DNA of 64,000 nt from an uncultured Spirochaetota bacterium (GTDB lineage: Bacteria > Spirochaetota > Spirochaetia > SZUA-6 > Fen-1364), in contig CAVUXE010000037.1 of assembly GCA_963745235.1 (NCBI GenBank), positions 188,646 to 252,645 on the forward strand, read 5' to 3'. Made by a program: the position numbers and the translations under genes. Below are positions 1 through 64,000 of the stretch, one piece after another (the first letter of the stretch is position 1; each line of letters starts with the position of its first letter). Under the pieces are notes generated by a model. That model saw nothing but the letters and a program-made list of their open reading frames with translations, did not search any database and had not been told where the DNA came from.

Positions 1-1279
1 GCAGACGGCAAGCCCCAGGCTCGCCGTGACGGAGAAAGGCGGCCGGGAATCAGTGCTGGAAAACCCGGCGGAGGCAATGGCCGTCCGGATGCGCTCCGCC
101 ACCACTGCTGCTCCCGCCCTGTCCGTGTACGGGAGGACCACCGCAAACTCCTCACCGCCGTAGCGCGCAGCCAGGTCGATCTCCCTCACTGACCGCCTGA
201 TCCGCTCAGCAGTTTCGATGAGGATCATGTCGCCGGTCGCGTGCCCGAAGTTGTCGTTCTTCCTCTTGAAGTCGTCTATGTCCAGCATGATGAGCGACGT
301 GGGATGTTTTTTTCTCCGCGAACGCTTCACCTCGAGCTCGAGGAACTTCCTGAAATAGCCGTGGTTGGAGAGCTTCGTCATTCGAATCGTTGGAGGCCGC
401 GCTCAGCGCCGTCCTGTAGTGCTCTTTCAGCCAGGTGAGCTCCGTCTTCTGCTTGAGGAGCCGGGCAACGCGCAGGGACACCTCGCGGGAATCGAAGGGT
501 CGCACCAGCAATTCGCTGACACCCCAATCCAGGAGGCGCACGCGGAGCTCAGGGTCATCCGGAGGGACCGCCGCAAGGGTCGGCAGGTTTTCCGTCTTTG
601 ACCGAAGCGCGCCGAGCATCTCCTGCGGCATCGAGGAGTCCAGGACCACGACGTCTGTTTCGCGCCGCAGGAAGCTCTGCGGGTCGTCCCCGCTGGATGC
701 CATCTCCACGCGATAGAGGTCCGCCGGGAGCCCCGCGGCCACGAGGTCGCGCTCCTGCATGTCTTCAAGGAACACGAGGACGCTGCGAGGCCCGACGCCG
801 TCCTTTTCCCTGTCCTCGCGGGAGGCCCCCTCTGCCGTGAGAGAAAGGGAGTGATTGAGGAGCTGTTCCTGGTATTCCCTGAGCCGGAGCATGGACCGAA
901 TCCGCACCAGGAGCTCCGAACGATCCACCGGCTTGGGCAGGAGCTCGTCCGCGCCGGCCTCGAGGCCCTTGAGCTTGTTGCCCGGGTCGTTCAGACCCGT
1001 CATCAGAATTATCGGGATGGCAAGGGTGGCCGGGTCACTTTTCAACATGCGGGTTGCGTGGTACCCGTCCAGATCAGGCAACTGAACGTCAAGGAGGATG
1101 AGGTCCGGGGAATGCGCGCGCGCCTTTCTGATGGCGTCTTTCCCGCTGGTTCCAGCCAGGACTTCATACCCCTCCACTCTGAGAAGCGCGGAGAACGCCC
1201 TTGCCGTCTGCGGGTCGTCATCAACCACAAGGAGCCGAGCGCGGCTGCGCGTGGCCCCGTCCTGGAAGGTTTTTCCCAT
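1..1279 (-). CDS. PleD-like response regulator / diguanylate cyclase (REC-pseudoREC-GGDEF); apparent +1 frameshift near 385; runs off the left edge
   Basis: N-terminal receiver domain (LLVVDDD, DLILLD, KP). Removing one A near 385 continues the frame as DSMTKLSNHGYF...IMLDIDDFKRKNDNFGH...REIDLAARYGGEEF, with an intact RxxD I-site. Confidence 0.85.
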
Positions 1280-1361
1280 GGAGCGCCCTGCAGGTAAAAT
1301 AGTACGCGCCCCCTTTATCGAGCAAGCCCCCTTTGCGGCCTTTGTGCGGCGGCGGTCGCCT

Positions 1362-1943
1362 CTATGCCGCCTGGCCGGCTATCATGTCCAGGAAGTACCT
1401 GTGCACGCGCCCGTCTTCGGTCAGCTCAGGATGGAAGGCGGTAGCGAGCAGCTTCCCTTGCCGGGCGGCCACGACGCGGCCATCCGTCAACGTGGCAAGG
1501 ACCCTGACTTCCCTTCCGGTCTTCTCGATGAGCGGCGCCCGGATGAACACTCCACGAAATGGCGCCTCACCGAGGGCCGGCACGTTCAGGCTCTCCTCGA
1601 AGCTGTCCAGCTGCCGCCCGAACGCGTTCCTTTTCACGGTGATGTCCATGACGCCGATCAGGGGCTGATCCATGCCGCCAATGTCGCGCGCCAGGAGGAT
1701 CATGCCTGCGCACGTGCCGTACACCGGCATCCCCCGCTTCACCGCGGCGCGCAGCGGCTCCAGCAGCCCGGAGAGGACCAGGAGCTTCCCGATCGTGGTG
1801 CTCTCCCCTCCCGGTATGATCAGGCCCGCAATGCCTTCCATGTGCTCGGGCAGCCTGACGAGGACCGGGGAAGCTGAGGCCCGCCTGAGGGCCTCAGCAT
1901 GCTCCGCGAAAGACCCCTGGAGAGCAAGCACGCCGACTTTCAT
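1362..1943 (-). CDS. pdxT: Pyridoxal 5'-phosphate synthase glutaminase subunit
   Basis: GVLALQG, IIPGGEST, GTCAGMILLA, RNAFGRQ and FHPE motifs; directly downstream of pdxS. Confidence 0.97.
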   Translation of the reverse strand: MKVGVLALQGSFAEHAEALRRASASPVLVRLPEHMEGIAGLIIPGGESTTIGKLLVLSGLLEPLRAAVKRGMPVYGTCAGMILLARDIGGMDQPLIGVMDITVKRNAFGRQLDSFEESLNVPALGEAPFRGVFIRAPLIEKTGREVRVLATLTDGRVVAARQGKLLATAFHPELTEDGRVHRYFLDMIAGQAA

Positions 1944-1945
1944 CT

Positions 1946-2827
1946 CTACCAGCCCCTCACCGCCAGGCGCTGGCCGTCTGTCATGCTGGCAACCTCCAGC
2001 CCCCGCATCGGCATCCCGAGCCCCTTGGACACCCGGGCAATCACGGCAGGGTCCTGGAAGTGAGTGGTCGCTTCAACGATGGCGCGGGCCATCCTCTCAG
2101 GGTCCTCCGATTTGAAGATCCCTGAGCCCACGAAGTTCCCCTCCGCGCCGAGCTGCATCATGAGCGCCGCGTCAGCGGGGGTTGCGATCCCGCCCGCCGC
2201 GAAGTTGACGACGGGAAGTCTCCCGGTTTCGGCAACCTCAGCGACCAGGTCGTACGGCGCCCCGAGGTTCTTCGCCGTGGCCATGAGCTCCGTCTTGTCC
2301 ATGGAGCGAAGCCGCCTCACCTCGTCCATCACGGTGCGCATGTGCCGCACGGCCTCCACCACGTTGCCCGTGCCGGCCTCGCCCTTTGTGCGGATCATGG
2401 CCGCCCCTTCCCCGATCCTGCGCAGCGCCTCGCCGAGGTCCCGCGCGCCGCAGACGAACGGGATCTTGAAGGCGTGCTTGTCGATGTGGTGCGCCTCGTC
2501 GGCGGGCGTGAGGACCTCGCTCTCATCGACGTAGTCCACGCCCATTGCCTCCAGGATCTGCGCCTCCACGAAGTGGCCGATCCTTGCCTTTGCCATGACA
2601 GGGATGGTCACGGCCTCCATGATCTGCTCGATGAGCGAAGGGTCGCTCATGCGCGCCACGCCCCCCGCCGCGCGAATATCGGCGGGAACGCGCTCGAGGG
2701 CCATCACGGCAACGGCCCCCGCCTGCTCCGCGATCTTCGCCTGGTCAGGGGTCACGACGTCCATGATCACGCCGCCCTTCAGCATCTGCGCCAGGCCTTT
2801 CTTTGTGGCAAACGTCGACTTGTCCAT
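1946..2827 (-). CDS. pdxS: Pyridoxal 5'-phosphate synthase lyase subunit
   Basis: [32 protein letters not shown] and [16 protein letters not shown] motifs. GAGGAGG SD upstream; start is 2827 or 2833. Confidence 0.97.
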
Positions 2828-2829
2828 CT

Positions 2830-4308
2830 TCATCCTCCTCTGGTCTTCAGTGCATTGCCGAGAATCCGCATGCCTTTCTCGATTTTGTCCTCGTCGATGC
2901 CGGCGAACCCCAGCCGGAGGCCCGCCCTCTCCCACTCCTCGACGGAGAAGATCCTGTCAGGGGCAAAGAGGACCCCCTGGCTCCTTGCCTTCAAGAGGAG
3001 GGCAAGGACATCGGTTCCCCGGGGCAGATCCACCCACTGGAACAATCCGCCCCGCGGCTTTTTCCAGACCGCCTCCGGGGGGAAATGGGCTTTCATCGCC
3101 TCCAGCATCAGGTCCCGCCTCTTCCGGTAGACTGCCTGCTTGCGCTTGAGGTGCCGGTCCAGGAGCCCTTTCTGGCAGAACTCCAGGAGCGCTCCCTGGA
3201 GGATCCTGCTGGAGTACAAGTCGGTGAACTGCTTGATCAGCAGGAGCCTGTCGATGACCGCCGCCGGGGCCACGATCCAGCTCAGCCGGATCCCCGGGCA
3301 CAGGATCTCCGAAAAGCTCCCGAGGTAGATCACCCCGTCGCGCGCGTCCCGGGCTTTCAGGGGCAGGACTTCGCGGCCGTCGAAGGCCAGGTCGTGGACG
3401 TAGTCGTCTTCCACGACGATCACCTGGTGCTCCCGGGCCGCCGTAAGGAGGCGCTCGCGCCGGTCTGCGGACAGGACGACGCCCGTGGGGTTGTGATATG
3501 TCGGGATGGAATAGATGAGCTTCGCGCTCCTGCGGGCAAGCACGCTCTCCACGAGGTCCACCCTGATTCCGTCATCATCGAGGGGAATGCCGATGCAGCT
3601 GGCCTGGAGGGAGCGAAAGACACCCAGCGCCCCGGGGTAGCTCAGGTTCTCCATGATGACGGTGTCCCCGGGATCCAGGAACAGCCTCCCCACGATGCTC
3701 AACGCCTGCTGGATCCCGTTGACGATCATGATTTCCCCCGCCGTGCACTGGATCCCGCGCCTGGCCAGGAAGCCGGGCATGTAGTCGATGAGCGGAGCAA
3801 ACCCGCGGGACGGCCCGGCGGCCAGGAGGTCCCCGCCGTACTTCCTCATGGCCGACTGCATGCAGCCGGCAAAATCATCCACGGGGAAAAGGGAGAGGTC
3901 AGGATCATGGGACGCAAATGATATGGTGCCCTCGATCTCGGGCGCCTCCAGGAGCTGCTCCGCTCCGGCGGGAAGCTGCGGATACGTGCTTCGCCAGGTG
4001 GCGGAGAGAAGGGCCTCCACCCGCAGCCGCTCCGCCTGCTCGCGCCGGACAGCGGAGGACCCGGAGGGCAGGTTCTCCCGGACGGCGGTGCCCCTGCCGA
4101 CGTGAGACGAGACCAGCCCCTGCACTTCCAGCTCCTGGTAGGCGTTGATCACCGTGTTGCGGTTGACGCCAATAGAGCTCGCAAGCTCGCGTGTGGAGGG
4201 CAGCCGTGCGCCCGGCGCAAGCAGGCCGGACTGGATGAGCTCAACCAGCCTGTCCTTGATCTGGACGTACAGCGGAGTCGAGTCGTTCTTGTCGAGGTCA
4301 ACGATCAT
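2830..4308 (-). CDS. pdxR: MocR/PdxR-family regulator (GntR wHTH plus aminotransferase-like domain)
   Basis: PLYVQI...LPSTRELA...NRNTV...GRGT HTH, then fold-type-I domain (YHNPTG, VEDDY). GGAGGT SD before ATG 4308. The pdxR name is inferred from adjacency to pdxST. Confidence 0.85.
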
Positions 4309-4351
4309 GTTCTTACCTCCAACACTCCTACTTTCCAGGCGATTGTTAAAG

Positions 4352-4416
4352 GTCCAATCCACAAGAATAATATACCATCCATACCAATTTTGAGTATCAT
4401 TCGGGAGGAATTGGTC
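4352..4416 (-). promoter_or_regulatory. Putative pdxR-pdxST promoter and MocR-type operator
   Basis: Minus-strand extended -10 TGgTATATT (4377-4369). CCAAT direct repeats at 4354 and 4384, an inverted copy at 4410-4414, and ATACCA twice (4372, 4381). Confidence 0.5.
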
Positions 4417-4503
4417 TAGATCACGGTCTCGGGCAGCCGTCCACCGGAGACGATCGGGAGGAATCTGCGTCCGAAATGCCCAGCAGGCGAGAGCTGTTTG
4501 AGG

Positions 4504-4980
4504 TTAACCGGTTACCGAGATGGCGGCCACACTGACGTTGTCGTTGTCGAGAACCCGCACGATCTTCCCTCGAAGACTTTTCCGGGATTTTCCCCCGTTT
4601 CCGAAGACAACGGTAGCGTCTTTTCCTGTGTCGTCTTTTGAAAGCAGAAGGTCAGGCTGCTGACCCAAGTCAAGCAGAAGGCCCCCCGTGGACATGTTCA
4701 GGACAATGCAGGTGTAAGGCTTGTTCTCCAGCGTGAACGTGGCAGGGATGCTGACAGAAACACGTTGTTCTTGCCTGCGCTCAGGTCTTTTCGACTTCAC
4801 AGAGCCATCCCAGTCGAACCTGCTGAGGCCCTTGTCCCAAAAGCCCTGCTCCTCCAGGAACTTGATGACCAGCTCATGCGGCACCCCTCGCTGCGCGCAC
4901 ATCTGACGGATATCTCCCCCCATCACATTGCAGATCGCAAAGGCATTCGAGAAGACTCTTTTGGCTTCCTGTTCAGTCAT
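4504..4980 (-). CDS. PilZ-domain protein (candidate c-di-GMP receptor)
   Basis: C-terminal RRQEQR (RxxxR) and NMSTGG (N/DxSxxG) motifs. Start codon uncertain. Confidence 0.75.
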   Translation of the reverse strand: MTEQEAKRVFSNAFAICNVMGGDIRQMCAQRGVPHELVIKFLEEQGFWDKGLSRFDWDGSVKSKRPERRQEQRVSVSIPATFTLENKPYTCIVLNMSTGGLLLDLGQQPDLLLSKDDTGKDATVVFGNGGKSRKSLRGKIVRVLDNDNVSVAAISVTG

Positions 4981-5286
4981 ACCGCTCCAACTTTCTGGGC
5001 CCCACGGCCTGAATCGAGGCTGACGCTGCGACGGCAGAGATCCAACAAAGCACATCTATAACAATATCGCAAATAGCGCAGACTGCAACAGACTTGTTCC
5101 GACGGCTGCCAGTCGCCGCTTCATTCTCCACGGGGTGGCAAGCCCGCTGTTCTCCAGCGCCCGCGCCTGTTGCCTGCATGGGCAAAAACTACGTATTTTG
5201 AGGCAATCCGTTTCGCAACGCCTATGAGAACCCACACCGCTCTTGCACAACCTCCCTCGGAAACGAATAATCAAAGCCCTCCGAAC

Positions 5287-8200
5287 ATGAGCCCCGCACA
5301 CAGCAAAATCGCCCCGCGCGCGCCGTCACGAAAGAGAGCATCCGAGGACTACATCCTCATCGAAGGGGCCAGGCAGAACAACCTGAGGAACCTGTCCCTC
5401 AGGATTCCCCTGCGGAAGCTGATCGTCATCACCGGCGTGAGCGGTTCGGGCAAGTCATCCCTCGCCTTCGACACCATCTATTCCGAAGGCCAGCGAAGGT
5501 ACGTGGAGACATTCTCTTCGTACACGCGGCAGTTCCTCGACCGGATGGACAAGCCCAAGGTGGATCGCATCGAAGGCATCCCGCCCGCAATCGCCATCGA
5601 CCAGACCAACCCGGTGCGCACCTCCCGCTCCACGGTGGGGACCATGACCGAGCTCAACGACCATTTGAAGCTCCTCTTTGCGAGGGCAACGCGCCTGTAC
5701 TGCGGTAACTGTGGAAGGGAAGTTAGGCGCGACACCCCGGAGACCGTTGCTGACCAGCTCCCCGCGGGCAGGAGGCTGATCCTCACCTTTCCCGTGCGCG
5801 TGCCTGAGAACTTCACCGAGGAGGAGGTCCTGGACCTGCTCGGCAAGCAGGGCTACACCCGCATCCGCGGAAAAGAGGGGAACACCCTGGAGGTGATCCA
5901 GGACAGGATCACCTTCAGCGAGGAGAACAGGCCGCGCCTCATCGAGGACCTGGAAGCGGCACTGAAGTACGGCCAGGGACGCCTCAGCGCCTACGCCGTG
6001 GAGAAGGAGGCGGAGGGGGAGGCCATGCGCTTCTCCTCGGACCTGCACTGCGCTCATTGCGACATCCACTACCGCGACCCGTCGCCCAACCTCTTCTCTT
6101 TCAACTCCCCCATCGGCGCCTGCGACAGCTGCCGGGGATTCGGCCGCACCATCGGCATCGACTGGAGCCTCGTTGTGCCGGACGACACGAAGAGCCTGGC
6201 GGGGGACGCGGTGAAGCCATGGCAGACGGAAAGCTTCAAGGAGGTCAAGAGTGATCTGCTGAAGTTCGCCCGCAAGCGCGGAGTTCCGGTGGACGTCCCG
6301 TGGCGCGAGCTCTCCGAGGCCCAACGCGCCTGGGTCATCGAGGGTGAGGGGGACTGGGACAACGGGGTCTGGTACGGGGCAAAGCGGTTTTTCGGATGGC
6401 TGGAGTCAAAGAGCTACCGCATGCACATCCGTGTCCTTCTCTCCCGCTACCGCGCCTATCAACCCTGCCCGGCGTGCGGAGGCGCGCGGCTGAAACCCGA
6501 GGCCCTCCTGTGGAAGATCGGGCCCGGGAAGCTTTCCATTCACGACGTGATGCTCCTGCCCATCGACGGCTGCCTGGCCTTCTTCGACTCACTTGCCCTG
6601 CCGCCGCCGCTGGATGAAGCCACCGAGGCTCTCCTGCGCGAGATCCGAACGCGCATCCGCTACCTCGTCGACGTCGGCCTCGGCTACCTCACGCTGGACC
6701 GCCAGTCCCGGACGCTGAGCGGCGGGGAGGTCCAGAGGATCAACCTGACCACGGCCCTGGGGACGTCTCTGGTCAACGCGCTGTTCGTCCTGGACGAGCC
6801 GAGCATCGGGCTGCATCCCCGCGATATCGGGCGGCTCATCGGCGTCCTCCGCCGGCTGCGCGACAGCGGCAACACGATCATCGTGGTGGAGCATGACCCC
6901 GAGGTGATACGCGCGGCAGACATGGTGATAGACATGGGCCCGGGGGCGGGCGAGCACGGCGGCAGGATCGTGTTCTCCGGCGGCCTTCCCGATCTGCTGC
7001 GGAGCGAACGGTCCCTCACCGCGAAATACCTGACCGGGAAGAAGAGAGTGTCCCCACGCGGGACCGCGGGAGAGGCGTCGGCATTGGCTGCCTCGGGGAA
7101 GGCCCTCAGGCGGATCCGCGTCCTCGGCGCCGCGGAGCACAACCTGAAGGATATCGATGTCGACATCCCGCTGGACCGGCTGGTCTGCGTCACGGGGGTG
7201 AGCGGCTCCGGGAAATCCACCCTGATCCAGGAAGTGCTTTACAACGCCTTGCGGGCCCTGAAGCATGCCCCGGTTGACGCGCCGGGAAGACACCGCGCGA
7301 TTGCCGGTCACGAGCTGGTGGAGGCCGTCGTCATGGTGGACCAGTCCCCCATCGGCAGGACAGCCAGGTCGAACCCCGTCAGCCACGTCGGCGCATTCGA
7401 CGGCATCCGCAAGCTCTTTGCGGCCGAGCCGCTGGCTCGCGAGCGCGGATACACGGCGGGCAGCTTCAGCTTCAACGCGGGAAACGGCAGATGCCCCACG
7501 TGCAGCGGCAGCGGCTTCGAGCACATCGAGATGCAGTTCCTGAGCGACGTGTACCTGCGCTGCCCCGACTGCGACGGCCGCAGGTATCGAAAGGAAATCC
7601 TGGACGTCATGCTCCTGCCGCCGCGCGGGCCGGCTGGCGGGGCCGGGGCCGGCAAGTCAATCGCCGACGTGCTGGACATGACCGTGACCGAGGCCTGCGG
7701 GTTCTTTGCCGGCGCTCCGGATGTCGTCTCCGCGCTTTCGCCCCTGGCGTCGGTGGGGCTCGGCTACATGTCCCTCGGGCAGCCGGTCCCCACGCTGAGC
7801 GGCGGCGAGGCGCAGAGGCTGAAGCTCGCCGGATATCTCGCGCCGTCGCGCAATGGCAACGGCAGGAAGGGGACGTTGTTCCTCTTCGATGAGCCCACCA
7901 CGGGGCTGCACTTCGACGACATCGCGGTCCTCCTGGGCGCCTTTCGGAAGCTCATTGCCGCCGGCCACTCCGTGCTCGTGATCGAGCACAACATCGACGT
8001 GATCCGCGCCGCGGACTGGATCATCGACCTGGGTCCCGAGGGTGGTGAGGCCGGCGGAAGGATCGTGTGCGCGGGCACGCCGCGCCAGGTAGCCCGGTGC
8101 AGGGAAAGCCACACGGGGGCCGCTCTCCGTGCGGGCGCCTCACGCCGGGGAGGAAAGGCCGAACCGTCAGCGCAGAAGGAGGCGGCCGCCTTTGGCACGG

Positions 8201-10770
8201 CGAACGCCATCGTCATCAGGCACGCGAGGGAGCACAACCTCAAGAACATCGACCTGGTCATCCCGCGCGACGCGCTGAGCGTGATCACCGGCGTGAGCGG
8301 GAGCGGCAAGAGCACCGTTGCCTTCGACATCCTCTTCGCCGAGGGCCAGCGGCGCTACCTGGAATCCCTGAACGCATATGCACGGCAGTTCGTCCAGCCC
8401 GCGAAGCGACCCGACGTGGACGGGGTGTACGGCGTCCCTCCCACGGTTGCCATCGAGCAGAGAACCAGCCGCGGTGGAAGGAAGAGCACCGTGGCCACTC
8501 TGACGGAGATCTACCCGTTCCTTCGCCTCCTGTTCGTGAAGCTCGGGACGCAGTACTGCCCTGACTGCAACCTCCCCATCCGGCCGCAGAGCATGGACGC
8601 CATCCTGGCGCGCATCCTCCGCGATTACCGGGGCAAACGGGTGGGCATCTTCGCTCCGCTGATCACGGCTCGAAAGGGATACTACACGGACCTTGCCGCG
8701 TGGGCCGCGGCAAAGGGGTTCAAGCATCTTCGGGTGGACGGCGCGCTCCTCCCCACCGCACCGTGGCCTCGCCTGGACAGGTTCATCGAGCACACAATCG
8801 AGCTCCCCATGGGAGTGGAGTCCGTGAGCGCTGACAGGGAAGCTCGGCTGCGGGATGCCCTCAAGCGCGGGCTGGACTTCGGCAAAGGCGTCGTTCACGT
8901 GAATGAGACGGTCTTCTCCACCCGCAGGGCATGTCCCCGGTGCGGAAGAAGCTTCGAGGAGCTGGACCCGCGCCTTTTCTCCTACAACTCGAAGCACGGG
9001 TGGTGCCCCTCCTGCTACGGCACAGGCCTTCAGCTCTCGGGCTTCGATTCCGAGCAGACAGGGGAGGAAGTCTGGTGGAACGACTGGTGGGGCGGACCCG
9101 AAAAAACCTGCCCCGATTGCGGGGGAATGCGCCTGCGGCCCGAGGCGCTTGCCGTGCGCTTCCGGGACAGGAACATCGCGGACTTCGCCCGGCTCCCGGT
9201 CCGCGACATGGAGCGGGAGATGAAGGGCCTGCGCCTGGCCGGCCGGGAAAAAGAAATTGCCCGGGACATCGTGGCCGAAATGCTCTCCCGGCTCACGTTC
9301 CTGCAGGAAGTGGGGTTGTCGTACCTGTCCCTGGATCGCTCGGCGCCCACGCTCAGCGGAGGGGAAGCCCAGCGCATCAGGCTTGCCTCCCAGCTCGGCT
9401 CGAACCTCCGCGGGGTGTGCTACATCCTGGATGAGCCGACAATCGGGCTGCACGCCAGGGACAACGCCATTCTCCTGGACACCCTCCACGCGCTTCGCGT
9501 GAAGGGCAACACCGTTGTCGTGGTGGAGCATGACGAAGAGACAATCCGCAGGGCGGAGCACGTGGTGGATCTGGGCCCCGGCGGCGGGACGGCCGGCGGC
9601 TACCTGGTGGCGCAGGGGAGCCTTGCCGCCATCATCCGAAGCAGGAAGTCCCTGACCGGCAAGTACCTCAGGAAACCGCTCGCGCATCCCTGGACCGGCG
9701 GCCGGCCGACAAACGGTGACCCTGCGGCCGCTCTCAGGATGACAGGCGCGAGCCTGCACAACCTGAAGGACCTCGACGTCATAATTCCGCTGGAGCGCCT
9801 GGTGTGCATCACCGGTGTCAGCGGAAGCGGCAAGAGCACGCTGGTGCGCGAGGTCCTCTACGGAAACCTGCATCACCTGCTGGCAGCGGCTCGGAGACGG
9901 GGGACGCGGGGGCAAGCCGACGGGCTCCACGGATGCTCCTCCATCGAGGGGTGGGAGAGAATCGGTCGGGTCCTGGAGGTGGACCAGACCCCCATCGGCA
10001 AGACGCCCCGCTCGTGTCCCGCCACCTACGTTGGGATCTGGGACGACATCAGGCGGCTGTTCGCCGCCTCCAGTGAAGCCCGCATGCGGGGATACACGGC
10101 AAGCCGCTTCTCCTTCAACGTTGCCGGCGGACGCTGTGACGAGTGCGAGGGCCAGGGCATGAAAAAGATCGAGATGAGCTTCCTGCCGGATGTCACGGTC
10201 CCCTGCGACGCCTGCTCAGGAGCGCGCTTCAATCCGGAGACCCGTGCAGTGAAGTTTCGCGGCAGGAGCGTCGGCGACGTGCTGGCCATGAGCGTGGACG
10301 AGGCAGTGCCGTTCTTCAGCTTCCACGCGGGCATCCGCCATGCCCTGGAGTTGCTGCAGCAGGTCGGGCTGGGCTACCTCTCCCTGGGCCAGCAGAGCCC
10401 TTCGTTGAGCGGCGGAGAAGCCCAGAGGATCAAGCTCGTCACGGAGCTTGCCAAGGCGCGCTCCAGCTCAGCCGGCCTGCGCACGCTGTATGTCCTTGAT
10501 GAGCCCACCATCGGGCTGCACATGTCCGACGTGGAGAAGCTCGTGGGCGTGCTGCATCGGCTGGTGGACGCGGGGAACACGGTGGTCATCATCGAGCACA
10601 ACCTCGACGTGATTGCGGAAGCGGACTGGATCATCGACCTGGGGCCCGAGGGCGGGGATGAGGGAGGCAGGATCGTTGCCCAGGGAGCTCCGCGGGAGGT
10701 GATCCGCCAGCGCTCTGGCTCATACACGGCGAGCTACCTTGCGCGGTTCCTCAAAGAACGCACAGCGTGA
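5287..10770 (+). CDS. uvrA: Double-length (tandem) UvrA-family excinuclease ATPase, about 1830 aa
   Basis: Four Walker A GVSGSGKS motifs, four LSGGE signatures, four DEP Walker B motifs and several CxxC Zn modules: two UvrA units in one ORF. Confidence 0.92.
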   Translation: MSPAHSKIAPRAPSRKRASEDYILIEGARQNNLRNLSLRIPLRKLIVITGVSGSGKSSLAFDTIYSEGQRRYVETFSSYTRQFLDRMDKPKVDRIEGIPPAIAIDQTNPVRTSRSTVGTMTELNDHLKLLFARATRLYCGNCGREVRRDTPETVADQLPAGRRLILTFPVRVPENFTEEEVLDLLGKQGYTRIRGKEGNTLEVIQDRITFSEENRPRLIEDLEAALKYGQGRLSAYAVEKEAEGEAMRFSSDLHCAHCDIHYRDPSPNLFSFNSPIGACDSCRGFGRTIGIDWSLVVPDDTKSLAGDAVKPWQTESFKEVKSDLLKFARKRGVPVDVPWRELSEAQRAWVIEGEGDWDNGVWYGAKRFFGWLESKSYRMHIRVLLSRYRAYQPCPACGGARLKPEALLWKIGPGKLSIHDVMLLPIDGCLAFFDSLALPPPLDEATEALLREIRTRIRYLVDVGLGYLTLDRQSRTLSGGEVQRINLTTALGTSLVNALFVLDEPSIGLHPRDIGRLIGVLRRLRDSGNTIIVVEHDPEVIRAADMVIDMGPGAGEHGGRIVFSGGLPDLLRSERSLTAKYLTGKKRVSPRGTAGEASALAASGKALRRIRVLGAAEHNLKDIDVDIPLDRLVCVTGVSGSGKSTLIQEVLYNALRALKHAPVDAPGRHRAIAGHELVEAVVMVDQSPIGRTARSNPVSHVGAFDGIRKLFAAEPLARERGYTAGSFSFNAGNGRCPTCSGSGFEHIEMQFLSDVYLRCPDCDGRRYRKEILDVMLLPPRGPAGGAGAGKSIADVLDMTVTEACGFFAGAPDVVSALSPLASVGLGYMSLGQPVPTLSGGEAQRLKLAGYLAPSRNGNGRKGTLFLFDEPTTGLHFDDIAVLLGAFRKLIAAGHSVLVIEHNIDVIRAADWIIDLGPEGGEAGGRIVCAGTPRQVARCRESHTGAALRAGASRRGGKAEPSAQKEAAAFGTANAIVIRHAREHNLKNIDLVIPRDALSVITGVSGSGKSTVAFDILFAEGQRRYLESLNAYARQFVQPAKRPDVDGVYGVPPTVAIEQRTSRGGRKSTVATLTEIYPFLRLLFVKLGTQYCPDCNLPIRPQSMDAILARILRDYRGKRVGIFAPLITARKGYYTDLAAWAAAKGFKHLRVDGALLPTAPWPRLDRFIEHTIELPMGVESVSADREARLRDALKRGLDFGKGVVHVNETVFSTRRACPRCGRSFEELDPRLFSYNSKHGWCPSCYGTGLQLSGFDSEQTGEEVWWNDWWGGPEKTCPDCGGMRLRPEALAVRFRDRNIADFARLPVRDMEREMKGLRLAGREKEIARDIVAEMLSRLTFLQEVGLSYLSLDRSAPTLSGGEAQRIRLASQLGSNLRGVCYILDEPTIGLHARDNAILLDTLHALRVKGNTVVVVEHDEETIRRAEHVVDLGPGGGTAGGYLVAQGSLAAIIRSRKSLTGKYLRKPLAHPWTGGRPTNGDPAAALRMTGASLHNLKDLDVIIPLERLVCITGVSGSGKSTLVREVLYGNLHHLLAAARRRGTRGQADGLHGCSSIEGWERIGRVLEVDQTPIGKTPRSCPATYVGIWDDIRRLFAASSEARMRGYTASRFSFNVAGGRCDECEGQGMKKIEMSFLPDVTVPCDACSGARFNPETRAVKFRGRSVGDVLAMSVDEAVPFFSFHAGIRHALELLQQVGLGYLSLGQQSPSLSGGEAQRIKLVTELAKARSSSAGLRTLYVLDEPTIGLHMSDVEKLVGVLHRLVDAGNTVVIIEHNLDVIAEADWIIDLGPEGGDEGGRIVAQGAPREVIRQRSGSYTASYLARFLKERTA

Positions 10771-11913
10771 TCACGAGCCTGCCGGTTGCGCTGCGGCGCG
10801 CTGCGGAACATGAACGCAGGCAGGGTCTTCCTGGTACGGGTCCTGGTACTCCGCATAGGCCCGTGATCGCGACCCGCCGCAGACATCAGCATATTCGCAG
10901 TCTCCGCATCTTCCCTTGAGAGCAGAAGGATTCCTGAGCCCGACCAGGAGGGGATGTGACGTGTAGATCGACTTCAAGCTTTCCCTCTGGACGTTTCCCA
11001 GGGGCACCGGCAGGAAGCCGCTTGGATATACCTCTCCGTCATGCCCAATGAAAACTATCCCTTTCCCGTCCCCCGTCCCGCTGAGCCTCACCACGGGAGG
11101 GTTCTTTGGCTCCCCCTCCAACTCGAGCAGCCTGGCCGCCAGGTGACCGTACAGCCTCCCTTTGGGCGCGTGCTGGCTTTTCTGGCGCTGCAGGAAGACG
11201 CGTCTGAAGTGGGGTCCTTCGGAAGTCCTTACCGGTATTCCGTACTGCGTGCAGTCATAGAGGAATTGGGCGGCTTCCTCGGACTCCCTGGGCTCGGGAT
11301 TCTCCAGTGCCGACCCTCGTCCCGTGCGGACAAGGAAAAACACCTCCCACGCAATTGCGCCCCTTTCCCTGATGAGATGGAAAATGTCGGCAAGCTCCCG
11401 GAGATTGCTTTTCATCACCGTTGTATTGACCTGTAGCCGCAGGCCGCATGATGAGGCCGCCCGGATTGCATCCAGGGTGGCCTGCCACGTCCCCGGGATA
11501 TCCCGTATCTTGTCATGAACCGCGGCGGTTGCCCCGTCCAGGCTGACCGAGACGACCTCCACACCGAGCTCTTTCATGCGCTCCAGCCGGTCCTTCCCAA
11601 GCAGGGGAGTAACGCTCGCGGCGACCGCCGTGTAGATGCCCTGGCCCACGGCGTGCTTGATCAGGTCAAACACATCCGGGCGCATGAGGGGATCACCGCC
11701 AGTCAGCAGGAGGGCGGGATAGGGCTCTCCGAACTCGAGAACCTGGTCGATCAGCCTCATTCCCATCTCGTGGTCGAGCTCGCCGGGGGCACTGCTCCTG
11801 ATGGCCGTGGCCCTGCAGTGTCGACAGGAAAGGAGACAGGATTTCGTCGTTTCCCAGCAGACGAAGATGGGCTTTTGCGTGAAGTCAATTTTCCTGGTCC
11901 AGGGGGGCTGCAT
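10771..11913 (-). CDS. Radical SAM/SPASM protein (NirJ/AhbD-related, TIGR04053-like)
   Basis: CLLSCRHC (CxxxCxxC), LTGGDPL, SLDG; C-terminal YPSGFL...CGDCEYADVCGGSRSRAY...DPAC. Confidence 0.85.
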   Translation of the reverse strand: MQPPWTRKIDFTQKPIFVCWETTKSCLLSCRHCRATAIRSSAPGELDHEMGMRLIDQVLEFGEPYPALLLTGGDPLMRPDVFDLIKHAVGQGIYTAVAASVTPLLGKDRLERMKELGVEVVSVSLDGATAAVHDKIRDIPGTWQATLDAIRAASSCGLRLQVNTTVMKSNLRELADIFHLIRERGAIAWEVFFLVRTGRGSALENPEPRESEEAAQFLYDCTQYGIPVRTSEGPHFRRVFLQRQKSQHAPKGRLYGHLAARLLELEGEPKNPPVVRLSGTGDGKGIVFIGHDGEVYPSGFLPVPLGNVQRESLKSIYTSHPLLVGLRNPSALKGRCGDCEYADVCGGSRSRAYAEYQDPYQEDPACVHVPQRAAAQPAGS

Positions 11914-11935
11914 CCGGAGATCCTCCAGTGCCGCC

Positions 11936-11965
11936 AGTCTATTTTCAATCCGTACGCACTGTCAA
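11936..11965 (-). promoter_or_regulatory. Sigma70-type promoter of the radical SAM gene
   Basis: TTGACA-N18-TAGACT on the minus strand, followed by a GGAGG SD. Confidence 0.6.
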
Positions 11966-11978
11966 CGAACTCCGGGCC

Positions 11979-12615
11979 TCACGAGTGCTGCGCCAGCACC
12001 CCCAGCTTCAGGAGCCCGTCGTAGACGAACTGCACGGAAAGGCCGGTGAGGATGATCCCCATGATCCGCTCGATCACTGATACGCCGGTGCGTCCGAGCA
12101 CGCGCAGGAAGAACGAGCTCAGATTGCATTGTCACGCCGGCGATCACGAGGGCCAGCACGACGCTTCCGATCAGGACCGGCAGGATGAACCCCGGCGACT
12201 TGTCCTCGCTCACGTACAGGAGGATCGTGGTGATGGTCCCGGGGCCGGCGAGCATGGGGATGGCCAGCGGAAAGATGGAGACGTCCTCACGCTCTTCGCC
12301 GTGCTCCTCTCCTGACGTCTTGGTCCGCCCCGGCTTGCCCAGGAGCAGGTCGATGGACACGATGAACATCAGGATTCCGCCTGCTATGAAGAACGATCCC
12401 GGCTGGATGCCGAGGAATCGAAGGATGGCGTTTCCCGTGAAGATGAAGACGCACAGCACGGCAAACGCAACCACGACCGCGCGGCGGATGGTGAGACGCT
12501 TTTTTCGAGCAGGGAAGTCCGCGGTAAGGGCAATGAATACGGGGACCACCCCGAAGGGGTCCACCACGATGAAAACCGCCAGGAATATGGTTACGACCTG
12601 ACTCGCAAGGGACAT
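11979..12615 (-). CDS. MarC-family membrane protein; apparent +1 frameshift near 12125
   Basis: IVVDPFGVVPVF and FPLAIPMLAGPGTI motifs. The corrected C-terminus reads LRVLGRTGVSVIERIMGIILTGLSVQF. Confidence 0.88.
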
Positions 12616-12730
12616 CGCCCGGACTGTAGCACGCTCCCGCTGCGGGGGAAATGGGGGTTGCAAATCCACAGGCGCTGATGGGACAGTTCAGGACCGCGAC
12701 GCCCGGCCTATCGCGGATTCCGCAACAGGT

Positions 12731-14340
12731 TCAAAAGACCCGATAGACGAACTCTCCGCCGACCATTGTTGCGCCCACCGCGGCCCGGTGAATCTCTTCC
12801 GCCGGGATAACGAAGATATCCTTTTCCAGTATCGTGAGGTCCGCGAGCTTCCCCGGCGCAATGGAGCCCAGCTCCGCCTCCCTGCCCGGCCGCATATGCG
12901 GCGCCCCGCGTGTACCCGTGCAATGCCTGCTCCACGCTCAGTCTCTGGGCGGGCCGCCAGCCCTCTGGTCCCGGGCTCCCGTCTGCCCGGCGACGCGTGA
13001 CTGCCGCATGGATGCCCGCCAGCGGGTCAGGGACCTCCACGGGACAGTCGGACCCGAAGGCCAGGCGCGCGCCGTTGTCCAGGAGAGCCTTCCATGCGTA
13101 CGCGGTTTCGCATCGAGATCCCCAGTGACGCTCCGCGATGAGCATGTCCGATGTTGCGTGAAGGGGCTGCATGGACGCTATGACCGAAAGACGAGCAAAC
13201 CGGGGGAGGTCATCCGGGTGCAGGAGCTGGGCGTGCTCGATGCGGTTCCTGATGGCGCTCCCGCTTTCCGACTCGGGACCCCGGCGTGCTGCGGCGCGCC
13301 CGTACGCGTTCAGCACCACGTGGCACGCGGCGTCTCCGATGGCATGAACGGCGCACGCCAGCCCTGCCGCGTTGGCGCGAAGGATGTCTTCGAAGAGCTG
13401 CTCCTCGCCCAGCGTCGGGATGCCGGTCGACCAGCTGCCCTCGTAGGGAGCGATCATCCAGGCCGTCTGCGGCCCCAAGGCGCCATCCGCAAACATCTTC
13501 ACGGCCCCCAGGCGCAGCATGTCATCACCGAAGCCCGTGCGGATCCCGAGCGCGATCGCTTGAGAAAGCATCTCATGGGGAATGCCCTTGACCACGCGCA
13601 GGGAAAGCTCACCGGCCGCGCGCAGCTCCTGCAAGGCCTCGAAGGCAAGCACCCTGTCGAAGTCATGTATTCCCGTGAGCCCCCGGCGGTGAGCCTCGGT
13701 TTGAGCCCGGCGCATCATGCGGGCCAGCTCGCCGGCGGACGGACGGGGGATGACGGCCTGCACGAGCCGCATGGCGTTTTCCAGCAGTATTCCCGAGGGC
13801 ACGCCGGTCCCGTCGTGAACAATCTTGCCGCCCTCCGGGTCAGCCGTGTCCAGGCGTATCCCCGCCTTCTGGAGGGCCAGCGAATTGACCCACAGCGCGT
13901 GCCCGCTCTTTGCCTCCAGCATCACGGGGTTGCGGGGGGCGGCCTCGTCCAGGGAGAGCCTGTCAGGGAGCCCGCCGGTCCCCCAGACGTTGTGGTTCCA
14001 TCCTGATCCCGTGATCCACGTCCCCGGCTTGAGCTCCGCTGCCCGCGTGCGCACCCGGGCGAGGGCCTCCGACAGGGTGGCGGTCTCCGCGTCGACTCCC
14101 TCCAGGGATTGGGCGTACCACATGAAGTGCAGGTGGCTGTCCGTCAGGCCCGGCAGCGCGCACCGGCCTCCGAGGTCGACCTCCTGCACGAGGCCCGTTC
14201 CCGCAAGGGCGGAGCGCGCGCCGGCTTCATCCCCGACATGAAGGAAGCGGCCGTCGCGGATTGCCACGGCCGAGGCCGTCAGGCGCACGAGGCTCCATGG
14301 TGTGGAAGGCACCATTGAAAAGAAGGAGGTTTCTGCTCAC
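12731..14340 (-). CDS. Amidohydrolase_3-family (YtcJ-like) metallohydrolase; apparent +1 frameshifts near 14280 and 12880
   Basis: PGLTDSHLH, KMFADGALG, HAIGD, RIEHAQ and FGSDCPV motifs. Corrected ends are MSRNLLLFNGAFHTM and GSIAPGKLADLTIL. Confidence 0.87.
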
Positions 14341-14358
14341 GGAGGGAAGCGCTTCGAC

Positions 14359-15471
14359 CTACAGCGGGTATTCGTAGACCCGGTACTTGCGGTAGGCCTT
14401 GCCTCCCAGCTTCAATGCCGTGTTGGTCATGTTCACGTTGTCCTCTTCCACCCAGGACATCTCAGCGGACACGTACCCCTTGGGGACTCCGTTCTTGTAG
14501 CTGTAGTAATAGAAGGCAAGGTCGATTCCCCGGTTCCTGTGATCCTTGAGAACCCCCATGCTGATGGTGCGCACGAGGGGGGTCTTCTTCTTGGCCGTGA
14601 GCAGGTGGAAGATCCCGAAGGGCAGGAGATGGCCGTGGGCGGCCTTGAACCCGACATTGAAGTCCGGCATGGTCAGCGACACGCCCACGGGCTTTCCGTC
14701 GACTTCCGCAAAGAACACGAGGTCCGGATCAACGGCCATCTTCAGGTCATTCGCCATGAGCTCGATCTCCGCCGGGGTCATGGGAGTAAACACCGCGTTG
14801 ATCTGCTCGAACTGGTTGTACAGCTCGTTGAAGCGCTTGATCTCGTTGTTGTAGTCCTTCATGTTCAGCGTGCGGAGCTTGAATCCCCCCTTCGCCTCCA
14901 CCCGCGGCATTATCTTGGCCAGACGCTCAGGGATCTCGGGGTTGTCCATCAGCCAGGCAACGAGGTCCTTCCATTTGCGGTTTCCGTAGTTCTGGATGAG
15001 GCGGTCGTAGTATGTGGGGTTGTATGGCATGAGGAGGACGGGAGAGCCCTCGAAACCCTCTATCTGGCAGCCGATCAGGTCGTTCGCGTTCGGAGACATG
15101 GGCCCGATGATGCGGACGCATCCCCGCTTGCGCGCCCAGTCGAACGCCGCCTCGAAGAGAGCCTTGGCCACCTCGGGATCATCCACGCACTCGAACCATC
15201 CCCAGTAGGCAGCCTTCTCATGGTGGGTCTTTTCCCAGATGGAGTCATGGATTGCCGCGATCCTGCCGACCACGGCGCCGTCCCTGCGGGCCAGGAAGAA
15301 CTCTGCCTCCGCGTGCTGGTAGAAGGGATGCTTCTTGCGGTTGACTTTCTTGTAATCGTCCATGAGGAGCGCGGGGACCCAGTTCTTGTCGTTCTTGTAC
15401 AGGGCGTAGGGGAACTTTATGAACTCCCGTGTCTGCTTTTTCGTGACGACATGCTCGACAGTGACTGCCAT
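14359..15471 (-). CDS. Tandem GNAT-fold N-acetyltransferase-like protein (YghO-like)
   Basis: FIKFPYALY...WVP, VGRIAA, WGWFEC, MPYNPTYY, MGVLKDHRNRGID and AEMSWVEEDN motifs. Confidence 0.75.
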   Translation of the reverse strand: MAVTVEHVVTKKQTREFIKFPYALYKNDKNWVPALLMDDYKKVNRKKHPFYQHAEAEFFLARRDGAVVGRIAAIHDSIWEKTHHEKAAYWGWFECVDDPEVAKALFEAAFDWARKRGCVRIIGPMSPNANDLIGCQIEGFEGSPVLLMPYNPTYYDRLIQNYGNRKWKDLVAWLMDNPEIPERLAKIMPRVEAKGGFKLRTLNMKDYNNEIKRFNELYNQFEQINAVFTPMTPAEIELMANDLKMAVDPDLVFFAEVDGKPVGVSLTMPDFNVGFKAAHGHLLPFGIFHLLTAKKKTPLVRTISMGVLKDHRNRGIDLAFYYYSYKNGVPKGYVSAEMSWVEEDNVNMTNTALKLGGKAYRKYRVYEYPL

Positions 15472-15507
15472 GGGCGCGCCTCTCTTCGCAGATGGATGAT
15501 ATGTGCT

Positions 15508-15536
15508 ACAGTAGGACGTGTTCATCGCCCTGTCAA
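15508..15536 (-). promoter_or_regulatory. Sigma70-type promoter of the GNAT-amidohydrolase pair
   Basis: TTGACA-N17-TACTGT on the minus strand. Confidence 0.6.
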
Positions 15537-15645
15537 GTGAGCGCGTGTGGCGGAGTGTGGCGGAGGCACAGCGGGCGCAGTCGAGGTGAGCTTTTCGCCA
15601 TGATATATGTTGGGTGCGGAAAAAGTATTGTGTACAATGAAGGCA

Positions 15646-16476
15646 ATGGAAATCGGTAAGGGCGAATCAAAAAGGCAGGTCAAGAAACGACCCCGGGGGA
15701 GTCTGCCGCCGGCCCGGGGCAGGTGGGAGGGACGGAGGCTCCCCAGTCCGCGCGCGTTCTTCTGGATACTCGCGGCCGGGACCATCGTCCTTGCTGGGCT
15801 CCTCGGGCTTGCCTTCAGCGCACTCGCGTTCGGCGGCCTGCGCCCGGAGTTTCTCCTGGGGTGGCTGGTGGTCGCCGGCGTGACGGCGGCGGCGGCTTCC
15901 CTGGCGGCGGCCGGCCTGCTCGGGCTCGCGCTGGAAAGACAGAAGAGCCTGGAGCATTTTGCAACGGTGGACGAGCTGACGGGCGCCCCCAACAGGAGGA
16001 TCTTCGCCGCCCAGCTGGACAGCGAGGTGGACAGGTGCAGCCGCCTGGCAAGCGCGCTGTGCGTGGTGTTCATCGACATCGACTTCTTCAAGCGGATCAA
16101 CGATGACTACGGCCACCAGGTCGGGGATGGCGTGCTGAAAGAGATCTATGCCCGCCTGGAAGAGAACCTTCGCCTGTACGACTTCATCGGACGGCTGGGC
16201 GGGGACGAGTTCGTCATGGCCCTTCCGGGAACGGACGCGCAGACCGCTTTTGGGGTGGCGGAGCGTCTCCGGGAATCCGTTCAGAACGACGCCGTGAGAG
16301 ACCTGCCCCGGGTCACCGTCAGCCTTGGGGTGGCTGAGCTTGCCCCGGGCATGAGCGCTGACCAGCTTGTGCGCTGCGCGGATATGGCGTTGTACACGGC
16401 AAAGAACAACGGAAGAAACAGGACGGAAATCTACCAGCCGGCCCCCGCGGCCGGTCACTCCCCGTCGCAGATGTAG
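15646..16476 (+). CDS. Membrane-anchored diguanylate cyclase (two TM helices plus GGDEF)
   Basis: Two hydrophobic helices, then DELTGAPNRR, DIDFFKRINDDYGH and RLYDFIGRLGGDEF. Confidence 0.9.
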   Translation: MEIGKGESKRQVKKRPRGSLPPARGRWEGRRLPSPRAFFWILAAGTIVLAGLLGLAFSALAFGGLRPEFLLGWLVVAGVTAAAASLAAAGLLGLALERQKSLEHFATVDELTGAPNRRIFAAQLDSEVDRCSRLASALCVVFIDIDFFKRINDDYGHQVGDGVLKEIYARLEENLRLYDFIGRLGGDEFVMALPGTDAQTAFGVAERLRESVQNDAVRDLPRVTVSLGVAELAPGMSADQLVRCADMALYTAKNNGRNRTEIYQPAPAAGHSPSQM

Positions 16477-16766
16477 CCGTTCTTCTCCAGGTATTCGAAG
16501 ACCAGCGCCACGATCTTCTCCCGCCGGGCCAGGGGAATCATTATGTCGAGGTTGGCCAGGGAATCCAGGGCGTTGACGCAGGTGTAGTAGCTGATCTCGC
16601 TCTCCGGCGCGTTCCAGATTTCGCCAATGATCCTGTCGATTTCGTCCGAAATGAAATCAGGCAGGGGAAAGCCAAGACGCGGCACGACATACTGCCATAC
16701 CTTCGCCGCATCGATATTGGCCGAGTTGCCGCGCCTGCCCCTGTGGAAATGCAAGATGCGCGCCAT
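16455..16766 (-). CDS. Hypothetical helical protein, 103 aa
   Basis: Protein-like composition and a GGGGGA SD-like sequence upstream; no family recognised. Confidence 0.6.
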   Translation of the reverse strand: MARILHFHRGRRGNSANIDAAKVWQYVVPRLGFPLPDFISDEIDRIIGEIWNAPESEISYYTCVNALDSLANLDIMIPLARREKIVALVFEYLEKNGYICDGE

Positions 16767-16856
16767 CGGAGTCCCCCGCGACCATTCTCACTCGGATGAA
16801 TCCCTCCGCGCAAGAGGTGAGGCGCGGAAAGGCCGCCGGTGAGCCGGCGCGTTCCT

Positions 16857-17600
16857 CTACTTCCCGCGCCTGAGCACCTGCGGCACCGATGTGCCTGCCA
16901 GGTTCGCGTTGGCCTTCGCATAGTCCGCGGCGGTGAGCCCGGCGGCGGACTTCAGGCTTCGGTCCGCGCCCGCAATCAGGAGCGCTGAGACGACCTCCGG
17001 GCTCGTCGTGTACTGGGCCGCGTACATGAGGGCCGTTTTCCCCCCGGGGCCGCGCTCATTCACGCGGGCGCCTGCTGCCACGAGGGTGGAAATCATGTGC
17101 CTGTCTTCGTTGAGCATGGCGGCGAGCATCAACGGCGTCATACCATCCGAGTTGCGCGCGTTGACATCAGCGCCTTTGGACAACAGGAGAGCGGCCACCC
17201 GGGGATTGGAGTTGTGCGCCGCAGCCGCCATGAGCGGCGTCTCTCCTTCCTTCGATGCCGCGTCCACCGACGCCCCGGCGGAGAGAAGGGCAGAGACGAC
17301 CTCCGGTCGGGTGTTGGAGCGGCCGGCGAGCAGGAGGGCTGACTGGCCCTTGCCGTCCGACTCATTCACCCTTGCCCCCGCCGCAACGAGGGCGGAGATC
17401 ACGCGGGGGTCCATGGTGAGCCCGGCGGCATGCATGAGAGGCGTCCACCCGTTTGCGTCCTTCTGGTTGGCGCCCGCACCCTGGGCAAGGGCGGCCCGCA
17501 GCTGGGCAGGCGTGCCATGCTCCGCAAGGCTGAAGATGTCGTCCGCGGCCAGTGCTGCGACAGGGAGCAGCAGGATCATTATCACTACCGCTTTTTTCAT
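16857..17600 (-). CDS. Secreted ankyrin-repeat protein
   Basis: Signal peptide MKKAVVIMILLLPVAALA; about five GxTPLMxAA...LLxxGAxVN repeats; GGAGGGGG SD. Confidence 0.88.
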   Translation of the reverse strand: MKKAVVIMILLLPVAALAADDIFSLAEHGTPAQLRAALAQGAGANQKDANGWTPLMHAAGLTMDPRVISALVAAGARVNESDGKGQSALLLAGRSNTRPEVVSALLSAGASVDAASKEGETPLMAAAAHNSNPRVAALLLSKGADVNARNSDGMTPLMLAAMLNEDRHMISTLVAAGARVNERGPGGKTALMYAAQYTTSPEVVSALLIAGADRSLKSAAGLTAADYAKANANLAGTSVPQVLRRGK

Positions 17601-17693
17601 TCCCCCTCCACGCACCACGAAGAAAGTATACTGCATCCCGGCTCGCATCGCCATGCACCGCTCGTCTCGATTCTTTGATTATATTAGGAACCG

Positions 17694-18446
17694 ATGAGAG
17701 GCCAGGATCAGCTGCTGGGAAGCCGCACGCGCGTCGCCTCCCGCTATGCAGTCCTTCCCCGGGAGGGCATCCCGTTCTCCCGGCTGCCCGAGTGGCCGCA
17801 GGCGCAGGTGCGCGTGCTCGCCGGACCGGCGTTAGGCGCCGGCTTTGTCGAATACCTCCTGGACCTCGCGGCCGGGGGCTCCGGCGCGCACGCGGCGGAC
17901 CAGCGGATAGAGTTCTTCCTCTACGTCCTTTCCGGAGGGGTGACACTGAGCATGGACGGCCGCCACCATGACCTGGCCGCGGGGGGGTACGCTTTCATCT
18001 CACCGACAAGCGACTTCCGGGCGCTGGCCCGGGACGCGACGAGCCTCCTCATGCTGCGAAAACAATACCAGGAGGCCGCCGGGGTTGCTCCGTGCTCGAG
18101 CTTCGTGGGCAACCAGGCGGAGGTCCCTTCCTCGGTCTACTACGGTGACCCGGGCGCCCGGCTGCAGGAGCTGATCCCGAACGATCTGTCCTTCGACATG
18201 GCCATGAACATCTTCACCTTCGACACAGGCCACAGCCTTCCGGTGACGGAGACGCACGTGATGGAGCACGGATTGTACATGCTCCAGGGGAAGGGCGTGT
18301 ATTACCTGGGGGATTCATGGATGGAAGTGGAGGCCACTGACTTCATCTGGATGGGACCTTTCTGCCCGCAGAGCTACTACGCGACCGGCCCCGTGGCCTC
18401 CCGGTACATCTACTACAAGAACGTGAACAGAGAGATTCCGTTGTAA
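17694..18446 (+). CDS. allE: (S)-ureidoglycine aminohydrolase (bicupin)
   Basis: ETHVMEHGLYMLQGKGVYYL, DFIWMGPFCPQ and YIYYKNVNR motifs; first gene of the ureide operon. Confidence 0.93.
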   Translation: MRGQDQLLGSRTRVASRYAVLPREGIPFSRLPEWPQAQVRVLAGPALGAGFVEYLLDLAAGGSGAHAADQRIEFFLYVLSGGVTLSMDGRHHDLAAGGYAFISPTSDFRALARDATSLLMLRKQYQEAAGVAPCSSFVGNQAEVPSSVYYGDPGARLQELIPNDLSFDMAMNIFTFDTGHSLPVTETHVMEHGLYMLQGKGVYYLGDSWMEVEATDFIWMGPFCPQSYYATGPVASRYIYYKNVNREIPL

Positions 18447-18456
18447 AGGGGACCCC

Positions 18457-19437
18457 ATGGAAAAGATCTATCGCGATGCCGACGTTGACATGAGCATCCT
18501 GAAGAACAAGACCATTGCCGTGATCGGCTACGGGATCCAGGGCAAGGTGCAGGCAGCCAACGCCCGGGACAGCGGCTGCACCGTGATCGTCGGCACGAGG
18601 CCGCCGGAGCACAGCCCGTCTCGAGGGCAGGCACAGGCGGACGGGTTTCCGGCAATGAGCGTCGCGGAGGCGAGCAGGAAGGCGGACATCCTGCTCATCG
18701 AGCTGGCAGACCCTGCCCAGCCCGCGGTCTACTCCTCGGATATCGCCCCGCACCTGCGCGCCGGCCAGACCTTGTGCTTCTGCCATGGCTTCAACGTCCT
18801 CTACGGCGCCATCCGGCCCCCGGAGAACGTGAACACGGTGCTCTTCGTGCCCAACGCGCCCGGGGCTTTCGTACGGGAGAAGTACAAGAAGGGTGAAGGC
18901 GTCTACGGGTGCGTCAGCGTCGAGCACGACGCCACGGGGGATGCCCGGCAGATCGTCCTGGCAATTGCCAAGGCCGTCGGTTCCACGCGCGCGGGCGTCG
19001 TGGAGCTTTCGTTCCAGCACGAGACCGAGGGGGACAACTTCGAGGAGCAGATCCTGTACGGCGGGGCCATCCACCTCATGAGGCTGTGCTTCCAGGTCAT
19101 GGTGGACAATGGCTACCCCCCGAGCTTCGCCTACGCGAAGGCGGTGCGCTCGCTGCGCAGCGTCCTGGATGTCATGGATGAGAACGGGATTGAGAGCTAC
19201 CTGACCACCCGCAGCAGCCGCACCTGCGAGTTCGCCGTGCGCACCCGGGGCCCGCGCGTCATCAACGAGGAAGCCGTGCGGCAGATCTTCCAGGAAACGG
19301 AGAAGGGGCTCTTCGCGCGGGACTGGATGCAGGAATGGGCGCTGGGAATGCCGCAGCTCCACCGGCTGCGCAGGACGGCCGCTGAGAGCGCAATGGAAAA
19401 AACGGGGACCCAATGGCGCAGGGATTTCGGGAAATGA
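18457..19437 (+). CDS. Ketol-acid reductoisomerase (class I IlvC)-like oxidoreductase with a divergent active site
   Basis: IAVIGYGIQG Rossmann motif, HGFN and ETEGDNFEEQ are present, but canonical AYFECLHE reads AYAKAVRS. Embedded in the purine catabolic operon. Confidence 0.85.
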   Translation: MEKIYRDADVDMSILKNKTIAVIGYGIQGKVQAANARDSGCTVIVGTRPPEHSPSRGQAQADGFPAMSVAEASRKADILLIELADPAQPAVYSSDIAPHLRAGQTLCFCHGFNVLYGAIRPPENVNTVLFVPNAPGAFVREKYKKGEGVYGCVSVEHDATGDARQIVLAIAKAVGSTRAGVVELSFQHETEGDNFEEQILYGGAIHLMRLCFQVMVDNGYPPSFAYAKAVRSLRSVLDVMDENGIESYLTTRSSRTCEFAVRTRGPRVINEEAVRQIFQETEKGLFARDWMQEWALGMPQLHRLRRTAAESAMEKTGTQWRRDFGK

Positions 19438-20666
19438 CCTCCTCGGCGCCCGCCGTGGACGGCAGGCGCATTGCCCGGGACATCGAGACGATTGGCGGCT
19501 TCACTGAACAGGACCCGAAGATCGGCCACAGCCGGCCCACTTTTTCTCCCGCGTGGAGAAAGGCGCGTGACTACGCGGCGCGGGAAGCCGAGGCGGCCGG
19601 CTGCGTGGCGCGGGTGGATGCCGCGGGCAATCTCCATGCCCGTCCCGCCGGGCTGGATTGGGAAACCCCCGCATGGCTGTGCGGCTCGCACGTGGACTCT
19701 GTCCCGACGGGCGGCAAGTACGATGGCGTGGTGGGCGTGGCGGTCGCCCTGGAGGTGCTTCGCGCGGTTCCGCGAGCGGCCGTCGAGCTGATCGTGTTCG
19801 CCGAGGAGGAAGGCACCACCTTCAGCCTCGGCATGCTGGGAAGCCGAGCCTGGGTGGGGACGCTGGGGCCGTCGGAGCTTCGCTCCCTTCGCAACGCGGA
19901 GGGAAAGGACTACCTCAGCGCCGGGGCGGACCACGGCGTGGACATCGGCCGGCTGGAAGCCGAGCGGTTTCCGGCCGAAAGGTACCGCGGGCTGGTGGAA
20001 GTGCACGTGGAGCAGGGGCCATCCCTCTGGAAATCAGGGGAGCCCCTGGCCGTGGTGACGGCCATCAACGGTCGCCGCCAGTACCTGTGCACGCTCACGG
20101 GTGCCGCGAACCACGCGGGCTCGACGAAAATGGCGGACCGCAATGATGCCCTTGCGGGGGCGGCGCAGGGCATGACGTTCCTGGAGTCAGTGGGCCGTGA
20201 GCTGGACAGGGAGGCCGAGCACACGGTGATCACCGTCGGGCGGCTGGAGGTGCACCCGAATGCCCTCAATGTGATCCCCGGGCGCGTGCGGTTCAGCATC
20301 GACTTTCGCTCTCCGGTGGACGCCCTCCTCCAGAGCGGTGAGGAAAGGCTTCGGGCGCAGCTCCTGCAGATTGCCTCCGCCCGGGGGCTGGACATAGAGA
20401 TCGTGTGCACGGAGCAGCTTCCGGTCGTCCCCATGGACCGCAGGATGTGCGACATGCTCCGAGACGCGGCGCGGCGGCTGGACCTAAGGCTTCCCGACGT
20501 GAAAAGCGGCGCCCTTCACGACACCGCCATCGTGGCGCCTTTCCTCCCTTCGGTGATGCTCTTCGTGGCCAGCAGAGACGGGATCAGCCACAACCCGGCT
20601 GAGTTCAGCCGCATCGAGCACATTGCCCAGGCGGCAAGGGTCCTGGTGGAGGCCTTTCGCGCATGA
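19434..20666 (+). CDS. allC: Allantoate amidohydrolase (M20 Zn hydrolase, hydantoinase/carbamoylase family)
   Basis: GSHVDSVPTGGKYDG, EEEG, EVHVEQG, ANHAGST, SGALHD and GISHNPAE motifs; ATGA overlap with the upstream gene. Substrate inferred from context. Confidence 0.85.
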   Translation: MTSSAPAVDGRRIARDIETIGGFTEQDPKIGHSRPTFSPAWRKARDYAAREAEAAGCVARVDAAGNLHARPAGLDWETPAWLCGSHVDSVPTGGKYDGVVGVAVALEVLRAVPRAAVELIVFAEEEGTTFSLGMLGSRAWVGTLGPSELRSLRNAEGKDYLSAGADHGVDIGRLEAERFPAERYRGLVEVHVEQGPSLWKSGEPLAVVTAINGRRQYLCTLTGAANHAGSTKMADRNDALAGAAQGMTFLESVGRELDREAEHTVITVGRLEVHPNALNVIPGRVRFSIDFRSPVDALLQSGEERLRAQLLQIASARGLDIEIVCTEQLPVVPMDRRMCDMLRDAARRLDLRLPDVKSGALHDTAIVAPFLPSVMLFVASRDGISHNPAEFSRIEHIAQAARVLVEAFRA

Positions 20667-21187
20667 GCGGAGGACCCGTGGCTCTTGCGAAGCTCAACAC
20701 CGAGACCCTCGAGGGGTTCCTCAGCGCGTGCGGGTCGCTCTTCGAGCGCTCCCCCTGGGTTGCGGCGCGAACGTGGCGCCGCAGGCCCTTCGCGTCACTG
20801 GAGGCGCTTCACGGGGAGCTTGTGTCCACGATGGAGAACGCGTCCGCGGAGGAGAAGGTGTCTCTGATCCGCTCCCACCCCGACCTGGTCGGGCGCATTG
20901 CGGAGGCCGCGGGCTTGAGTGAAATATCCGCTCGGGAACAGGCCGCCGCGGGACTGGACTCCCTGTCAGCGGAGGAAGTCACGCTGTTCAGGGCCTACAA
21001 CAGGGAATATCGCGACACGTTCGGTTTCCCGTTCGTCATTTGCGCTCGGGAGAACAGGAAGGAGGCGATCCTGCGGGCTTTCCCCGAGCGGCTGGGCCAC
21101 ACGCGGGAGCAGGAGATCGTCGCCGCTCTCGCCGAGATCGCGAAGATCGCCTGGCTGCGCCTGCGGGACGCGGTCACGGAGGCTTAG
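20663..21187 (+). CDS. uraD: OHCU decarboxylase
   Basis: FERSPWVA, SHPDL, EQAAAGL, YRDTFGFPFVIC and EIAKIAWLRL motifs. Confidence 0.93.
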   Translation: MSGGPVALAKLNTETLEGFLSACGSLFERSPWVAARTWRRRPFASLEALHGELVSTMENASAEEKVSLIRSHPDLVGRIAEAAGLSEISAREQAAAGLDSLSAEEVTLFRAYNREYRDTFGFPFVICARENRKEAILRAFPERLGHTREQEIVAALAEIAKIAWLRLRDAVTEA

Positions 21188-22045
21188 ATGGTCCGACTCC
21201 AGGAAAACAGCTACGGCAAGAGCGACGTTCGGTTGACCAAGGTCGTCCGCAAAGGGGAGACGCACATCCTGCTTGAGCTCACGGTGCAGATCATGCTGGG
21301 CGGGTCGTTCGAGCGCATCTACACGGACGGAGACAATGCCTCCTGCATTCCGACCGATACAATGAAGAACACCGTCTACGCTCTGGCGCGGAAGAACGAC
21401 TTCGATTCCCCGGAAGCCTTTGGCGGAATCCTTGCCCGGCACTTCCTCCAGTTCGCGCAAGTGGCGTGGGCGGAGGTGACCATAGAGCAGGAGCCCTGGG
21501 TGCGCATCCCGGTGGACGGCTCGCCGCATCCCCACTCATTCACCCGCGGCGGAAGCTGCACCCGGCTGTGCACGGTGCGGCTGGACCGGGGCGGCGAGCC
21601 GGTGGTCAGCGGCGGCCTGAGGGGGCTGGAGGTCATCAAGACGACCAGATCCGGCTTCGCGGGATTCTTCAGGGACCCCTACACGACCCTTGCCGACACC
21701 ACGGACCGGATTTTCGCCACGCGGATAGATGCGACGTGGAAGTACGTTCCGGGCATTTCATCGTACGCGGAGGTCTTCGAGACGGCGCGCTCCGCGCTGC
21801 TGGAGGCGTTCGCCCGGCATGACAGCGCGAGCGTGCAGCAGACAATCTTTGCCATCGGGGAAGCGCTGCTGGAACGCCTGCCGCGGATCGCTTCCGTCAG
21901 CATCACGATGCCGAACCAGCACCGGCTCCTTGTGAACCTCAAGCAGTTCGACATGGACAATCCCAACGAGATCTTCGTGGCCACGCGCGAGCCGTACGGC
22001 CTCATCAAAGGGACAGTTGCGAGGGATGGAAAATGGGAAGGTTGA
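21188..22045 (+). CDS. pucL: Cofactor-independent urate oxidase (uricase)
   Basis: YGKSDV, IPTDTMKNTVY, KTTRSGF, SASVQQT, MPNQH and PYGLIKGTV motifs. Confidence 0.95.
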   Translation: MVRLQENSYGKSDVRLTKVVRKGETHILLELTVQIMLGGSFERIYTDGDNASCIPTDTMKNTVYALARKNDFDSPEAFGGILARHFLQFAQVAWAEVTIEQEPWVRIPVDGSPHPHSFTRGGSCTRLCTVRLDRGGEPVVSGGLRGLEVIKTTRSGFAGFFRDPYTTLADTTDRIFATRIDATWKYVPGISSYAEVFETARSALLEAFARHDSASVQQTIFAIGEALLERLPRIASVSITMPNQHRLLVNLKQFDMDNPNEIFVATREPYGLIKGTVARDGKWEG

Positions 22046-22380
22046 CGACTCATGTCCTTGATACGGCACGGGGCGTGCCGGCCCGCGGCATGCGGATCGA
22101 GCTTTTGCGGCAGGAGGACCCGGGGTCACCCCTCCTGAGCGCCTCGACGAACTCGGACGGCCGGACGGACTCCCCGCTTCTGGAAGGCCCCGGACTGAAG
22201 GCGGGCGCCTACCAGCTCGTTTTTCACGTCGGGGATTATTTTCGAAGCCGGGGCGATCCGGACGCGGGCCGTTTCCTCGAGGAGGTGCCCGTGGCGTTCG
22301 TTGTCGATGATCCAGCCGGGAAGTACCACGTGCCGCTCCTTGTCTCGCCGTGGTCCTATTCGACCTACCGAGGGAGCTGA
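22033..22380 (+). CDS. uraH: 5-hydroxyisourate hydrolase
   Basis: LTTHVLD, TNSDGR and YHVPLLVSPWSYSTYRGS with the C-terminal YRGS signature; no signal peptide. Confidence 0.96.
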   Translation: MGRLTTHVLDTARGVPARGMRIELLRQEDPGSPLLSASTNSDGRTDSPLLEGPGLKAGAYQLVFHVGDYFRSRGDPDAGRFLEEVPVAFVVDDPAGKYHVPLLVSPWSYSTYRGS

Positions 22381-22385
22381 GCCGG

Positions 22386-23732
22386 ATGACTCTTGATTGC
22401 CTCGTGAAGGGCGCCATGGTGGTGCGCGCATCCGGAGTGGAGCCGCTGTCCATCGGTATTGCAGACGGCCGGATTGCCGCTCTGGGACAGGAGATCTCCG
22501 AGCCGGCCCGGGAAACGATAGACGCCAGAGGCCTTCACGTCTTCCCCGGAGTGGTGGATGCACACGTGCATTTCAATGACCCGGGCCGCGATTCCTGGGA
22601 AGGTGTCCCCACGGGCTCAGCCGCCCTGTGCGCCGGGGGCGGCACGTGCTTCATCGACATGCCGCTCAACTCTTCCCCGCCGACCCTGGATGCCGCATCG
22701 TTCGACAGGAAGCTCGCGGCCTGCCGGGACCGCGCCTATGCTGATTTCGCCCTGTGGGGCGGGCTGACACCGGACAACCTCGATGAGCTGGAGGCGCTTG
22801 CGGAGCGCGGCGTGGTCGGTTTCAAGGCGTTCATGTCCGCAAGCGGGATAGATGATTTCCGCGCGTGCGACGACGAGGCCCTCTACAAGGGCATGAGAAT
22901 TGCCGCCCGCCTGGGCCTCCCCGTCGCTGTCCACGCGGAGAACAACGGGATGACGAGCGCTCTTTCCGAAATTGCGCGCTCGGCCGGCCGGACGTCTGCG
23001 CGGGACTACCTTGCCTCGCGCCCCATTGCGGCGGAGGCGGAGGCCGTCTCACGCGCGCTCGCGTTTGCGGAGGACACCGGCTGCGCGCTCCACGTGGTTC
23101 ACACCAGCTCCGCGCGGGGTGTGCAGCTGATCCGAAAGGCCGTCGAGGCGGGGCTGTGCGATGCGACCTGCGAGACGTGCCCTCATTATCTGCTGCTGTC
23201 GGATGAAGACGTGGAAAGGATGGGCGCCCGGGCGAAATGCGCGCCTCCCCTGCGCTCTGAGGCCGAGCGGAGGAAGCTTGTCCAGGAGGTCGCTGCCGGC
23301 CGGGTGGACACCATCGGCTCGGATCACTCCCCCTCGCCCGCGGAAATGAAGCAGGGACCTGACTTCTTCAGAGTCTGGGGAGGAATCAGCGGGGCGCAGG
23401 CGACCCTCCGCGCACTGCTGAGCCTGGATCTGCCCCTGCCCCTGGTGTCCACGCTGGTGTCAGACAACGTGGCCCGGCGCTTTCGGCTTCCGGGCAAGGG
23501 CGGAATCAGGCTGGGTGCGGATGCCGACCTGGCATTCGTCGACATCTCGGACTCGAAGCCGATGAGGGAGAGCGAGCTCCTGGACCGCCATCACCTCAGC
23601 CCGTACGTCGGACGCACGCTGTGCGGCTCCGTCCGTCGAACGATGCTCCGGGGAGAGACGGTATGTCTGGACGGCAAGATGGCGGGAAAGCCGCGGGGAA
23701 GGCACCTTCGACCCGAAGTTACCGAAATGTGA
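22386..23732 (+). CDS. allB: Allantoinase (metal-dependent)
   Basis: DAHVHFNDPGR, DMPLNSSPPT, GFKAFM, VHAEN, ETCPHYL, KCAPPLR, GSDHSP and WGGISG motifs. Confidence 0.93.
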   Translation: MTLDCLVKGAMVVRASGVEPLSIGIADGRIAALGQEISEPARETIDARGLHVFPGVVDAHVHFNDPGRDSWEGVPTGSAALCAGGGTCFIDMPLNSSPPTLDAASFDRKLAACRDRAYADFALWGGLTPDNLDELEALAERGVVGFKAFMSASGIDDFRACDDEALYKGMRIAARLGLPVAVHAENNGMTSALSEIARSAGRTSARDYLASRPIAAEAEAVSRALAFAEDTGCALHVVHTSSARGVQLIRKAVEAGLCDATCETCPHYLLLSDEDVERMGARAKCAPPLRSEAERRKLVQEVAAGRVDTIGSDHSPSPAEMKQGPDFFRVWGGISGAQATLRALLSLDLPLPLVSTLVSDNVARRFRLPGKGGIRLGADADLAFVDISDSKPMRESELLDRHHLSPYVGRTLCGSVRRTMLRGETVCLDGKMAGKPRGRHLRPEVTEM

Positions 23733-23742
23733 CTGTTCGTGT

Positions 23743-23772
23743 TTGACTGGCCGGAACCCGCACCGGTATTTT
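23743..23772 (+). promoter_or_regulatory. Possible internal sigma70-type promoter for DUF3311/SSS
   Basis: TTGACT-N18-TATTTT followed by an AAGGAG SD. Confidence 0.45.
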
Positions 23773-23791
23773 CTCTGCAAGGAGAATAGCA

Positions 23792-23992
23792 ATGCTTGCA
23801 GGTCGCGCCAGGAAAGGGGCCGGCTGGCTCCTCCTCCTGTTCCTGATACCGCTTGTCGCTCTGCTGTGGCCCCCTTTCTACAATATGACACAGCCCGAGC
23901 TCGCCGGGATCCCTTTCTTCTACTGGTTCCAGCTTCTCGCAATCATCGTGACGGCCGGTCTCACGCTCATCGCATACCTGGGCCGCGCGTGA
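23792..23992 (+). CDS. DUF3311-family small membrane protein (SSS transporter accessory subunit)
   Basis: PPFYN..PELAGIPFFYWFQL motif, two TM helices, directly upstream of an SSS gene. Confidence 0.88.
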   Translation: MLAGRARKGAGWLLLLFLIPLVALLWPPFYNMTQPELAGIPFFYWFQLLAIIVTAGLTLIAYLGRA

Positions 23993-24017
23993 GTCACGCG
24001 CACGGAGGGCATTCCGC

Positions 24018-25514
24018 ATGATCGACTGGGTAGCTCTCACCATATTCATCTTCTTCTTCCTCCTCGTGACGGTGATCGGGTTCGTCGCGGCCCGGTGGCG
24101 CAGGGGGAACCTCAAGACGCTGGAGGAGTGGGGCCTGGCGGGCCGCAAGTTCGGCACCGTCATCACGTGGTTCCTGCTCGGCGGGGACATCTACACCGCC
24201 TACACGTTCGTGGCGGTCCCGGGGCTCGTATTCGCGGCAGGCGCCATGGGCTTTTTCGCCGTGCCCTATACGGTGCTCATCTACCCCCTTGCGTTCATCG
24301 TGCTGCCGAAGTTCTGGTCCGTGTGCAAGGCAAACGGCTACGTCACGCCGTCGGATTTCGTCGAAGGCCAGACGGGAAGCAAGACACTCGCGTTCATCAT
24401 CGCCCTCACCGGAATCGTGGCAACAATGCCCTACATCGCCTTGCAGATGTTCGGCATTGCCGTGTCGGTTGCCCAGATGGGGATCAATCCTGAGGTCGCA
24501 CTCGTTGTCGCGTTTGTCATCCTTGCCGCCTACACATACACAAGCGGCCTGCGCGCGCCTGCTCTCATTGCGATGGTCAAGGACGCGATGATCTTCATCG
24601 TGCTCTTTGCCACCATCATCGTGATCCCGATCTCACTCGGCGGATTCGGGCCGATCTTCCGGGCCGCGCAGGAGCACGCGGCGGGGACGCCTGCCTTCCA
24701 CTTCATCCTGGCCCCGGCCCAGTTCATGCCGTACGCCTCCCTGGTCCTGGGCTCTGCCCTGGCGCTGTTTCTCTATCCCCACGCCCTCACGGGCACTCTT
24801 GCAAGCGGCAGCCCCGAGGTGGTCAAGCGCAACGCGGCCTTGCTGCCGGCATACTCGCTTCTGCTGGGACTGCTCGCCCTGCTGGGATACATGGCAATTG
24901 CGGCCCATGTGACGCCCCCCAAGGCGTATGGGGCGAACGGGATCGTTCCCGCGTTGATTGCCAAGGAGTTTCCCTCCTGGTTCGCCGGTTTCTGCTTCGC
25001 GGCCATCTCTATCGGGGCAATGGTTCCCGCCTCCATCATGTCCATTGCGGCGGCCAATCTCTTCACGAGGAACATCTATCGTCCCTACCTCCGCCCCAAC
25101 TACTCGAGCGGAGAAGAGACAAACGTCGCCCGGGTGGCGTCGCTGGTGGTGAAGTTGGGCGCGCTGCTGTTCATCTTCTTCGTGCCGACGACCTTCATCA
25201 TCAACCTGCAGCTCCTGGGCGGCATCATCATCATCCAGACCCTGCCGTCGGTCTTCCTGGGGCTGTTCACGAAGTGGTTCAACAAGTGGGCACTCGTGGT
25301 GGGATGGGCGGCGGGCATCGCGAGCGGCATCTCGATGTTTGCCGCGGCGCACAACAGCTCCGTGTACACGTTCGTGATAGCCGGTCACGGCCTGGGGATC
25401 TACTCGGCACTGTCGTCTTTCGTCATCAACCTGGCAGTGACAGCACTTCTCACGCCCGTGTTCCAGGTTGCGCAGATACGGCAGCGGCGGAATGCCGCGA
25501 AGGCGGAGGCGTAG
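24018..25514 (+). CDS. Sodium:solute symporter (MctP/YhjB-like)
   Basis: EWGLAGRKFG, WFLLGGDIYTAYTF, YTYTSGLRAPA and AANLFTRNIY motifs; about 13 TM helices. Confidence 0.92.
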   Translation: MIDWVALTIFIFFFLLVTVIGFVAARWRRGNLKTLEEWGLAGRKFGTVITWFLLGGDIYTAYTFVAVPGLVFAAGAMGFFAVPYTVLIYPLAFIVLPKFWSVCKANGYVTPSDFVEGQTGSKTLAFIIALTGIVATMPYIALQMFGIAVSVAQMGINPEVALVVAFVILAAYTYTSGLRAPALIAMVKDAMIFIVLFATIIVIPISLGGFGPIFRAAQEHAAGTPAFHFILAPAQFMPYASLVLGSALALFLYPHALTGTLASGSPEVVKRNAALLPAYSLLLGLLALLGYMAIAAHVTPPKAYGANGIVPALIAKEFPSWFAGFCFAAISIGAMVPASIMSIAAANLFTRNIYRPYLRPNYSSGEETNVARVASLVVKLGALLFIFFVPTTFIINLQLLGGIIIIQTLPSVFLGLFTKWFNKWALVVGWAAGIASGISMFAAAHNSSVYTFVIAGHGLGIYSALSSFVINLAVTALLTPVFQVAQIRQRRNAAKAEA

Positions 25515-25529
25515 ACAGGCCCCGCCGTC

Positions 25530-27714
25530 TCACTCGTCCGCGTTCTGGGCAATCACCACCCGGTTCCTCCCTGCTTCCTTGGCCTTGTACAGCGCGGCAT
25601 CAGCCGCGCCCAGCAGGGAGTCTCGTGTCCTGCCGTGGTCCGGGTAGAGCCCTACCCCCAGGGAGACACTGACGGGCCCGAGCACCGTGTCGAGATGCCT
25701 GACTTCCATCTCCTGGGCTCGCGCGCGCAGATCCTCCGCGCGCCGAGCTGCCGCCGCCTCGGTGGCCTCGGGCAGGATCAGGACGAACTCCTCCCCGCCG
25801 AAGCGGCAGGGCACGTCCCCGGCCCTGAGGTTCGCCCGAATGAGCTGCCCGAGCGCCTGCAGAAGCTCGTCACCGGCCGCGTGGCCGAAGCGATCGTTGA
25901 AGGTCTTGAAGTGGTCGATGTCCAGCATGATGACGCCGATGGAATGCTCCTTGCGCTCCGCCCGACTGATCTCCAGCTCCAGTGTCTCCTCCATGTAGCG
26001 GCGGTTGAAAAGACCGGTGAGCGGGTCGCGGATGGAAAGCTGCCGCAGGTCGCTTCGAAGCATGAGGTTGGACAGGGCAAGCCCGATGTGCTCCGCCACC
26101 GAGACGGCGAATGCCTGCGACTCCTCGGGGCAGCGAAGCGCATTGAAGAGCCCGATGGTCTTCCCCGTGACCGCGATGGGGACGCACAGCGAGCCTTGCT
26201 CCTGCCCGGCCTCCAGATGACGACACGGGACCGTCGGGGACGAGCCGTTGGGAGGGTAGACTCTCCCCCGGCGCAGCGCCCAGCAGTCCTCAGCGGTGAA
26301 CACCGCGGCTGACGGCGGACGGTCTCCCCACTCCGCCATTGCCGTGAACACGTTCTTCAACGGATCCTGCACGTAGAGAGACCCCGAGGTGCCGGGGAGG
26401 AGGCCGGGGAGATGCCGGCGGATGAGCGGGTATGCCTCCTCGGTCGACACGCAGGATTGCAGCATGTCGCCAACCTCGTTGAGGAGCTGCACCTCGCGGT
26501 TTCTCGATGCCAGTCGATCCACCTGCCCGGCCAGGGTGGCCCGGGACTCCGCGAGCGCCTTCTCCAGCTGCTCATGCTCGGCGATCTCGTGCGCAAGGGC
26601 CTGCGTCCTTTCGGCAACCACGGATTCCACGCGGGCTGTCCTGCGAAGCCCGCCGCCGAAATAGAGGCTGCCCATGGCCGTCAAGAGCAGCCCAACGGCG
26701 AGAATGGCCCAGGACTGCCAGGAGCGGTGTTTGGCCATGAAATCATTTGTCGGGTACGCGCGCATGGTCCAGGTGCGTTCCCCCGCATCTATGGTTGTGC
26801 TCCAGGACAACCAGTTGCGAAGCGGGGGAGTGACCTCGTAGCCAACGACTTTGGCCCGACGGTTGTCCAGCTCCTGCTGGGGCGCGGGAGCCTGCAAGTC
26901 CAGAAGCTGGATGTCTATCCCCGCGGGGCTGAGGTCTCTGAGCGCCAGGTCGATCATCAGGTCCACCCGGAACGCGACCGCGACAATGCCGATCATCTGG
27001 CCTCTCGCCGAGGGCGACGCGGCGGACGAAGAATCGCGGTACACGGCGAGGAACTGCCAGATGACCGGCCAGGGGGCTGCCGCGGGGAGGCGGGTGCCGC
27101 TGCTCGTCGTTATTCTCCCGGTGGCAAGGGCCCGGTCGCAGGGCGGACCTCAGAGCCGGCACCGAGCCGAAATCCAGCCCATTCATTCCGGTGGTGCTTT
27201 CATAGGGCTCAATGACGGTGGCGGGAAAATAAAGGGCCCTCTTGCCCGCGGGATGAGGATCTGGGCCGGTCCCCAGTTCCGTGATCGACATGCCGCCGGT
27301 GAGCTCCTTTTGCCAGTTTGACTCGAATGCCGCCCTGTCCGGTCCTGCAACGCGCGTGATGAATGCCACCGCCTGGGTGTCCGGCTCCTGCGCGGGGATT
27401 CGACGCGCAAGCTTCCCGAACTCCAGCGCGAACTCTCCGTAGCGGTTCCTTGAAAGCTCCAGGGATGACCTGACGTATCCGCCAAGCAGGTCGAGCTCTA
27501 TGAAATCCTCCGCCAGGGCCGCGCGGATGGCCTGGGCCCGATCTGCCGCCATTGCCTCGAACTCGCTGTGCATGCGGGCGCGCTCGGACCCCTGGAACAC
27601 GGCAAAGACCACCAGGGTGATGGTCAGCCCCGCAATCACCGTCAGGAAGATGGGAAGGTACAGGGGCCAGCCCCGCGGAAGCCAGGCGCGCCGCTGACGA
27701 CTATCATTTTCCAT
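25530..27714 (-). CDS. CHASE-GAF-GGDEF sensor diguanylate cyclase; apparent +1 frameshift near 27139
   Basis: TM helix, CHASE-like periplasmic region (YFPATVIEP...GLDFGSVPALRSALDRA after correction), TM helix, GAF-like DCWALRRG, then RDPLTGLFNRR and RAGDVPCRFGGEEF. Confidence 0.85.
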
Positions 27715-27779
27715 TGATCGACTCCCTTTCCCCTGCCTCATGATATCACGGAAAACAAGGATCCCTGCGCCTGTCACCG

Positions 27780-27808
27780 TTGCAGTGGGCCGCACCGGTG
27801 AGTAAACT
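27780..27808 (+). promoter_or_regulatory. Sigma70-type promoter of xdh, probably giving a leaderless mRNA
   Basis: TTGCAG-N17-TAAACT-N6-ATG with no SD. Confidence 0.55.
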
Positions 27809-27814
27809 AGAATC

Positions 27815-30800
27815 ATGAAAAGCCCGCGCGGATTGACCCGCACACGGAAGAAGGCCGCGGCGTCGGCTCCGACGCCGGCGAGCTTTACCGTCGTCATCAA
27901 CGGAAAGCCCGTGGTCGTGGAGGACATCGCCCCGACGACCACCCTGCTGGAATACCTGCGCACGCACGGCTACACGGGGACGAAATGCGGCTGCGCAGAA
28001 GGGGACTGCGGGGCCTGTACCGTTGCCCTGGTGGACCGCGACGCCGCCGGGAAGCCCACCTATCGGGCATTCAACAGCTGCATCGCCCTTCTCCCCATGT
28101 TCGCCGGGCGTGAGATCGTGACAGTTGAAGGGCTTGCCACCGGGGAAAAGCTCCATCCGGTCCAGGCGCACATGGTGGAGAAATACGGCTCGCAGTGCGG
28201 GTACTGCACACCGGGATTCGTCGTCTCCCTTTTCGAGGCGTACTATCGTGAGGACTGCCATGACGCAAGCCAGCTCAGCGACCAGCTGAGCGGCAACCTC
28301 TGTCGGTGCACGGGATACCGGCCCATTCGTGACGCCGCGCTGGCAGCGCTCGGCCAGAGGGACGCGGAGAACGGGAAGCCGGACCCGTTTCGGGCCCGGT
28401 TGGGCTCACCTGTGGAGCCGATTTCGTTCCTGGACTACAGCGCGCGCGGGGAAAGGTTCCTGCGGCCGGCAACCCTGGATGACCTCTTTGCGCTCCTGCA
28501 GGAGCATCCAGAGGCGCGCCTGGTGGCCGGTGCCACGGAGATCGGGGTGGACATCAACAAGAAGTTCCTTCCCTGTCCGCTTCTCATCTCGACGGAGGGA
28601 GTGCCCGAGCTCACGCGGATCTGGAGCACGCCCTTGGAGTGGCACGTCGGCGCCGCGGCCACCCTGACCGCCATCGAAGAGCTCCTGGGCGCCGAGTATC
28701 CGTCTCTCGCGAAGATGCTTCGCGTGTTCGCCTCACGCGGCATCAGGAACCGGGCCACCATGGGCGGGAACCTCGCAACGGCGTCGCCCATCGGTGACAG
28801 CGCGCCGGTTCTCCTGACCCTGGACGCGCGGCTCGTGCTTGCATCCGCCGCCGGGGAAAGGACCGCGGCGATGGACGAGTTTTCACTCGGATACCGAAAG
28901 ACCGATCTGCGCGCAGGGGAGATCATCAGGGAGATCGTGATTCCCCGGATATCCGGGGCGCAGGGGGCAGCCCGGAAAGCGGAGTTCATCAAGGTGTCCA
29001 AGCGGAGAGAGCTGGACATCAGCATCGTGGCGGGAGCATTCCGGGTGGACCTGGCCCCTGATGGAAGGGTCCACGAGGCCCGCATCGCATTCGGCGGCGT
29101 GGCCCTCGCCACGCGGCGTGCGCGCAAGGCTGAGGCGGCGCTGGAAGGCCGCACCATCGCGGAGGCGCGGGAGGCCGTGGCAGCCGCCCTTGCCGGCGAA
29201 TACCAGCCAATCGATGACGTGCGCGGCAGCGCGGCGTACCGCCGCGGCTTGATCGTGAGCCTGTGGGAGAAGTTTGCCTCTGGCGAGAAGAGCATAGCGG
29301 TGGACGGCTCGCTGGAGTTCGCCGCGGGAAACTCCCCGGCCGTTGCCGACGCCTCCCGTTCCCTGCACCACGAGAGCGCCCGGGGGCATGTGAGCGGAGC
29401 CGCGCAGTACGTGGACGACCTGGCGCAGCGCCGGCCCATGCTTGAAGCCTGGCCGGTCTGCTCGAAGCACGCCCGGGCGCGCATCACGCGCAGGAACGCT
29501 GACACGGCGCGAAGTGCACCGGGGGTGGTCGCGGTCCTGATGGCTGAGGACATCCCTGGCCACAACAACGTCGGCACCTCGAGGAACGATGAGCCCTTGT
29601 TCGCCTCCGAGGAGGTCCTCTACCACGGCCAGCTCATTGCGCTCGTGGTCGGCACCTCGCTGAAGGAATGCCGGGCCGCGGCGGGGCTCGTCGAGGTCGA
29701 CTACGAGCCGCTGCAGCCTGTCCTGGGAATCAAGGACGCTATTGCGAGGGGAAGCTTCCTGACCGAGCCGCACACGATTCGCCGTGGTGACTGCGAGAAA
29801 GCCCTCTCTTTCGCTCCCCATCACCTGGAGGGAGAGGTCAGCTCCGGCGGCCAGGAGCATTTCTACCTGGAGACGCACGCGGCGTGGGCTGAGGCTGGTG
29901 AGAAGGGGACCCTGTTCGTCTGCTCCTCCACGCAGCACCCATCGGAGATCCAGGCCATCCTCTCCGAGCTCCTCCATGCTCCGCGCAACAGCATCGTGGT
30001 CCAGTCTCCCCGCATGGGCGGCGCTTTCGGCGGCAAGGAAGTGCAGGGGAACACATTTGCGGCCCTGGTTGCCCTGGCCGCGGTCAGGACGGGAAAACCG
30101 GTGCGCATGCAGCTGGACCGGGACCTGGATATCATGATCAGCGGCAAGCGCCATCCCTTCTGGTCGAAGTTCTCCGCGGGCTACGATGACCAGGGAAAGG
30201 TGCTCGCGGTCCGCGTGGACATCTTCTCCGACGGCGGCTGGTCGCTGGACCTCTCCCAGCCCATCATCGATCGGGCCGTTTTCCACCTGGACAACATCTA
30301 CTATCTCCCCGCCGTCGCCTTCACGGGCAGGGTGGTCCGGACAAACACCACCTCGCACACGGCATTCCGCGGCTTCGGCGGACCGCAGGGCATGTTGGTC
30401 ATAGAGGAGATCATGGACAGGGTGGCGCGCCGGCTCGGCCTGCCTCCCGAGGTGGTGCGGGAGCGCAACATGTACCATGGCTCGGGAGAGACCAACACCA
30501 CGCACTACGGAGAGGACATCGGGGACAACAGGCTGCAGACCATGTGGAAGCAGGCGTTCGACCAGGCCGGCTTCCGCGAGCGCAGGCTGGAAATAGATGC
30601 CTGGAACAGGCAGCACGACCGGGTGAAACGGGGCCTTGCGATCACGGGAGAAAAGTTCGGCATCTCCTTCACCCTGGCCGCCTACAACCAGGCGGGCGCG
30701 CTCGTGCTGATCTACCAGGACGGCACGGTCCAGGTGAACCATGGCGGCACGGAAATGGGTCAAGGCCTTCACACCAAGGTGCTCGGCGTGGTCATGCGCG

Positions 30801-31678
30801 AGCTTGGCATTCCCGCCTCCAGCGTGCGCGTGATGCCGACCAGCACCGACAAGGTGCCCAACACCTCGGCAACCGCTGCATCCTCGGGGTCGGACCTGAA
30901 CGGTGCAGCGGTCAGGGCAGCCTGCGCGACCCTCCGCGAGCGGCTGGCGCCCGTTGCCGCGGGGATGCTGGCCCGCACAGCAGGCGCCCAGGTTCCACCA
31001 GGGAGCGTGGTATTCAGCGACGGCTGCGCTCACGCGGGTCAGGGAGGAGGCACTGGTGCGCGGCTCAGCTTTGCAGAGGTCTGCCAGGAGGCGTACCGAC
31101 AGCGGATCAGCCTTTCGACAACCGGATACTATGCGACGCCGGGAATCACCTGGAACTGGGAAAAGCAGGAAGGCCACCCCTTCTACTATTTCGCCTGCGG
31201 CGCGGCGGTGAGCGAGGTGGAAGTGGATGGCTACACCGGGATGCACCGGGTGCTTCGAACGGACATCGTGCACGACGTGGGTGAATCCCTGAACCCCGGC
31301 GTGGACCGGGGCCAGATCGAGGGAGGGTTCGTGCAGGGGGTTGGCTGGCTCACCAGGGAGGAGCTGGCATGGGACAAGGAAGGTCGGCTCCTGACTCACG
31401 GCGCGAGCACCTACCAGATCCCCGCCATCAGCGACGCACCCCTGGAGATGCGCATCACGATGCTGCCCAACGCGGCCCAGCATGGCACCATTCACGGAAG
31501 CAAGGCAGTCGGGGAGCCGCCGCTGATGCTCGCCTTTTCGGTTCGGGAGGCAATCCGTGACGCAGTTGCAGCCTTCGGCAGGCCTGGCGGTGAGATAGGA
31601 CTTGCGGCGCCATCAACGTCTGAGGCCATTTTCGCTGCAATTGAGGCGCGCAGGAACGGCCAGAACAGCCTCGGCTGA
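27815..31678 (+). CDS. xdhAB: Single-chain xanthine dehydrogenase (XdhA 2Fe-2S/FAD fused to XdhB molybdopterin subunit)
   Basis: GTKCGCAEGDCGACTV, QCGYCTPG, NLCRCTGY, FAD motif IRNRATMGGNLATASPIGD, GQEHFYLE, GGAFGGKE, TAFRGFGGPQG and SKAVGEPP, all in one 1287-aa ORF. Confidence 0.94.
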   Translation: MKSPRGLTRTRKKAAASAPTPASFTVVINGKPVVVEDIAPTTTLLEYLRTHGYTGTKCGCAEGDCGACTVALVDRDAAGKPTYRAFNSCIALLPMFAGREIVTVEGLATGEKLHPVQAHMVEKYGSQCGYCTPGFVVSLFEAYYREDCHDASQLSDQLSGNLCRCTGYRPIRDAALAALGQRDAENGKPDPFRARLGSPVEPISFLDYSARGERFLRPATLDDLFALLQEHPEARLVAGATEIGVDINKKFLPCPLLISTEGVPELTRIWSTPLEWHVGAAATLTAIEELLGAEYPSLAKMLRVFASRGIRNRATMGGNLATASPIGDSAPVLLTLDARLVLASAAGERTAAMDEFSLGYRKTDLRAGEIIREIVIPRISGAQGAARKAEFIKVSKRRELDISIVAGAFRVDLAPDGRVHEARIAFGGVALATRRARKAEAALEGRTIAEAREAVAAALAGEYQPIDDVRGSAAYRRGLIVSLWEKFASGEKSIAVDGSLEFAAGNSPAVADASRSLHHESARGHVSGAAQYVDDLAQRRPMLEAWPVCSKHARARITRRNADTARSAPGVVAVLMAEDIPGHNNVGTSRNDEPLFASEEVLYHGQLIALVVGTSLKECRAAAGLVEVDYEPLQPVLGIKDAIARGSFLTEPHTIRRGDCEKALSFAPHHLEGEVSSGGQEHFYLETHAAWAEAGEKGTLFVCSSTQHPSEIQAILSELLHAPRNSIVVQSPRMGGAFGGKEVQGNTFAALVALAAVRTGKPVRMQLDRDLDIMISGKRHPFWSKFSAGYDDQGKVLAVRVDIFSDGGWSLDLSQPIIDRAVFHLDNIYYLPAVAFTGRVVRTNTTSHTAFRGFGGPQGMLVIEEIMDRVARRLGLPPEVVRERNMYHGSGETNTTHYGEDIGDNRLQTMWKQAFDQAGFRERRLEIDAWNRQHDRVKRGLAITGEKFGISFTLAAYNQAGALVLIYQDGTVQVNHGGTEMGQGLHTKVLGVVMRELGIPASSVRVMPTSTDKVPNTSATAASSGSDLNGAAVRAACATLRERLAPVAAGMLARTAGAQVPPGSVVFSDGCAHAGQGGGTGARLSFAEVCQEAYRQRISLSTTGYYATPGITWNWEKQEGHPFYYFACGAAVSEVEVDGYTGMHRVLRTDIVHDVGESLNPGVDRGQIEGGFVQGVGWLTREELAWDKEGRLLTHGASTYQIPAISDAPLEMRITMLPNAAQHGTIHGSKAVGEPPLMLAFSVREAIRDAVAAFGRPGGEIGLAAPSTSEAIFAAIEARRNGQNSLG

Positions 31679-31709
31679 CGGACGCGCGCCCGGGGGTCAG
31701 ACGCCCGGG

Positions 31710-32510
31710 TCAGACGTCCTGAAAGAACACCGGGCCCGAAGGGGTGTCCCCTCGAAACGGCTCACCGCCGAGCACCTGATCACAGGCTCCCCGCCAGCCC
31801 GAAACCCTCAGCTTCGCGTAGATGTGCTCCAGGTGCTTCTCCACCGTATGCCTGCTGACGAAAAGGCGTTCGGCAATCTCTCTGACCGACAGTCTCTCGC
31901 AGAGCATCCCGGCAATCTCCAGCTCGCGTCGGGTGAAACCCGACTGGGACGCCCGGGCATGGAGACTCTGCTTCCGGGTGATCGCGGGATCAGCCACGAG
32001 GAGGAAGAGATTCTGCAAGTGAGGATAGAGGATTTGCAGCCGGGTCAGCTCAGCATCCGAGAACCTGGGTCCCGGTCCCCGGAAAAGACCGAAACAGAAA
32101 CCTTCCGCCCCGTTCCCCACCCGGGGGAGGTTGGTCATGACGAGGGTTTGCGAGATCCTGTTCGCCTCGGCAAAGTCCCTTTGGAACTCCTTGTCCCCGA
32201 ACCGGGCGGGGTCAATGATCGCGACAACCGGCCACCATGGCTCAGCCGGAGGCGGAAGGCGATCAAGCGATGCATAGTGACGGAAGTAGCCCTCCCAGAT
32301 GGAGGAATGCCGGGCGTGGACCAGCCGGGGTGTCCAGAATGCTGCCGTGGACAGGGTGGCGCAGGCATGGTCGAAGGCAACCACGGTTTCGATCTGCTCC
32401 AGGGCGCGACCCAGGAAGCCTTCCGGGGTGCGCTCGGCCTCGAGAGCTTCAATGACCGTGAGTATCTTTTTCAGTACCGGGGAGGAGCTCCCGGGCCGGT
32501 GTGGCGACAT
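31710..32510 (-). CDS. LuxR-type HTH regulator with an N-terminal GAF-like sensor region
   Basis: C-terminal FTRRELEIA...LSVREIAERLFVSRHTVEKHLEHIYAKL. Confidence 0.85.
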   Translation of the reverse strand: MSPHRPGSSSPVLKKILTVIEALEAERTPEGFLGRALEQIETVVAFDHACATLSTAAFWTPRLVHARHSSIWEGYFRHYASLDRLPPPAEPWWPVVAIIDPARFGDKEFQRDFAEANRISQTLVMTNLPRVGNGAEGFCFGLFRGPGPRFSDAELTRLQILYPHLQNLFLLVADPAITRKQSLHARASQSGFTRRELEIAGMLCERLSVREIAERLFVSRHTVEKHLEHIYAKLRVSGWRGACDQVLGGEPFRGDTPSGPVFFQDV

Positions 32511-32625
32511 GCTTCTGGTCACTGAAATCTACAGGTCGCCTGGACGGTGGGTCAAGAAAAATACGCGATAATCGCTGATGCCTCCGTCGACCCGCGCCGG
32601 CTATGCTTGGGTGCGGGAGGCGCAC

Positions 32626-33312
32626 ATGAAACATTCCCTCATTGTGGGCGTGGTGCTTGCGCTGTGGGCAGTGACGCAATCACCGGCGGCATCGATCGAC
32701 TCCAACTGGAGTCAAAACGGCAAGAGCTATCCCGCGGCGCAGTTCACGAAGCCGATGCCCTGGGCGGCGGGACAGTACGTCGTAACCGGCGCCACGATGA
32801 ACGGCGCCCGCAAGGCGGTTTCCCGGACCCTGCTCGTGCGCCAGGAACAGGGGGGGTGGGTCATCGAGACATCGACCACCGGCGGCAACGGAGAGGAAAA
32901 AGTGACGCAGATGTTGATCACCGGTTTCGAGCAGGCCATGACGACGGGTGACACCTCCGGCCTGGATCTCGTCTGGCTCAAGACCCTCAAGAAAGGCGGC
33001 GGCGTGACCACGATGCAGGGAGCCCAGCTCGGTTTCCTCAAGGGAATGTACAAGTCCGCCTACGAAGGCCTGGTCACGAAAACGTCCGGCCTTGCCGACG
33101 GCGGCGCCATCCAGGTGCCCGCGGGGTCTTTTGCCGGCACGAGCACGATCAAGGCCACGGTGAAGGTCCTGATGTCGACCGTCGAGTCGCAGGTCTGGCT
33201 GAACCCGGCCGTTCCCGTGAACGGCGTCGTCAAGAGCATGACCACTGACGGCAAGATGGTCGTGGAGCTCCTCTCGTTCGGCTTTGACGGGGCACCGAAA
33301 ATCCCGAACTGA
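32626..33312 (+). CDS. Secreted hypothetical protein
   Basis: GGAGG SD, signal peptide MKHSLIVGVVLALWAVTQSPA, beta-rich sequence containing VPAGSF; divergent from the LuxR-type gene. Confidence 0.75.
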   Translation: MKHSLIVGVVLALWAVTQSPAASIDSNWSQNGKSYPAAQFTKPMPWAAGQYVVTGATMNGARKAVSRTLLVRQEQGGWVIETSTTGGNGEEKVTQMLITGFEQAMTTGDTSGLDLVWLKTLKKGGGVTTMQGAQLGFLKGMYKSAYEGLVTKTSGLADGGAIQVPAGSFAGTSTIKATVKVLMSTVESQVWLNPAVPVNGVVKSMTTDGKMVVELLSFGFDGAPKIPN

Positions 33313-33359
33313 AGACCTGCAGCTTCCCATTCACCGCTGTCCGCCTGTAATCTCCCCTC

Positions 33360-34535
33360 ATGCCCGTCTCTCGTCCCTTCGACAGGGAAGATGCAATTCG
33401 TCTCCTCGCGGACCTGGTGCGCGTGCCCACCGTGAACCCCCCGGGCGCGGACACGGAGGGCGCGCAGCTCCTTGCCCGCGAGCTGGACCGCAGGGGTCTG
33501 CACCCCGAGCTGACCGAGATTGCCCCGGGACAGGCAAACGTCACCGCCCGGCTGCGGGGGACGGGCGAGGTGCCGGCCCTTCTGTTCAACGGGCACATCG
33601 ACGTGGTCCCGCCGGGCGAGGTGCCATGGAAGCACCCGCCGTTTGGCGCCCAGATCGAGAACGGCAGGCTCTACGGGCGCGGTGCCGCGGATATGAAAAG
33701 CGGGCTTGCGGCCATGGTGACCGCCTTCGACGTGGTGGCGCGCACAGCGGGCAGGCTCCGCGGGGACCTTCTCTTCTCGGCAGTCTCGGACGAGGAAATG
33801 GGGGCGAGCGGCGCGCGGAGGCTTGCCGCGGACGGGTTCCTGCGGGGAGTCGGCGCCGTGGTGATAGGCGAGCCCACGGGCTTCAACGCGTATATCGCGC
33901 AGAAGGGCCTCTGCTGGCTGGAGCTTGAAACTGTGGGCATGACGGCCCATGGATCCATGCCTCACCTCGGCCACAATGCGATCGTGGATATGAACGGGTT
34001 GCTGGAAGAGGTCCTCGCCATTCCCCTGCGGGAAGGCCCGGACCCGGGCCACGGAAGGACCACCCTCAACATTGGGATGATTCACGGCGGCGTCGGGCCC
34101 AACGTGGTCCCGGACCTCTGCCGCGTGAGCCTGGACTTCCGGCTGCCGCCGGGCATCACCCAGGGAGAAATCATCAAGGAGGTTCGCGCCGCCATGACGC
34201 GAGCCCAGGCAGGAAAAACGGGGATGAAAACGAACATCCGCACCACGGGCAGCAGGGCACCGGCTGCGACCTCGGCGGGTGATCCAATTGTGCGGCTTGT
34301 CCTCAAGGTGTGCGAAGAGAAGTTTCACCGGCGGCAGGAAGCCCTGCCGACGCCGGGGTATGCCACGGATGCCAGTGAGATGTGCTCGGATCCCCCCGTT
34401 CCATTTGTCATCATTGGTCCCGGACGGGAAGAGCTTGCCCACAAGCCTGATGAGAATGTGGAAATCGATGACTACCTGAAAGCCATCGAGCTGTACACGG
34501 AGCTGGCGGAGAGATACCTGCGCGGGCCTGACTGA
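33360..34535 (+). CDS. M20-family ArgE/DapE-like deacylase
   Basis: FNGHIDVVP, GRGAADMKSG, SDEE, GEP, AHGS and AHKPDE: metal ligands intact. Confidence 0.9.
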   Translation: MPVSRPFDREDAIRLLADLVRVPTVNPPGADTEGAQLLARELDRRGLHPELTEIAPGQANVTARLRGTGEVPALLFNGHIDVVPPGEVPWKHPPFGAQIENGRLYGRGAADMKSGLAAMVTAFDVVARTAGRLRGDLLFSAVSDEEMGASGARRLAADGFLRGVGAVVIGEPTGFNAYIAQKGLCWLELETVGMTAHGSMPHLGHNAIVDMNGLLEEVLAIPLREGPDPGHGRTTLNIGMIHGGVGPNVVPDLCRVSLDFRLPPGITQGEIIKEVRAAMTRAQAGKTGMKTNIRTTGSRAPAATSAGDPIVRLVLKVCEEKFHRRQEALPTPGYATDASEMCSDPPVPFVIIGPGREELAHKPDENVEIDDYLKAIELYTELAERYLRGPD

Positions 34536-34626
34536 GGCCTCGGCTCCGACGGCCTGCGCCCGTGAGCCGCGCAGGGGGGCGCGCTTCTGCCTTTGCTTCA
34601 CATAGGCGCGCCCTCTGCCGGATGAT

Positions 34627-35004
34627 CTAGTTGGGAAGCGCGATCTTTATGGCTTGTGACTCCAGGTGCGTGTTCCCCGTGTTGACGAAGAGTTTTTCCC
34701 AGACTTGGGCGGGGTGGCCCGGACCCATTTCCCAGGTGGTTGAAACCGGAATCGAGGTAACCCCTGGTTTCACGGTCCACAGCTTCATCTCTGACTTTGC
34801 ACCGTCGCTTCTCTCCCAGTGGTAGTTGAACACCAGCGGGGTGGTGAAGACTGCCACCCGAACGGTGAAGTGGACAAGCGTGTTCCCGTTTGCAAGCTTC
34901 TGGGAGCTTGCCCCGACGCCCTGGATGCCTACGGGGTCGGCGAAGAGCACCCCTGGGACGAGTATGGCGCCCAGGAGAATCACAAAGAGCAGCGTCTTCT
35001 TCAT
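34627..35004 (-). CDS. Small secreted hypothetical protein (beta-sandwich-like)
   Basis: AAGGAGG SD and signal peptide MKKTLLFVILLGAILVPGVLFA. Confidence 0.75.
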   Translation of the reverse strand: MKKTLLFVILLGAILVPGVLFADPVGIQGVGASSQKLANGNTLVHFTVRVAVFTTPLVFNYHWERSDGAKSEMKLWTVKPGVTSIPVSTTWEMGPGHPAQVWEKLFVNTGNTHLESQAIKIALPN

Positions 35005-35084
35005 GCCCAACACCTCCTTACGACCGTGCTTGAATTGTACTCGTAAAAGACGCCTCGGACCACAGTTTCCGCCCGCGAATTGCC

Positions 35085-35113
35085 TTGCCCGGGGAGCGTG
35101 CAAGCCCTATTTT
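35085..35113 (+). promoter_or_regulatory. Sigma70-type promoter of metE
   Basis: TTGCCC-N17-TATTTT, 40 nt before the start codon. Confidence 0.45.
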
Positions 35114-35153
35114 GTTGGAAAAGAGCTCTTCAGCAAACGAAAGGCGTCAAAGC

Positions 35154-37462
35154 ATGGTACGAACCGCAGTTCTCGGCTACCCGCGCATGGGCCCCGCGCG
35201 GGAGATGAAGAAGGCCCTCGAACAGTTCTGGTCCTCGAAGACAGGCCAGGGGTCACTCATGGAGGAGGCGAGGAAAGTCCGGGCAAGGCACTGGGATCTC
35301 CAGAAGGAAGCCGGGATCGACTTCATCCCTGCCGGGGATTTTTCGCTGTACGACCACATGCTCGACACCGCCGCCATGCTCGGCGCTATTCCCTCCCGAT
35401 ACGCGGGAATGTACCGGGAGAACGCGCTGGAGGCATATTTTGCAATGGCTCGAGGAAGCCAGCGCCGTAATGTGCCCGCCCTGGAAATGACGAAATGGTT
35501 TGACACGAACTACCACTACATGGTCCCCGAGATCGCCCCTGACCAGGGCTTCGGGCTCGCGTGGCGCCAGTTGCTGGACCATTACGGGGAAGCCTGCGCG
35601 GCGGGCGTCTCGGCGCGTCCGGTCCTGGTAGGCCCTGTCACGTTCCTCTCCCTGGCCAAGGGAACGGATCCTTCCGTGGACCCCCTCTCGCGCCTGGACG
35701 CGGTCCTTCCCGTCTACGAAGAGATCCTTCGGCAGCTTGGCTCCCTGGGTGCGTCCTGGGTTCAAGTGGACGAGCCCATCCTTGTCACGGACCTTTCCCC
35801 CCGACAGAAAGATGCTGTCAGGCGATCATACGCGCGTCTTGCGGGGGCCGCGAAAGTCTCCGTGATGCTGACAACGTATTTTGGAGAGCTTGCGGACAAC
35901 CTCGGCATAGTCCTGGACCTGCCCGTTGCCGGTCTGCACGTGGACCTCGTGCGGGGCCCCGCCCAGCTTGCCCGGATCCTGCGCAAACCCCCGAAAGACC
36001 TGGTGCTTTCCCTCGGCCTCATCGACGGCCGCAATATCTGGAAGGCCAATCTGGAAGGTGCCATCCGCGCCGCAGAGCAGAGCGTTGAAGCCCTCGGCTC
36101 GGACAGGGTCATCATCGCTTCTTCCTGCTCCCTTCTGCATTGCCCCGAGGATCTTTCCCTGGAGACCGGGCTGGACCCCGAAATCCGCGGCTGGCTCTCC
36201 TTCGCGCGTCAGAAGCTGGATGAGATCTCTCTCATCTCCCGGGCAGTGAACGACGGGAGACCGAGCGTCACGGCGCAGCTCGAAGAGAACAGGGTATCCC
36301 TGGAAAGCAGGGCGAAGTCGCCCCGGACGAGAAACCCTCGCGTCCGGGACCGCCTTGCTGGGCTTCGTCCAGCCATGCTGCGAAGGACCAGCCCGTTTGC
36401 AAAGCGCCGCGCAATCCAGGAGCAAGCCATCCCCCTGCCCGTATTCCCCACCACCACCATCGGGTCATTCCCCCAGACAAAAGAGGTGAGAGCGGTCCGC
36501 GCCGCGCTGAAAAGCGGTTCCCTGGAGGAAGCCGGCTACGAGAAGTTCATCGAGAAGGAGATCGAACGCACGGTACGGCTGCAGGAAGACCTGGGCCTTG
36601 ACGTCCTGGTGCACGGGGAGTTCGAGCGCAACGACATGGTGGAGTACTTCGGGCAGATGCTTTCCGGCTTCACCTTTACGACAAACGGCTGGGTCCAGAG
36701 CTACGGCTCGCGCTGCGTGAAGCCTCCAGTCATTTACGGCGACGTGGAGCGTCCGGCCGCCATGACGGTGCGCTGGTCAACCTACGCGCAGTCGCTCACC
36801 AGGCGGCCGGTGAAGGGAATGCTCGACCGGCCCGGTGACGATCCTGTGCTGGTCTTTCGTCAGAAACGATCAGCCCACCGAGCTGACCTGCAAGCAGATC
36901 GCCCTGGCGATTCGAGACGAGGTGAAAGACCTGGAGGCAGCGGGGCTTCGGATCATCCAGATCGATGAGCCGGCTCTGCGGGAGGGGCTGCCGCTGCGGC
37001 GGTCCCAGTGGAAGAACTACCTGCGCTGGGCGGTGGAGTCGTTTCGCATTGCCTCAAGCGGCGTCAGTGATTCGACACAGATCCACACGCACATGTGCTA
37101 CGCGCAGTTCGACGACATCCTCCCCTCCATCGCGGCGATGGATGCTGACGTGCTTTCCATTGAATCGACCCGTTCGCGCATGGAGCTCCTGGGCGTCTTT
37201 CGCCACCTTCCGCTACCCGAACCAGATCGGGCCCGGCGTCTACGACATCCACTCACCGCGGGTGCCGGCTGCGGAGGAGATTGAGCAGCTTCTCGCCAAG
37301 GCGCTGGCCGTGCTGCAACCCTGGCAGCTCTGGGTCAACCCGGACTGCGGCCTGAAGACCCGGGAGTGGAAAGAGGTGGAGCCGTCCCTCGCGGCGCTTG
37401 TCGCCGCGGCAAAAAAGCTGCGGGAGCGCCACTCCGCTGCCTCCGTGAAGGCGGCAGGCTGA
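35154..37462 (+). CDS. metE: Cobalamin-independent methionine synthase; apparent +1 frameshifts near 36825 and 37200
   Basis: [43 protein letters not shown], corrected KGMLTGPVTIL, IHTHMCY and [11 protein letters not shown]. Confidence 0.95.
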
Positions 37463-37475
37463 GCACAACGCGCAC

Positions 37476-39321
37476 GTGAAAAAAGACTTTCGCGCTCGAC
37501 TCTCGGGGGAAGCCACCATTCTCTTCGACGGGGCCATGGGGACCATGCTCTACCAGAAGGGCGTGTTCCTCAACCGCTCCTTCGAGGAGGTGTGCCTGTC
37601 CGACCCCAAGCTCGTCCTCGGGATCCATCGTGAGTACCTGGATGCAGGCGCAGACGTCCTGACGACAAACAGCTGGGGCGCAGGCCTTCCCAAGCTGCGC
37701 GCGGCCGGGCTGGAAGAGAAGTTTCCCTCCATCAACGAGCGCGCGGTGAAGCTGGCCCGGCAGGCAATCGAAGAGGCCGGGCGGGAAGACTCGGTGTATG
37801 TCGCCGGGTCCATCGGTCCCCTGGGAGTGAGCATCGAGCCCCTGGGCAGGATGAGCGCCGCGGAAGCGGAAGACCTCTTCGCCGGACAGGCCGGCGCCCT
37901 TGCCTCCGCCGGGGCGGACCTGCTCATCCTGGAGACATTCGTCGACCTGCGGGAGCTGGCCGCCGCCGTGCGCGGCGCGCGTCGCGCATGCGACCTCCCC
38001 CTCATCGCCTCCCTGACCATCAACAGCGAAGGGACGTCCCTCTACGGAACTGATCCCGAGCTGTTCACGGCGCGCATCGATGAGCTTGCGCCGGATGCAA
38101 TCGGGCTGAACTGCTCGGAAGGTCCCCGCGTGATGCTCGAGACCGCGGAAAAAATGGTGCGCGTCACGCGGCGGCCCGTGTGCATCCAGCCCAACGCGGG
38201 GGTCCCGTTGAACGTCAACGGCCGCAACATCTACCCGACCACCCCGACCTACATGGCGAAGTACGCCAAGCGCATGATCCAGTCCGGGGTTCGGATCGTC
38301 GGCGGCTGCTGCGGCACCACCCCGGCGCACATTCGGGAGATCCGCAACGAGATCCGCGCCCTTCAGCCCAGCATCCTGGCGGAGCACATCCGCGTGGTCG
38401 TTCCTGAGGCCGGGAAAACCCCGGTGCCCCTGGAGAAGAAGAGCGCCTGGGCGGCGCGGATTGCCCGCGGGGAGTTCGTCACGTGCGTGGAGCTCGTCCC
38501 GCCAAAGGGGATTGAGCACGGCAAGCTCATAGAGAACGCGCTGACGCTCAAGAAGGCCGGGATCGATGCGATCAACGTGCCCGGACAGCCCCCGCGCCCA
38601 GGTCAAGATGAGCGCCCTGATGGCCTCCGTCCTCCTCCAGCAGAAGGCGGGGATCGAGGCCATCCCTCACTACACGTGCAAGGACAAGAACCTGCTCGCC
38701 CTGCAGGCGGACCTCCTCGGCGCGCACGCCCTGGGCATCAGAAACGTCCTGGCCGTCACGGGAGACCCGCCCAACATGGGCACCTACCCGGATGCCACGG
38801 CCGTCTTCAACATCGACTCCATCGGGTTATGCCGCCTCATGAACATGCTCAACCACGGCTACGACCTGGGCGGGAATGCGGTCGGAGCAACCACGGAGTT
38901 CTGCATCGGCGTGGGACTCAATCCCAACGCGGTGAACCTGCAGCGGGAGCGGGAACGGCTTGCGCAGAAAATCGACGCCGGGGCAGAGTTCGCCATCACC
39001 CAGCCGGTGTTCGACGCCCCCTCCCTCCTCACGTTTCTGGACAGCATGCGCGGCGCGAAGATGATTCCCGTGGTGGCGGGGATCTGGCCGCTCGTGAGTC
39101 AGAGAAATGCGGAGTTCATGAAGAACGAGGTCCCCGGCGTCTTTGTGCCGGACGAGGTGGTCACCAGGATGTCGCGCTGCGACAGCAAGGAGGCCGCCAT
39201 GGAGGAAGGCATTGCCATTGCCCGCGAGCTGCTGGATGCGCTGCGGGGAGTCATCGCAGGAGTTCAGCTCTCCGCTCCCATGGGAAAGGTGCAGTCAGCG
39301 CTGAGCGTTGTGGGAAGATAA
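37476..39321 (+). CDS. Bifunctional homocysteine S-methyltransferase / methylenetetrahydrofolate reductase (YitJ-like); apparent +1 frameshift near 38582
   Basis: DGAMGTML, GLNC and GGCCGTTPAHI, then an MTHFR domain (VELVPPKG, TGDPP, GAEFAITQPVFD, NEVPG). Confidence 0.9.
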
Positions 39322-39386
39322 TGGCCACGGCGCATTTCCCATCCGAACAGGCGTGAGTATTATTGACCAATGGAGGGCGCACACCC

Positions 39387-40712
39387 ATGACGTCTCCCGA
39401 GTTGCCTGTCCGCCAGAACCTGGAGCGCTTCCCTGACCTCCATCCCGCGCTTGACTCCCAATCCGCGGTCACGGAGGCAAACAGGTGCCTGAACTGCTTC
39501 GACGCTCCCTGCACCGCCGCCTGTCCCACCCACATCGACGTCCCCGGCTTCATCAAGAAGATTGCAAGCGGAAACCTGGAAGGGTCCGCCCGGACAATCC
39601 TGGACTCCAACGTGCTCGGGATGAGCTGCTCCCGCGTCTGTCCGGTGGAGGTGCTGTGCGAGGGGGCGTGCGTCATGCACCGCTACAACAAGAAGCCCAT
39701 CGAGATCGGTCGCCTGCAGCGCCACTCCATGGAGGACTTCTTTGCGCGCGGCTTGTCGCTCCCCATGGCTGCCGCGCGGCGCGCGGAGAAGGTGGCGTGC
39801 GTGGGAGGCGGCCCGGCGTCTCTTGCCTGCGCCGCGGCCCTCCAGCAGCAGGGCTTTTCAGTCACCGTCATCGACAACCGTCCCCTGCCCGGCGGGCTGA
39901 CGACCTACGGGGTGGCCGAATACAAGCTTCGGCCCTCGGACAGCCTCAGGGAGGTGGACCTGGTCCGCAAGCTGGGGGTTGAGTTCCGCCAGGCAGAGGT
40001 AGGGGTGGACATGCAGCTCGACGAGCTGGAGCGCGAGTTCTCGCTGGTGTTCCTCGGCGTCGGCATGGGAGCAATGCAGCGGCTTGGCATCCCGGGTGAG
40101 GATGCGCGCGGGGTGATCGACGCGCTTCATTTCATCGAGCGGTACAAGACGGACGCAACCTTCCCGGTCAACGGCCGTGTCGCCGTGCTTGGCGGCGGAA
40201 ACACGGCAATCGACGCGGCGAACGCGGCGCGACGCCTCGGGGCCGACGAGGTCCATCTCTTCTACCGGCGCACCGAGAAGGAAATGCCCGCGTTCAGCTT
40301 CGAGTACGATCACTCGAAGATCGAGGGGGTTCTGTTCCACTGGCTCTCCCAGCCGGTGGAGATCGTGACGAACAAGGGGCGCGCGGTGGCAGTCAAGCTC
40401 GTGCGCACCCGCCTGGGGAAGCCCGACGCAACAGGCCGCAGCGCGGCAGAGCCTGTGCCCGGATCAGAGTTCGAGTTTCCCTGCGAAATGGTGATCCCTG
40501 CCCTCGGCCAGTCGCGGTTCATGGAAATGCTTCGAACCACCAGGGGCATCGGCATTTCCGATGGCGCCATAACCGTTGACCGGCCCACGGGGCGCACAGC
40601 GAACCCGAAATACTTCGCCGGCGGGGACTGCGTGAACGGCGGCCGCGAAGTGGTGGATGCCGTGGCGGACGGCAAGCGGGCCGCGCTGGCAATAACCCGG
40701 CAGCTCTCCTAG
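39387..40712 (+). CDS. preT: Dihydropyrimidine dehydrogenase FAD/Fe-S subunit
   Basis: RCLNCFDAPCTAACPTHIDVP, CSRVCPVEVLCEGAC, GGGPAS, GGGNTAID and AGGDCVNGG motifs; upstream of preA. Confidence 0.9.
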   Translation: MTSPELPVRQNLERFPDLHPALDSQSAVTEANRCLNCFDAPCTAACPTHIDVPGFIKKIASGNLEGSARTILDSNVLGMSCSRVCPVEVLCEGACVMHRYNKKPIEIGRLQRHSMEDFFARGLSLPMAAARRAEKVACVGGGPASLACAAALQQQGFSVTVIDNRPLPGGLTTYGVAEYKLRPSDSLREVDLVRKLGVEFRQAEVGVDMQLDELEREFSLVFLGVGMGAMQRLGIPGEDARGVIDALHFIERYKTDATFPVNGRVAVLGGGNTAIDAANAARRLGADEVHLFYRRTEKEMPAFSFEYDHSKIEGVLFHWLSQPVEIVTNKGRAVAVKLVRTRLGKPDATGRSAAEPVPGSEFEFPCEMVIPALGQSRFMEMLRTTRGIGISDGAITVDRPTGRTANPKYFAGGDCVNGGREVVDAVADGKRAALAITRQLS

Positions 40713-40724
40713 GGGGGAAGAAGT

Positions 40725-42101
40725 ATGGCTGACCTTTCCACGAGGTTCATGGGCATTCGCACTCCCAATCCGTTCTGGCTGGCCTCCGCTCCTCCGACCA
40801 ACGGCGGGGACCAGATCATGCGCGCCTTTGACGCGGGCTGGGGCGGCGCCGTGTGGAAGACCATCGGGGAGCCAATAGTAAACACGGCCTCCCGCTACTC
40901 CTCGGTGGATTGGAACGGCCAGCGCATGATGGGATTCAACAACATCGAGCTGATCTCCGACAGGCCCATCGAGGACAACCTTCGGGAAATGGCGGAGGTG
41001 AAGAAGCGCTACCCGAAGAACACGGTGATTGCCTCCCTCATGGTGGAATCGAAACGGGAGGTCTGGCATGACATCGTCAAGCGCTCAGAAGACGCGGGTG
41101 CAGACGGCCTGGAGCTGAACTTCGGCTGCCCGCATGGCATGAGCGAGCGGGGGATGGGGTCAGCCGTGGGGCAGGTCCCTGAGTATTCCTGCATGATCAC
41201 AGAATGGGTCAAGCAGGCCGCGCACACTCCCGTCATGATCAAGCTCACGCCGAACGTCACGGACATCCGCGCGGTGGCACGGGCTGCGAAGAAGGGCGGG
41301 GCGGACGCGCTTTCCGCCATCAACACGATCAACTCGATCACGGGCATCGACCTGGACACCCTCACTCCGAGGCCCAACGTGGGCGGCTTCTCGGCGCACG
41401 GCGGCTACTGCGGTCCCGCCGTGAAGCCGATTGCTCTGCACCTCGTGGAACAGATCGCATCCGACCCGGAAGTGGGAATCCCCATTTCGGGAATCGGCGG
41501 CATCGCCGGATGGAAAGAGGCCGCGGAGTTCATCCTCCTGGGCTGCGGCACGGTGCAGGTGTGCACCGCGGTCATGCATTACGGGTATCGGATCGTGGAG
41601 GACATGATCGACGGCCTTTCCCGCTGGATGGACGGGAAGGGATACCGGACGTTGGAGGACTTCCGCGGTCTCACCCTTGCGAAGGTGACCGAGTGGAAGC
41701 ACCTGGACCTGAACTACAAGATCGTGGCCCGCGTCGACCCCGCCAAGTGCATTGGCTGCGACCTTTGCTACGTGGCGTGCTGGGACGGGGCGCACCAGTG
41801 CATCCATCATGAGGGCAGCCGGGAGCCCCCGGCGGCGCGCACCCTGGCGGCCAGGCAGAGGATTGCGGTCACCCCGATCCCGAAGCTGGACGCCATGCGC
41901 GCGGGCAAAGGGAACGGCTACGGGAGCGGTCCGCGGGTACCTGTCGTGGACGAGGAGGAGTGCGTTGGCTGCAACCTCTGTTCGCTCGTGTGTCCCGTTG
42001 ACGGGTGCATTACCATGGTCGAGGTCCCGACGGGGAAACCCAGGGAAAGCCAGGCAATGAGGGACTCCGGGCGGGTGTACGCAAAACCGGGCGAGGCGTG
42101 A
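40725..42101 (+). CDS. preA: Dihydropyrimidine dehydrogenase FMN subunit
   Basis: NPFWLASAPPT, NNIELISDR, catalytic ELNFGCPHGM, KLTPNVTD and two C-terminal CxxCxxC 4Fe-4S motifs. Confidence 0.95.
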   Translation: MADLSTRFMGIRTPNPFWLASAPPTNGGDQIMRAFDAGWGGAVWKTIGEPIVNTASRYSSVDWNGQRMMGFNNIELISDRPIEDNLREMAEVKKRYPKNTVIASLMVESKREVWHDIVKRSEDAGADGLELNFGCPHGMSERGMGSAVGQVPEYSCMITEWVKQAAHTPVMIKLTPNVTDIRAVARAAKKGGADALSAINTINSITGIDLDTLTPRPNVGGFSAHGGYCGPAVKPIALHLVEQIASDPEVGIPISGIGGIAGWKEAAEFILLGCGTVQVCTAVMHYGYRIVEDMIDGLSRWMDGKGYRTLEDFRGLTLAKVTEWKHLDLNYKIVARVDPAKCIGCDLCYVACWDGAHQCIHHEGSREPPAARTLAARQRIAVTPIPKLDAMRAGKGNGYGSGPRVPVVDEEECVGCNLCSLVCPVDGCITMVEVPTGKPRESQAMRDSGRVYAKPGEA

Positions 42102-42109
42102 GGGAGAGC

Positions 42110-43504
42110 ATGGCCACGACGTTGATCAGGAACGGAACGGTTGTCACGGCGAAGGATACTCTGAGCGCCGACATCCTCATCGACGGAGAACGCATCAAGG
42201 AAGTCCGCGCGGGAATCCCGGAGAAGGCTGCCACCCGGGTGATCGAGGCCGCGGGGTACTACGTGATCCCCGGCGGAATCGACGCCCACACGCATCTGGA
42301 CATGCCCTTCGGAGGCACCACCTCGGCCGACGACTTCGAGTCGGGCACGCGGGCCGCGGCGTTCGGCGGCACCACCTCCATCGTCGACTTCGCCATCCAG
42401 GCCCGCGGCACGCGGATGCGTCAGGCCCTGGACACGTGGTGGAAGAAGGCGGAGGGCCGCGCGTGCGTTGACTACGGCCTGCACATGATCATCACGGACC
42501 TGGGGGAGGCAGGCCTGGAAGACATGGACGACATGGTCCGCGAGGGGGTGGCGAGCTTCAAGCTCTTCATGGCCTACCCCAACGTGCTCATGGTGGATGA
42601 TGCCACCATCTTCAAGGCGCTTTCCCAGACCGCGAAGAACGGCGCCCTCATCTGCATGCACGCGGAGAACGGGAGCGTGATAGACGTGATCGTGGCGCGC
42701 GCGCTCGCGGAGGGCAAGACCGCACCCATTTATCACGCCCTCACGCGGCCGCCGGGGGCGGAAGCGGAGGCAGTGCACCGGGCAATCGCCATGGCGGAGA
42801 TCGCCCAGGTGCCTGTGTACATCGTCCATCTCTCCTCCGAGGACGCTCTCAACGAAGTGCGGGAAGCTCGTGACCGCGGCCTGCCGGCGTTCGCCGAAAC
42901 CTGCCCGCAGTACCTCCTTCTCTCCCAGGACGAGCTTGCCCGGCCGAACTTCGAGGGCGCCAAGTACGTGTTCACGCCGCCCCTTCGACCCAAGGAGCAT
43001 CAGGCCAAGTTGTGGGACGGGCTTCGGCACGACCACCTCCAGGTGGTCTCCACGGATCACTGCCCGTTCTGCTTCAAGGACCAGAAGATCCTCGGCAAGG
43101 ACGATTTCACGAAGATCCCCAACGGGGGCCCCGGCATCGAGAACAGGCTCCAGCTCATCTACCACCACGGCGTGAACGAAGGGAAGCTTTCGCTGAACCG
43201 GTTCGTGGAGCTCACGTCCACGACTCCCGCCCGAATCTTCGGCATGTATCCCCGCAAGGGCGAGATTGCCCCGGGGAGCGACGCGGATATCGTCATCTGG
43301 GACCCCGAGGCGCCGCTCACCATCAGCGCCGCGTCCCACCACATGAGGGTGGACTACTCCATGTTCGAAGGGTTCCAGGTGCGGGGGAATGCGCGCATGG
43401 TGCTTTCCCGGGGAGAGGTGATCGTTGACGGGGACAAGTTTCTGGGATCTCCCGGCCGCGGCCAGTTCGTGAAAAGAGCGGCGCGCGGAGGCGCGTGGAA
43501 GTAG
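42110..43504 (+). CDS. hydA: Dihydropyrimidinase
   Basis: PGGIDAHTH, SFKLFMAY, HAENG, ETCPQYL, STDHCPF and FTKIPNG motifs. Confidence 0.94.
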   Translation: MATTLIRNGTVVTAKDTLSADILIDGERIKEVRAGIPEKAATRVIEAAGYYVIPGGIDAHTHLDMPFGGTTSADDFESGTRAAAFGGTTSIVDFAIQARGTRMRQALDTWWKKAEGRACVDYGLHMIITDLGEAGLEDMDDMVREGVASFKLFMAYPNVLMVDDATIFKALSQTAKNGALICMHAENGSVIDVIVARALAEGKTAPIYHALTRPPGAEAEAVHRAIAMAEIAQVPVYIVHLSSEDALNEVREARDRGLPAFAETCPQYLLLSQDELARPNFEGAKYVFTPPLRPKEHQAKLWDGLRHDHLQVVSTDHCPFCFKDQKILGKDDFTKIPNGGPGIENRLQLIYHHGVNEGKLSLNRFVELTSTTPARIFGMYPRKGEIAPGSDADIVIWDPEAPLTISAASHHMRVDYSMFEGFQVRGNARMVLSRGEVIVDGDKFLGSPGRGQFVKRAARGGAWK

Positions 43505-43522
43505 GAGGCCCCGTCCGCCCTC

Positions 43523-44806
43523 CTAGGCGCTGCAGCGCGCAATGCGCCCGAGCAGAAACTCCTTTTCCGCAGGAGACTTGCACATCTTCGCCGCCTTCTC
43601 GAAGTGAGCCCTCGCGGAGGCAAAGTCCCCTGCCCGCATGGTGAACTCCCCGAGGCTTGCGTGCAGCAGGTAGTACCGGGCAAGCCCGCCGTCTCTCTGG
43701 ATCCGATCCAGCTCCCGTACGGCTGCCTGCGCTCCCTCGGCGAAGCCAATGGCGATGGCCCTGTTCAGCCGGACAACCGGGGTGTCGTAGATGGAAAGCA
43801 ACCTTCCATAAAGCGTGACGATGGTTCTCCAGTCGGTCTCTTCGAAGGAGGAGGCCCCGCAGTGGCACGAGGCGATGGCTGCCTCGACGTGATAGCGGGT
43901 GAGCTCGGTTCCCGACGCTGAGAGGTCCATGAAGTGAAAGCCCCGGGAAATGAGGTCCGCGTCCCACCCGGCCCTGTCCTGCTCCTCCAGCTGGCGGATG
44001 GAGCCGTTCTCGTATGTCCGCGTGGAAAGCCGGGCCGCCTGGAAACACATGAGGGCGAGCAGGGCGAAAGTCTTGGGCTGGGCGCATGAGGGGTGCTCGG
44101 CCAGCAGGGACGCCAGGCGCATCGCCTCTTCGCACAGCTCGGCGCGGATCAGTGACTCCCCCTCGGCGCTCTTGTACCCTTCGTTGAAGATCAGGTACAC
44201 GACCTGGAGCGCGGAATCCAGCCGCGCGCCCAGCTCTGGGTCCGGAGGCATCTGGAGCGCTCCCCTGTCCTCCCGCAGCTTCTGGCGGGCCCGGTAGAGG
44301 CGCTTGCGGACGGTCTCCTCTTCGCAGAGCAGCGCGGCGGCTATCTCGGGGACGGAAAATGCCCCGGGGAACTTCAGGGTCAGCGCCACCTGGTCTTCGG
44401 GGCGCAGGCGCGGGTCGCAGCAGGTGAATATCATCCGCAAGAGGTGATCGCTGATGCGCGACTGCTCGAACTCACGGTCCACCGTGGAGGAGAGAGTCCA
44501 TTCCGAGCGGAGCTTCAGGCGCAGGTCATCCGCTACCTTCAGCCTGCTTCGCTCCCGCCGGATATGGTCGATGGCCCTGTTGCGGGCGGCAACCATGAGC
44601 CATCCCCCGGGATTGGGCGGCACTCCGCGAAAAGACCAGACCTGCAGGGCGGAGAGCAGCGTTTCCTGGACAATCTCCTCCGCCGTCCCGATGTTCTGGA
44701 AGCCCAGGATGCGTGAGAGCACGGAGACCATCTTTCCCGCCTGCTGCCGAAAGAGATGGTCCACCAGCTCGGAGACCTGTCCCGGTTGCTCCGGCCTGTC
44801 GGGCAT
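43523..44806 (-). CDS. ECF sigma factor with C-terminal TPR-like extension (ECF42-like)
   Basis: AEEIVQE..WLMVAARNRAID, LRMIFTCCDP, YLIFNEGY, TDWRTIVTLY and PVVRLNRAIA motifs; downstream of a YciI/DGPF gene. Confidence 0.88.
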   Translation of the reverse strand: MPDRPEQPGQVSELVDHLFRQQAGKMVSVLSRILGFQNIGTAEEIVQETLLSALQVWSFRGVPPNPGGWLMVAARNRAIDHIRRERSRLKVADDLRLKLRSEWTLSSTVDREFEQSRISDHLLRMIFTCCDPRLRPEDQVALTLKFPGAFSVPEIAAALLCEEETVRKRLYRARQKLREDRGALQMPPDPELGARLDSALQVVYLIFNEGYKSAEGESLIRAELCEEAMRLASLLAEHPSCAQPKTFALLALMCFQAARLSTRTYENGSIRQLEEQDRAGWDADLISRGFHFMDLSASGTELTRYHVEAAIASCHCGASSFEETDWRTIVTLYGRLLSIYDTPVVRLNRAIAIGFAEGAQAAVRELDRIQRDGGLARYYLLHASLGEFTMRAGDFASARAHFEKAAKMCKSPAEKEFLLGRIARCSA

Positions 44807-44810
44807 GCCG

Positions 44811-45152
44811 CTACATGGTGCGGATGGGGCGCACCTCGACAATGCCGTCGATCTCGAAGAGCGGGCAGTCCTTCGAGATGTCGCATGCCTTCTCCATGCT
44901 GTCGGCCTTGAGGATCACGTACCCGCTCACCGCCTCCTTGGCCTCGGTGTACGGCCCGTCCGTCACGGGCTTCCCGGCTCCCTTCACCAGCCGCGCTTCA
45001 GCGCCCAGGGGCTCACCGCCGTCCCAGATTCCCTTCTTGGAAAGGCTTTCCATCCACGTATTCCAGTGCTTCATGTGCTCCTGGATCTCCTGCGGTGACA
45101 TTTTCGCCATGCGGGCGCCGCCCCCCCAGAGGATCAGCATGTACCTGTTCAT
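44811..45152 (-). CDS. YciI/DGPF-family protein
   Basis: VTDGPYTEAKEAVSGY and IVEVRPI motifs; AAGGAGG SD. Confidence 0.9.
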   Translation of the reverse strand: MNRYMLILWGGGARMAKMSPQEIQEHMKHWNTWMESLSKKGIWDGGEPLGAEARLVKGAGKPVTDGPYTEAKEAVSGYVILKADSMEKACDISKDCPLFEIDGIVEVRPIRTM

Positions 45153-45182
45153 TGTGCCTCCTTCGCTTGAATCTACTGGTAT

Positions 45183-45209
45183 TACGAGTGTCGCGGCCAA
45201 GATGGGACA
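45183..45209 (-). promoter_or_regulatory. Possible autoregulatory ECF promoter
   Basis: TGTCCC-N16-TCGTA on the minus strand upstream of the DGPF gene, resembling the TGTC(GA)/CG(A/T)C ECF42 motif. Confidence 0.35.
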
Positions 45210-45303
45210 TGCAAATTTCCTTGCGCTGCCGGGCCCGGTGGGTGTAGAGTCGTGCGGTCAGGGCACGTCTTTCATCCTCATCACCCGAAAGGAGAAGAAC
45301 AAA

Positions 45304-46515
45304 ATGCCTCACTTCGACACGGGAAACACCGGTTTCATGCTCATTGCCGCCAGCCTCGTCATGCTGATGACGCCAGGGCTCGCCTTCTTCTACGGCGGCC
45401 TGGTCGGCCGAAAGAACGTGCTGACAATCATGATCCAGAGCTTCCTCTCCCTGGCAGTGGTGGACGTCATCTGGTTCGCCGTCGGCTACTCCCTGTGCTT
45501 CTCGGGGGGACAGGGGTCGGTGATCGGTGACCTGAAGCTGGCCTTCCTCAACGGCGTTGACCTCAACTCGGCGTTCGGGGATGGCCAGATCCCGATGTTC
45601 GCGTTCATCGTCTACCAGATGATGTTTGCCATCATCACGCCGGCCCTTATCACGGGCGCGTTCGCCAACAGGGTCCGGTTCACCGCGTATTTCATCTTCC
45701 TCGTCGTGTGGCTCATTCTGGTGTACTTCCCGCTGGTGCACATGATCTGGGGAGGCGGCATGCTGGCGCAGTGGGGAGTCCGTGACTTTGCCGGCGGAAT
45801 CGTGGTTCACGCCTCAGCGGGGTTTGCCGCTCTTGCATCCGTGTTTTTCGTCGGACCGCGCCATGTGAAAGACCGCGGACCGCACAGCATTCCCCTTGTC
45901 GCGCTGGGCACCGGTCTGCTCTGGTTCGGCTGGTACGGGTTCAACGCGGGAAGCGAGCTTCGCGTGGACCAGATCACGGTGACCGCATTCCTGAACACGG
46001 ACCTCGCCGCCTCGTTTGCGGCGGTCACGTGGCTCATCCTCGCCTGGGTGTTCGAGAAGAAACCGAAGTTCCTCGGCCTGCTGACCGGGTCCATCGCCGG
46101 ATTGGCCTGCATCACTCCCGCGGCGGGGTACGTCACTCCCGGGGCCTCCATCATCATCGGCATCCTGTCCGGGCTCGTGTGCTACCTCGCAATCACCCTG
46201 AAAAACAGGCTTCACTGGGATGATGCGCTGGACGTATGGGGGGTCCACGGCGTCGGCGGTGTGCTGGGGATCCTCTGCCTCGGTATCTTCGGCAGCCTGG
46301 CCGTCAACCCGTCAGGCTTCGATGGCGCCATCCGCGGCGGTTGGGCGTTCCTCGGCAGGCAGGCGGCGTCCGGTTTCGGTGCGGCCGCTTATTCCTTTAT
46401 TATCGCATTTGCAGCTCTGTGGGTGATCAACAAGATTACGCGGGTGCGCGTGGCCGAAGGTGAGGAAGAGGTCGGCCTTGATACGGCTCAGCTCGGCGAG
46501 CACGCGTACCTGTAG
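45304..46515 (+). CDS. amtB: Ammonium transporter
   Basis: LVMLMTPGLAFFYGG, YQMMFAIITPALI, DFAGGIVVH, LLWFGWYGFNAGS and DDALDVWGVHG; both conserved His present. Confidence 0.96.
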   Translation: MPHFDTGNTGFMLIAASLVMLMTPGLAFFYGGLVGRKNVLTIMIQSFLSLAVVDVIWFAVGYSLCFSGGQGSVIGDLKLAFLNGVDLNSAFGDGQIPMFAFIVYQMMFAIITPALITGAFANRVRFTAYFIFLVVWLILVYFPLVHMIWGGGMLAQWGVRDFAGGIVVHASAGFAALASVFFVGPRHVKDRGPHSIPLVALGTGLLWFGWYGFNAGSELRVDQITVTAFLNTDLAASFAAVTWLILAWVFEKKPKFLGLLTGSIAGLACITPAAGYVTPGASIIIGILSGLVCYLAITLKNRLHWDDALDVWGVHGVGGVLGILCLGIFGSLAVNPSGFDGAIRGGWAFLGRQAASGFGAAAYSFIIAFAALWVINKITRVRVAEGEEEVGLDTAQLGEHAYL

Positions 46516-46529
46516 GAAGGGGTCAGCGC

Positions 46530-47036
46530 ATGCAGGAGACGCCGCAGGAGTACACGAAGAGGGTCCTTGGGCTCCTGGAGGGCAGGAAGCCTCTGGAGAT
46601 TCTCGCTTCCACGCCCCGCCAGCTGGCCCGCCTGATAAAAGGGATCTCGAAGACAAAGCTCGCGAAACGCCCTTCGCCGGAGAAGTGGTCGGTGACGGAG
46701 ATCCTTGCGCACCTTGCCGACTCCGAGCTTGTCTACGGGTTTCGCGTCCGCCTCATCCTCGGGGCAAGCGGGACTCCCATCCAGGGCTTCGACCAGGATG
46801 CATGGGCGCAGGTCTCCAACTATGCGAAGCATGATCCGGCCCTGTCCCTGGAGTCACTTCGGGTGAACAGGGACAGGATTGTCCGGCTTTTGAAGGGCCT
46901 TCCCCGTGATGCATGGGACCGCTATGGCATGCACTCGGAGCGGGGGAAGGAGACTGTCACCCGCGTGGTCGAGATGATGGCAGGACACGACATCAACCAC
47001 CTGAAGGCAATTCGAGAGATCCTCAGGGGTGCTTGA
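46530..47036 (+). CDS. DinB/YfiT-family protein
   Basis: KWSVTEILAHLADSE and C-terminal GHDINH. Confidence 0.88.
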   Translation: MQETPQEYTKRVLGLLEGRKPLEILASTPRQLARLIKGISKTKLAKRPSPEKWSVTEILAHLADSELVYGFRVRLILGASGTPIQGFDQDAWAQVSNYAKHDPALSLESLRVNRDRIVRLLKGLPRDAWDRYGMHSERGKETVTRVVEMMAGHDINHLKAIREILRGA

Positions 47037-47451
47037 CATCGTCCATGTTGCCGCCGGTTGCCTTGTCTTCAAGGACGGCAGGCTCCTCCTGGGAAGGCGC
47101 GTGGATGACTCGCATGGCGACGGAGAGTACAGCTGCGGCGGCGGACACGTCGAGCACGGTGAGAACATCGCAAGCGCGGTACGGCGGGAGATCGAAGAAG
47201 AGTGGGGAATCAAGATCGATCTCCCGCAATTTCTGTGCGTCGTCAATCTCCCCGACTATGACGGCCTGCACTACGTCTCGTTCGGATTCAAGGCCAACTG
47301 GGTGTCCGGGGAGCCGCGGCCGGAAACGGCGGGAGAGTTCGCGGACTCGCAGTGGTATGCACTCGATGCGCTTCCGTCCCCCCTGTTCAAGCCGGTGCCG
47401 TTCTACCTGGAGTCTTTCCGCACGGGCCGGCCCTACTTCGAAGTGCCCTGA
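47029..47451 (+). CDS. NUDIX hydrolase
   Basis: Nudix box GGHVEHGENIASAVRREIEEEWG. Confidence 0.88.
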   Translation: MLDIVHVAAGCLVFKDGRLLLGRRVDDSHGDGEYSCGGGHVEHGENIASAVRREIEEEWGIKIDLPQFLCVVNLPDYDGLHYVSFGFKANWVSGEPRPETAGEFADSQWYALDALPSPLFKPVPFYLESFRTGRPYFEVP

Positions 47452-50109
47452 TCCTTCGTGCGCTCGTACGGGGTTCCGTCAAGGGGCAGACTGGTCCTGA
47501 TGCGGCCGTCCAGGGCAAAATAGGCTCCCGCCACGGCGGAGGCAGTGGGAATGGTCGCAATTTCCCCGATGCCCTTGGCTCCGTAGGCTGCCCCCGAGAC
47601 TCCGCCGTCAAGCGCCAGTCCCGTTCCCGCTTTTCGAACGATGATCGTTCGTATCGACGGCGCATCGGTTGACCGCAGGAGTCCCAGTTGACCGAAGCGC
47701 GCCGCGGGGACGCCGCCGTCAAGGGGAAGACGCTCGGTGAGGGCATATCCCAGGCCCATGACGACCCCGCCTTCAACCTGTCCCTCGAACGCGAGCGGGT
47801 TCACCACCAGTCCTGAGTCATGAGCAGCAAGCACGCTCTGGACCCGCCGGTCGGGGCCAAGCGTGACGAGCTGGCACGCGTAGCTGTAGGCCACGTGCCG
47901 CACAGGCTCCGCGCTGTCGGATTCAAAGGGGTCCGTGACCGCCTGGTATTCTCCGCGAAACTCCCTGCCCGCGAGCAAGGCGAGCGGAAATGGCGAGCCG
48001 CCCGCATGCGCCCCTGAACCAGAAGCAGCAGCCGCGCCTGCTGCCTGGAGCGCTGCGGCGCACGCGCGCCTGCATGCCTCGCCGGTGATGAGCGTCTGAC
48101 GGGAGGCCGTTGTCGTTCCCGAGTCCGGTGTCGCCTCGGTGTCCGGCGCGCCCACCACCACGCACGCCGGGTCAAGGTGCAGCATCTCGCAGGCGATCTG
48201 GGTGAGCACGGTGGCCACTCCCTGCCCCACGCAGGCAGCGCTGGAGAGGACCTTCACGTGGTCGGTTTCGACCTTCAGGAGGCATCTGCCGAAATCCGGA
48301 TGACCCATCCCGAGGCCCGTGTTCTTGAAGCCGCAGGCAATGCCGGCCTTCCCGCCGGAAGCCTCGAAGCCCTCTTTCACGGCAAGAAGGCATTCTTCCA
48401 GGGCAGTGTCAGGGCCGGCGATCTGTCCGTTGGGCAGACGATCCCCCGGCCTGACCGCGTTCCTGAACCTGATCTCCCACGCGGAGAGTCCCGTCCGGGA
48501 GGCAAGCATGTCGAGCGCGCTTTCGATGGCAAAGTTGACCTGGGGCACGCCGAAGCCCCGAAACGCTCCCGCGGGCGGGTTGTTCGTATGGACGGCGATT
48601 CCCTCTACGTGGATGTTCTGGTAGGCGTAGGGCCCGCCGGGCATGGGTGACGGCGCGATGCAGGACGGGTCCGCCCAGGCTCGCGTATGCGCCCGTGTCA
48701 GCGACGATCCTGGCGACAAGACCGAGCAGCCTGCCCTGCGCGTCGCAGCCCAGGCGCAGATCCACTGTCATGGGATGGCGTTTCACGTGGACGCGCGTGC
48801 TCTCCGCTCTCCCCAGCGTGCACTTGACCGGCCTGCCCGAAAGCCATGCAAGGAGGGCGGCAACATGCTGCACTGTCTGGTCCTCTTTGCCCCCGAATCC
48901 GCCCCCCACGTACTCCGAGACAACGCGAACGCGCTCCCGGGGTATGCCCAGCGTGTCGGCCACGTAGCGCTGGCCGTCATAGACGTTCTGCTCGCCTGTT
49001 CGCACCAGGACCGTGCCGCGGGCGTCGGGCGGATAGCCCAGCGCGCTTTCCGGCTCCATGAATGCATGGTCGACGAGGGGGGTCGTGAACCTCGCCTCCA
49101 CCACGTGCGAGGCCGAGGCGAGCGCTTTCTCCGCGTCTCCCCGGTGCAGCACGAGCCGCGAGAGGACATTCCCCTTTGCATGGATGCGGGGAGCGCCCGG
49201 CTCCAGGGCGGCTTCCGGCGATTCGACGGGAGGAAGCACGTCGTAGCCGGTCCGAATCAGGTCCAGGGCTTCACGGGCCAGCTCAGGGGTCTCCGCCGCG
49301 ACAAGCGCCACTGCGTCTCCGACGTAGCGCGTCTCTTCCCCCACGGCTACCAACGTCGGCCAGTCAGCCACGACGTGCCCCGTGTGCCGGGTGCCCGGTA
49401 TGTCCTGCCACGTCGCAACGACTGCAACGCCTCGCAGCGCGCGGGCGGCGGAGGCGTCGATGGACAGAAGCCTCGCGCGGGGGTGGGGAGACCTCAGCAC
49501 GGCGCCGAAAAGCATGCCCGGCTCCATGATGTCATCCACGTAGCGCGCGCTGCCCCGGACCTTCGCCGCCGCGTCCACCCGCGCGAGCCTGGTCCCGACT
49601 CCCCCGCGCGCCTCGGTCCCCTCCACCGCCGGCGCGCGCTCCTGCCCGACGGTTCCCAGCGCCCGTCTGTAGCCAGCGGCAACGAGCACGGCGTCCACGA
49701 TCTTCGCGTAGCCGGTGCAGCGGCAGAGGTTCCGTCGAAGCCCTGACCTGACGGCCCGCTCATCGGGGTCGGGATTTGCATCAAGCAGGGCTTTTGCCGC
49801 CATCACCATGCCAGGAGTGCAGTACCCGCACTGCACCGCGCCGGCTTCCACGAAAGCCTGTTCGTAGCAGCTCATCTCCGGTCCGGCGATACCTTCCACC
49901 GTGAGGACGGATTTCCCCTGGAGTCGTTCCAACGGCATGGTGCAGGAAGTGCGCAGGGCGCCGTCTATGATCACGGAGCAGGCCCCGCAGGTCCCCTCTC
50001 CGCACCCGTTCTTTGCCGCCGTCAATCGAGCTTCTTCTCGCAGGTATGAAAGAAGGGACCGGCCGCCAGGCGCGGCGACCTCCGTACCGTTCAGGGTGAA
50101 ACGCACCAT
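47433..50109 (-). CDS. Selenium-dependent xanthine dehydrogenase-type molybdenum hydroxylase (2Fe-2S plus Moco, no FAD domain); apparent +1 frameshift near 48640
   Basis: KNGCGEGTCGAC, VQCGYCTPG, HAFMEPE, GGGFGGKED, corrected LGGPVLHRAVTHAGGPY, GAFRGFG, KNTGLGMG, SGTTTASRQT and AKGIGEIATIPT. Family assignment is from recalled motif similarity. Confidence 0.82.
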
Positions 50110-50298
50110 GCCGGAGAATACCCCGCACCCGCGGCTTCGAGCAATCGGAGCTGGATACAAATCCGTAGCCCGTCAGGACGCGAAAGCACATCACGGTAGT
50201 TTCCCGCCGCTTCCTCACTGGCTTCCCGGTCGATCTGCGGGCCGGGTTTTCCTTGCCTCAGAATAAGTTAACAGAAATGCGACAAACTCGAGGATAAC

Positions 50299-50314
50299 TG
50301 GCACGAGACTTGCC
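50299..50314 (+). promoter_or_regulatory. Sigma54 (-24/-12) promoter upstream of the nucleoside ABC operon
   Basis: TGGCACG-AGAC-TTGC matches the consensus TGGCACG-N4-TTGC, in an AT-rich intergenic region. Confidence 0.72.
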
Positions 50315-50531
50315 AGAGAGCGTAGGATGCAGGCGATTTTTCTTGCTTTTTGGCAGAGTCGGCATAAGATAAGTGAACTCTCTGTCACCATTGCAAAATA
50401 AGAATCCAAAAAGCAAGGACCGGCTCCAGACCAGGAAGTCAGGTGCACCCTGACAGAGTGCGCGCTGTCTCATGGTGCTCTTTGCAGCAAGGCACCCGGG
50501 TATGATAGAAATAAGGGCTGAGGAAACAGTC

Positions 50532-51665
50532 TTGACAACCGGAACACCGCCATCTCCCGCCGCCAAACGGCGCGCGTTTACTGTGGACTGGAGCAGGATC
50601 GTGCTGAACGTCGCGCTGCCCGTGCTCGGCGTCATCTTTGCGCTTCTCCTCGGCGCCGTCATGCTGCTGATCCTGAAGGCAAACCCGCTCGCCGCCTATG
50701 TCTCGCTGGTCAACGGAGCCGTGGGGACGACTTTCGGTCTCACGCAGACCCTGGTCAAGGCCACCCCCCTGCTCCTGGTAGGGCTCGGGATCTGCATCGC
50801 GTTCCGCGCGAATGTCATCAATATCGGGGGAGAGGGCCAGATCATCGCGGGCGCGCTGATGTCCACCTGGTTTCCCCTGTTCTTCCACACGCTGCCGGGG
50901 TGGCTCCTCATCCCGAGCACCATGATTGCCGGGTTCCTTGCCGGAGCGTTCTGGGGATTCATTCCCGGCATCCTCAAGGCCCGGCTCAACGTGAACGAGA
51001 TCCTGAGCACCATCATGCTGAACGCCATAGCCCTGCAGCTCATGAACCTCCTTCTCCAGGGGCCGCTCATGGACCCGGCGGGGGTTGCCGCGCATACGTT
51101 CCTGGCCCAGTCGGCGCAGCTTCCCCACCAGGTGTGGCTGCCCCGCCTGGTTCCCCGGACACTGCTGCATGCCGGGGCCATCGTGGCCGTGCTCCTGGCG
51201 GCGGTCGTGTACCTGTTTCTCTGGCGCACGACAATCGGATATGACATCCGCGCGGTGGGACTGAACCCCGACGCGGCGCGCTACTCCGGCATCAACGTGC
51301 CGACCTTCCAGGCGCTTTCCCTCACGCTCGCGGGAGGCTTTGCCGGGCTTGCGGGGGTAGTCGAGGTCATTGGGGTGCAGCACCGGCTCCTGGAGGGCCT
51401 CACGAGCGGCTACGGCTTCACCGGGATCGTGGCCGCGCTCCTGGGCAGCCTGCACCCTCTTGGCCTCATCCCGGCATCCATCCTCTTCGGCGGACTGCTC
51501 GTGGGAGCGGACACCATGCAGCGCGCCGTCCAGGTCCCTTCCTCCCTGATAGACGCCATCCTCGGTCTTGTCGTGCTCTTTGTTTCCGGCTCGGCGTTAT
51601 GGTCGCGCAGATGGGCTTCGCGACGACGGGCTGGCGAGCAGATGGACACGGAGGAAGCGGCATGA
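50532..51665 (+). CDS. Nucleoside/purine ABC transporter permease (NupB-like)
   Basis: NIGGEGQ, NEILSTIMLN, GYDIRAVGLNPDAARYSG and GYGFTGIVAALLG motifs; TTG start inferred. Confidence 0.9.
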   Translation: MTTGTPPSPAAKRRAFTVDWSRIVLNVALPVLGVIFALLLGAVMLLILKANPLAAYVSLVNGAVGTTFGLTQTLVKATPLLLVGLGICIAFRANVINIGGEGQIIAGALMSTWFPLFFHTLPGWLLIPSTMIAGFLAGAFWGFIPGILKARLNVNEILSTIMLNAIALQLMNLLLQGPLMDPAGVAAHTFLAQSAQLPHQVWLPRLVPRTLLHAGAIVAVLLAAVVYLFLWRTTIGYDIRAVGLNPDAARYSGINVPTFQALSLTLAGGFAGLAGVVEVIGVQHRLLEGLTSGYGFTGIVAALLGSLHPLGLIPASILFGGLLVGADTMQRAVQVPSSLIDAILGLVVLFVSGSALWSRRWASRRRAGEQMDTEEAA

Positions 51666-52594
51666 AGAGCGTCTTTTCCGTTGCTGTGATCTCGGGAATC
51701 CTCAACACCATGATGGGGCTTGCCGCCCCGTTTCTCTATGCTGCCCTGGGAGAGACAATCACGCAGACATCCGGCGTCGTGAATCTCGGCGTGGACGGAA
51801 TCATGCTCTTGAGCGCGTTCGCCGCTTTCTACGCCGCGCTCACTACGGGCAGCCTGTGGATCGGCCTGCTTGCGGCTGCCCTTGTCGGCCTGGCCATGGG
51901 CCTCCTGATGTCTTTCGTCAGTGTCACGCTGAAGGCAGAGCAGGGCGTGAGCGGCATCGGCCTGTACATGTTCGGGCTGGGAATGTCCAGCCTTCTTTTC
52001 AAGGTCCTCATCGGGACGGTGAAGACCGTGCAGGGTTTCCCGCCGGTCCGCATCCCCGTCGTCGCGGACATCCCCATCATCGGGTCCATGCTGTTCAACA
52101 ACAGCATTCCCGTGTATGGGGCATTCCTGCTCGTGCCTCTTGTGTGGTGGATGCTGGAAAAGACGACCTTCGGTTTGAAGATCAAGTCGGTGGGTCAGAA
52201 TCCGGCCGCCGCGGATTCCCTTGGCATCAGCGTGGACAGGATCCGGTACATAAGCGTCTGCCTTGGAGCCGTCCTGGCGGGAATTGCCGGTGCTTCGCTC
52301 TCCATATCGCTTCTCAACCTCTTCCAGGACAACTTGACGGCGGGGCAGGGATTCATCGCGGTTGCCCTGGTGTACTTCGGCGGATGGAATCCCATCGGAG
52401 TCCTGGGAGGGGCGCTGCTTTTCAGCGTCGTCAACTCCTTCCAGCTCTGGGTGCAGGTGCTGGGGGTCAAGATCCCTGCCAGCGTCGCGGTGATGCTCCC
52501 CTACATCCTCACCATCGCGGCACTGACGGTAACGGCCAACCGAATGCGCCAGCCCGCCGCGCTCAACAGACCGTTCGAGCGGGGAGAGAGCTGA
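51662..52594 (+). CDS. Nucleoside/purine ABC transporter permease (NupC-like)
   Basis: ALGE...SGVVNLGVDG, GQNPAAADSLG, AGQGFIAVALV and MLPYILTI motifs. Confidence 0.9.
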   Translation: MKSVFSVAVISGILNTMMGLAAPFLYAALGETITQTSGVVNLGVDGIMLLSAFAAFYAALTTGSLWIGLLAAALVGLAMGLLMSFVSVTLKAEQGVSGIGLYMFGLGMSSLLFKVLIGTVKTVQGFPPVRIPVVADIPIIGSMLFNNSIPVYGAFLLVPLVWWMLEKTTFGLKIKSVGQNPAAADSLGISVDRIRYISVCLGAVLAGIAGASLSISLLNLFQDNLTAGQGFIAVALVYFGGWNPIGVLGGALLFSVVNSFQLWVQVLGVKIPASVAVMLPYILTIAALTVTANRMRQPAALNRPFERGES

Positions 52595-52690
52595 GGGGGG
52601 ACGGTCAGATTTGTGCACAAACGCGGCCGTCGGCCGCGATGGATGAGTTCTCCGGGGAAGACCCCGTGGGAATTCGAAAGGAGAGAGGAA

Positions 52691-53662
52691 ATGAAAGGGA
52701 AACGGTTTCTTGTCGCGGGCATCCTGATTGTCCTGCTGGCCATGGGGGCTTTTGCGGCGCCATTCCGCGTCGCTGTCGTCATGCCGAGCGCAATCTCTGA
52801 CATGGCGTTCAGCCAGTCCATGTGGAACGCCCTCATTGCCATCCAGAAGGAGATGGGCGGAGCAACCGCGCTGGAGCTGAAGTATTCGGAGAACATGTAC
52901 AAGGTTCCCGACGCCGCGGCAGCGGTACGGGACTACGCCAGCCAGGGGTTTGACGTGGTGATTGCCCATGGATCCCAGTACGGCTCTTCCGTGCAGGAAA
53001 TTGCCAAGGATTTCCCCGAAGTCACTTTCGCCTGGGGGACGGACGTCAACACGTTCGGCCTCCCCAACGTCTACGCGTACACCGCGGCTGCTGAGCAGGG
53101 CGGCTACGTGAACGGGGTGCTGGCGGCGAAGCTGACCAAGAGCAAGACCGTCGGCGTGACGGGGCCCGTGGAAGTCGGAGACGCCAAGACCTACATTGAC
53201 GGGTTCGTACAGGGAGTCCAGTCGGTCAATCCGAACATCACCATTTCAAAGACGTGGACGGGCTCGTTCTCCGACGTGGCCCTGATGGCCGCCGCGGCAA
53301 AAACCCACATCGCCAACGGCGCTGACATCCTCACGGGATCATCCCAGTCGGTCGTCGGCTCCATCGGCGCGGCAAAAGACAACGGCAAAGTGTTGTGGTT
53401 CGGCACGCAGGCCAACCAGGCCTCCCTTGCGCCGAAGCTCGTGGTTGCCAGCCAGGTCTACGACTGGACCGCAATGCTGAAGAACATCATCGCGGATCAC
53501 AAGAAGGGCACGCTGGGAGGGGTTACCTACACGCTGACCCTGGACAACGGCGGGCTGAAGATCGCGTACAACCCGGCCTTCCGGATTCCCGCGAGCGTGA
53601 AAGCCGCGGGAGACGCCGCCATCAAGGGCATCGCCAAGGGCACCATCACGGTGAATCCGTAG
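52691..53662 (+). CDS. BMP/PnrA-family substrate-binding protein
   Basis: DMAFSQS, YASQGFDVVIAHG, GYVNGVLAA and WTGSFSD motifs; SPase I-type signal peptide (AFA) with no lipobox Cys. Confidence 0.9.
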   Translation: MKGKRFLVAGILIVLLAMGAFAAPFRVAVVMPSAISDMAFSQSMWNALIAIQKEMGGATALELKYSENMYKVPDAAAAVRDYASQGFDVVIAHGSQYGSSVQEIAKDFPEVTFAWGTDVNTFGLPNVYAYTAAAEQGGYVNGVLAAKLTKSKTVGVTGPVEVGDAKTYIDGFVQGVQSVNPNITISKTWTGSFSDVALMAAAAKTHIANGADILTGSSQSVVGSIGAAKDNGKVLWFGTQANQASLAPKLVVASQVYDWTAMLKNIIADHKKGTLGGVTYTLTLDNGGLKIAYNPAFRIPASVKAAGDAAIKGIAKGTITVNP

Positions 53663-53682
53663 ACGTAGCCATCATTTCAAGT

Positions 53683-53716
53683 CCCCTCCCCGCCCGAAGC
53701 GGGGAGGGGCGCTTTT
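53683..53716 (+). terminator. GC-rich hairpin between the BMP and ATPase genes (terminator or mRNA stabiliser)
   Basis: CCCCTCCCCGC-CCGAA-GCGGGGAGGGG, an 11-bp stem followed by cgcTTTT. Confidence 0.65.
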
Positions 53717-53729
53717 GTGGAGATTGCGC

Positions 53730-55286
53730 ATGAGGCAGGCACCGGATCAGAAGCATCCCAATGGTTCCCGGCACGTGGAGATGGTGGACATCGTCAAGTG
53801 CTTCCCCGGCGTGCGCGCGAACTCCAAAGTGTGCTTCGACGTGGATGCCGGGGAAGTCCATGCCCTCCTGGGGGAGAACGGGGCGGGCAAAAGCACCCTG
53901 ATGCGCCAGCTCTACGGGCTGTACCAGCCGGACGAGGGCGACATCATCATCGACGGAAAGCGCATCGACCTGCGCTCCCCGGCAGATGCCATCCGGGCCG
54001 GCATCGGGATGATCCACCAGCACTTCATGCTGGTCCCCACGCTCACGGTTGCCCAGAACGTGGCTCTTGGCCAGCCCTCCTCCCGAGCGCCGCTCCTGGA
54101 CCTCAAGAGGGTCTCGGCCCGGATTCACGAGCTGTCGGAGGAATACGGCTTGAAAGTGGATCCCCGCGCCTTTGTCTGGCAGCTTTCCGTCGGAGAACAG
54201 CAGCGCGTGGAGATCATGAAGACGCTTTACCGCGGAGCCCGGCTCATCATCCTGGATGAGCCGACGGCCGTGCTCACGCCGCAGGAGGTCAAAGATCTTT
54301 TTGCAACTCTGCGCCGCATGGTGAAGGAAGGCCACTCCCTCGTGTTCATCTCGCACAAGCTCCAGGAAGTCATGGCCATCAGCGACCGCGTCACCGTCCT
54401 TCGTGACGGAAGGGTCATTGGCTCACGCCCAACCAGCCAGGTGACACGTTCCGAGCTGGTGCAGATGATGGTGGGCCGGGAGCTCACTCCGCTTTCTCCG
54501 CGTCCAATGGATCCCGGCCCGCCGCTTTTGACCGTCGAAGGCCTTCGCGCCATGGGTGACCGGGGCACGGAAGCCCTGAAGGGCATTGACCTCAGGATCC
54601 ATGCCGGAGAGATCGTCGGGCTGGCGGGGGTTTCCGGAAACGGGCAGCGAGAGCTTGCGGAATGCCTCGCAGGAATGCGCAGGGCCACCGACGGTCAGAT
54701 CCGAATCAGGGACAAGGACATCACCTCCGCCACCCTCAACCAGCGCATTGATGCGGGAATGGCCTATATCCCCGAGGAGCGGATGCGGGATGGAGCAATC
54801 CGCGACTTCTCGGTCCAGGAGAACATCTTCCTTCACGACCATACCTCCCGGAAGTTTACTCATGGGATTTTCCTGAACTTCTCCCGCATGGAAGAGCACG
54901 CCGGGGAGCTGATCAGCGAGTTTGCCGTGAAGACTCCGGGCCTGGACACCCCTCTGAAAAACCTCTCCGGGGGCAACATCCAGAAGCTGATCATGGCGCG
55001 GGAGCTCTCGCGTCGGCCCACCATGCTGGTCGCGGCGCAGCCCACACGCGGCGTGGACATCAGCGCCACCGCGTACATCCACCAGCGCCTCCTGATGCAG
55101 AGAGAAGGCGGGATTGCCATCCTCCTGATCTCCGAGGACCTGGACGAGATCTGCGCGCTCTCCGACCGCATCGCCGTGATGTACGAGGGGAGGATCATTG
55201 GCCTGGTCGATCGCGGCGAGGCCTCCCTGGAGCAGTTGGGCCTGATGATGGCCGGGGTGCCGCAGGCGGAAGCCCTGGGGAAATAG
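53730..55286 (+). CDS. Nucleoside ABC transporter ATPase (CUT2, two NBDs; NupA-like)
   Basis: LLGENGAGKSTL, HQHFMLV, LSVGEQQR, AGVSGNGQ, LSGGNIQK and QPTRGVD motifs. Confidence 0.92.
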   Translation: MRQAPDQKHPNGSRHVEMVDIVKCFPGVRANSKVCFDVDAGEVHALLGENGAGKSTLMRQLYGLYQPDEGDIIIDGKRIDLRSPADAIRAGIGMIHQHFMLVPTLTVAQNVALGQPSSRAPLLDLKRVSARIHELSEEYGLKVDPRAFVWQLSVGEQQRVEIMKTLYRGARLIILDEPTAVLTPQEVKDLFATLRRMVKEGHSLVFISHKLQEVMAISDRVTVLRDGRVIGSRPTSQVTRSELVQMMVGRELTPLSPRPMDPGPPLLTVEGLRAMGDRGTEALKGIDLRIHAGEIVGLAGVSGNGQRELAECLAGMRRATDGQIRIRDKDITSATLNQRIDAGMAYIPEERMRDGAIRDFSVQENIFLHDHTSRKFTHGIFLNFSRMEEHAGELISEFAVKTPGLDTPLKNLSGGNIQKLIMARELSRRPTMLVAAQPTRGVDISATAYIHQRLLMQREGGIAILLISEDLDEICALSDRIAVMYEGRIIGLVDRGEASLEQLGLMMAGVPQAEALGK

Positions 55287-55311
55287 CTGCCAGGGAAAAG
55301 CGCCGGGAGAA

Positions 55312-56604
55312 TCAGGCCACCTTGTACAGGAGGATAGGCGCTTCATGCCCCTTGACGCGGACCCGTCCGACTCTTTTCGACACTTTCGGCTTTGCCCCCA
55401 GGGCGTTCCAGACCTCTTCTGAAAGAAGAAGCCGGGACCCGAGCGGCTTGTTCATTTCCTCGATTCGCTTCGCCACGTTCACGGTGTCCCCGACGATCGT
55501 GTATTCCCGGCGCTGCGCGGACCCGATTGTTCCCGTAACGGCAAGCCCGGCGTGCAGGCCTATCCCGACGCGCGTTGCTTGCCCGTTTCGTCCCGCGTTG
55601 AACTTCGCAAGCTCGTTGAGGATTTCGATTGCTGCCTTGAGAGCGTGGTGGCAGTTCTTCTCATCCGGGAGCGGGGCGCCGAATACTGCCATGAATCCGT
55701 CTCCGAGGAACTTGTTGACGATTCCCTGGTTGCGGTTGACGCAATCCACCATGAACTCGAAGAGCGAGTTCAGGTAATCCACCACCTCCGTGGGATGCGA
55801 TTTTTCGGTGAAGGCCGTGAAGTCGCGGATGTCGAGGAACAGGAGGCACACGTTTCGCATTTCCCCGGCCTGGTCGATGTTCTGCGACAGGAGCTTGTTG
55901 ACCACCTCCGGTGACACGTGCTGGCCGAAAACTCCCATGATCCTGTTCCTTTCCTCGTTGGTCCGCCTCTGGCTCTGGTACGCGCGGAAGAATATTGCGA
56001 AGAGCGCGAGGTACAGGAGCAGGCCGGCTGCGGCGACCAGCCCTTCGACAAAGAGCGTGTTGCGGGCAATTTGCGCAAAGAGGTCCCTGTTCGCCTCGTA
56101 TAGCTCGATCACCCCTACAGCGCTGTCGTTCCGCAGCACGGGGGTGTAGACCTGCAGCAGCGAGCCCTTGTCCTTCTCAGACACGTTTTCTTCTTTCTCC
56201 GATTCGCCAAGCTCGTACGCCGCTTTTCCCGTGAGGGCTTCCACGAGCGGTGGATCACTGGGGAACTTCTGGCCGATCTCCTCAGGCGAGTCGCTCCACA
56301 CGATTGTGCCGTCCGTGCTCCACACCTTCACGCGGAAGATCGTTTCCAGCCCGAACAGGCTCCGCAGGATGCTCTCCGTGCCCGGCGAGACGGGGCCGCC
56401 GGACGGCGTACGGAACATGTCATAGACCTGCGGGTTCTGGTTTACCATGAGGCGGATCAGCTCGGGAAAAAGCCTGATATGAGACCGCAGCTGATAGCCC
56501 GTGATCTGCGACGCCAGGGTGAGGGCCAGCGCCACCGAGACCGCTGCCGTGATGATGAACGTCGCAACCGAATACTGGAGGATGATGTTCCCCCGGACTC
56601 TCAT
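55312..56604 (-). CDS. Membrane-bound class III adenylate cyclase
   Basis: Two TM helices around a sensor region; LFLDIRDFT, VNKFLGDG, GIGLHAG and YTIVGDTVNVAKR (Lys suggests ATP specificity). Confidence 0.9.
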   Translation of the reverse strand: MRVRGNIILQYSVATFIITAAVSVALALTLASQITGYQLRSHIRLFPELIRLMVNQNPQVYDMFRTPSGGPVSPGTESILRSLFGLETIFRVKVWSTDGTIVWSDSPEEIGQKFPSDPPLVEALTGKAAYELGESEKEENVSEKDKGSLLQVYTPVLRNDSAVGVIELYEANRDLFAQIARNTLFVEGLVAAAGLLLYLALFAIFFRAYQSQRRTNEERNRIMGVFGQHVSPEVVNKLLSQNIDQAGEMRNVCLLFLDIRDFTAFTEKSHPTEVVDYLNSLFEFMVDCVNRNQGIVNKFLGDGFMAVFGAPLPDEKNCHHALKAAIEILNELAKFNAGRNGQATRVGIGLHAGLAVTGTIGSAQRREYTIVGDTVNVAKRIEEMNKPLGSRLLLSEEVWNALGAKPKVSKRVGRVRVKGHEAPILLYKVA

Positions 56605-56744
56605 AGGGCACCTCTTTTCCAGCCAGGCGCACCTGACTGCCTTGCCCACTAGTACGCTCATGCGCGCGCTCCGGATTTCAGGAGGAAGAACCCGGTATGA
56701 AAACGCCGCGTTTCGGTGTTAGATCAGACCGGGGAGCGTGGATT

Positions 56745-57671
56745 ATGACAGGCATCGTGGAAGTAAACGGTCTTGCAAAACGCTACGGGAACGTCACCGC
56801 CGTGGACGGCATCAGCTTCGCCGTGCAGGAGGGCGCGCTGTTCGCGTTTCTGGGGCCCAACGGCGCGGGCAAGACGACCACCATCAGCGTGATGTGCACC
56901 ACTCTGGGAAGGGACGGCGGGGAGGTGCGCATCAACGGATACCGGGTCGGCGGCCAGGACGATGAGGTCCGCAGGAGCATCGGCGTCGTGTTCCAGCACT
57001 CCGTGCTGGACAACCTGCTCACCGTGCGGGAGAACCTCCACGTTCGCGCAAGCTTCTACCGCATCAGAGGTGAACGCCTCAAAAAGCGGGTCGACTTTCT
57101 CATCCAGGCGGTGGGGCTGTCGGATTTCATTGACCGTCGGTATGGCAACCTCTCAGGCGGCCAGCGCCGGCGCGCAGATGTGGCGCGGGCCCTGATCCAC
57201 GCCCCCCGGATCCTGTTCCTGGATGAGCCGACCACCGGCCTGGACCCCCAGACACGGCTGAAAGTGTGGGACTCGCTCTCCCAGATGCGCCAGCAGGAGA
57301 AGATGACGGTTTTTCTCACCACGCATTACATGGAAGAGGCAGCAAACGCGGATGATGTGGCGATCATCGACCGCGGACATATTGTGACGCAGGGGACCCC
57401 GGCCGCTTTGAAGGAACGCCACAGCAAGGATTCGCTCGTCATCGTCCCCCGGGACGGAAGCGACTTGGGAGCTCGACTCCTGGCAGCGGGGCTGTCCTTC
57501 GCGAAGAAGAACGACACGGTTGTCGTACCCGTCCGTGACAGCCTGCATGCGCTCTCGGTTCTCAAGGAGGTGGAACCCCTGGTGGCAAGCTTCGAGGTGA
57601 TCAAGGGCAGCATGGATACCGTGTTTCTCAACGTGACGGGCCATGCCATTCGTGGAGAGGAGGAGGAATAA
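56745..57671 (+). CDS. ABC-2 exporter ATP-binding protein
   Basis: LGPNGAGKTT, LSGGQRRR, LDEPTTGLDP and TTHYMEEA motifs. Confidence 0.92.
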   Translation: MTGIVEVNGLAKRYGNVTAVDGISFAVQEGALFAFLGPNGAGKTTTISVMCTTLGRDGGEVRINGYRVGGQDDEVRRSIGVVFQHSVLDNLLTVRENLHVRASFYRIRGERLKKRVDFLIQAVGLSDFIDRRYGNLSGGQRRRADVARALIHAPRILFLDEPTTGLDPQTRLKVWDSLSQMRQQEKMTVFLTTHYMEEAANADDVAIIDRGHIVTQGTPAALKERHSKDSLVIVPRDGSDLGARLLAAGLSFAKKNDTVVVPVRDSLHALSVLKEVEPLVASFEVIKGSMDTVFLNVTGHAIRGEEEE

Positions 57672-58541
57672 TGCTCGCCTTCGCCGCGCGAAACATCCGC
57701 GTCTATGTCAGGGACAGGACGTCCGTGTTCTTCTCCTTCCTGTCGGTCCTGATCATCATTGCGCTGTACGCGCTTTTCCTCGGCAAGGTCCAGACGGACG
57801 GGATACGGGCCGTGGCCGGAGACCTGAAGGGAGTCAGGCAGCTCGTTGATTCATGGATCATGGCGGGCCTGCTCTCTGTGAACGCCGTGACCGTCTCCCT
57901 CGGGGTCCTCGGAACCATGGTGTTCGACAAGGAGCACAAGCGCTTTTCGGATTTCATCGTTGCGCCCATCAGCCGTGCTGCAATCGTGGGGAGCTACCTC
58001 GTCTCCGCATGCGTCATCAGCCTCCTTTTCAGCCTCATTGCACTCGTTGCTGCCGAGCTCTACATCGTCTCCGGCGGCGGACAGTTGCTCAGTCCGCTGA
58101 GCGCGCTCCGCGTGGTCGGCATGCTTGCCCTTGCCGTCGTGTCCTCATCGTCCATCATGTTCTTCATCGCCTCATTCCTCAGCTCGGGCTCAGCCTTCGG
58201 CGTTCTCAGCACGCTCCTGGGAACCCTGATCGGCTTCATCACGGGAGTCTACATACCCCTGGGCATCCTCCCGGGCGGGGTCCAGAAGTTCGTCGCGCTG
58301 GTCCCCTTCAGCCACAGCGCCGCAATGCTGCGCCAGGCATTCTGCGAGGCGCCCATGGCAACCGTCTTCGGGGGTGCTCCGCCCGGCGTGATTGCCCGGC
58401 TACCAGAGGATGTATGGAATCAGGCTGTTCTGGGGCAGCACGGAGATCTCCATGGCCGCCATGCTGACATTCCTGGTCAGCGCGACGGTTGTGTTTCTGC
58501 TCCTCTCCGCGGCGAGGCTGAGACGGTACAACAAGGGCTGA
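57671..58541 (+). CDS. ABC-2 exporter permease; apparent +1 frameshift near 58396
   Basis: RDRTSVFFSFLS and GFITGVYIP motifs. Correcting the frame restores a final TM helix ending at TGA 58541. Confidence 0.85.
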
Positions 58542-58601
58542 TTCGGCATCATCGGGTTGATTCGGTATCATTGAGAGAGAGGCGAAGGGGCGGTTGAGGC
58601 G

Positions 58602-59012
58602 ATGGCACGGTTCGCTTTCCTTGCGGATCTGATCGTTGTCCTGCATTTTTGCTATGTGACGTTCACCGTGGGCGGAGAGATCGTCATCCTCCTTGGCGGT
58701 GCACTGCGATGGGCCTGGGTCCGCAACCTGCCTTTTCGGATCGCCCATGCGGCCGCGGTGGTCCTGGTCGCCGGCGAGGCGCTTGCAGGAGCCAGCTGCC
58801 CCTTGACGGTATGGGAGTACCGCCTGCGGCTCCTGGCAGGCCAGGGAGCAGGGGCCCCGATCTCCTTCGTTGCGCGTCTCGTTCGACGCATCATCTTCTA
58901 TGATTTTCCGGCGTGGGTATTCCTGGCACTCTATGTCGGTTTCGCGGCCGCGGTGGTCCTCACCTTCATCCTCCTGCCGCCGGTGAGAAGGCGCTCGGGG
59001 GCGCTCAGCTGA
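58602..59012 (+). CDS. DUF2784-family membrane protein
   Basis: LADLIVVLH and CPLTVWEYRLR motifs. Confidence 0.85.
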   Translation: MARFAFLADLIVVLHFCYVTFTVGGEIVILLGGALRWAWVRNLPFRIAHAAAVVLVAGEALAGASCPLTVWEYRLRLLAGQGAGAPISFVARLVRRIIFYDFPAWVFLALYVGFAAAVVLTFILLPPVRRRSGALS

Positions 59013-60433
59013 TGGAACCGCACGGGGGTCGCAGGGCAGCCGGGCAGGTCGCTTGCGCCATGTGCGTTCTTGCCTGCATGGTCGCCTGCACGCACCTTGC
59101 GCCCGCCGGACCATCGAATGTGAGGATCACGGTTGGCCGCAGCGAAGCCGGACCCGATCTCCCGCCGGACTTCATCGGCCTGAGCTATGAAAAGGCCTTC
59201 CTCAATCTCCCTCTCTTTGACAGGGGAGACGCGGCCATGGTGAATCTCTTTCGGCGGCTGGGACCAGGGGTGCTGAGGGTCGGGGGGAACAGCGTGGACA
59301 GGACTTCCTGGGACCCCTCGGGCCCGGGACTGCGAAAAGGCTTCGTCGCCCCTGCCGACATCTCCCGGCTTGCGCGCTTTCTTGCGGCGGCAGATTGGCG
59401 CATCATCTACGGTCTCAACATGGCCACATCCACGCCGGAGGCCATGGCAGACGAGGCTTCCGCTGCCGAGGCCGCCTTTGGAGATCGGCTCGTCGCGTTT
59501 GAAATCGGCAACGAGCCGGACCTCTATCACGCGAACAAGCTGCGCAGTCCTGACTACGCGTACACCGACTACCTCAAGGAATGGAACACCGATGCACGCG
59601 CCATCTCGATACGCGTGCCGGGGGCGGATTTTGCGGGGCCCGCGACGGCCGCTGATGCGAGCAGATACACCGTTCCTTTCGCCAGGGACACGCGGGGCAA
59701 AGTGGCGCTCCTCACTCACCACTACTACAGGGCCAACGGGAGAAGCCCGTCCTCCACGGTCGAGCTCCTGCTCAGTCCTGACCTCCGGCTCTCGGGATTG
59801 CTGCGCACCCTCGCGGAGGCAAGCGTCTCACAGGACATCCTTGGCGGCTTCAGGCTCGGCGAAGCAAACTCGTTCTACAACGGGGGGGCTCCGCACGTCA
59901 GCGACTCCTTCGCCTCTGCACTCTGGGCCATAGATTTTCTTTTCACCTGCGCAGCATCGGGTGCCTCGGGCGTGAACTTCCACGGCGGGGGCCGGGGACC
60001 GGGATATACGCCGATTGCGGACGACGGGGAGAACGTGCGGGAGGTGCGGCCCGAGTATTACGGGACGCTGCTGTTTTCCCTGGCCGCGCAAGGCCGCCTG
60101 ACGAAAGTTGAGATGAGTGGCGGCAATCCGTCGCTATCCGCCTGGGCCGTGTCCGGCCGTGATGGCTCCATCCGCATCGTGATTCTGGACAGGGATGCCG
60201 CCAGTGAGGTCCCGATCGATCTCGAGGTCCCAAAGGCGTTCAGCACGGCATCCCTCCTGCGCCTCACCGGCCCGTCTCTGGGGGCGGAGACAGGGACGCT
60301 GCTGGGCGGCTCGGCGGTCAGCCCTGAGGGCAGCTGGGAGAAGCGAGGGGAAGAACAGGTTATTGTCCGAAACGGAAGCCTCCCGGTCCGGATCGCAGGA
60401 CCCGGCGCCCTGCTGGTGGTCGTCCGGCAATAG
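59012..60433 (+). CDS. Glycoside hydrolase family 79 (beta-glucuronidase/heparanase-like), probable lipoprotein
   Basis: FIGLSYE, LRVGGNSVD, EIGNEPDLY (acid/base), RLGEANS (nucleophile) and GVNFHGG motifs; MVAC lipobox-like sequence. Confidence 0.85.
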   Translation: MEPHGGRRAAGQVACAMCVLACMVACTHLAPAGPSNVRITVGRSEAGPDLPPDFIGLSYEKAFLNLPLFDRGDAAMVNLFRRLGPGVLRVGGNSVDRTSWDPSGPGLRKGFVAPADISRLARFLAAADWRIIYGLNMATSTPEAMADEASAAEAAFGDRLVAFEIGNEPDLYHANKLRSPDYAYTDYLKEWNTDARAISIRVPGADFAGPATAADASRYTVPFARDTRGKVALLTHHYYRANGRSPSSTVELLLSPDLRLSGLLRTLAEASVSQDILGGFRLGEANSFYNGGAPHVSDSFASALWAIDFLFTCAASGASGVNFHGGGRGPGYTPIADDGENVREVRPEYYGTLLFSLAAQGRLTKVEMSGGNPSLSAWAVSGRDGSIRIVILDRDAASEVPIDLEVPKAFSTASLLRLTGPSLGAETGTLLGGSAVSPEGSWEKRGEEQVIVRNGSLPVRIAGPGALLVVVRQ

Positions 60434-60587
60434 GCGGACATCAGCCGCTCCAGCAGCAACTGCCGGTCTCTGGTCGAAATTCATCAAGAATTGGCTCAAC
60501 CTTGCTCAGCTTTTAACAATGGCGGGCTAGACACTCCGCCGTGATGACAGTCGGGGCGACGAGGCGTTGGACGGAAGGAGGAGCTTG

Positions 60588-60764
60588 ATGACGATTGTCA
60601 GGGACGGAAAGATCGTTGCGTTCTTTCTGGAGGAAGAGATTGTCTGCCTCCCCTGTTCGTCGACGGCGCTGCGGAAAAGCCATGCAATTGAGGACGGCCT
60701 CACCGTCGCTTCAACAGACCACGAGGAGTTTCGTGAGCCTTACCCTTCGGGCGTCTCGGAGTGA
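60588..60764 (+). CDS. Small hypothetical protein with one CxxC, probably truncated near 60740
   Basis: Strong GGAGGAG SD and IVCLPC; its 3' end runs into a palindromic repeat. Confidence 0.4.
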
Positions 60765-60965
60765 CTCTCCCAGAGGGAGAGGGGAGTCTAGCTGTCGGCC
60801 CCTCCCCCAGAGGGAGAGGGGAAGCACGGGCGGCGGCCCGCAACACGTCGGCCTCCAGGATGCGTCCGTTAGGACCGCTGCCCGCACAGGCGGCGGCGTC
60901 GATGCCCGCTCGCCGCATCGCCCGGCGGGCGCGGGGAGAAATCGGATGCCGGCGGTGGTTTTCAT
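60700..60965 (-). pseudogene. N-terminal fragment of a 2-oxoacid dehydrogenase E2 (peripheral subunit-binding domain only)
   Basis: [33 protein letters not shown]; I found no acyltransferase domain following in any frame. Confidence 0.65.
60765..60821. repeat. Two copies of a REP-like palindrome CTCYCCC-AGA-GGGAGAG(GGG)
   Basis: CTCTCCCAGAGGGAGAGGGG (60765-60784) and CCCCTCCCCCAGAGGGAGAGGGG (60799-60821). Confidence 0.75.
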
Positions 60966-61023
60966 GGATCGTGATTCGTGGCTCGCAGCTGTGCGAAACC
61001 GCAAGCGGTTTTTCCAATCCCCT

Positions 61024-61049
61024 ATCTCAAATCTCAAATCTCAAATCTC
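61024..61049. repeat. Heptamer tandem repeat (ATCTCAA)x3 plus a partial copy
   Basis: ATCTCAA ATCTCAA ATCTCAA ATCTC, overlapping the stop codon of the E1 fusion gene. Confidence 0.85.
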
Positions 61050-63496
61050 TGATTTGCCTGTATGGTCCCCAGTTGTTGTCCGAGCGGGACAACGGCGCCC
61101 GCGTCGGCGAGGATTTCCACCAGAACGCCGTCGGCCGGCGATTCGACGTTCGTGACGGCCTTGTCGGTTTCGATTTCCAGCAGCGCCTCGCCCTTGCGGA
61201 CCGGTTCGCCGAGCTTCTTCAGCCAGGCGACGACCGTGGCCTCGGTGATGATCAGGTCCATGTTGGGCATGATCACCGGCACGCCGGCGTGGGCGGCCGC
61301 GCGCACTCGCCGCCGGCCGCTTTCGCGGTCGCGGCGCGAGCGGCGGTCGGACGGCTGCGCCTGCGGCCGATCGCCGTCTCTGCCGGTCCCTGCGCGAGAC
61401 GCGGCGCAGCGATGGGCATGCAGCCCACGGCGCGGTGCTGGATGCGGCGGCCGGCCGTCGAGCACGGCCCGGGCCGCCGCGACGATCTTCTCGACGCTGG
61501 CCGATAACGGCGTCTTCCAGCACCGGGCTGAACGGGTGGGACACCGGATCGGTGTGCAACCGGCCGACCGGCGCGTCCAGCTCGTCGAAGGCCTGTTCCA
61601 TGACGACGGCGGCGATTTCGGCCCCCACGCCGCACATCGAGTAGGCCTCGTCGACCACCAGCAGCCGGCCCGTCTTGGCCACGCTGGCCACGATCGTCTC
61701 GACATCCAGCGGCACGATGGTGCGCAGGTCGATGACTTCGCAGGAGATGCCTTGCGCGGCCAACTGCTCGGCCGCCTCCAGCGAGCGGCGCAGCCACAGG
61801 CCGCAGGAGACGATCGTCAGATCGGTTCCCTGGCGCACGACGTTGGCCTGGCCGAAGGGGATGTAAGTGCTCGCCCACCGGCACCGGCCCCTTGACCGAC
61901 AAGAGCGACTTGTGTTCCAGGAAGATCACCGGATCGCTGGCCCGCAAGGCCGTCTTCATCAGCCCCTTGGCGTCGGCCGGATTGGAGGGCACGACGACGA
62001 TCAGGCCGGGGCAATGGGCCCAGACGGGATAGTACGATGCCGCTGTGGTGCGGGCCGGCGTTCTTGACCGTCCCCACGCCGGCGCGAACGACCATCGGCA
62101 CCGACACCTGGCCGTTGCTCATGTAGCGGAGCTTGGCGGCCTGGAGCACGATCTGGCTGGCGGCCTCGAAGAGGAAATCGGCCAACATCAGGTCGGCCAC
62201 GGCCCGGCAGCCGGTGGCCGAGGCGCCGATCGCGGCCCCGGTGAAGCCCAGTTCGCAGATGGGCGTGTCGATCATGCGGCCGCCGCCGAACTCCTTGAAC
62301 AGGTTCTTGGTGTGCCCGAAGCTGCCGCCGCGCTCGCCGGTGCCTTCGCCGAAATAGATGATGTGCGGATCGCGGCGCATCTCCTCGGCAATGCCGTCGC
62401 GCACGGCGTCCATCCAGCTCTGAACCACGGTCTCGCGCCGGCTTGGCGCTGGGGTCGGCGTAGCCAGCGGCGGATTGATCGGCTCGGCCCAGATGTGGCC
62501 GAGGCCGTGGCCGGATCGGGCTGCGGCGACTGGCGGGCGAAATCGGCCGCCTCTTGGATCACCTCGTCCACTTCGTCCTCGATCGCGCTTCAACTCGGCT
62601 TCGGTGGCGTTGCTCCGATTCCAGCAGGAAGCGGCGGAAGTTCACGATCGGATCAGCGCTTGACCCAGGCAGTCCCACTCCTCCTGCGTGCGGTACCAGC
62701 CGATCACCGGGTCGCCTTCCTGGTGGCCGACCATGCGATAGGTCAGCGATTCGATCAGCGTCGGCCCCTCGCCGGCGCGGGCCCGGCCGACCGCCTCGCC
62801 CGCCGCCTGCCACACCGCCAGCACGTCGTTGCCGTCGACGCGGACGCCGGGAAAGCCGTAGGCGGCCGCCTTGCTGGCGATGTTGGTGTTGCGCGTGGCC
62901 ATCGCCAGCGGCGTCGCCGTGGCATAGAGATTGTTCTCGCAGACGAAGACCACGGGCGCGTTCTGGATGCCGGCGAAATTGAGCGATTCGTGGAACGCGC
63001 CGTGGTTGGTCGCCCCGTCGCCGAAGAAGGCCACGGCCACCTGGTCGGTGCCGCGGATCTTGGCGCTGATGGCCAGGCCGACGGCCGACGGGAATGCCGC
63101 CGGCCACGATGCCGTTGGTTCCGAACAGTCCGACCGACGGCATGTAGACGTGCATGGTGCCGCCGCGGCCGCCGCTGCAGCCGGTGGCCTTGCCGGCCAA
63201 TTCCGCCAACACGATCTTGGGCGGCACGCCCTTGGCCAGCGCATGGCCGTGTCCGCGATGCGTGCTGGTGATCCAGTCGTCCGGCCGGAGATGCGCCATG
63301 ACGCCCACGGCCGTGGCTTCCTCGCCGATGTAGAGGTGGGCGAAGCCGGGCAGCTCGCGGTTGCGCAGCATGATCTGCACGGTCTTCTCGAACTGGCGAA
63401 TCAGAACATCCCGCGATACAGATCGAGCATGTCCTTCGGGAACGGTCGCCGGTGGCGGGTCCTGGTGGGGGGAGGCGGTATTGGACTCTGGGACAC
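61034..63496 (-). CDS. Fused E1alpha-E1beta-lipoyl 2-oxoacid/acetoin dehydrogenase component; many frameshifts in this sequence
   Basis: E1a: [34 protein letters not shown]1b: [32 protein letters not shown]. Lipoyl: EIETDKA. Pieces lie in successive ORF fragments. Confidence 0.8.
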
Positions 63497-63758
63497 TTTC
63501 GTATTTCCCCCGGAAAATCAAGGGGTGGCGCCGGGCTCGGCACGGTTGCCTCGACTGCGCCTTACTTATTCAGCGACGATTGTCTGCCGCACGACGCAGC
63601 AACGACGGCCGCCACCACGCAAATTCACCTGAAGAATTCGGCAGGAGCCTTAGTTTCAGGTTTTTTGCAGGGCCCTTGCATGTTGATCGAGTCGATTATG
63701 ATACTACAATTAGTGCCTGTCAAGAGAGCAGCCGAGATTAGCAGAAAGGCGAACCGAC

Positions 63759-64000
63759 GTGATACGTGCCGTGAAAACCACGCAGCCGCCGGATCAGCCA
63801 ATCACTGCGCAGCTCCGCAAACACATCATTGATGAAGGGCTCAATGGGATACTCCGTTCACTGAACAGGAGATGATCGAGCGGTTCGGCGTGACCTATGG
63901 GTGGTCTGCGAGGCTACCAAGCCATGGATTTTTCCGGGCATCATCAATACCTGCTTCGCCGGGGAACAATACGTAATTCTGAACCAAAGGCGACCACAGC
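63759..64000 (+). CDS. GntR/FadR-family regulator N-terminus, error-ridden, running off the right edge
   Basis: Frame-hopping translation gives ITAQLRKHIIDEGL...FTEQEMIERFGV...EATK...GII...RRGT; divergent from the E1 fusion. Confidence 0.5.

Follow-up and report, generated by a model that had tools for sequence, protein, structure and literature searches.

A ketol-acid reductoisomerase paralogue in a purine-catabolic operon is very likely a dedicated ureide-pathway oxidoreductase

In an uncultured Spirochaetota bacterium, a gene resembling ketol-acid reductoisomerase (KARI), an enzyme of branched-chain amino-acid (BCAA) synthesis, lies within a purine-catabolic operon. What does it do there? 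The window (the whole stretch of DNA that was analyzed, 64,000 nucleotides) contains the following features of the locus, all on the positive strand. The KARI-like gene is referred to as gene X.

17694..18446, +, allE, (S)-ureidoglycine aminohydrolase (bicupin); TIGR03214 276 bits, above the cut-off of 200
18457..19437, +, gene X, KARI-like oxidoreductase, an open reading frame of 326 amino acids; class I KARI fold, with N133/K228/S232 replacing K/E/E and with D193, E197, H110 and S254 retained
19434..20666, +, AllC-type ureide amidohydrolase, variant subtype; TIGR01879 315 bits, below every allantoate-amidohydrolase equivalog cut-off
20663..21187, +, OHCU decarboxylase (uraD); PF09349 152 bits, TIGR03164 180 bits
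21188..22045, +, cofactor-independent urate oxidase (uox); TIGR03383 323 bits
22033..22380, +, 5-hydroxyisourate hydrolase, transthyretin-like (hiuH); PF00576 121.5 bits
22350..23732, +, allantoinase (allB); TIGR03178 528 bits, above 358; the exact start is uncertain, the profile beginning at residue 13-16 of the reading frame
24018..25514, +, MctP-type monocarboxylate permease; NF046076 675 bits, above 625
27815..31678, +, xanthine dehydrogenase as a single fused polypeptide with 2Fe-2S, FAD and MoCo domains

As the first-pass annotation had claimed, the locus encodes every step from xanthine to (S)-ureidoglycolate: the fused xanthine dehydrogenase, uricase, HIU hydrolase, OHCU decarboxylase, allantoinase, the AllC-type amidohydrolase and AllE. 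Its placement of gene X was also borne out. The stop codon of allE (TAA) ends at 18446, and the ATG of gene X, with AGGGG ahead of it, follows at 18457 after a gap of 10 nt; at the other end, the TGA at 19435-19437 overlaps the ATG of allC at 19434 as ATGA. No match to a ThDP enzyme (IlvB/Gcl-like) was found within the window.

The protein has the two-domain KARI fold. It matched the Pfam profiles KARI_N and KARI_C with 186 and 98 bits, respectively, and a structure predicted by AF2 from an alignment (pLDDT, 96.8), which was used in place of a poor single-sequence model (pLDDT, 47.3), superimposed on class I KARI structures with a TM-score of 0.95. The known enzymes with this fold (IlvC, EC 1.1.1.86) include those of Methanothermococcus thermolithotrophicus (7Q03/7Q07; rmsd, 1.3-1.4 A; 42% identity; phmmer E-value, 1e-78) and Ignisphaera aggregans (5E4R), and a "hydroxyoxamate inhibitor" structure is among the structure matches. 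In the ESM Atlas, only KARI clusters were found. With this fold, gene X does not belong to the AllD type (TIGR03175/Ldh_2), and the profile of D-2-hydroxyacid dehydrogenase-type glyoxylate/hydroxypyruvate reductases (PF02826) reached 21.7 bits, below its gathering threshold of 25.1 and over the Rossmann part only. Curated KARI models gave a divided answer: TIGR00465 was passed (277.8 bits against 226.15), but NF004017 (322.2 against 336) and NF009940 (250 against 406) were not.

The active site is extensively remodeled. Gene X carries the motifs GYGIQG, HGF (H110), VPNAPG (N133), DNFEEQ (D193, E197), AYAKAVRS (K228, S232) and SRTCEFA, all of them quoted in the first-pass annotation. Among 79 relatives, I27, N133, A134, N194, E196, K228, R231, S232, R255, A260, R262 and R264 are present without exception, as are H110, E189, D193, E197 and S254; since these positions are invariant, the changes are not sequencing errors. 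Relative to SaKARI, whose binuclear Mg site is formed by D190, E194, E226 and E230, two of the four metal ligands are replaced in all 79 (E226 by K228 and E230 by S232). The lysine of the APKGPG loop, K130 in SaKARI, where it has a catalytic role, is N133 in every relative as well. The protein has preserved its fold and Rossmann motif, along with one metal site (D193, E197) and the substrate-binding S254, and has lost the second metal site. What gene X shares with class I KARIs is GxGxxG, H110, E189, D193, E197 and S254.

Pocket residues were assigned by alignment to SaKARI positions rather than from a ligand-bound model. In the available portion of the SaKARI literature, D190 and E194 coordinate both Mg ions, E230 coordinates Mg(II), S251 binds ligands, and L233, L237 and S249 line the pocket. 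By this alignment, positions that are hydrophobic in canonical KARIs are polar or cationic in gene X (N194, E196, S235, R252, R255), and with a phenylalanine replaced by A227 the pocket appears enlarged. A loop with R48, S53 and S55 resembles the NADPH-type loop of reductive KARIs, the role of its arginine being taken from the accessible part of a published account.

Gene X is a neofunctionalized class I KARI paralogue, not the ilvC of its genome. A canonical ilvC, which the first-pass annotation had suggested looking for, is located on another contig (C53:140208-141167). It is 38% identical to gene X and has the motifs GYGSQG, APKGPG, DLFGEQ, AYFECIHE and SDTAEYG. In phylogenies, the group sharing the AYAK motif is monophyletic and forms a separate clade with a support of 99-100. 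All names given to this family in the protein database are "ketol-acid reductoisomerase"; the source names of related sequences are from Chloroflexota, Clostridia and Archaea, and among the named carriers are two cultivated species, Aggregatilinea lenta (P0328) and Wukongibacter baidiensis (P0288). Stepwise archaeal intermediates, with E133/K228/E232, were observed within the family, which has roughly 195 members. A search for plasmid copies returned 56 matches, all below 60% identity, and these were set aside as canonical ilvC. A metagenome scan for the context of the sister lineage P0123 gave one unrelated match (27%).

We examined gene contexts across the subclade of 76-93% identity, outside which the Chloroflexota, Clostridia and archaeal members fall. 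Eighty loci from Spirochaetota, Planctomycetota and Verrucomicrobiota share the gene order allE-X-allC-uraD-uox-hiuH-allB, and the metagenome-assembled genomes that carry them have record labels suggestive of peat, soil and lakes. In 69 of the 70 loci with at least 900 nt upstream, allE precedes gene X on the same strand, and allC lies downstream in 69 of 70; the predicted link of the AYAK clade to both genes is thereby supported for this subclade. Gene X is the most conserved gene of the operon, with a median identity across loci of 79%, compared with 60% for allE, 54% for allC, 57% for uraD, 48% for uox, 62% for hiuH and 55% for allB. Only the closest relatives (L003, L005) also have the permease after allB, and the fused xanthine dehydrogenase has counterparts of 73-77% identity in the spirochaete loci L007, L008, L010, L014 and L041. 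The conserved neighbors all belong to upstream purine steps: genes for processing oxalurate or oxamate are not conserved among the 80 loci, nor are gcl, hyi and glxK.

Gene X is inherited together with allE and allC and not with the species tree. In the order to which the window belongs, it occurs in 11 of 92 genomes, all of one genus. Each of the 11 has allE, and the only other allE of the order, in a genome without gene X, is a frameshifted copy. A sample of 300 Planctomycetota genomes, G010 apart, contained neither gene, and allE hardly occurs without gene X in the samples searched. The purine/ureide operon with gene X is mobile. One peat metatranscriptome run, in which 0.06 of the sampled words were present and a single 194-nt contig matched inside allC (20024-20217) and none the KARI-like gene, shows neither expression nor silence.

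We next considered which known enzymes could act on ureidoglycolate in carriers of gene X. The claim that AllD is missing held in every genome surveyed: none of 51 carriers has a protein above the equivalog cut-off, and the window's own genome has no Ldh_2 match at all. Ldh_2 matches in 35 of 50 carriers were considered as AllD and rejected by the same cut-off. As for AllA, PF04115 has no match in the window's own genome, and 8 of 50 carriers have AllA-like matches that are only weak (27-51 bits), three of which were checked and fall far below the NCBIfam lyase cut-offs. A second AllC-family gene is lacking in 28 of 51 carriers. Urease or allophanate hydrolase is present in 8 of 51 carriers, and neither in the remaining 43. 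The operon's fixed order, the conservation of gene X, its co-occurrence with allE and the missing AllD and AllA together lead us to conclude that gene X is very likely not a KARI but an oxidoreductase dedicated to the ureide pathway, in which it probably fills the gap after ureidoglycolate.

Gene X would then be a plain NAD(P)-dependent oxidoreductase of 2-hydroxyacids or 2-oxoacids that acts on an intermediate of the ureide branch and no longer isomerizes acetolactate. Our best single guess for its reaction, offered tentatively, is the oxidation of (S)-ureidoglycolate, the product of AllE, to oxalurate, which would make gene X a nonhomologous replacement of AllD. The carboxylate and the C2 hydroxyl of ureidoglycolate would bind the remaining Mg, K228 would take the place of Mg(II) and act as the base, and a hydride would pass to NAD(P)+. 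At C2, the KARI product (2R)-2,3-dihydroxyisovalerate matches (S)-ureidoglycolate in spatial arrangement; the R and S labels differ because the CIP priorities of the carboxyl group and the third substituent swap. KARI also binds N-substituted oxamates tightly (IpOHA), and oxalurate is N-carbamoyl-oxamate. These general considerations of stereochemistry and oxamate binding would favor ureidoglycolate/oxalurate chemistry.

The fate of oxalurate bears on this guess. In the window's organism, oxalurate may be consumed by AllF/AllG/AllH-like genes together with a carbamate-kinase-like gene: contig C62 has the FdrA, AllG and AllH families in one cluster, C3 has another FdrA-AllG pair, and a carbamate-kinase-like match was found on C29. 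Among the carriers, 12 of 16 spirochaetes have AllG, a component of the known oxalurate sink AllFGH, as opposed to none of the 34 others. Of the 81 genomes of the order without gene X, 16 have AllG as well; within the genus, it was found in 6 of 11 genomes with gene X and 2 of 10 without, a mild enrichment among related genomes that are not independent samples. A link between gene X and oxalurate transcarbamylase (OXTCase) proved weak on examination. Five Planctomycetota carriers have no carbamate kinase (0/5) and only two OTC/ATC-family genes each, so that oxalurate would have no known sink there. Because AllG is absent from all 34 non-spirochaete carriers, the conversion of ureidoglycolate to oxalurate is not established; we also count against it the lack of a conserved oxalurate gene and the NADPH-type loop, which fits a reductase as well.

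In Planctomycetota and Verrucomicrobiota, the co-located variant AllC may itself be the oxalurate sink. This protein has the motif G-R-x-Q (67/67) where E. coli AllC has G-Q-R-R, and Gly383 is kept. Gene X and an AllC with G-R-x-Q instead of the QXR motif might thus constitute a hitherto unknown end of purine catabolism that would form no urea and need no transcarbamylase: ureidoglycolate would be oxidized to oxalurate, which the same AllC-type enzyme would hydrolyze to oxamate, CO2 and NH3. We regard this as unlikely. If true, the two-enzyme ending would explain how carriers outside Spirochaetota manage without AllA, AllD, AllFGH, carbamate kinase and, mostly, urease, and also the single AllC-family gene in many carriers and the joint travel of allE, gene X and allC.

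The main rival to oxalurate formation, which we consider rather unlikely, is that gene X reduces glyoxylate or another small 2-oxoacid. A single AllC-type enzyme would hydrolyze both allantoate and ureidoglycolate (UAH-like), all four nitrogens would be released as ammonia, and toxic glyoxylate would be converted to glycolate with NADPH, as the NADPH-type loop suggests. With urease and allophanate hydrolase both missing from most carriers, the second ureido group has to be hydrolyzed with release of ammonia, and many carriers have one AllC-family gene, its substrate motif altered. Of five well-assembled carriers, four lack malate synthase and none has a Gcl equivalog (best score, 333 bits against a cut-off of 711), leaving glyoxylate without a canonical outlet; canonical KARI is described, in the part of the literature available, as promiscuous toward 2-oxoacids. 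However, the enlarged, polar and cationic pocket predicted by alignment suits a larger substrate better than a two-carbon one, reduction of glyoxylate to glycolate recovers no carbon, and gene X directly follows allE, much as allD lies beside allC and allE in E. coli. According to the accessible portion of a review, AAH and UAH are also strictly specific. The same absence of Gcl makes it improbable that gene X reduces tartronate semialdehyde, as the first-pass annotation had allowed, and we give very little credence to gene X as a reductase of tartronate semialdehyde or hydroxypyruvate in a glycerate pathway downstream of glyoxylate. Hydroxypyruvate is reduced well by KARI. According to the available part of its description, ApnO, an enzyme with the KARI fold, can reduce hydroxypyruvate and oxomalonate, but the ThDP paralogues of the window's genome are only about 33-34% identical, and the glycerate-pathway genes are not conserved in the loci.

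Some other redox or redox-assisted ureide reaction is quite unlikely, yet it would fit the close association with allE and allC in the operon and a protein that kept one metal site and the nucleotide site while its isomerase-specific residues were replaced. In one example, (S)-ureidoglycine would be oxidatively deaminated to oxalurate with NAD(P)+. In another, gene X would catalyze two steps as KARI does, the ureidoglycolate alkoxide collapsing (C-N cleavage, not alkyl migration) before the bound glyoxylate is reduced; the canonical KARI mechanism, as far as the accessible text describes it, starts with deprotonation of the C2 hydroxyl. No precedent for such a reaction is known, though. With AllE always present, a second route from ureidoglycine seems redundant, and the lyase step would release urea, which 43 of the carriers could not use. 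Least credible of all is an ordinary second KARI for BCAA or pantoate synthesis that came to lie in the operon by chance. The TIGR00465 score and the uniform database names speak for it. Against it stand the replacement of the Mg(II) ligands and the loop lysine in all 79 sequences, the NF004017 score, the separate clade, inheritance with allE rather than the species tree, and the canonical ilvC on C53, which leaves gene X, found in a purine-catabolic and not a BCAA context, without the role of the genome's BCAA enzyme.

If gene X oxidizes ureidoglycolate, its closest functional counterpart would be E. coli AllD, the (S)-ureidoglycolate dehydrogenase. Both keep the same company: allD, allC and allE are adjacent on one strand, and gene X joins allE and allC. 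AllD is NAD(P)-linked and acts after AllE, as proposed for gene X, but its Ldh_2 fold is unrelated to that of KARI, and gene X would be an analogue, not a member, of that family. The available AllD literature reports a preference for NAD+. The first-pass annotation had correctly inferred a repurposed KARI paralogue, but the precedents it named are inexact. In the parts of the sources available, PanG is placed in the same orthologous group as PanE, and ApnO (D-apionate oxidoisomerase) resembles KARI in fold alone, with about 15% identity, which is beyond the reach of BLAST. ApnO does use NAD+ to oxidize a 2-hydroxy acid, and the site of this oxidation is homologous to metal site I of KARI; the second metal site of ApnO is described as convergently acquired. 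BurG of Burkholderia, a cyclopropanol-forming KARI homologue (7PCC, 7PCO), is the better precedent, being described, in the text available, as a KARI paralogue recruited to a non-BCAA pathway. It is among the PDB matches of gene X, at a greater distance than canonical KARIs (E-value, 6e-48 versus 1e-78), and differs from gene X in pathway (secondary metabolism) and chemistry.

Our search of the literature on KARI in connection with ureidoglycolate, oxalurate or allantoin-linked paralogues found no description of such an enzyme. The available portions of the ureide gene-context literature mention no reductoisomerase, and among publications since 2019 on "ureidoglycolate dehydrogenase," no title points to a KARI-type enzyme. 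Given the uniform KARI names and the passed TIGR00465 cut-off, automated annotation will keep placing gene X in BCAA synthesis. The prediction is directly testable by an established coupled assay, the accessible AllD literature describing one with AAH and UGlyAH for (S)-ureidoglycolate oxidation.

Gene X also offers a clean case of enzyme evolution, in which one metal site was lost, a lysine was gained at a former metal-ligand position and the old loop lysine disappeared, with the archaeal sequences as stepwise intermediates. For organisms with AllC and AllE in which AllA, AllD and UAH are all lacking, it provides a specific candidate for the step missing after ureidoglycolate, and nitrogen-cycle reconstructions for its Spirochaetota, Planctomycetota and Verrucomicrobiota carriers would change.

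The KARI-like gene lies in a tightly packed head-to-tail run of genes spanning 17694-23732, and further genes follow downstream of this run in the window. The features concerned are listed below.

17694-23732, gene order: allE, KARI-like gene, AllC-type amidohydrolase, OHCU decarboxylase, urate oxidase, HIU hydrolase, allantoinase
18457-19437, + strand, KARI-like gene, 326 residues
19434-20666, AllC-type amidohydrolase (operon AllC)
27815-31678, xanthine dehydrogenase, a single 1287-aa chain with 2Fe-2S, FAD and MoCo domains

The stop codon of allE (TIGR03214, 276 bits) is a TAA ending at 18446, the ATG of the KARI-like gene follows at 18457 with AGGGG preceding it, and its stop shares ATGA (19434-19437) with the start of allC. 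An MctP-type permease accompanies the fused xanthine dehydrogenase downstream. The KARI-like protein matched the Pfam domains KARI_N (residues 14-180, 186 bits) and KARI_C (residues 186-322, 98 bits); with the NCBIfam ilvC models, it scored above the cut-off of TIGR00465 (277.8 bits against 226) and below that of NF004017 (322 against 336). A canonical ilvC, which the first-pass annotation had left to be sought elsewhere in the genome, was located on contig C53 of the same assembly (completeness, 85.7%; contamination, 5.9%), in which the window occupies 188646-252645 of contig C37. The protein that it encodes is 38% identical to the KARI-like protein and has every canonical motif. Thus, the KARI-like gene is not the organism's ilvC.

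The expected linkage of this clade to allE and allC was borne out among the best 80 of 204 relatives found on genome contigs, which are 76-93% identical to the window protein, form one subclade, and are labeled Spirochaetota, Planctomycetota (Tepidisphaerales, Pirellulales, and Phycisphaerae), and Verrucomicrobiota. Upstream on the same strand, allE was present in 69 of the 70 loci whose contigs extend 900 nt or more in that direction (exception, L054), and allC was found downstream in 69 of the 70 with at least 1,500 nt (exception, L040). The order allE, KARI-like gene, allC, uraD, uox, hiuH, allB recurred in these loci wherever contigs permitted; in L067 and L075, the two Verrucomicrobiota loci in which those genes were found, the urate genes lie upstream instead. 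Median identity to the window was 79% for the KARI-like protein versus 60% for allE, 54% for allC, 57% for uraD, 48% for uox, 62% for hiuH, and 55% for allB. De novo clustering of flanking open reading frames (ORFs) added only upstream purine steps as conserved neighbors, namely, a guanine-deaminase-like gene, XdhA/B, adenine deaminase, and XdhC. The fused xanthine dehydrogenase is common to spirochete loci L007, L008, L010, L014, and L041 (73-77% identity, about 3.7 kb); L017 and other Planctomycetota loci have separate XdhA-like and XdhB-like genes. Immediately upstream of allE, a divergent ankyrin-repeat protein gene (16857-17654, - strand) keeps its place in L003, L004, L005, and L012, which are the closest relatives, and is accompanied there by a GGDEF protein and an Amidohydro_3 gene.

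The operon behaves as a patchily distributed unit, since the KARI-like gene was confined to 11 of 92 genomes of the window's order, all in one genus (11 of its 21 genomes), and neither it nor allE was found in any of the 300 Planctomycetota genomes sampled, G010 excepted. Within the order, allE occurred in the same 11 genomes and, in two pieces, in one more genome of that genus (G415:C6:396510-397200; profile positions 2-134 and 134-235). At E <= 1e-110, that genome gave no KARI-like gene, and its allE pieces seem to belong to an operon copy in decay.

All motif changes claimed in the first-pass annotation were confirmed in the sequence and in an alignment of the window protein, 78 full-length relatives from the 80 loci, and the organism's own IlvC. 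The 79 clade sequences all keep G24, G26, G29, H110, E189, D193, E197, S254, and E258; equally invariant are I27, N133, A134, G192, N194, E196, Y201, A227, K228, R231, S232, R234, R255, A260, R262, and R264. N133 replaces the lysine of APKGPG, which we take to be catalytic in KARI. E226 and E230 of Staphylococcus aureus KARI align with K228 and S232. In the KARI literature, E230 is a "highly conserved glutamate" that serves as an Mg(II) ligand and forms hydrogen bonds with transition-state analogues, D190 and E194 coordinate the two Mg ions, S251 binds ligand, and L233, L237, and S249 line the pocket. The counterparts of the last four residues, assigned like all pocket residues by sequence alignment alone, are S254 (kept), S235, V239, and R252. 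In sum, the nucleotide site survives along with one of the metal sites, a lysine stands in place of the second metal site, and the alkyl pocket is predicted to have turned polar and cationic. R48, S53, and S55 resemble an NADPH-type loop, whose arginine is the cofactor discriminator in the KARI literature. An alignment-based AF2 model (pLDDT, 96.8) superimposed on class I KARIs with a TM-score of 0.95 and an rmsd of 1.2-1.4 Å.

A search of 5.8 billion proteins returned at least 120 clusters 79-98% identical to the window protein, and all those named in the source are called ketol-acid reductoisomerase. A search of 50%-identity representatives yielded clade fragments, then P0123 (50% identical), and then canonical KARIs at no more than 45%. 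With P0123 as a new query, a wider family with the same signature emerged, its source names including Aggregatilinea lenta, Wukongibacter baidiensis, Ranarchaeia, and Bathyarchaeia. The set of 351 sequences (350 identifiers and the organism's IlvC) yielded 301 of 300-365 aa without an ambiguous residue, and N133, N194, K228, S232, and R255 occurred together in 195 of them. In an arbitrarily rooted FastTree phylogeny of 149 rows (43 sampled members of the family, 6 K228 sequences with an incomplete signature, and 100 others), one branch separated all K228 sequences (support, 100), and 45 rows grouped as the family (support, 99), among them one S133 variant and an aberrant row of 300 aa. A short IQ-TREE analysis of 63 rows, also arbitrarily rooted, supported the family with an SH-aLRT value of 99 and the K228 group with a value of 100. 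Bathyarchaeia-type sequences (E133, K228, E232) and P0123 (E133, K228, G232) diverge at points intermediate between the family and canonical KARIs, which suggests stepwise remodeling. A separate clade of 17 KARI-like representatives (P0148, P0167, P0168, P0170, P0178, and others), mostly with N-R-M at the I27/N133/A134 positions and E..S at the second Glu pair, is another non-canonical KARI lineage; P0132 combines S-P-N-A-P-G with a V..E pair.

Metabolic context was drawn from 50 carrier genomes, or 51 counting the window's own, all of them MAGs of partial or unknown completeness in which absence means "not found." (S)-Ureidoglycolate would be the favored substrate of the KARI-like protein, because its gene comes right after allE, which encodes the enzyme that forms (S)-ureidoglycolate, because E. 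coli has the parallel arrangement allD-allC-allE, and because the pocket, as aligned, is polar and cationic. The KARI product, which in its (2R) configuration is a spatial match of (S)-ureidoglycolate, and the classic KARI inhibitors, which are N-substituted oxamates, also favor it, oxalurate being N-carbamoyl-oxamate. So does the absence of known ureidoglycolate consumers from carriers. PF04115 (AllA) matched in 8 of 50, all Spirochaetota, weakly (27-51 bits), and the three best of these scored 31-42 bits, where the NCBIfam lyase models require 160-275. Ldh_2 family members occurred in 35 of 50 and in none of the contigs of the window's genome, and no carrier (0/51) reached the AllD equivalog cut-off (best, 308 against 496).

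The fate of the second ureido group narrows the possible routes. Urease alpha was found in 6 of 51 carriers, allophanate hydrolase over its cut-off in 6, and one or both in 8. Most carriers are thus unable to use urea, so the group must go to ammonia by hydrolysis. One AllC-family copy was found in 28 of 51 genomes, where the co-located AllC is the sole candidate, and at least two in 23. At residues 213-216, the co-located AllC reads G-R-x-Q in place of the G-Q-R-R of E. coli AllC, whose QXR motif is said to hold the second ureido group of allantoate; G-R-x-Q is invariant in all 67 cluster AllCs. The AAH-type glycine (residue 383) is retained, and the protein falls below all NCBIfam allantoate-amidohydrolase equivalog cut-offs.

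Two coherent schemes therefore remain. Ureidoglycolate may be oxidized first and oxalurate then hydrolyzed, a route that we propose tentatively as the likelier of the two; against ureidoglycolate as the substrate of the KARI-like protein stand its reductase-like cofactor loop and the missing oxalurate sink outside Spirochaetota. AllG, an oxamate carbamoyltransferase subunit, was found in 12 of 16 Spirochaetota carriers versus 0 of 34 others. Among the 81 genomes of the order without the KARI-like gene, 16 also have AllG; within the genus, it occurred in 6 of 11 with the KARI-like gene versus 2 of 10 without, related genomes being non-independent samples. Alternatively, ureidoglycolate may be hydrolyzed and glyoxylate then reduced, which we consider less likely, the reductase-like loop speaking for it. 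Each of five Planctomycetota carriers has exactly two OTC/ATC-family genes and none has carbamate kinase; malate synthase was found in one of five carriers and the Gcl equivalog in none of five.

The window's genome has a carbamate-kinase-like match. It also clusters FdrA-like, AllG, and AllH family genes in L094 (G000:C62:30001-50000; 6996-16516), among which a cyclase-family gene, a thiolase-like gene, and an NCS2 nucleobase permease are interspersed, and carries a second FdrA-AllG pair in L095 (G000:C3; 8925-11756) adjoining a PnrA-like binding protein. Both are putative oxamate-carbamoyltransferase-like systems.

Elsewhere in the window, at 39363-46515, PreT/PreA-like dihydropyrimidine dehydrogenase genes and a dihydropyrimidinase-like amidohydrolase precede an ECF-type sigma factor and an ammonium transporter, which places the purine operon within a wider nitrogen-scavenging neighborhood. 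metE (35085-37462) is apparently split into a 627-aa ORF (Meth_synt_1 and Meth_synt_2 profile positions 1-128) overlapping a 165-aa ORF (positions 250-323), which may reflect a frameshift, a deletion, or an assembly error. A 1866-aa ORF (5170-10770) with several ABC-ATPase and UvrA-specific domains encodes a double-length UvrA-like protein.

Class I KARI is the closest family, and the KARI-like protein fails two of its defining features; AllD, its functional analogue under the proposed function, has an unrelated fold. Two precedents for repurposed KARI paralogues offered in the first-pass annotation are inexact: ApnO shares nothing but the fold with KARI, and PanG is placed in the orthologous group of PanE. 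BurG demonstrates that recruitment of a KARI paralogue to another pathway can occur. The collection searched yielded no account of a KARI-type enzyme acting in ureide catabolism, and papers beyond it may exist. The operon AllC may be a distinct specificity subtype co-evolving with the KARI-like protein, which is itself very probably a neofunctionalized oxidoreductase with the KARI fold and a dedicated role in purine catabolism, in the AllC/AllE branch.
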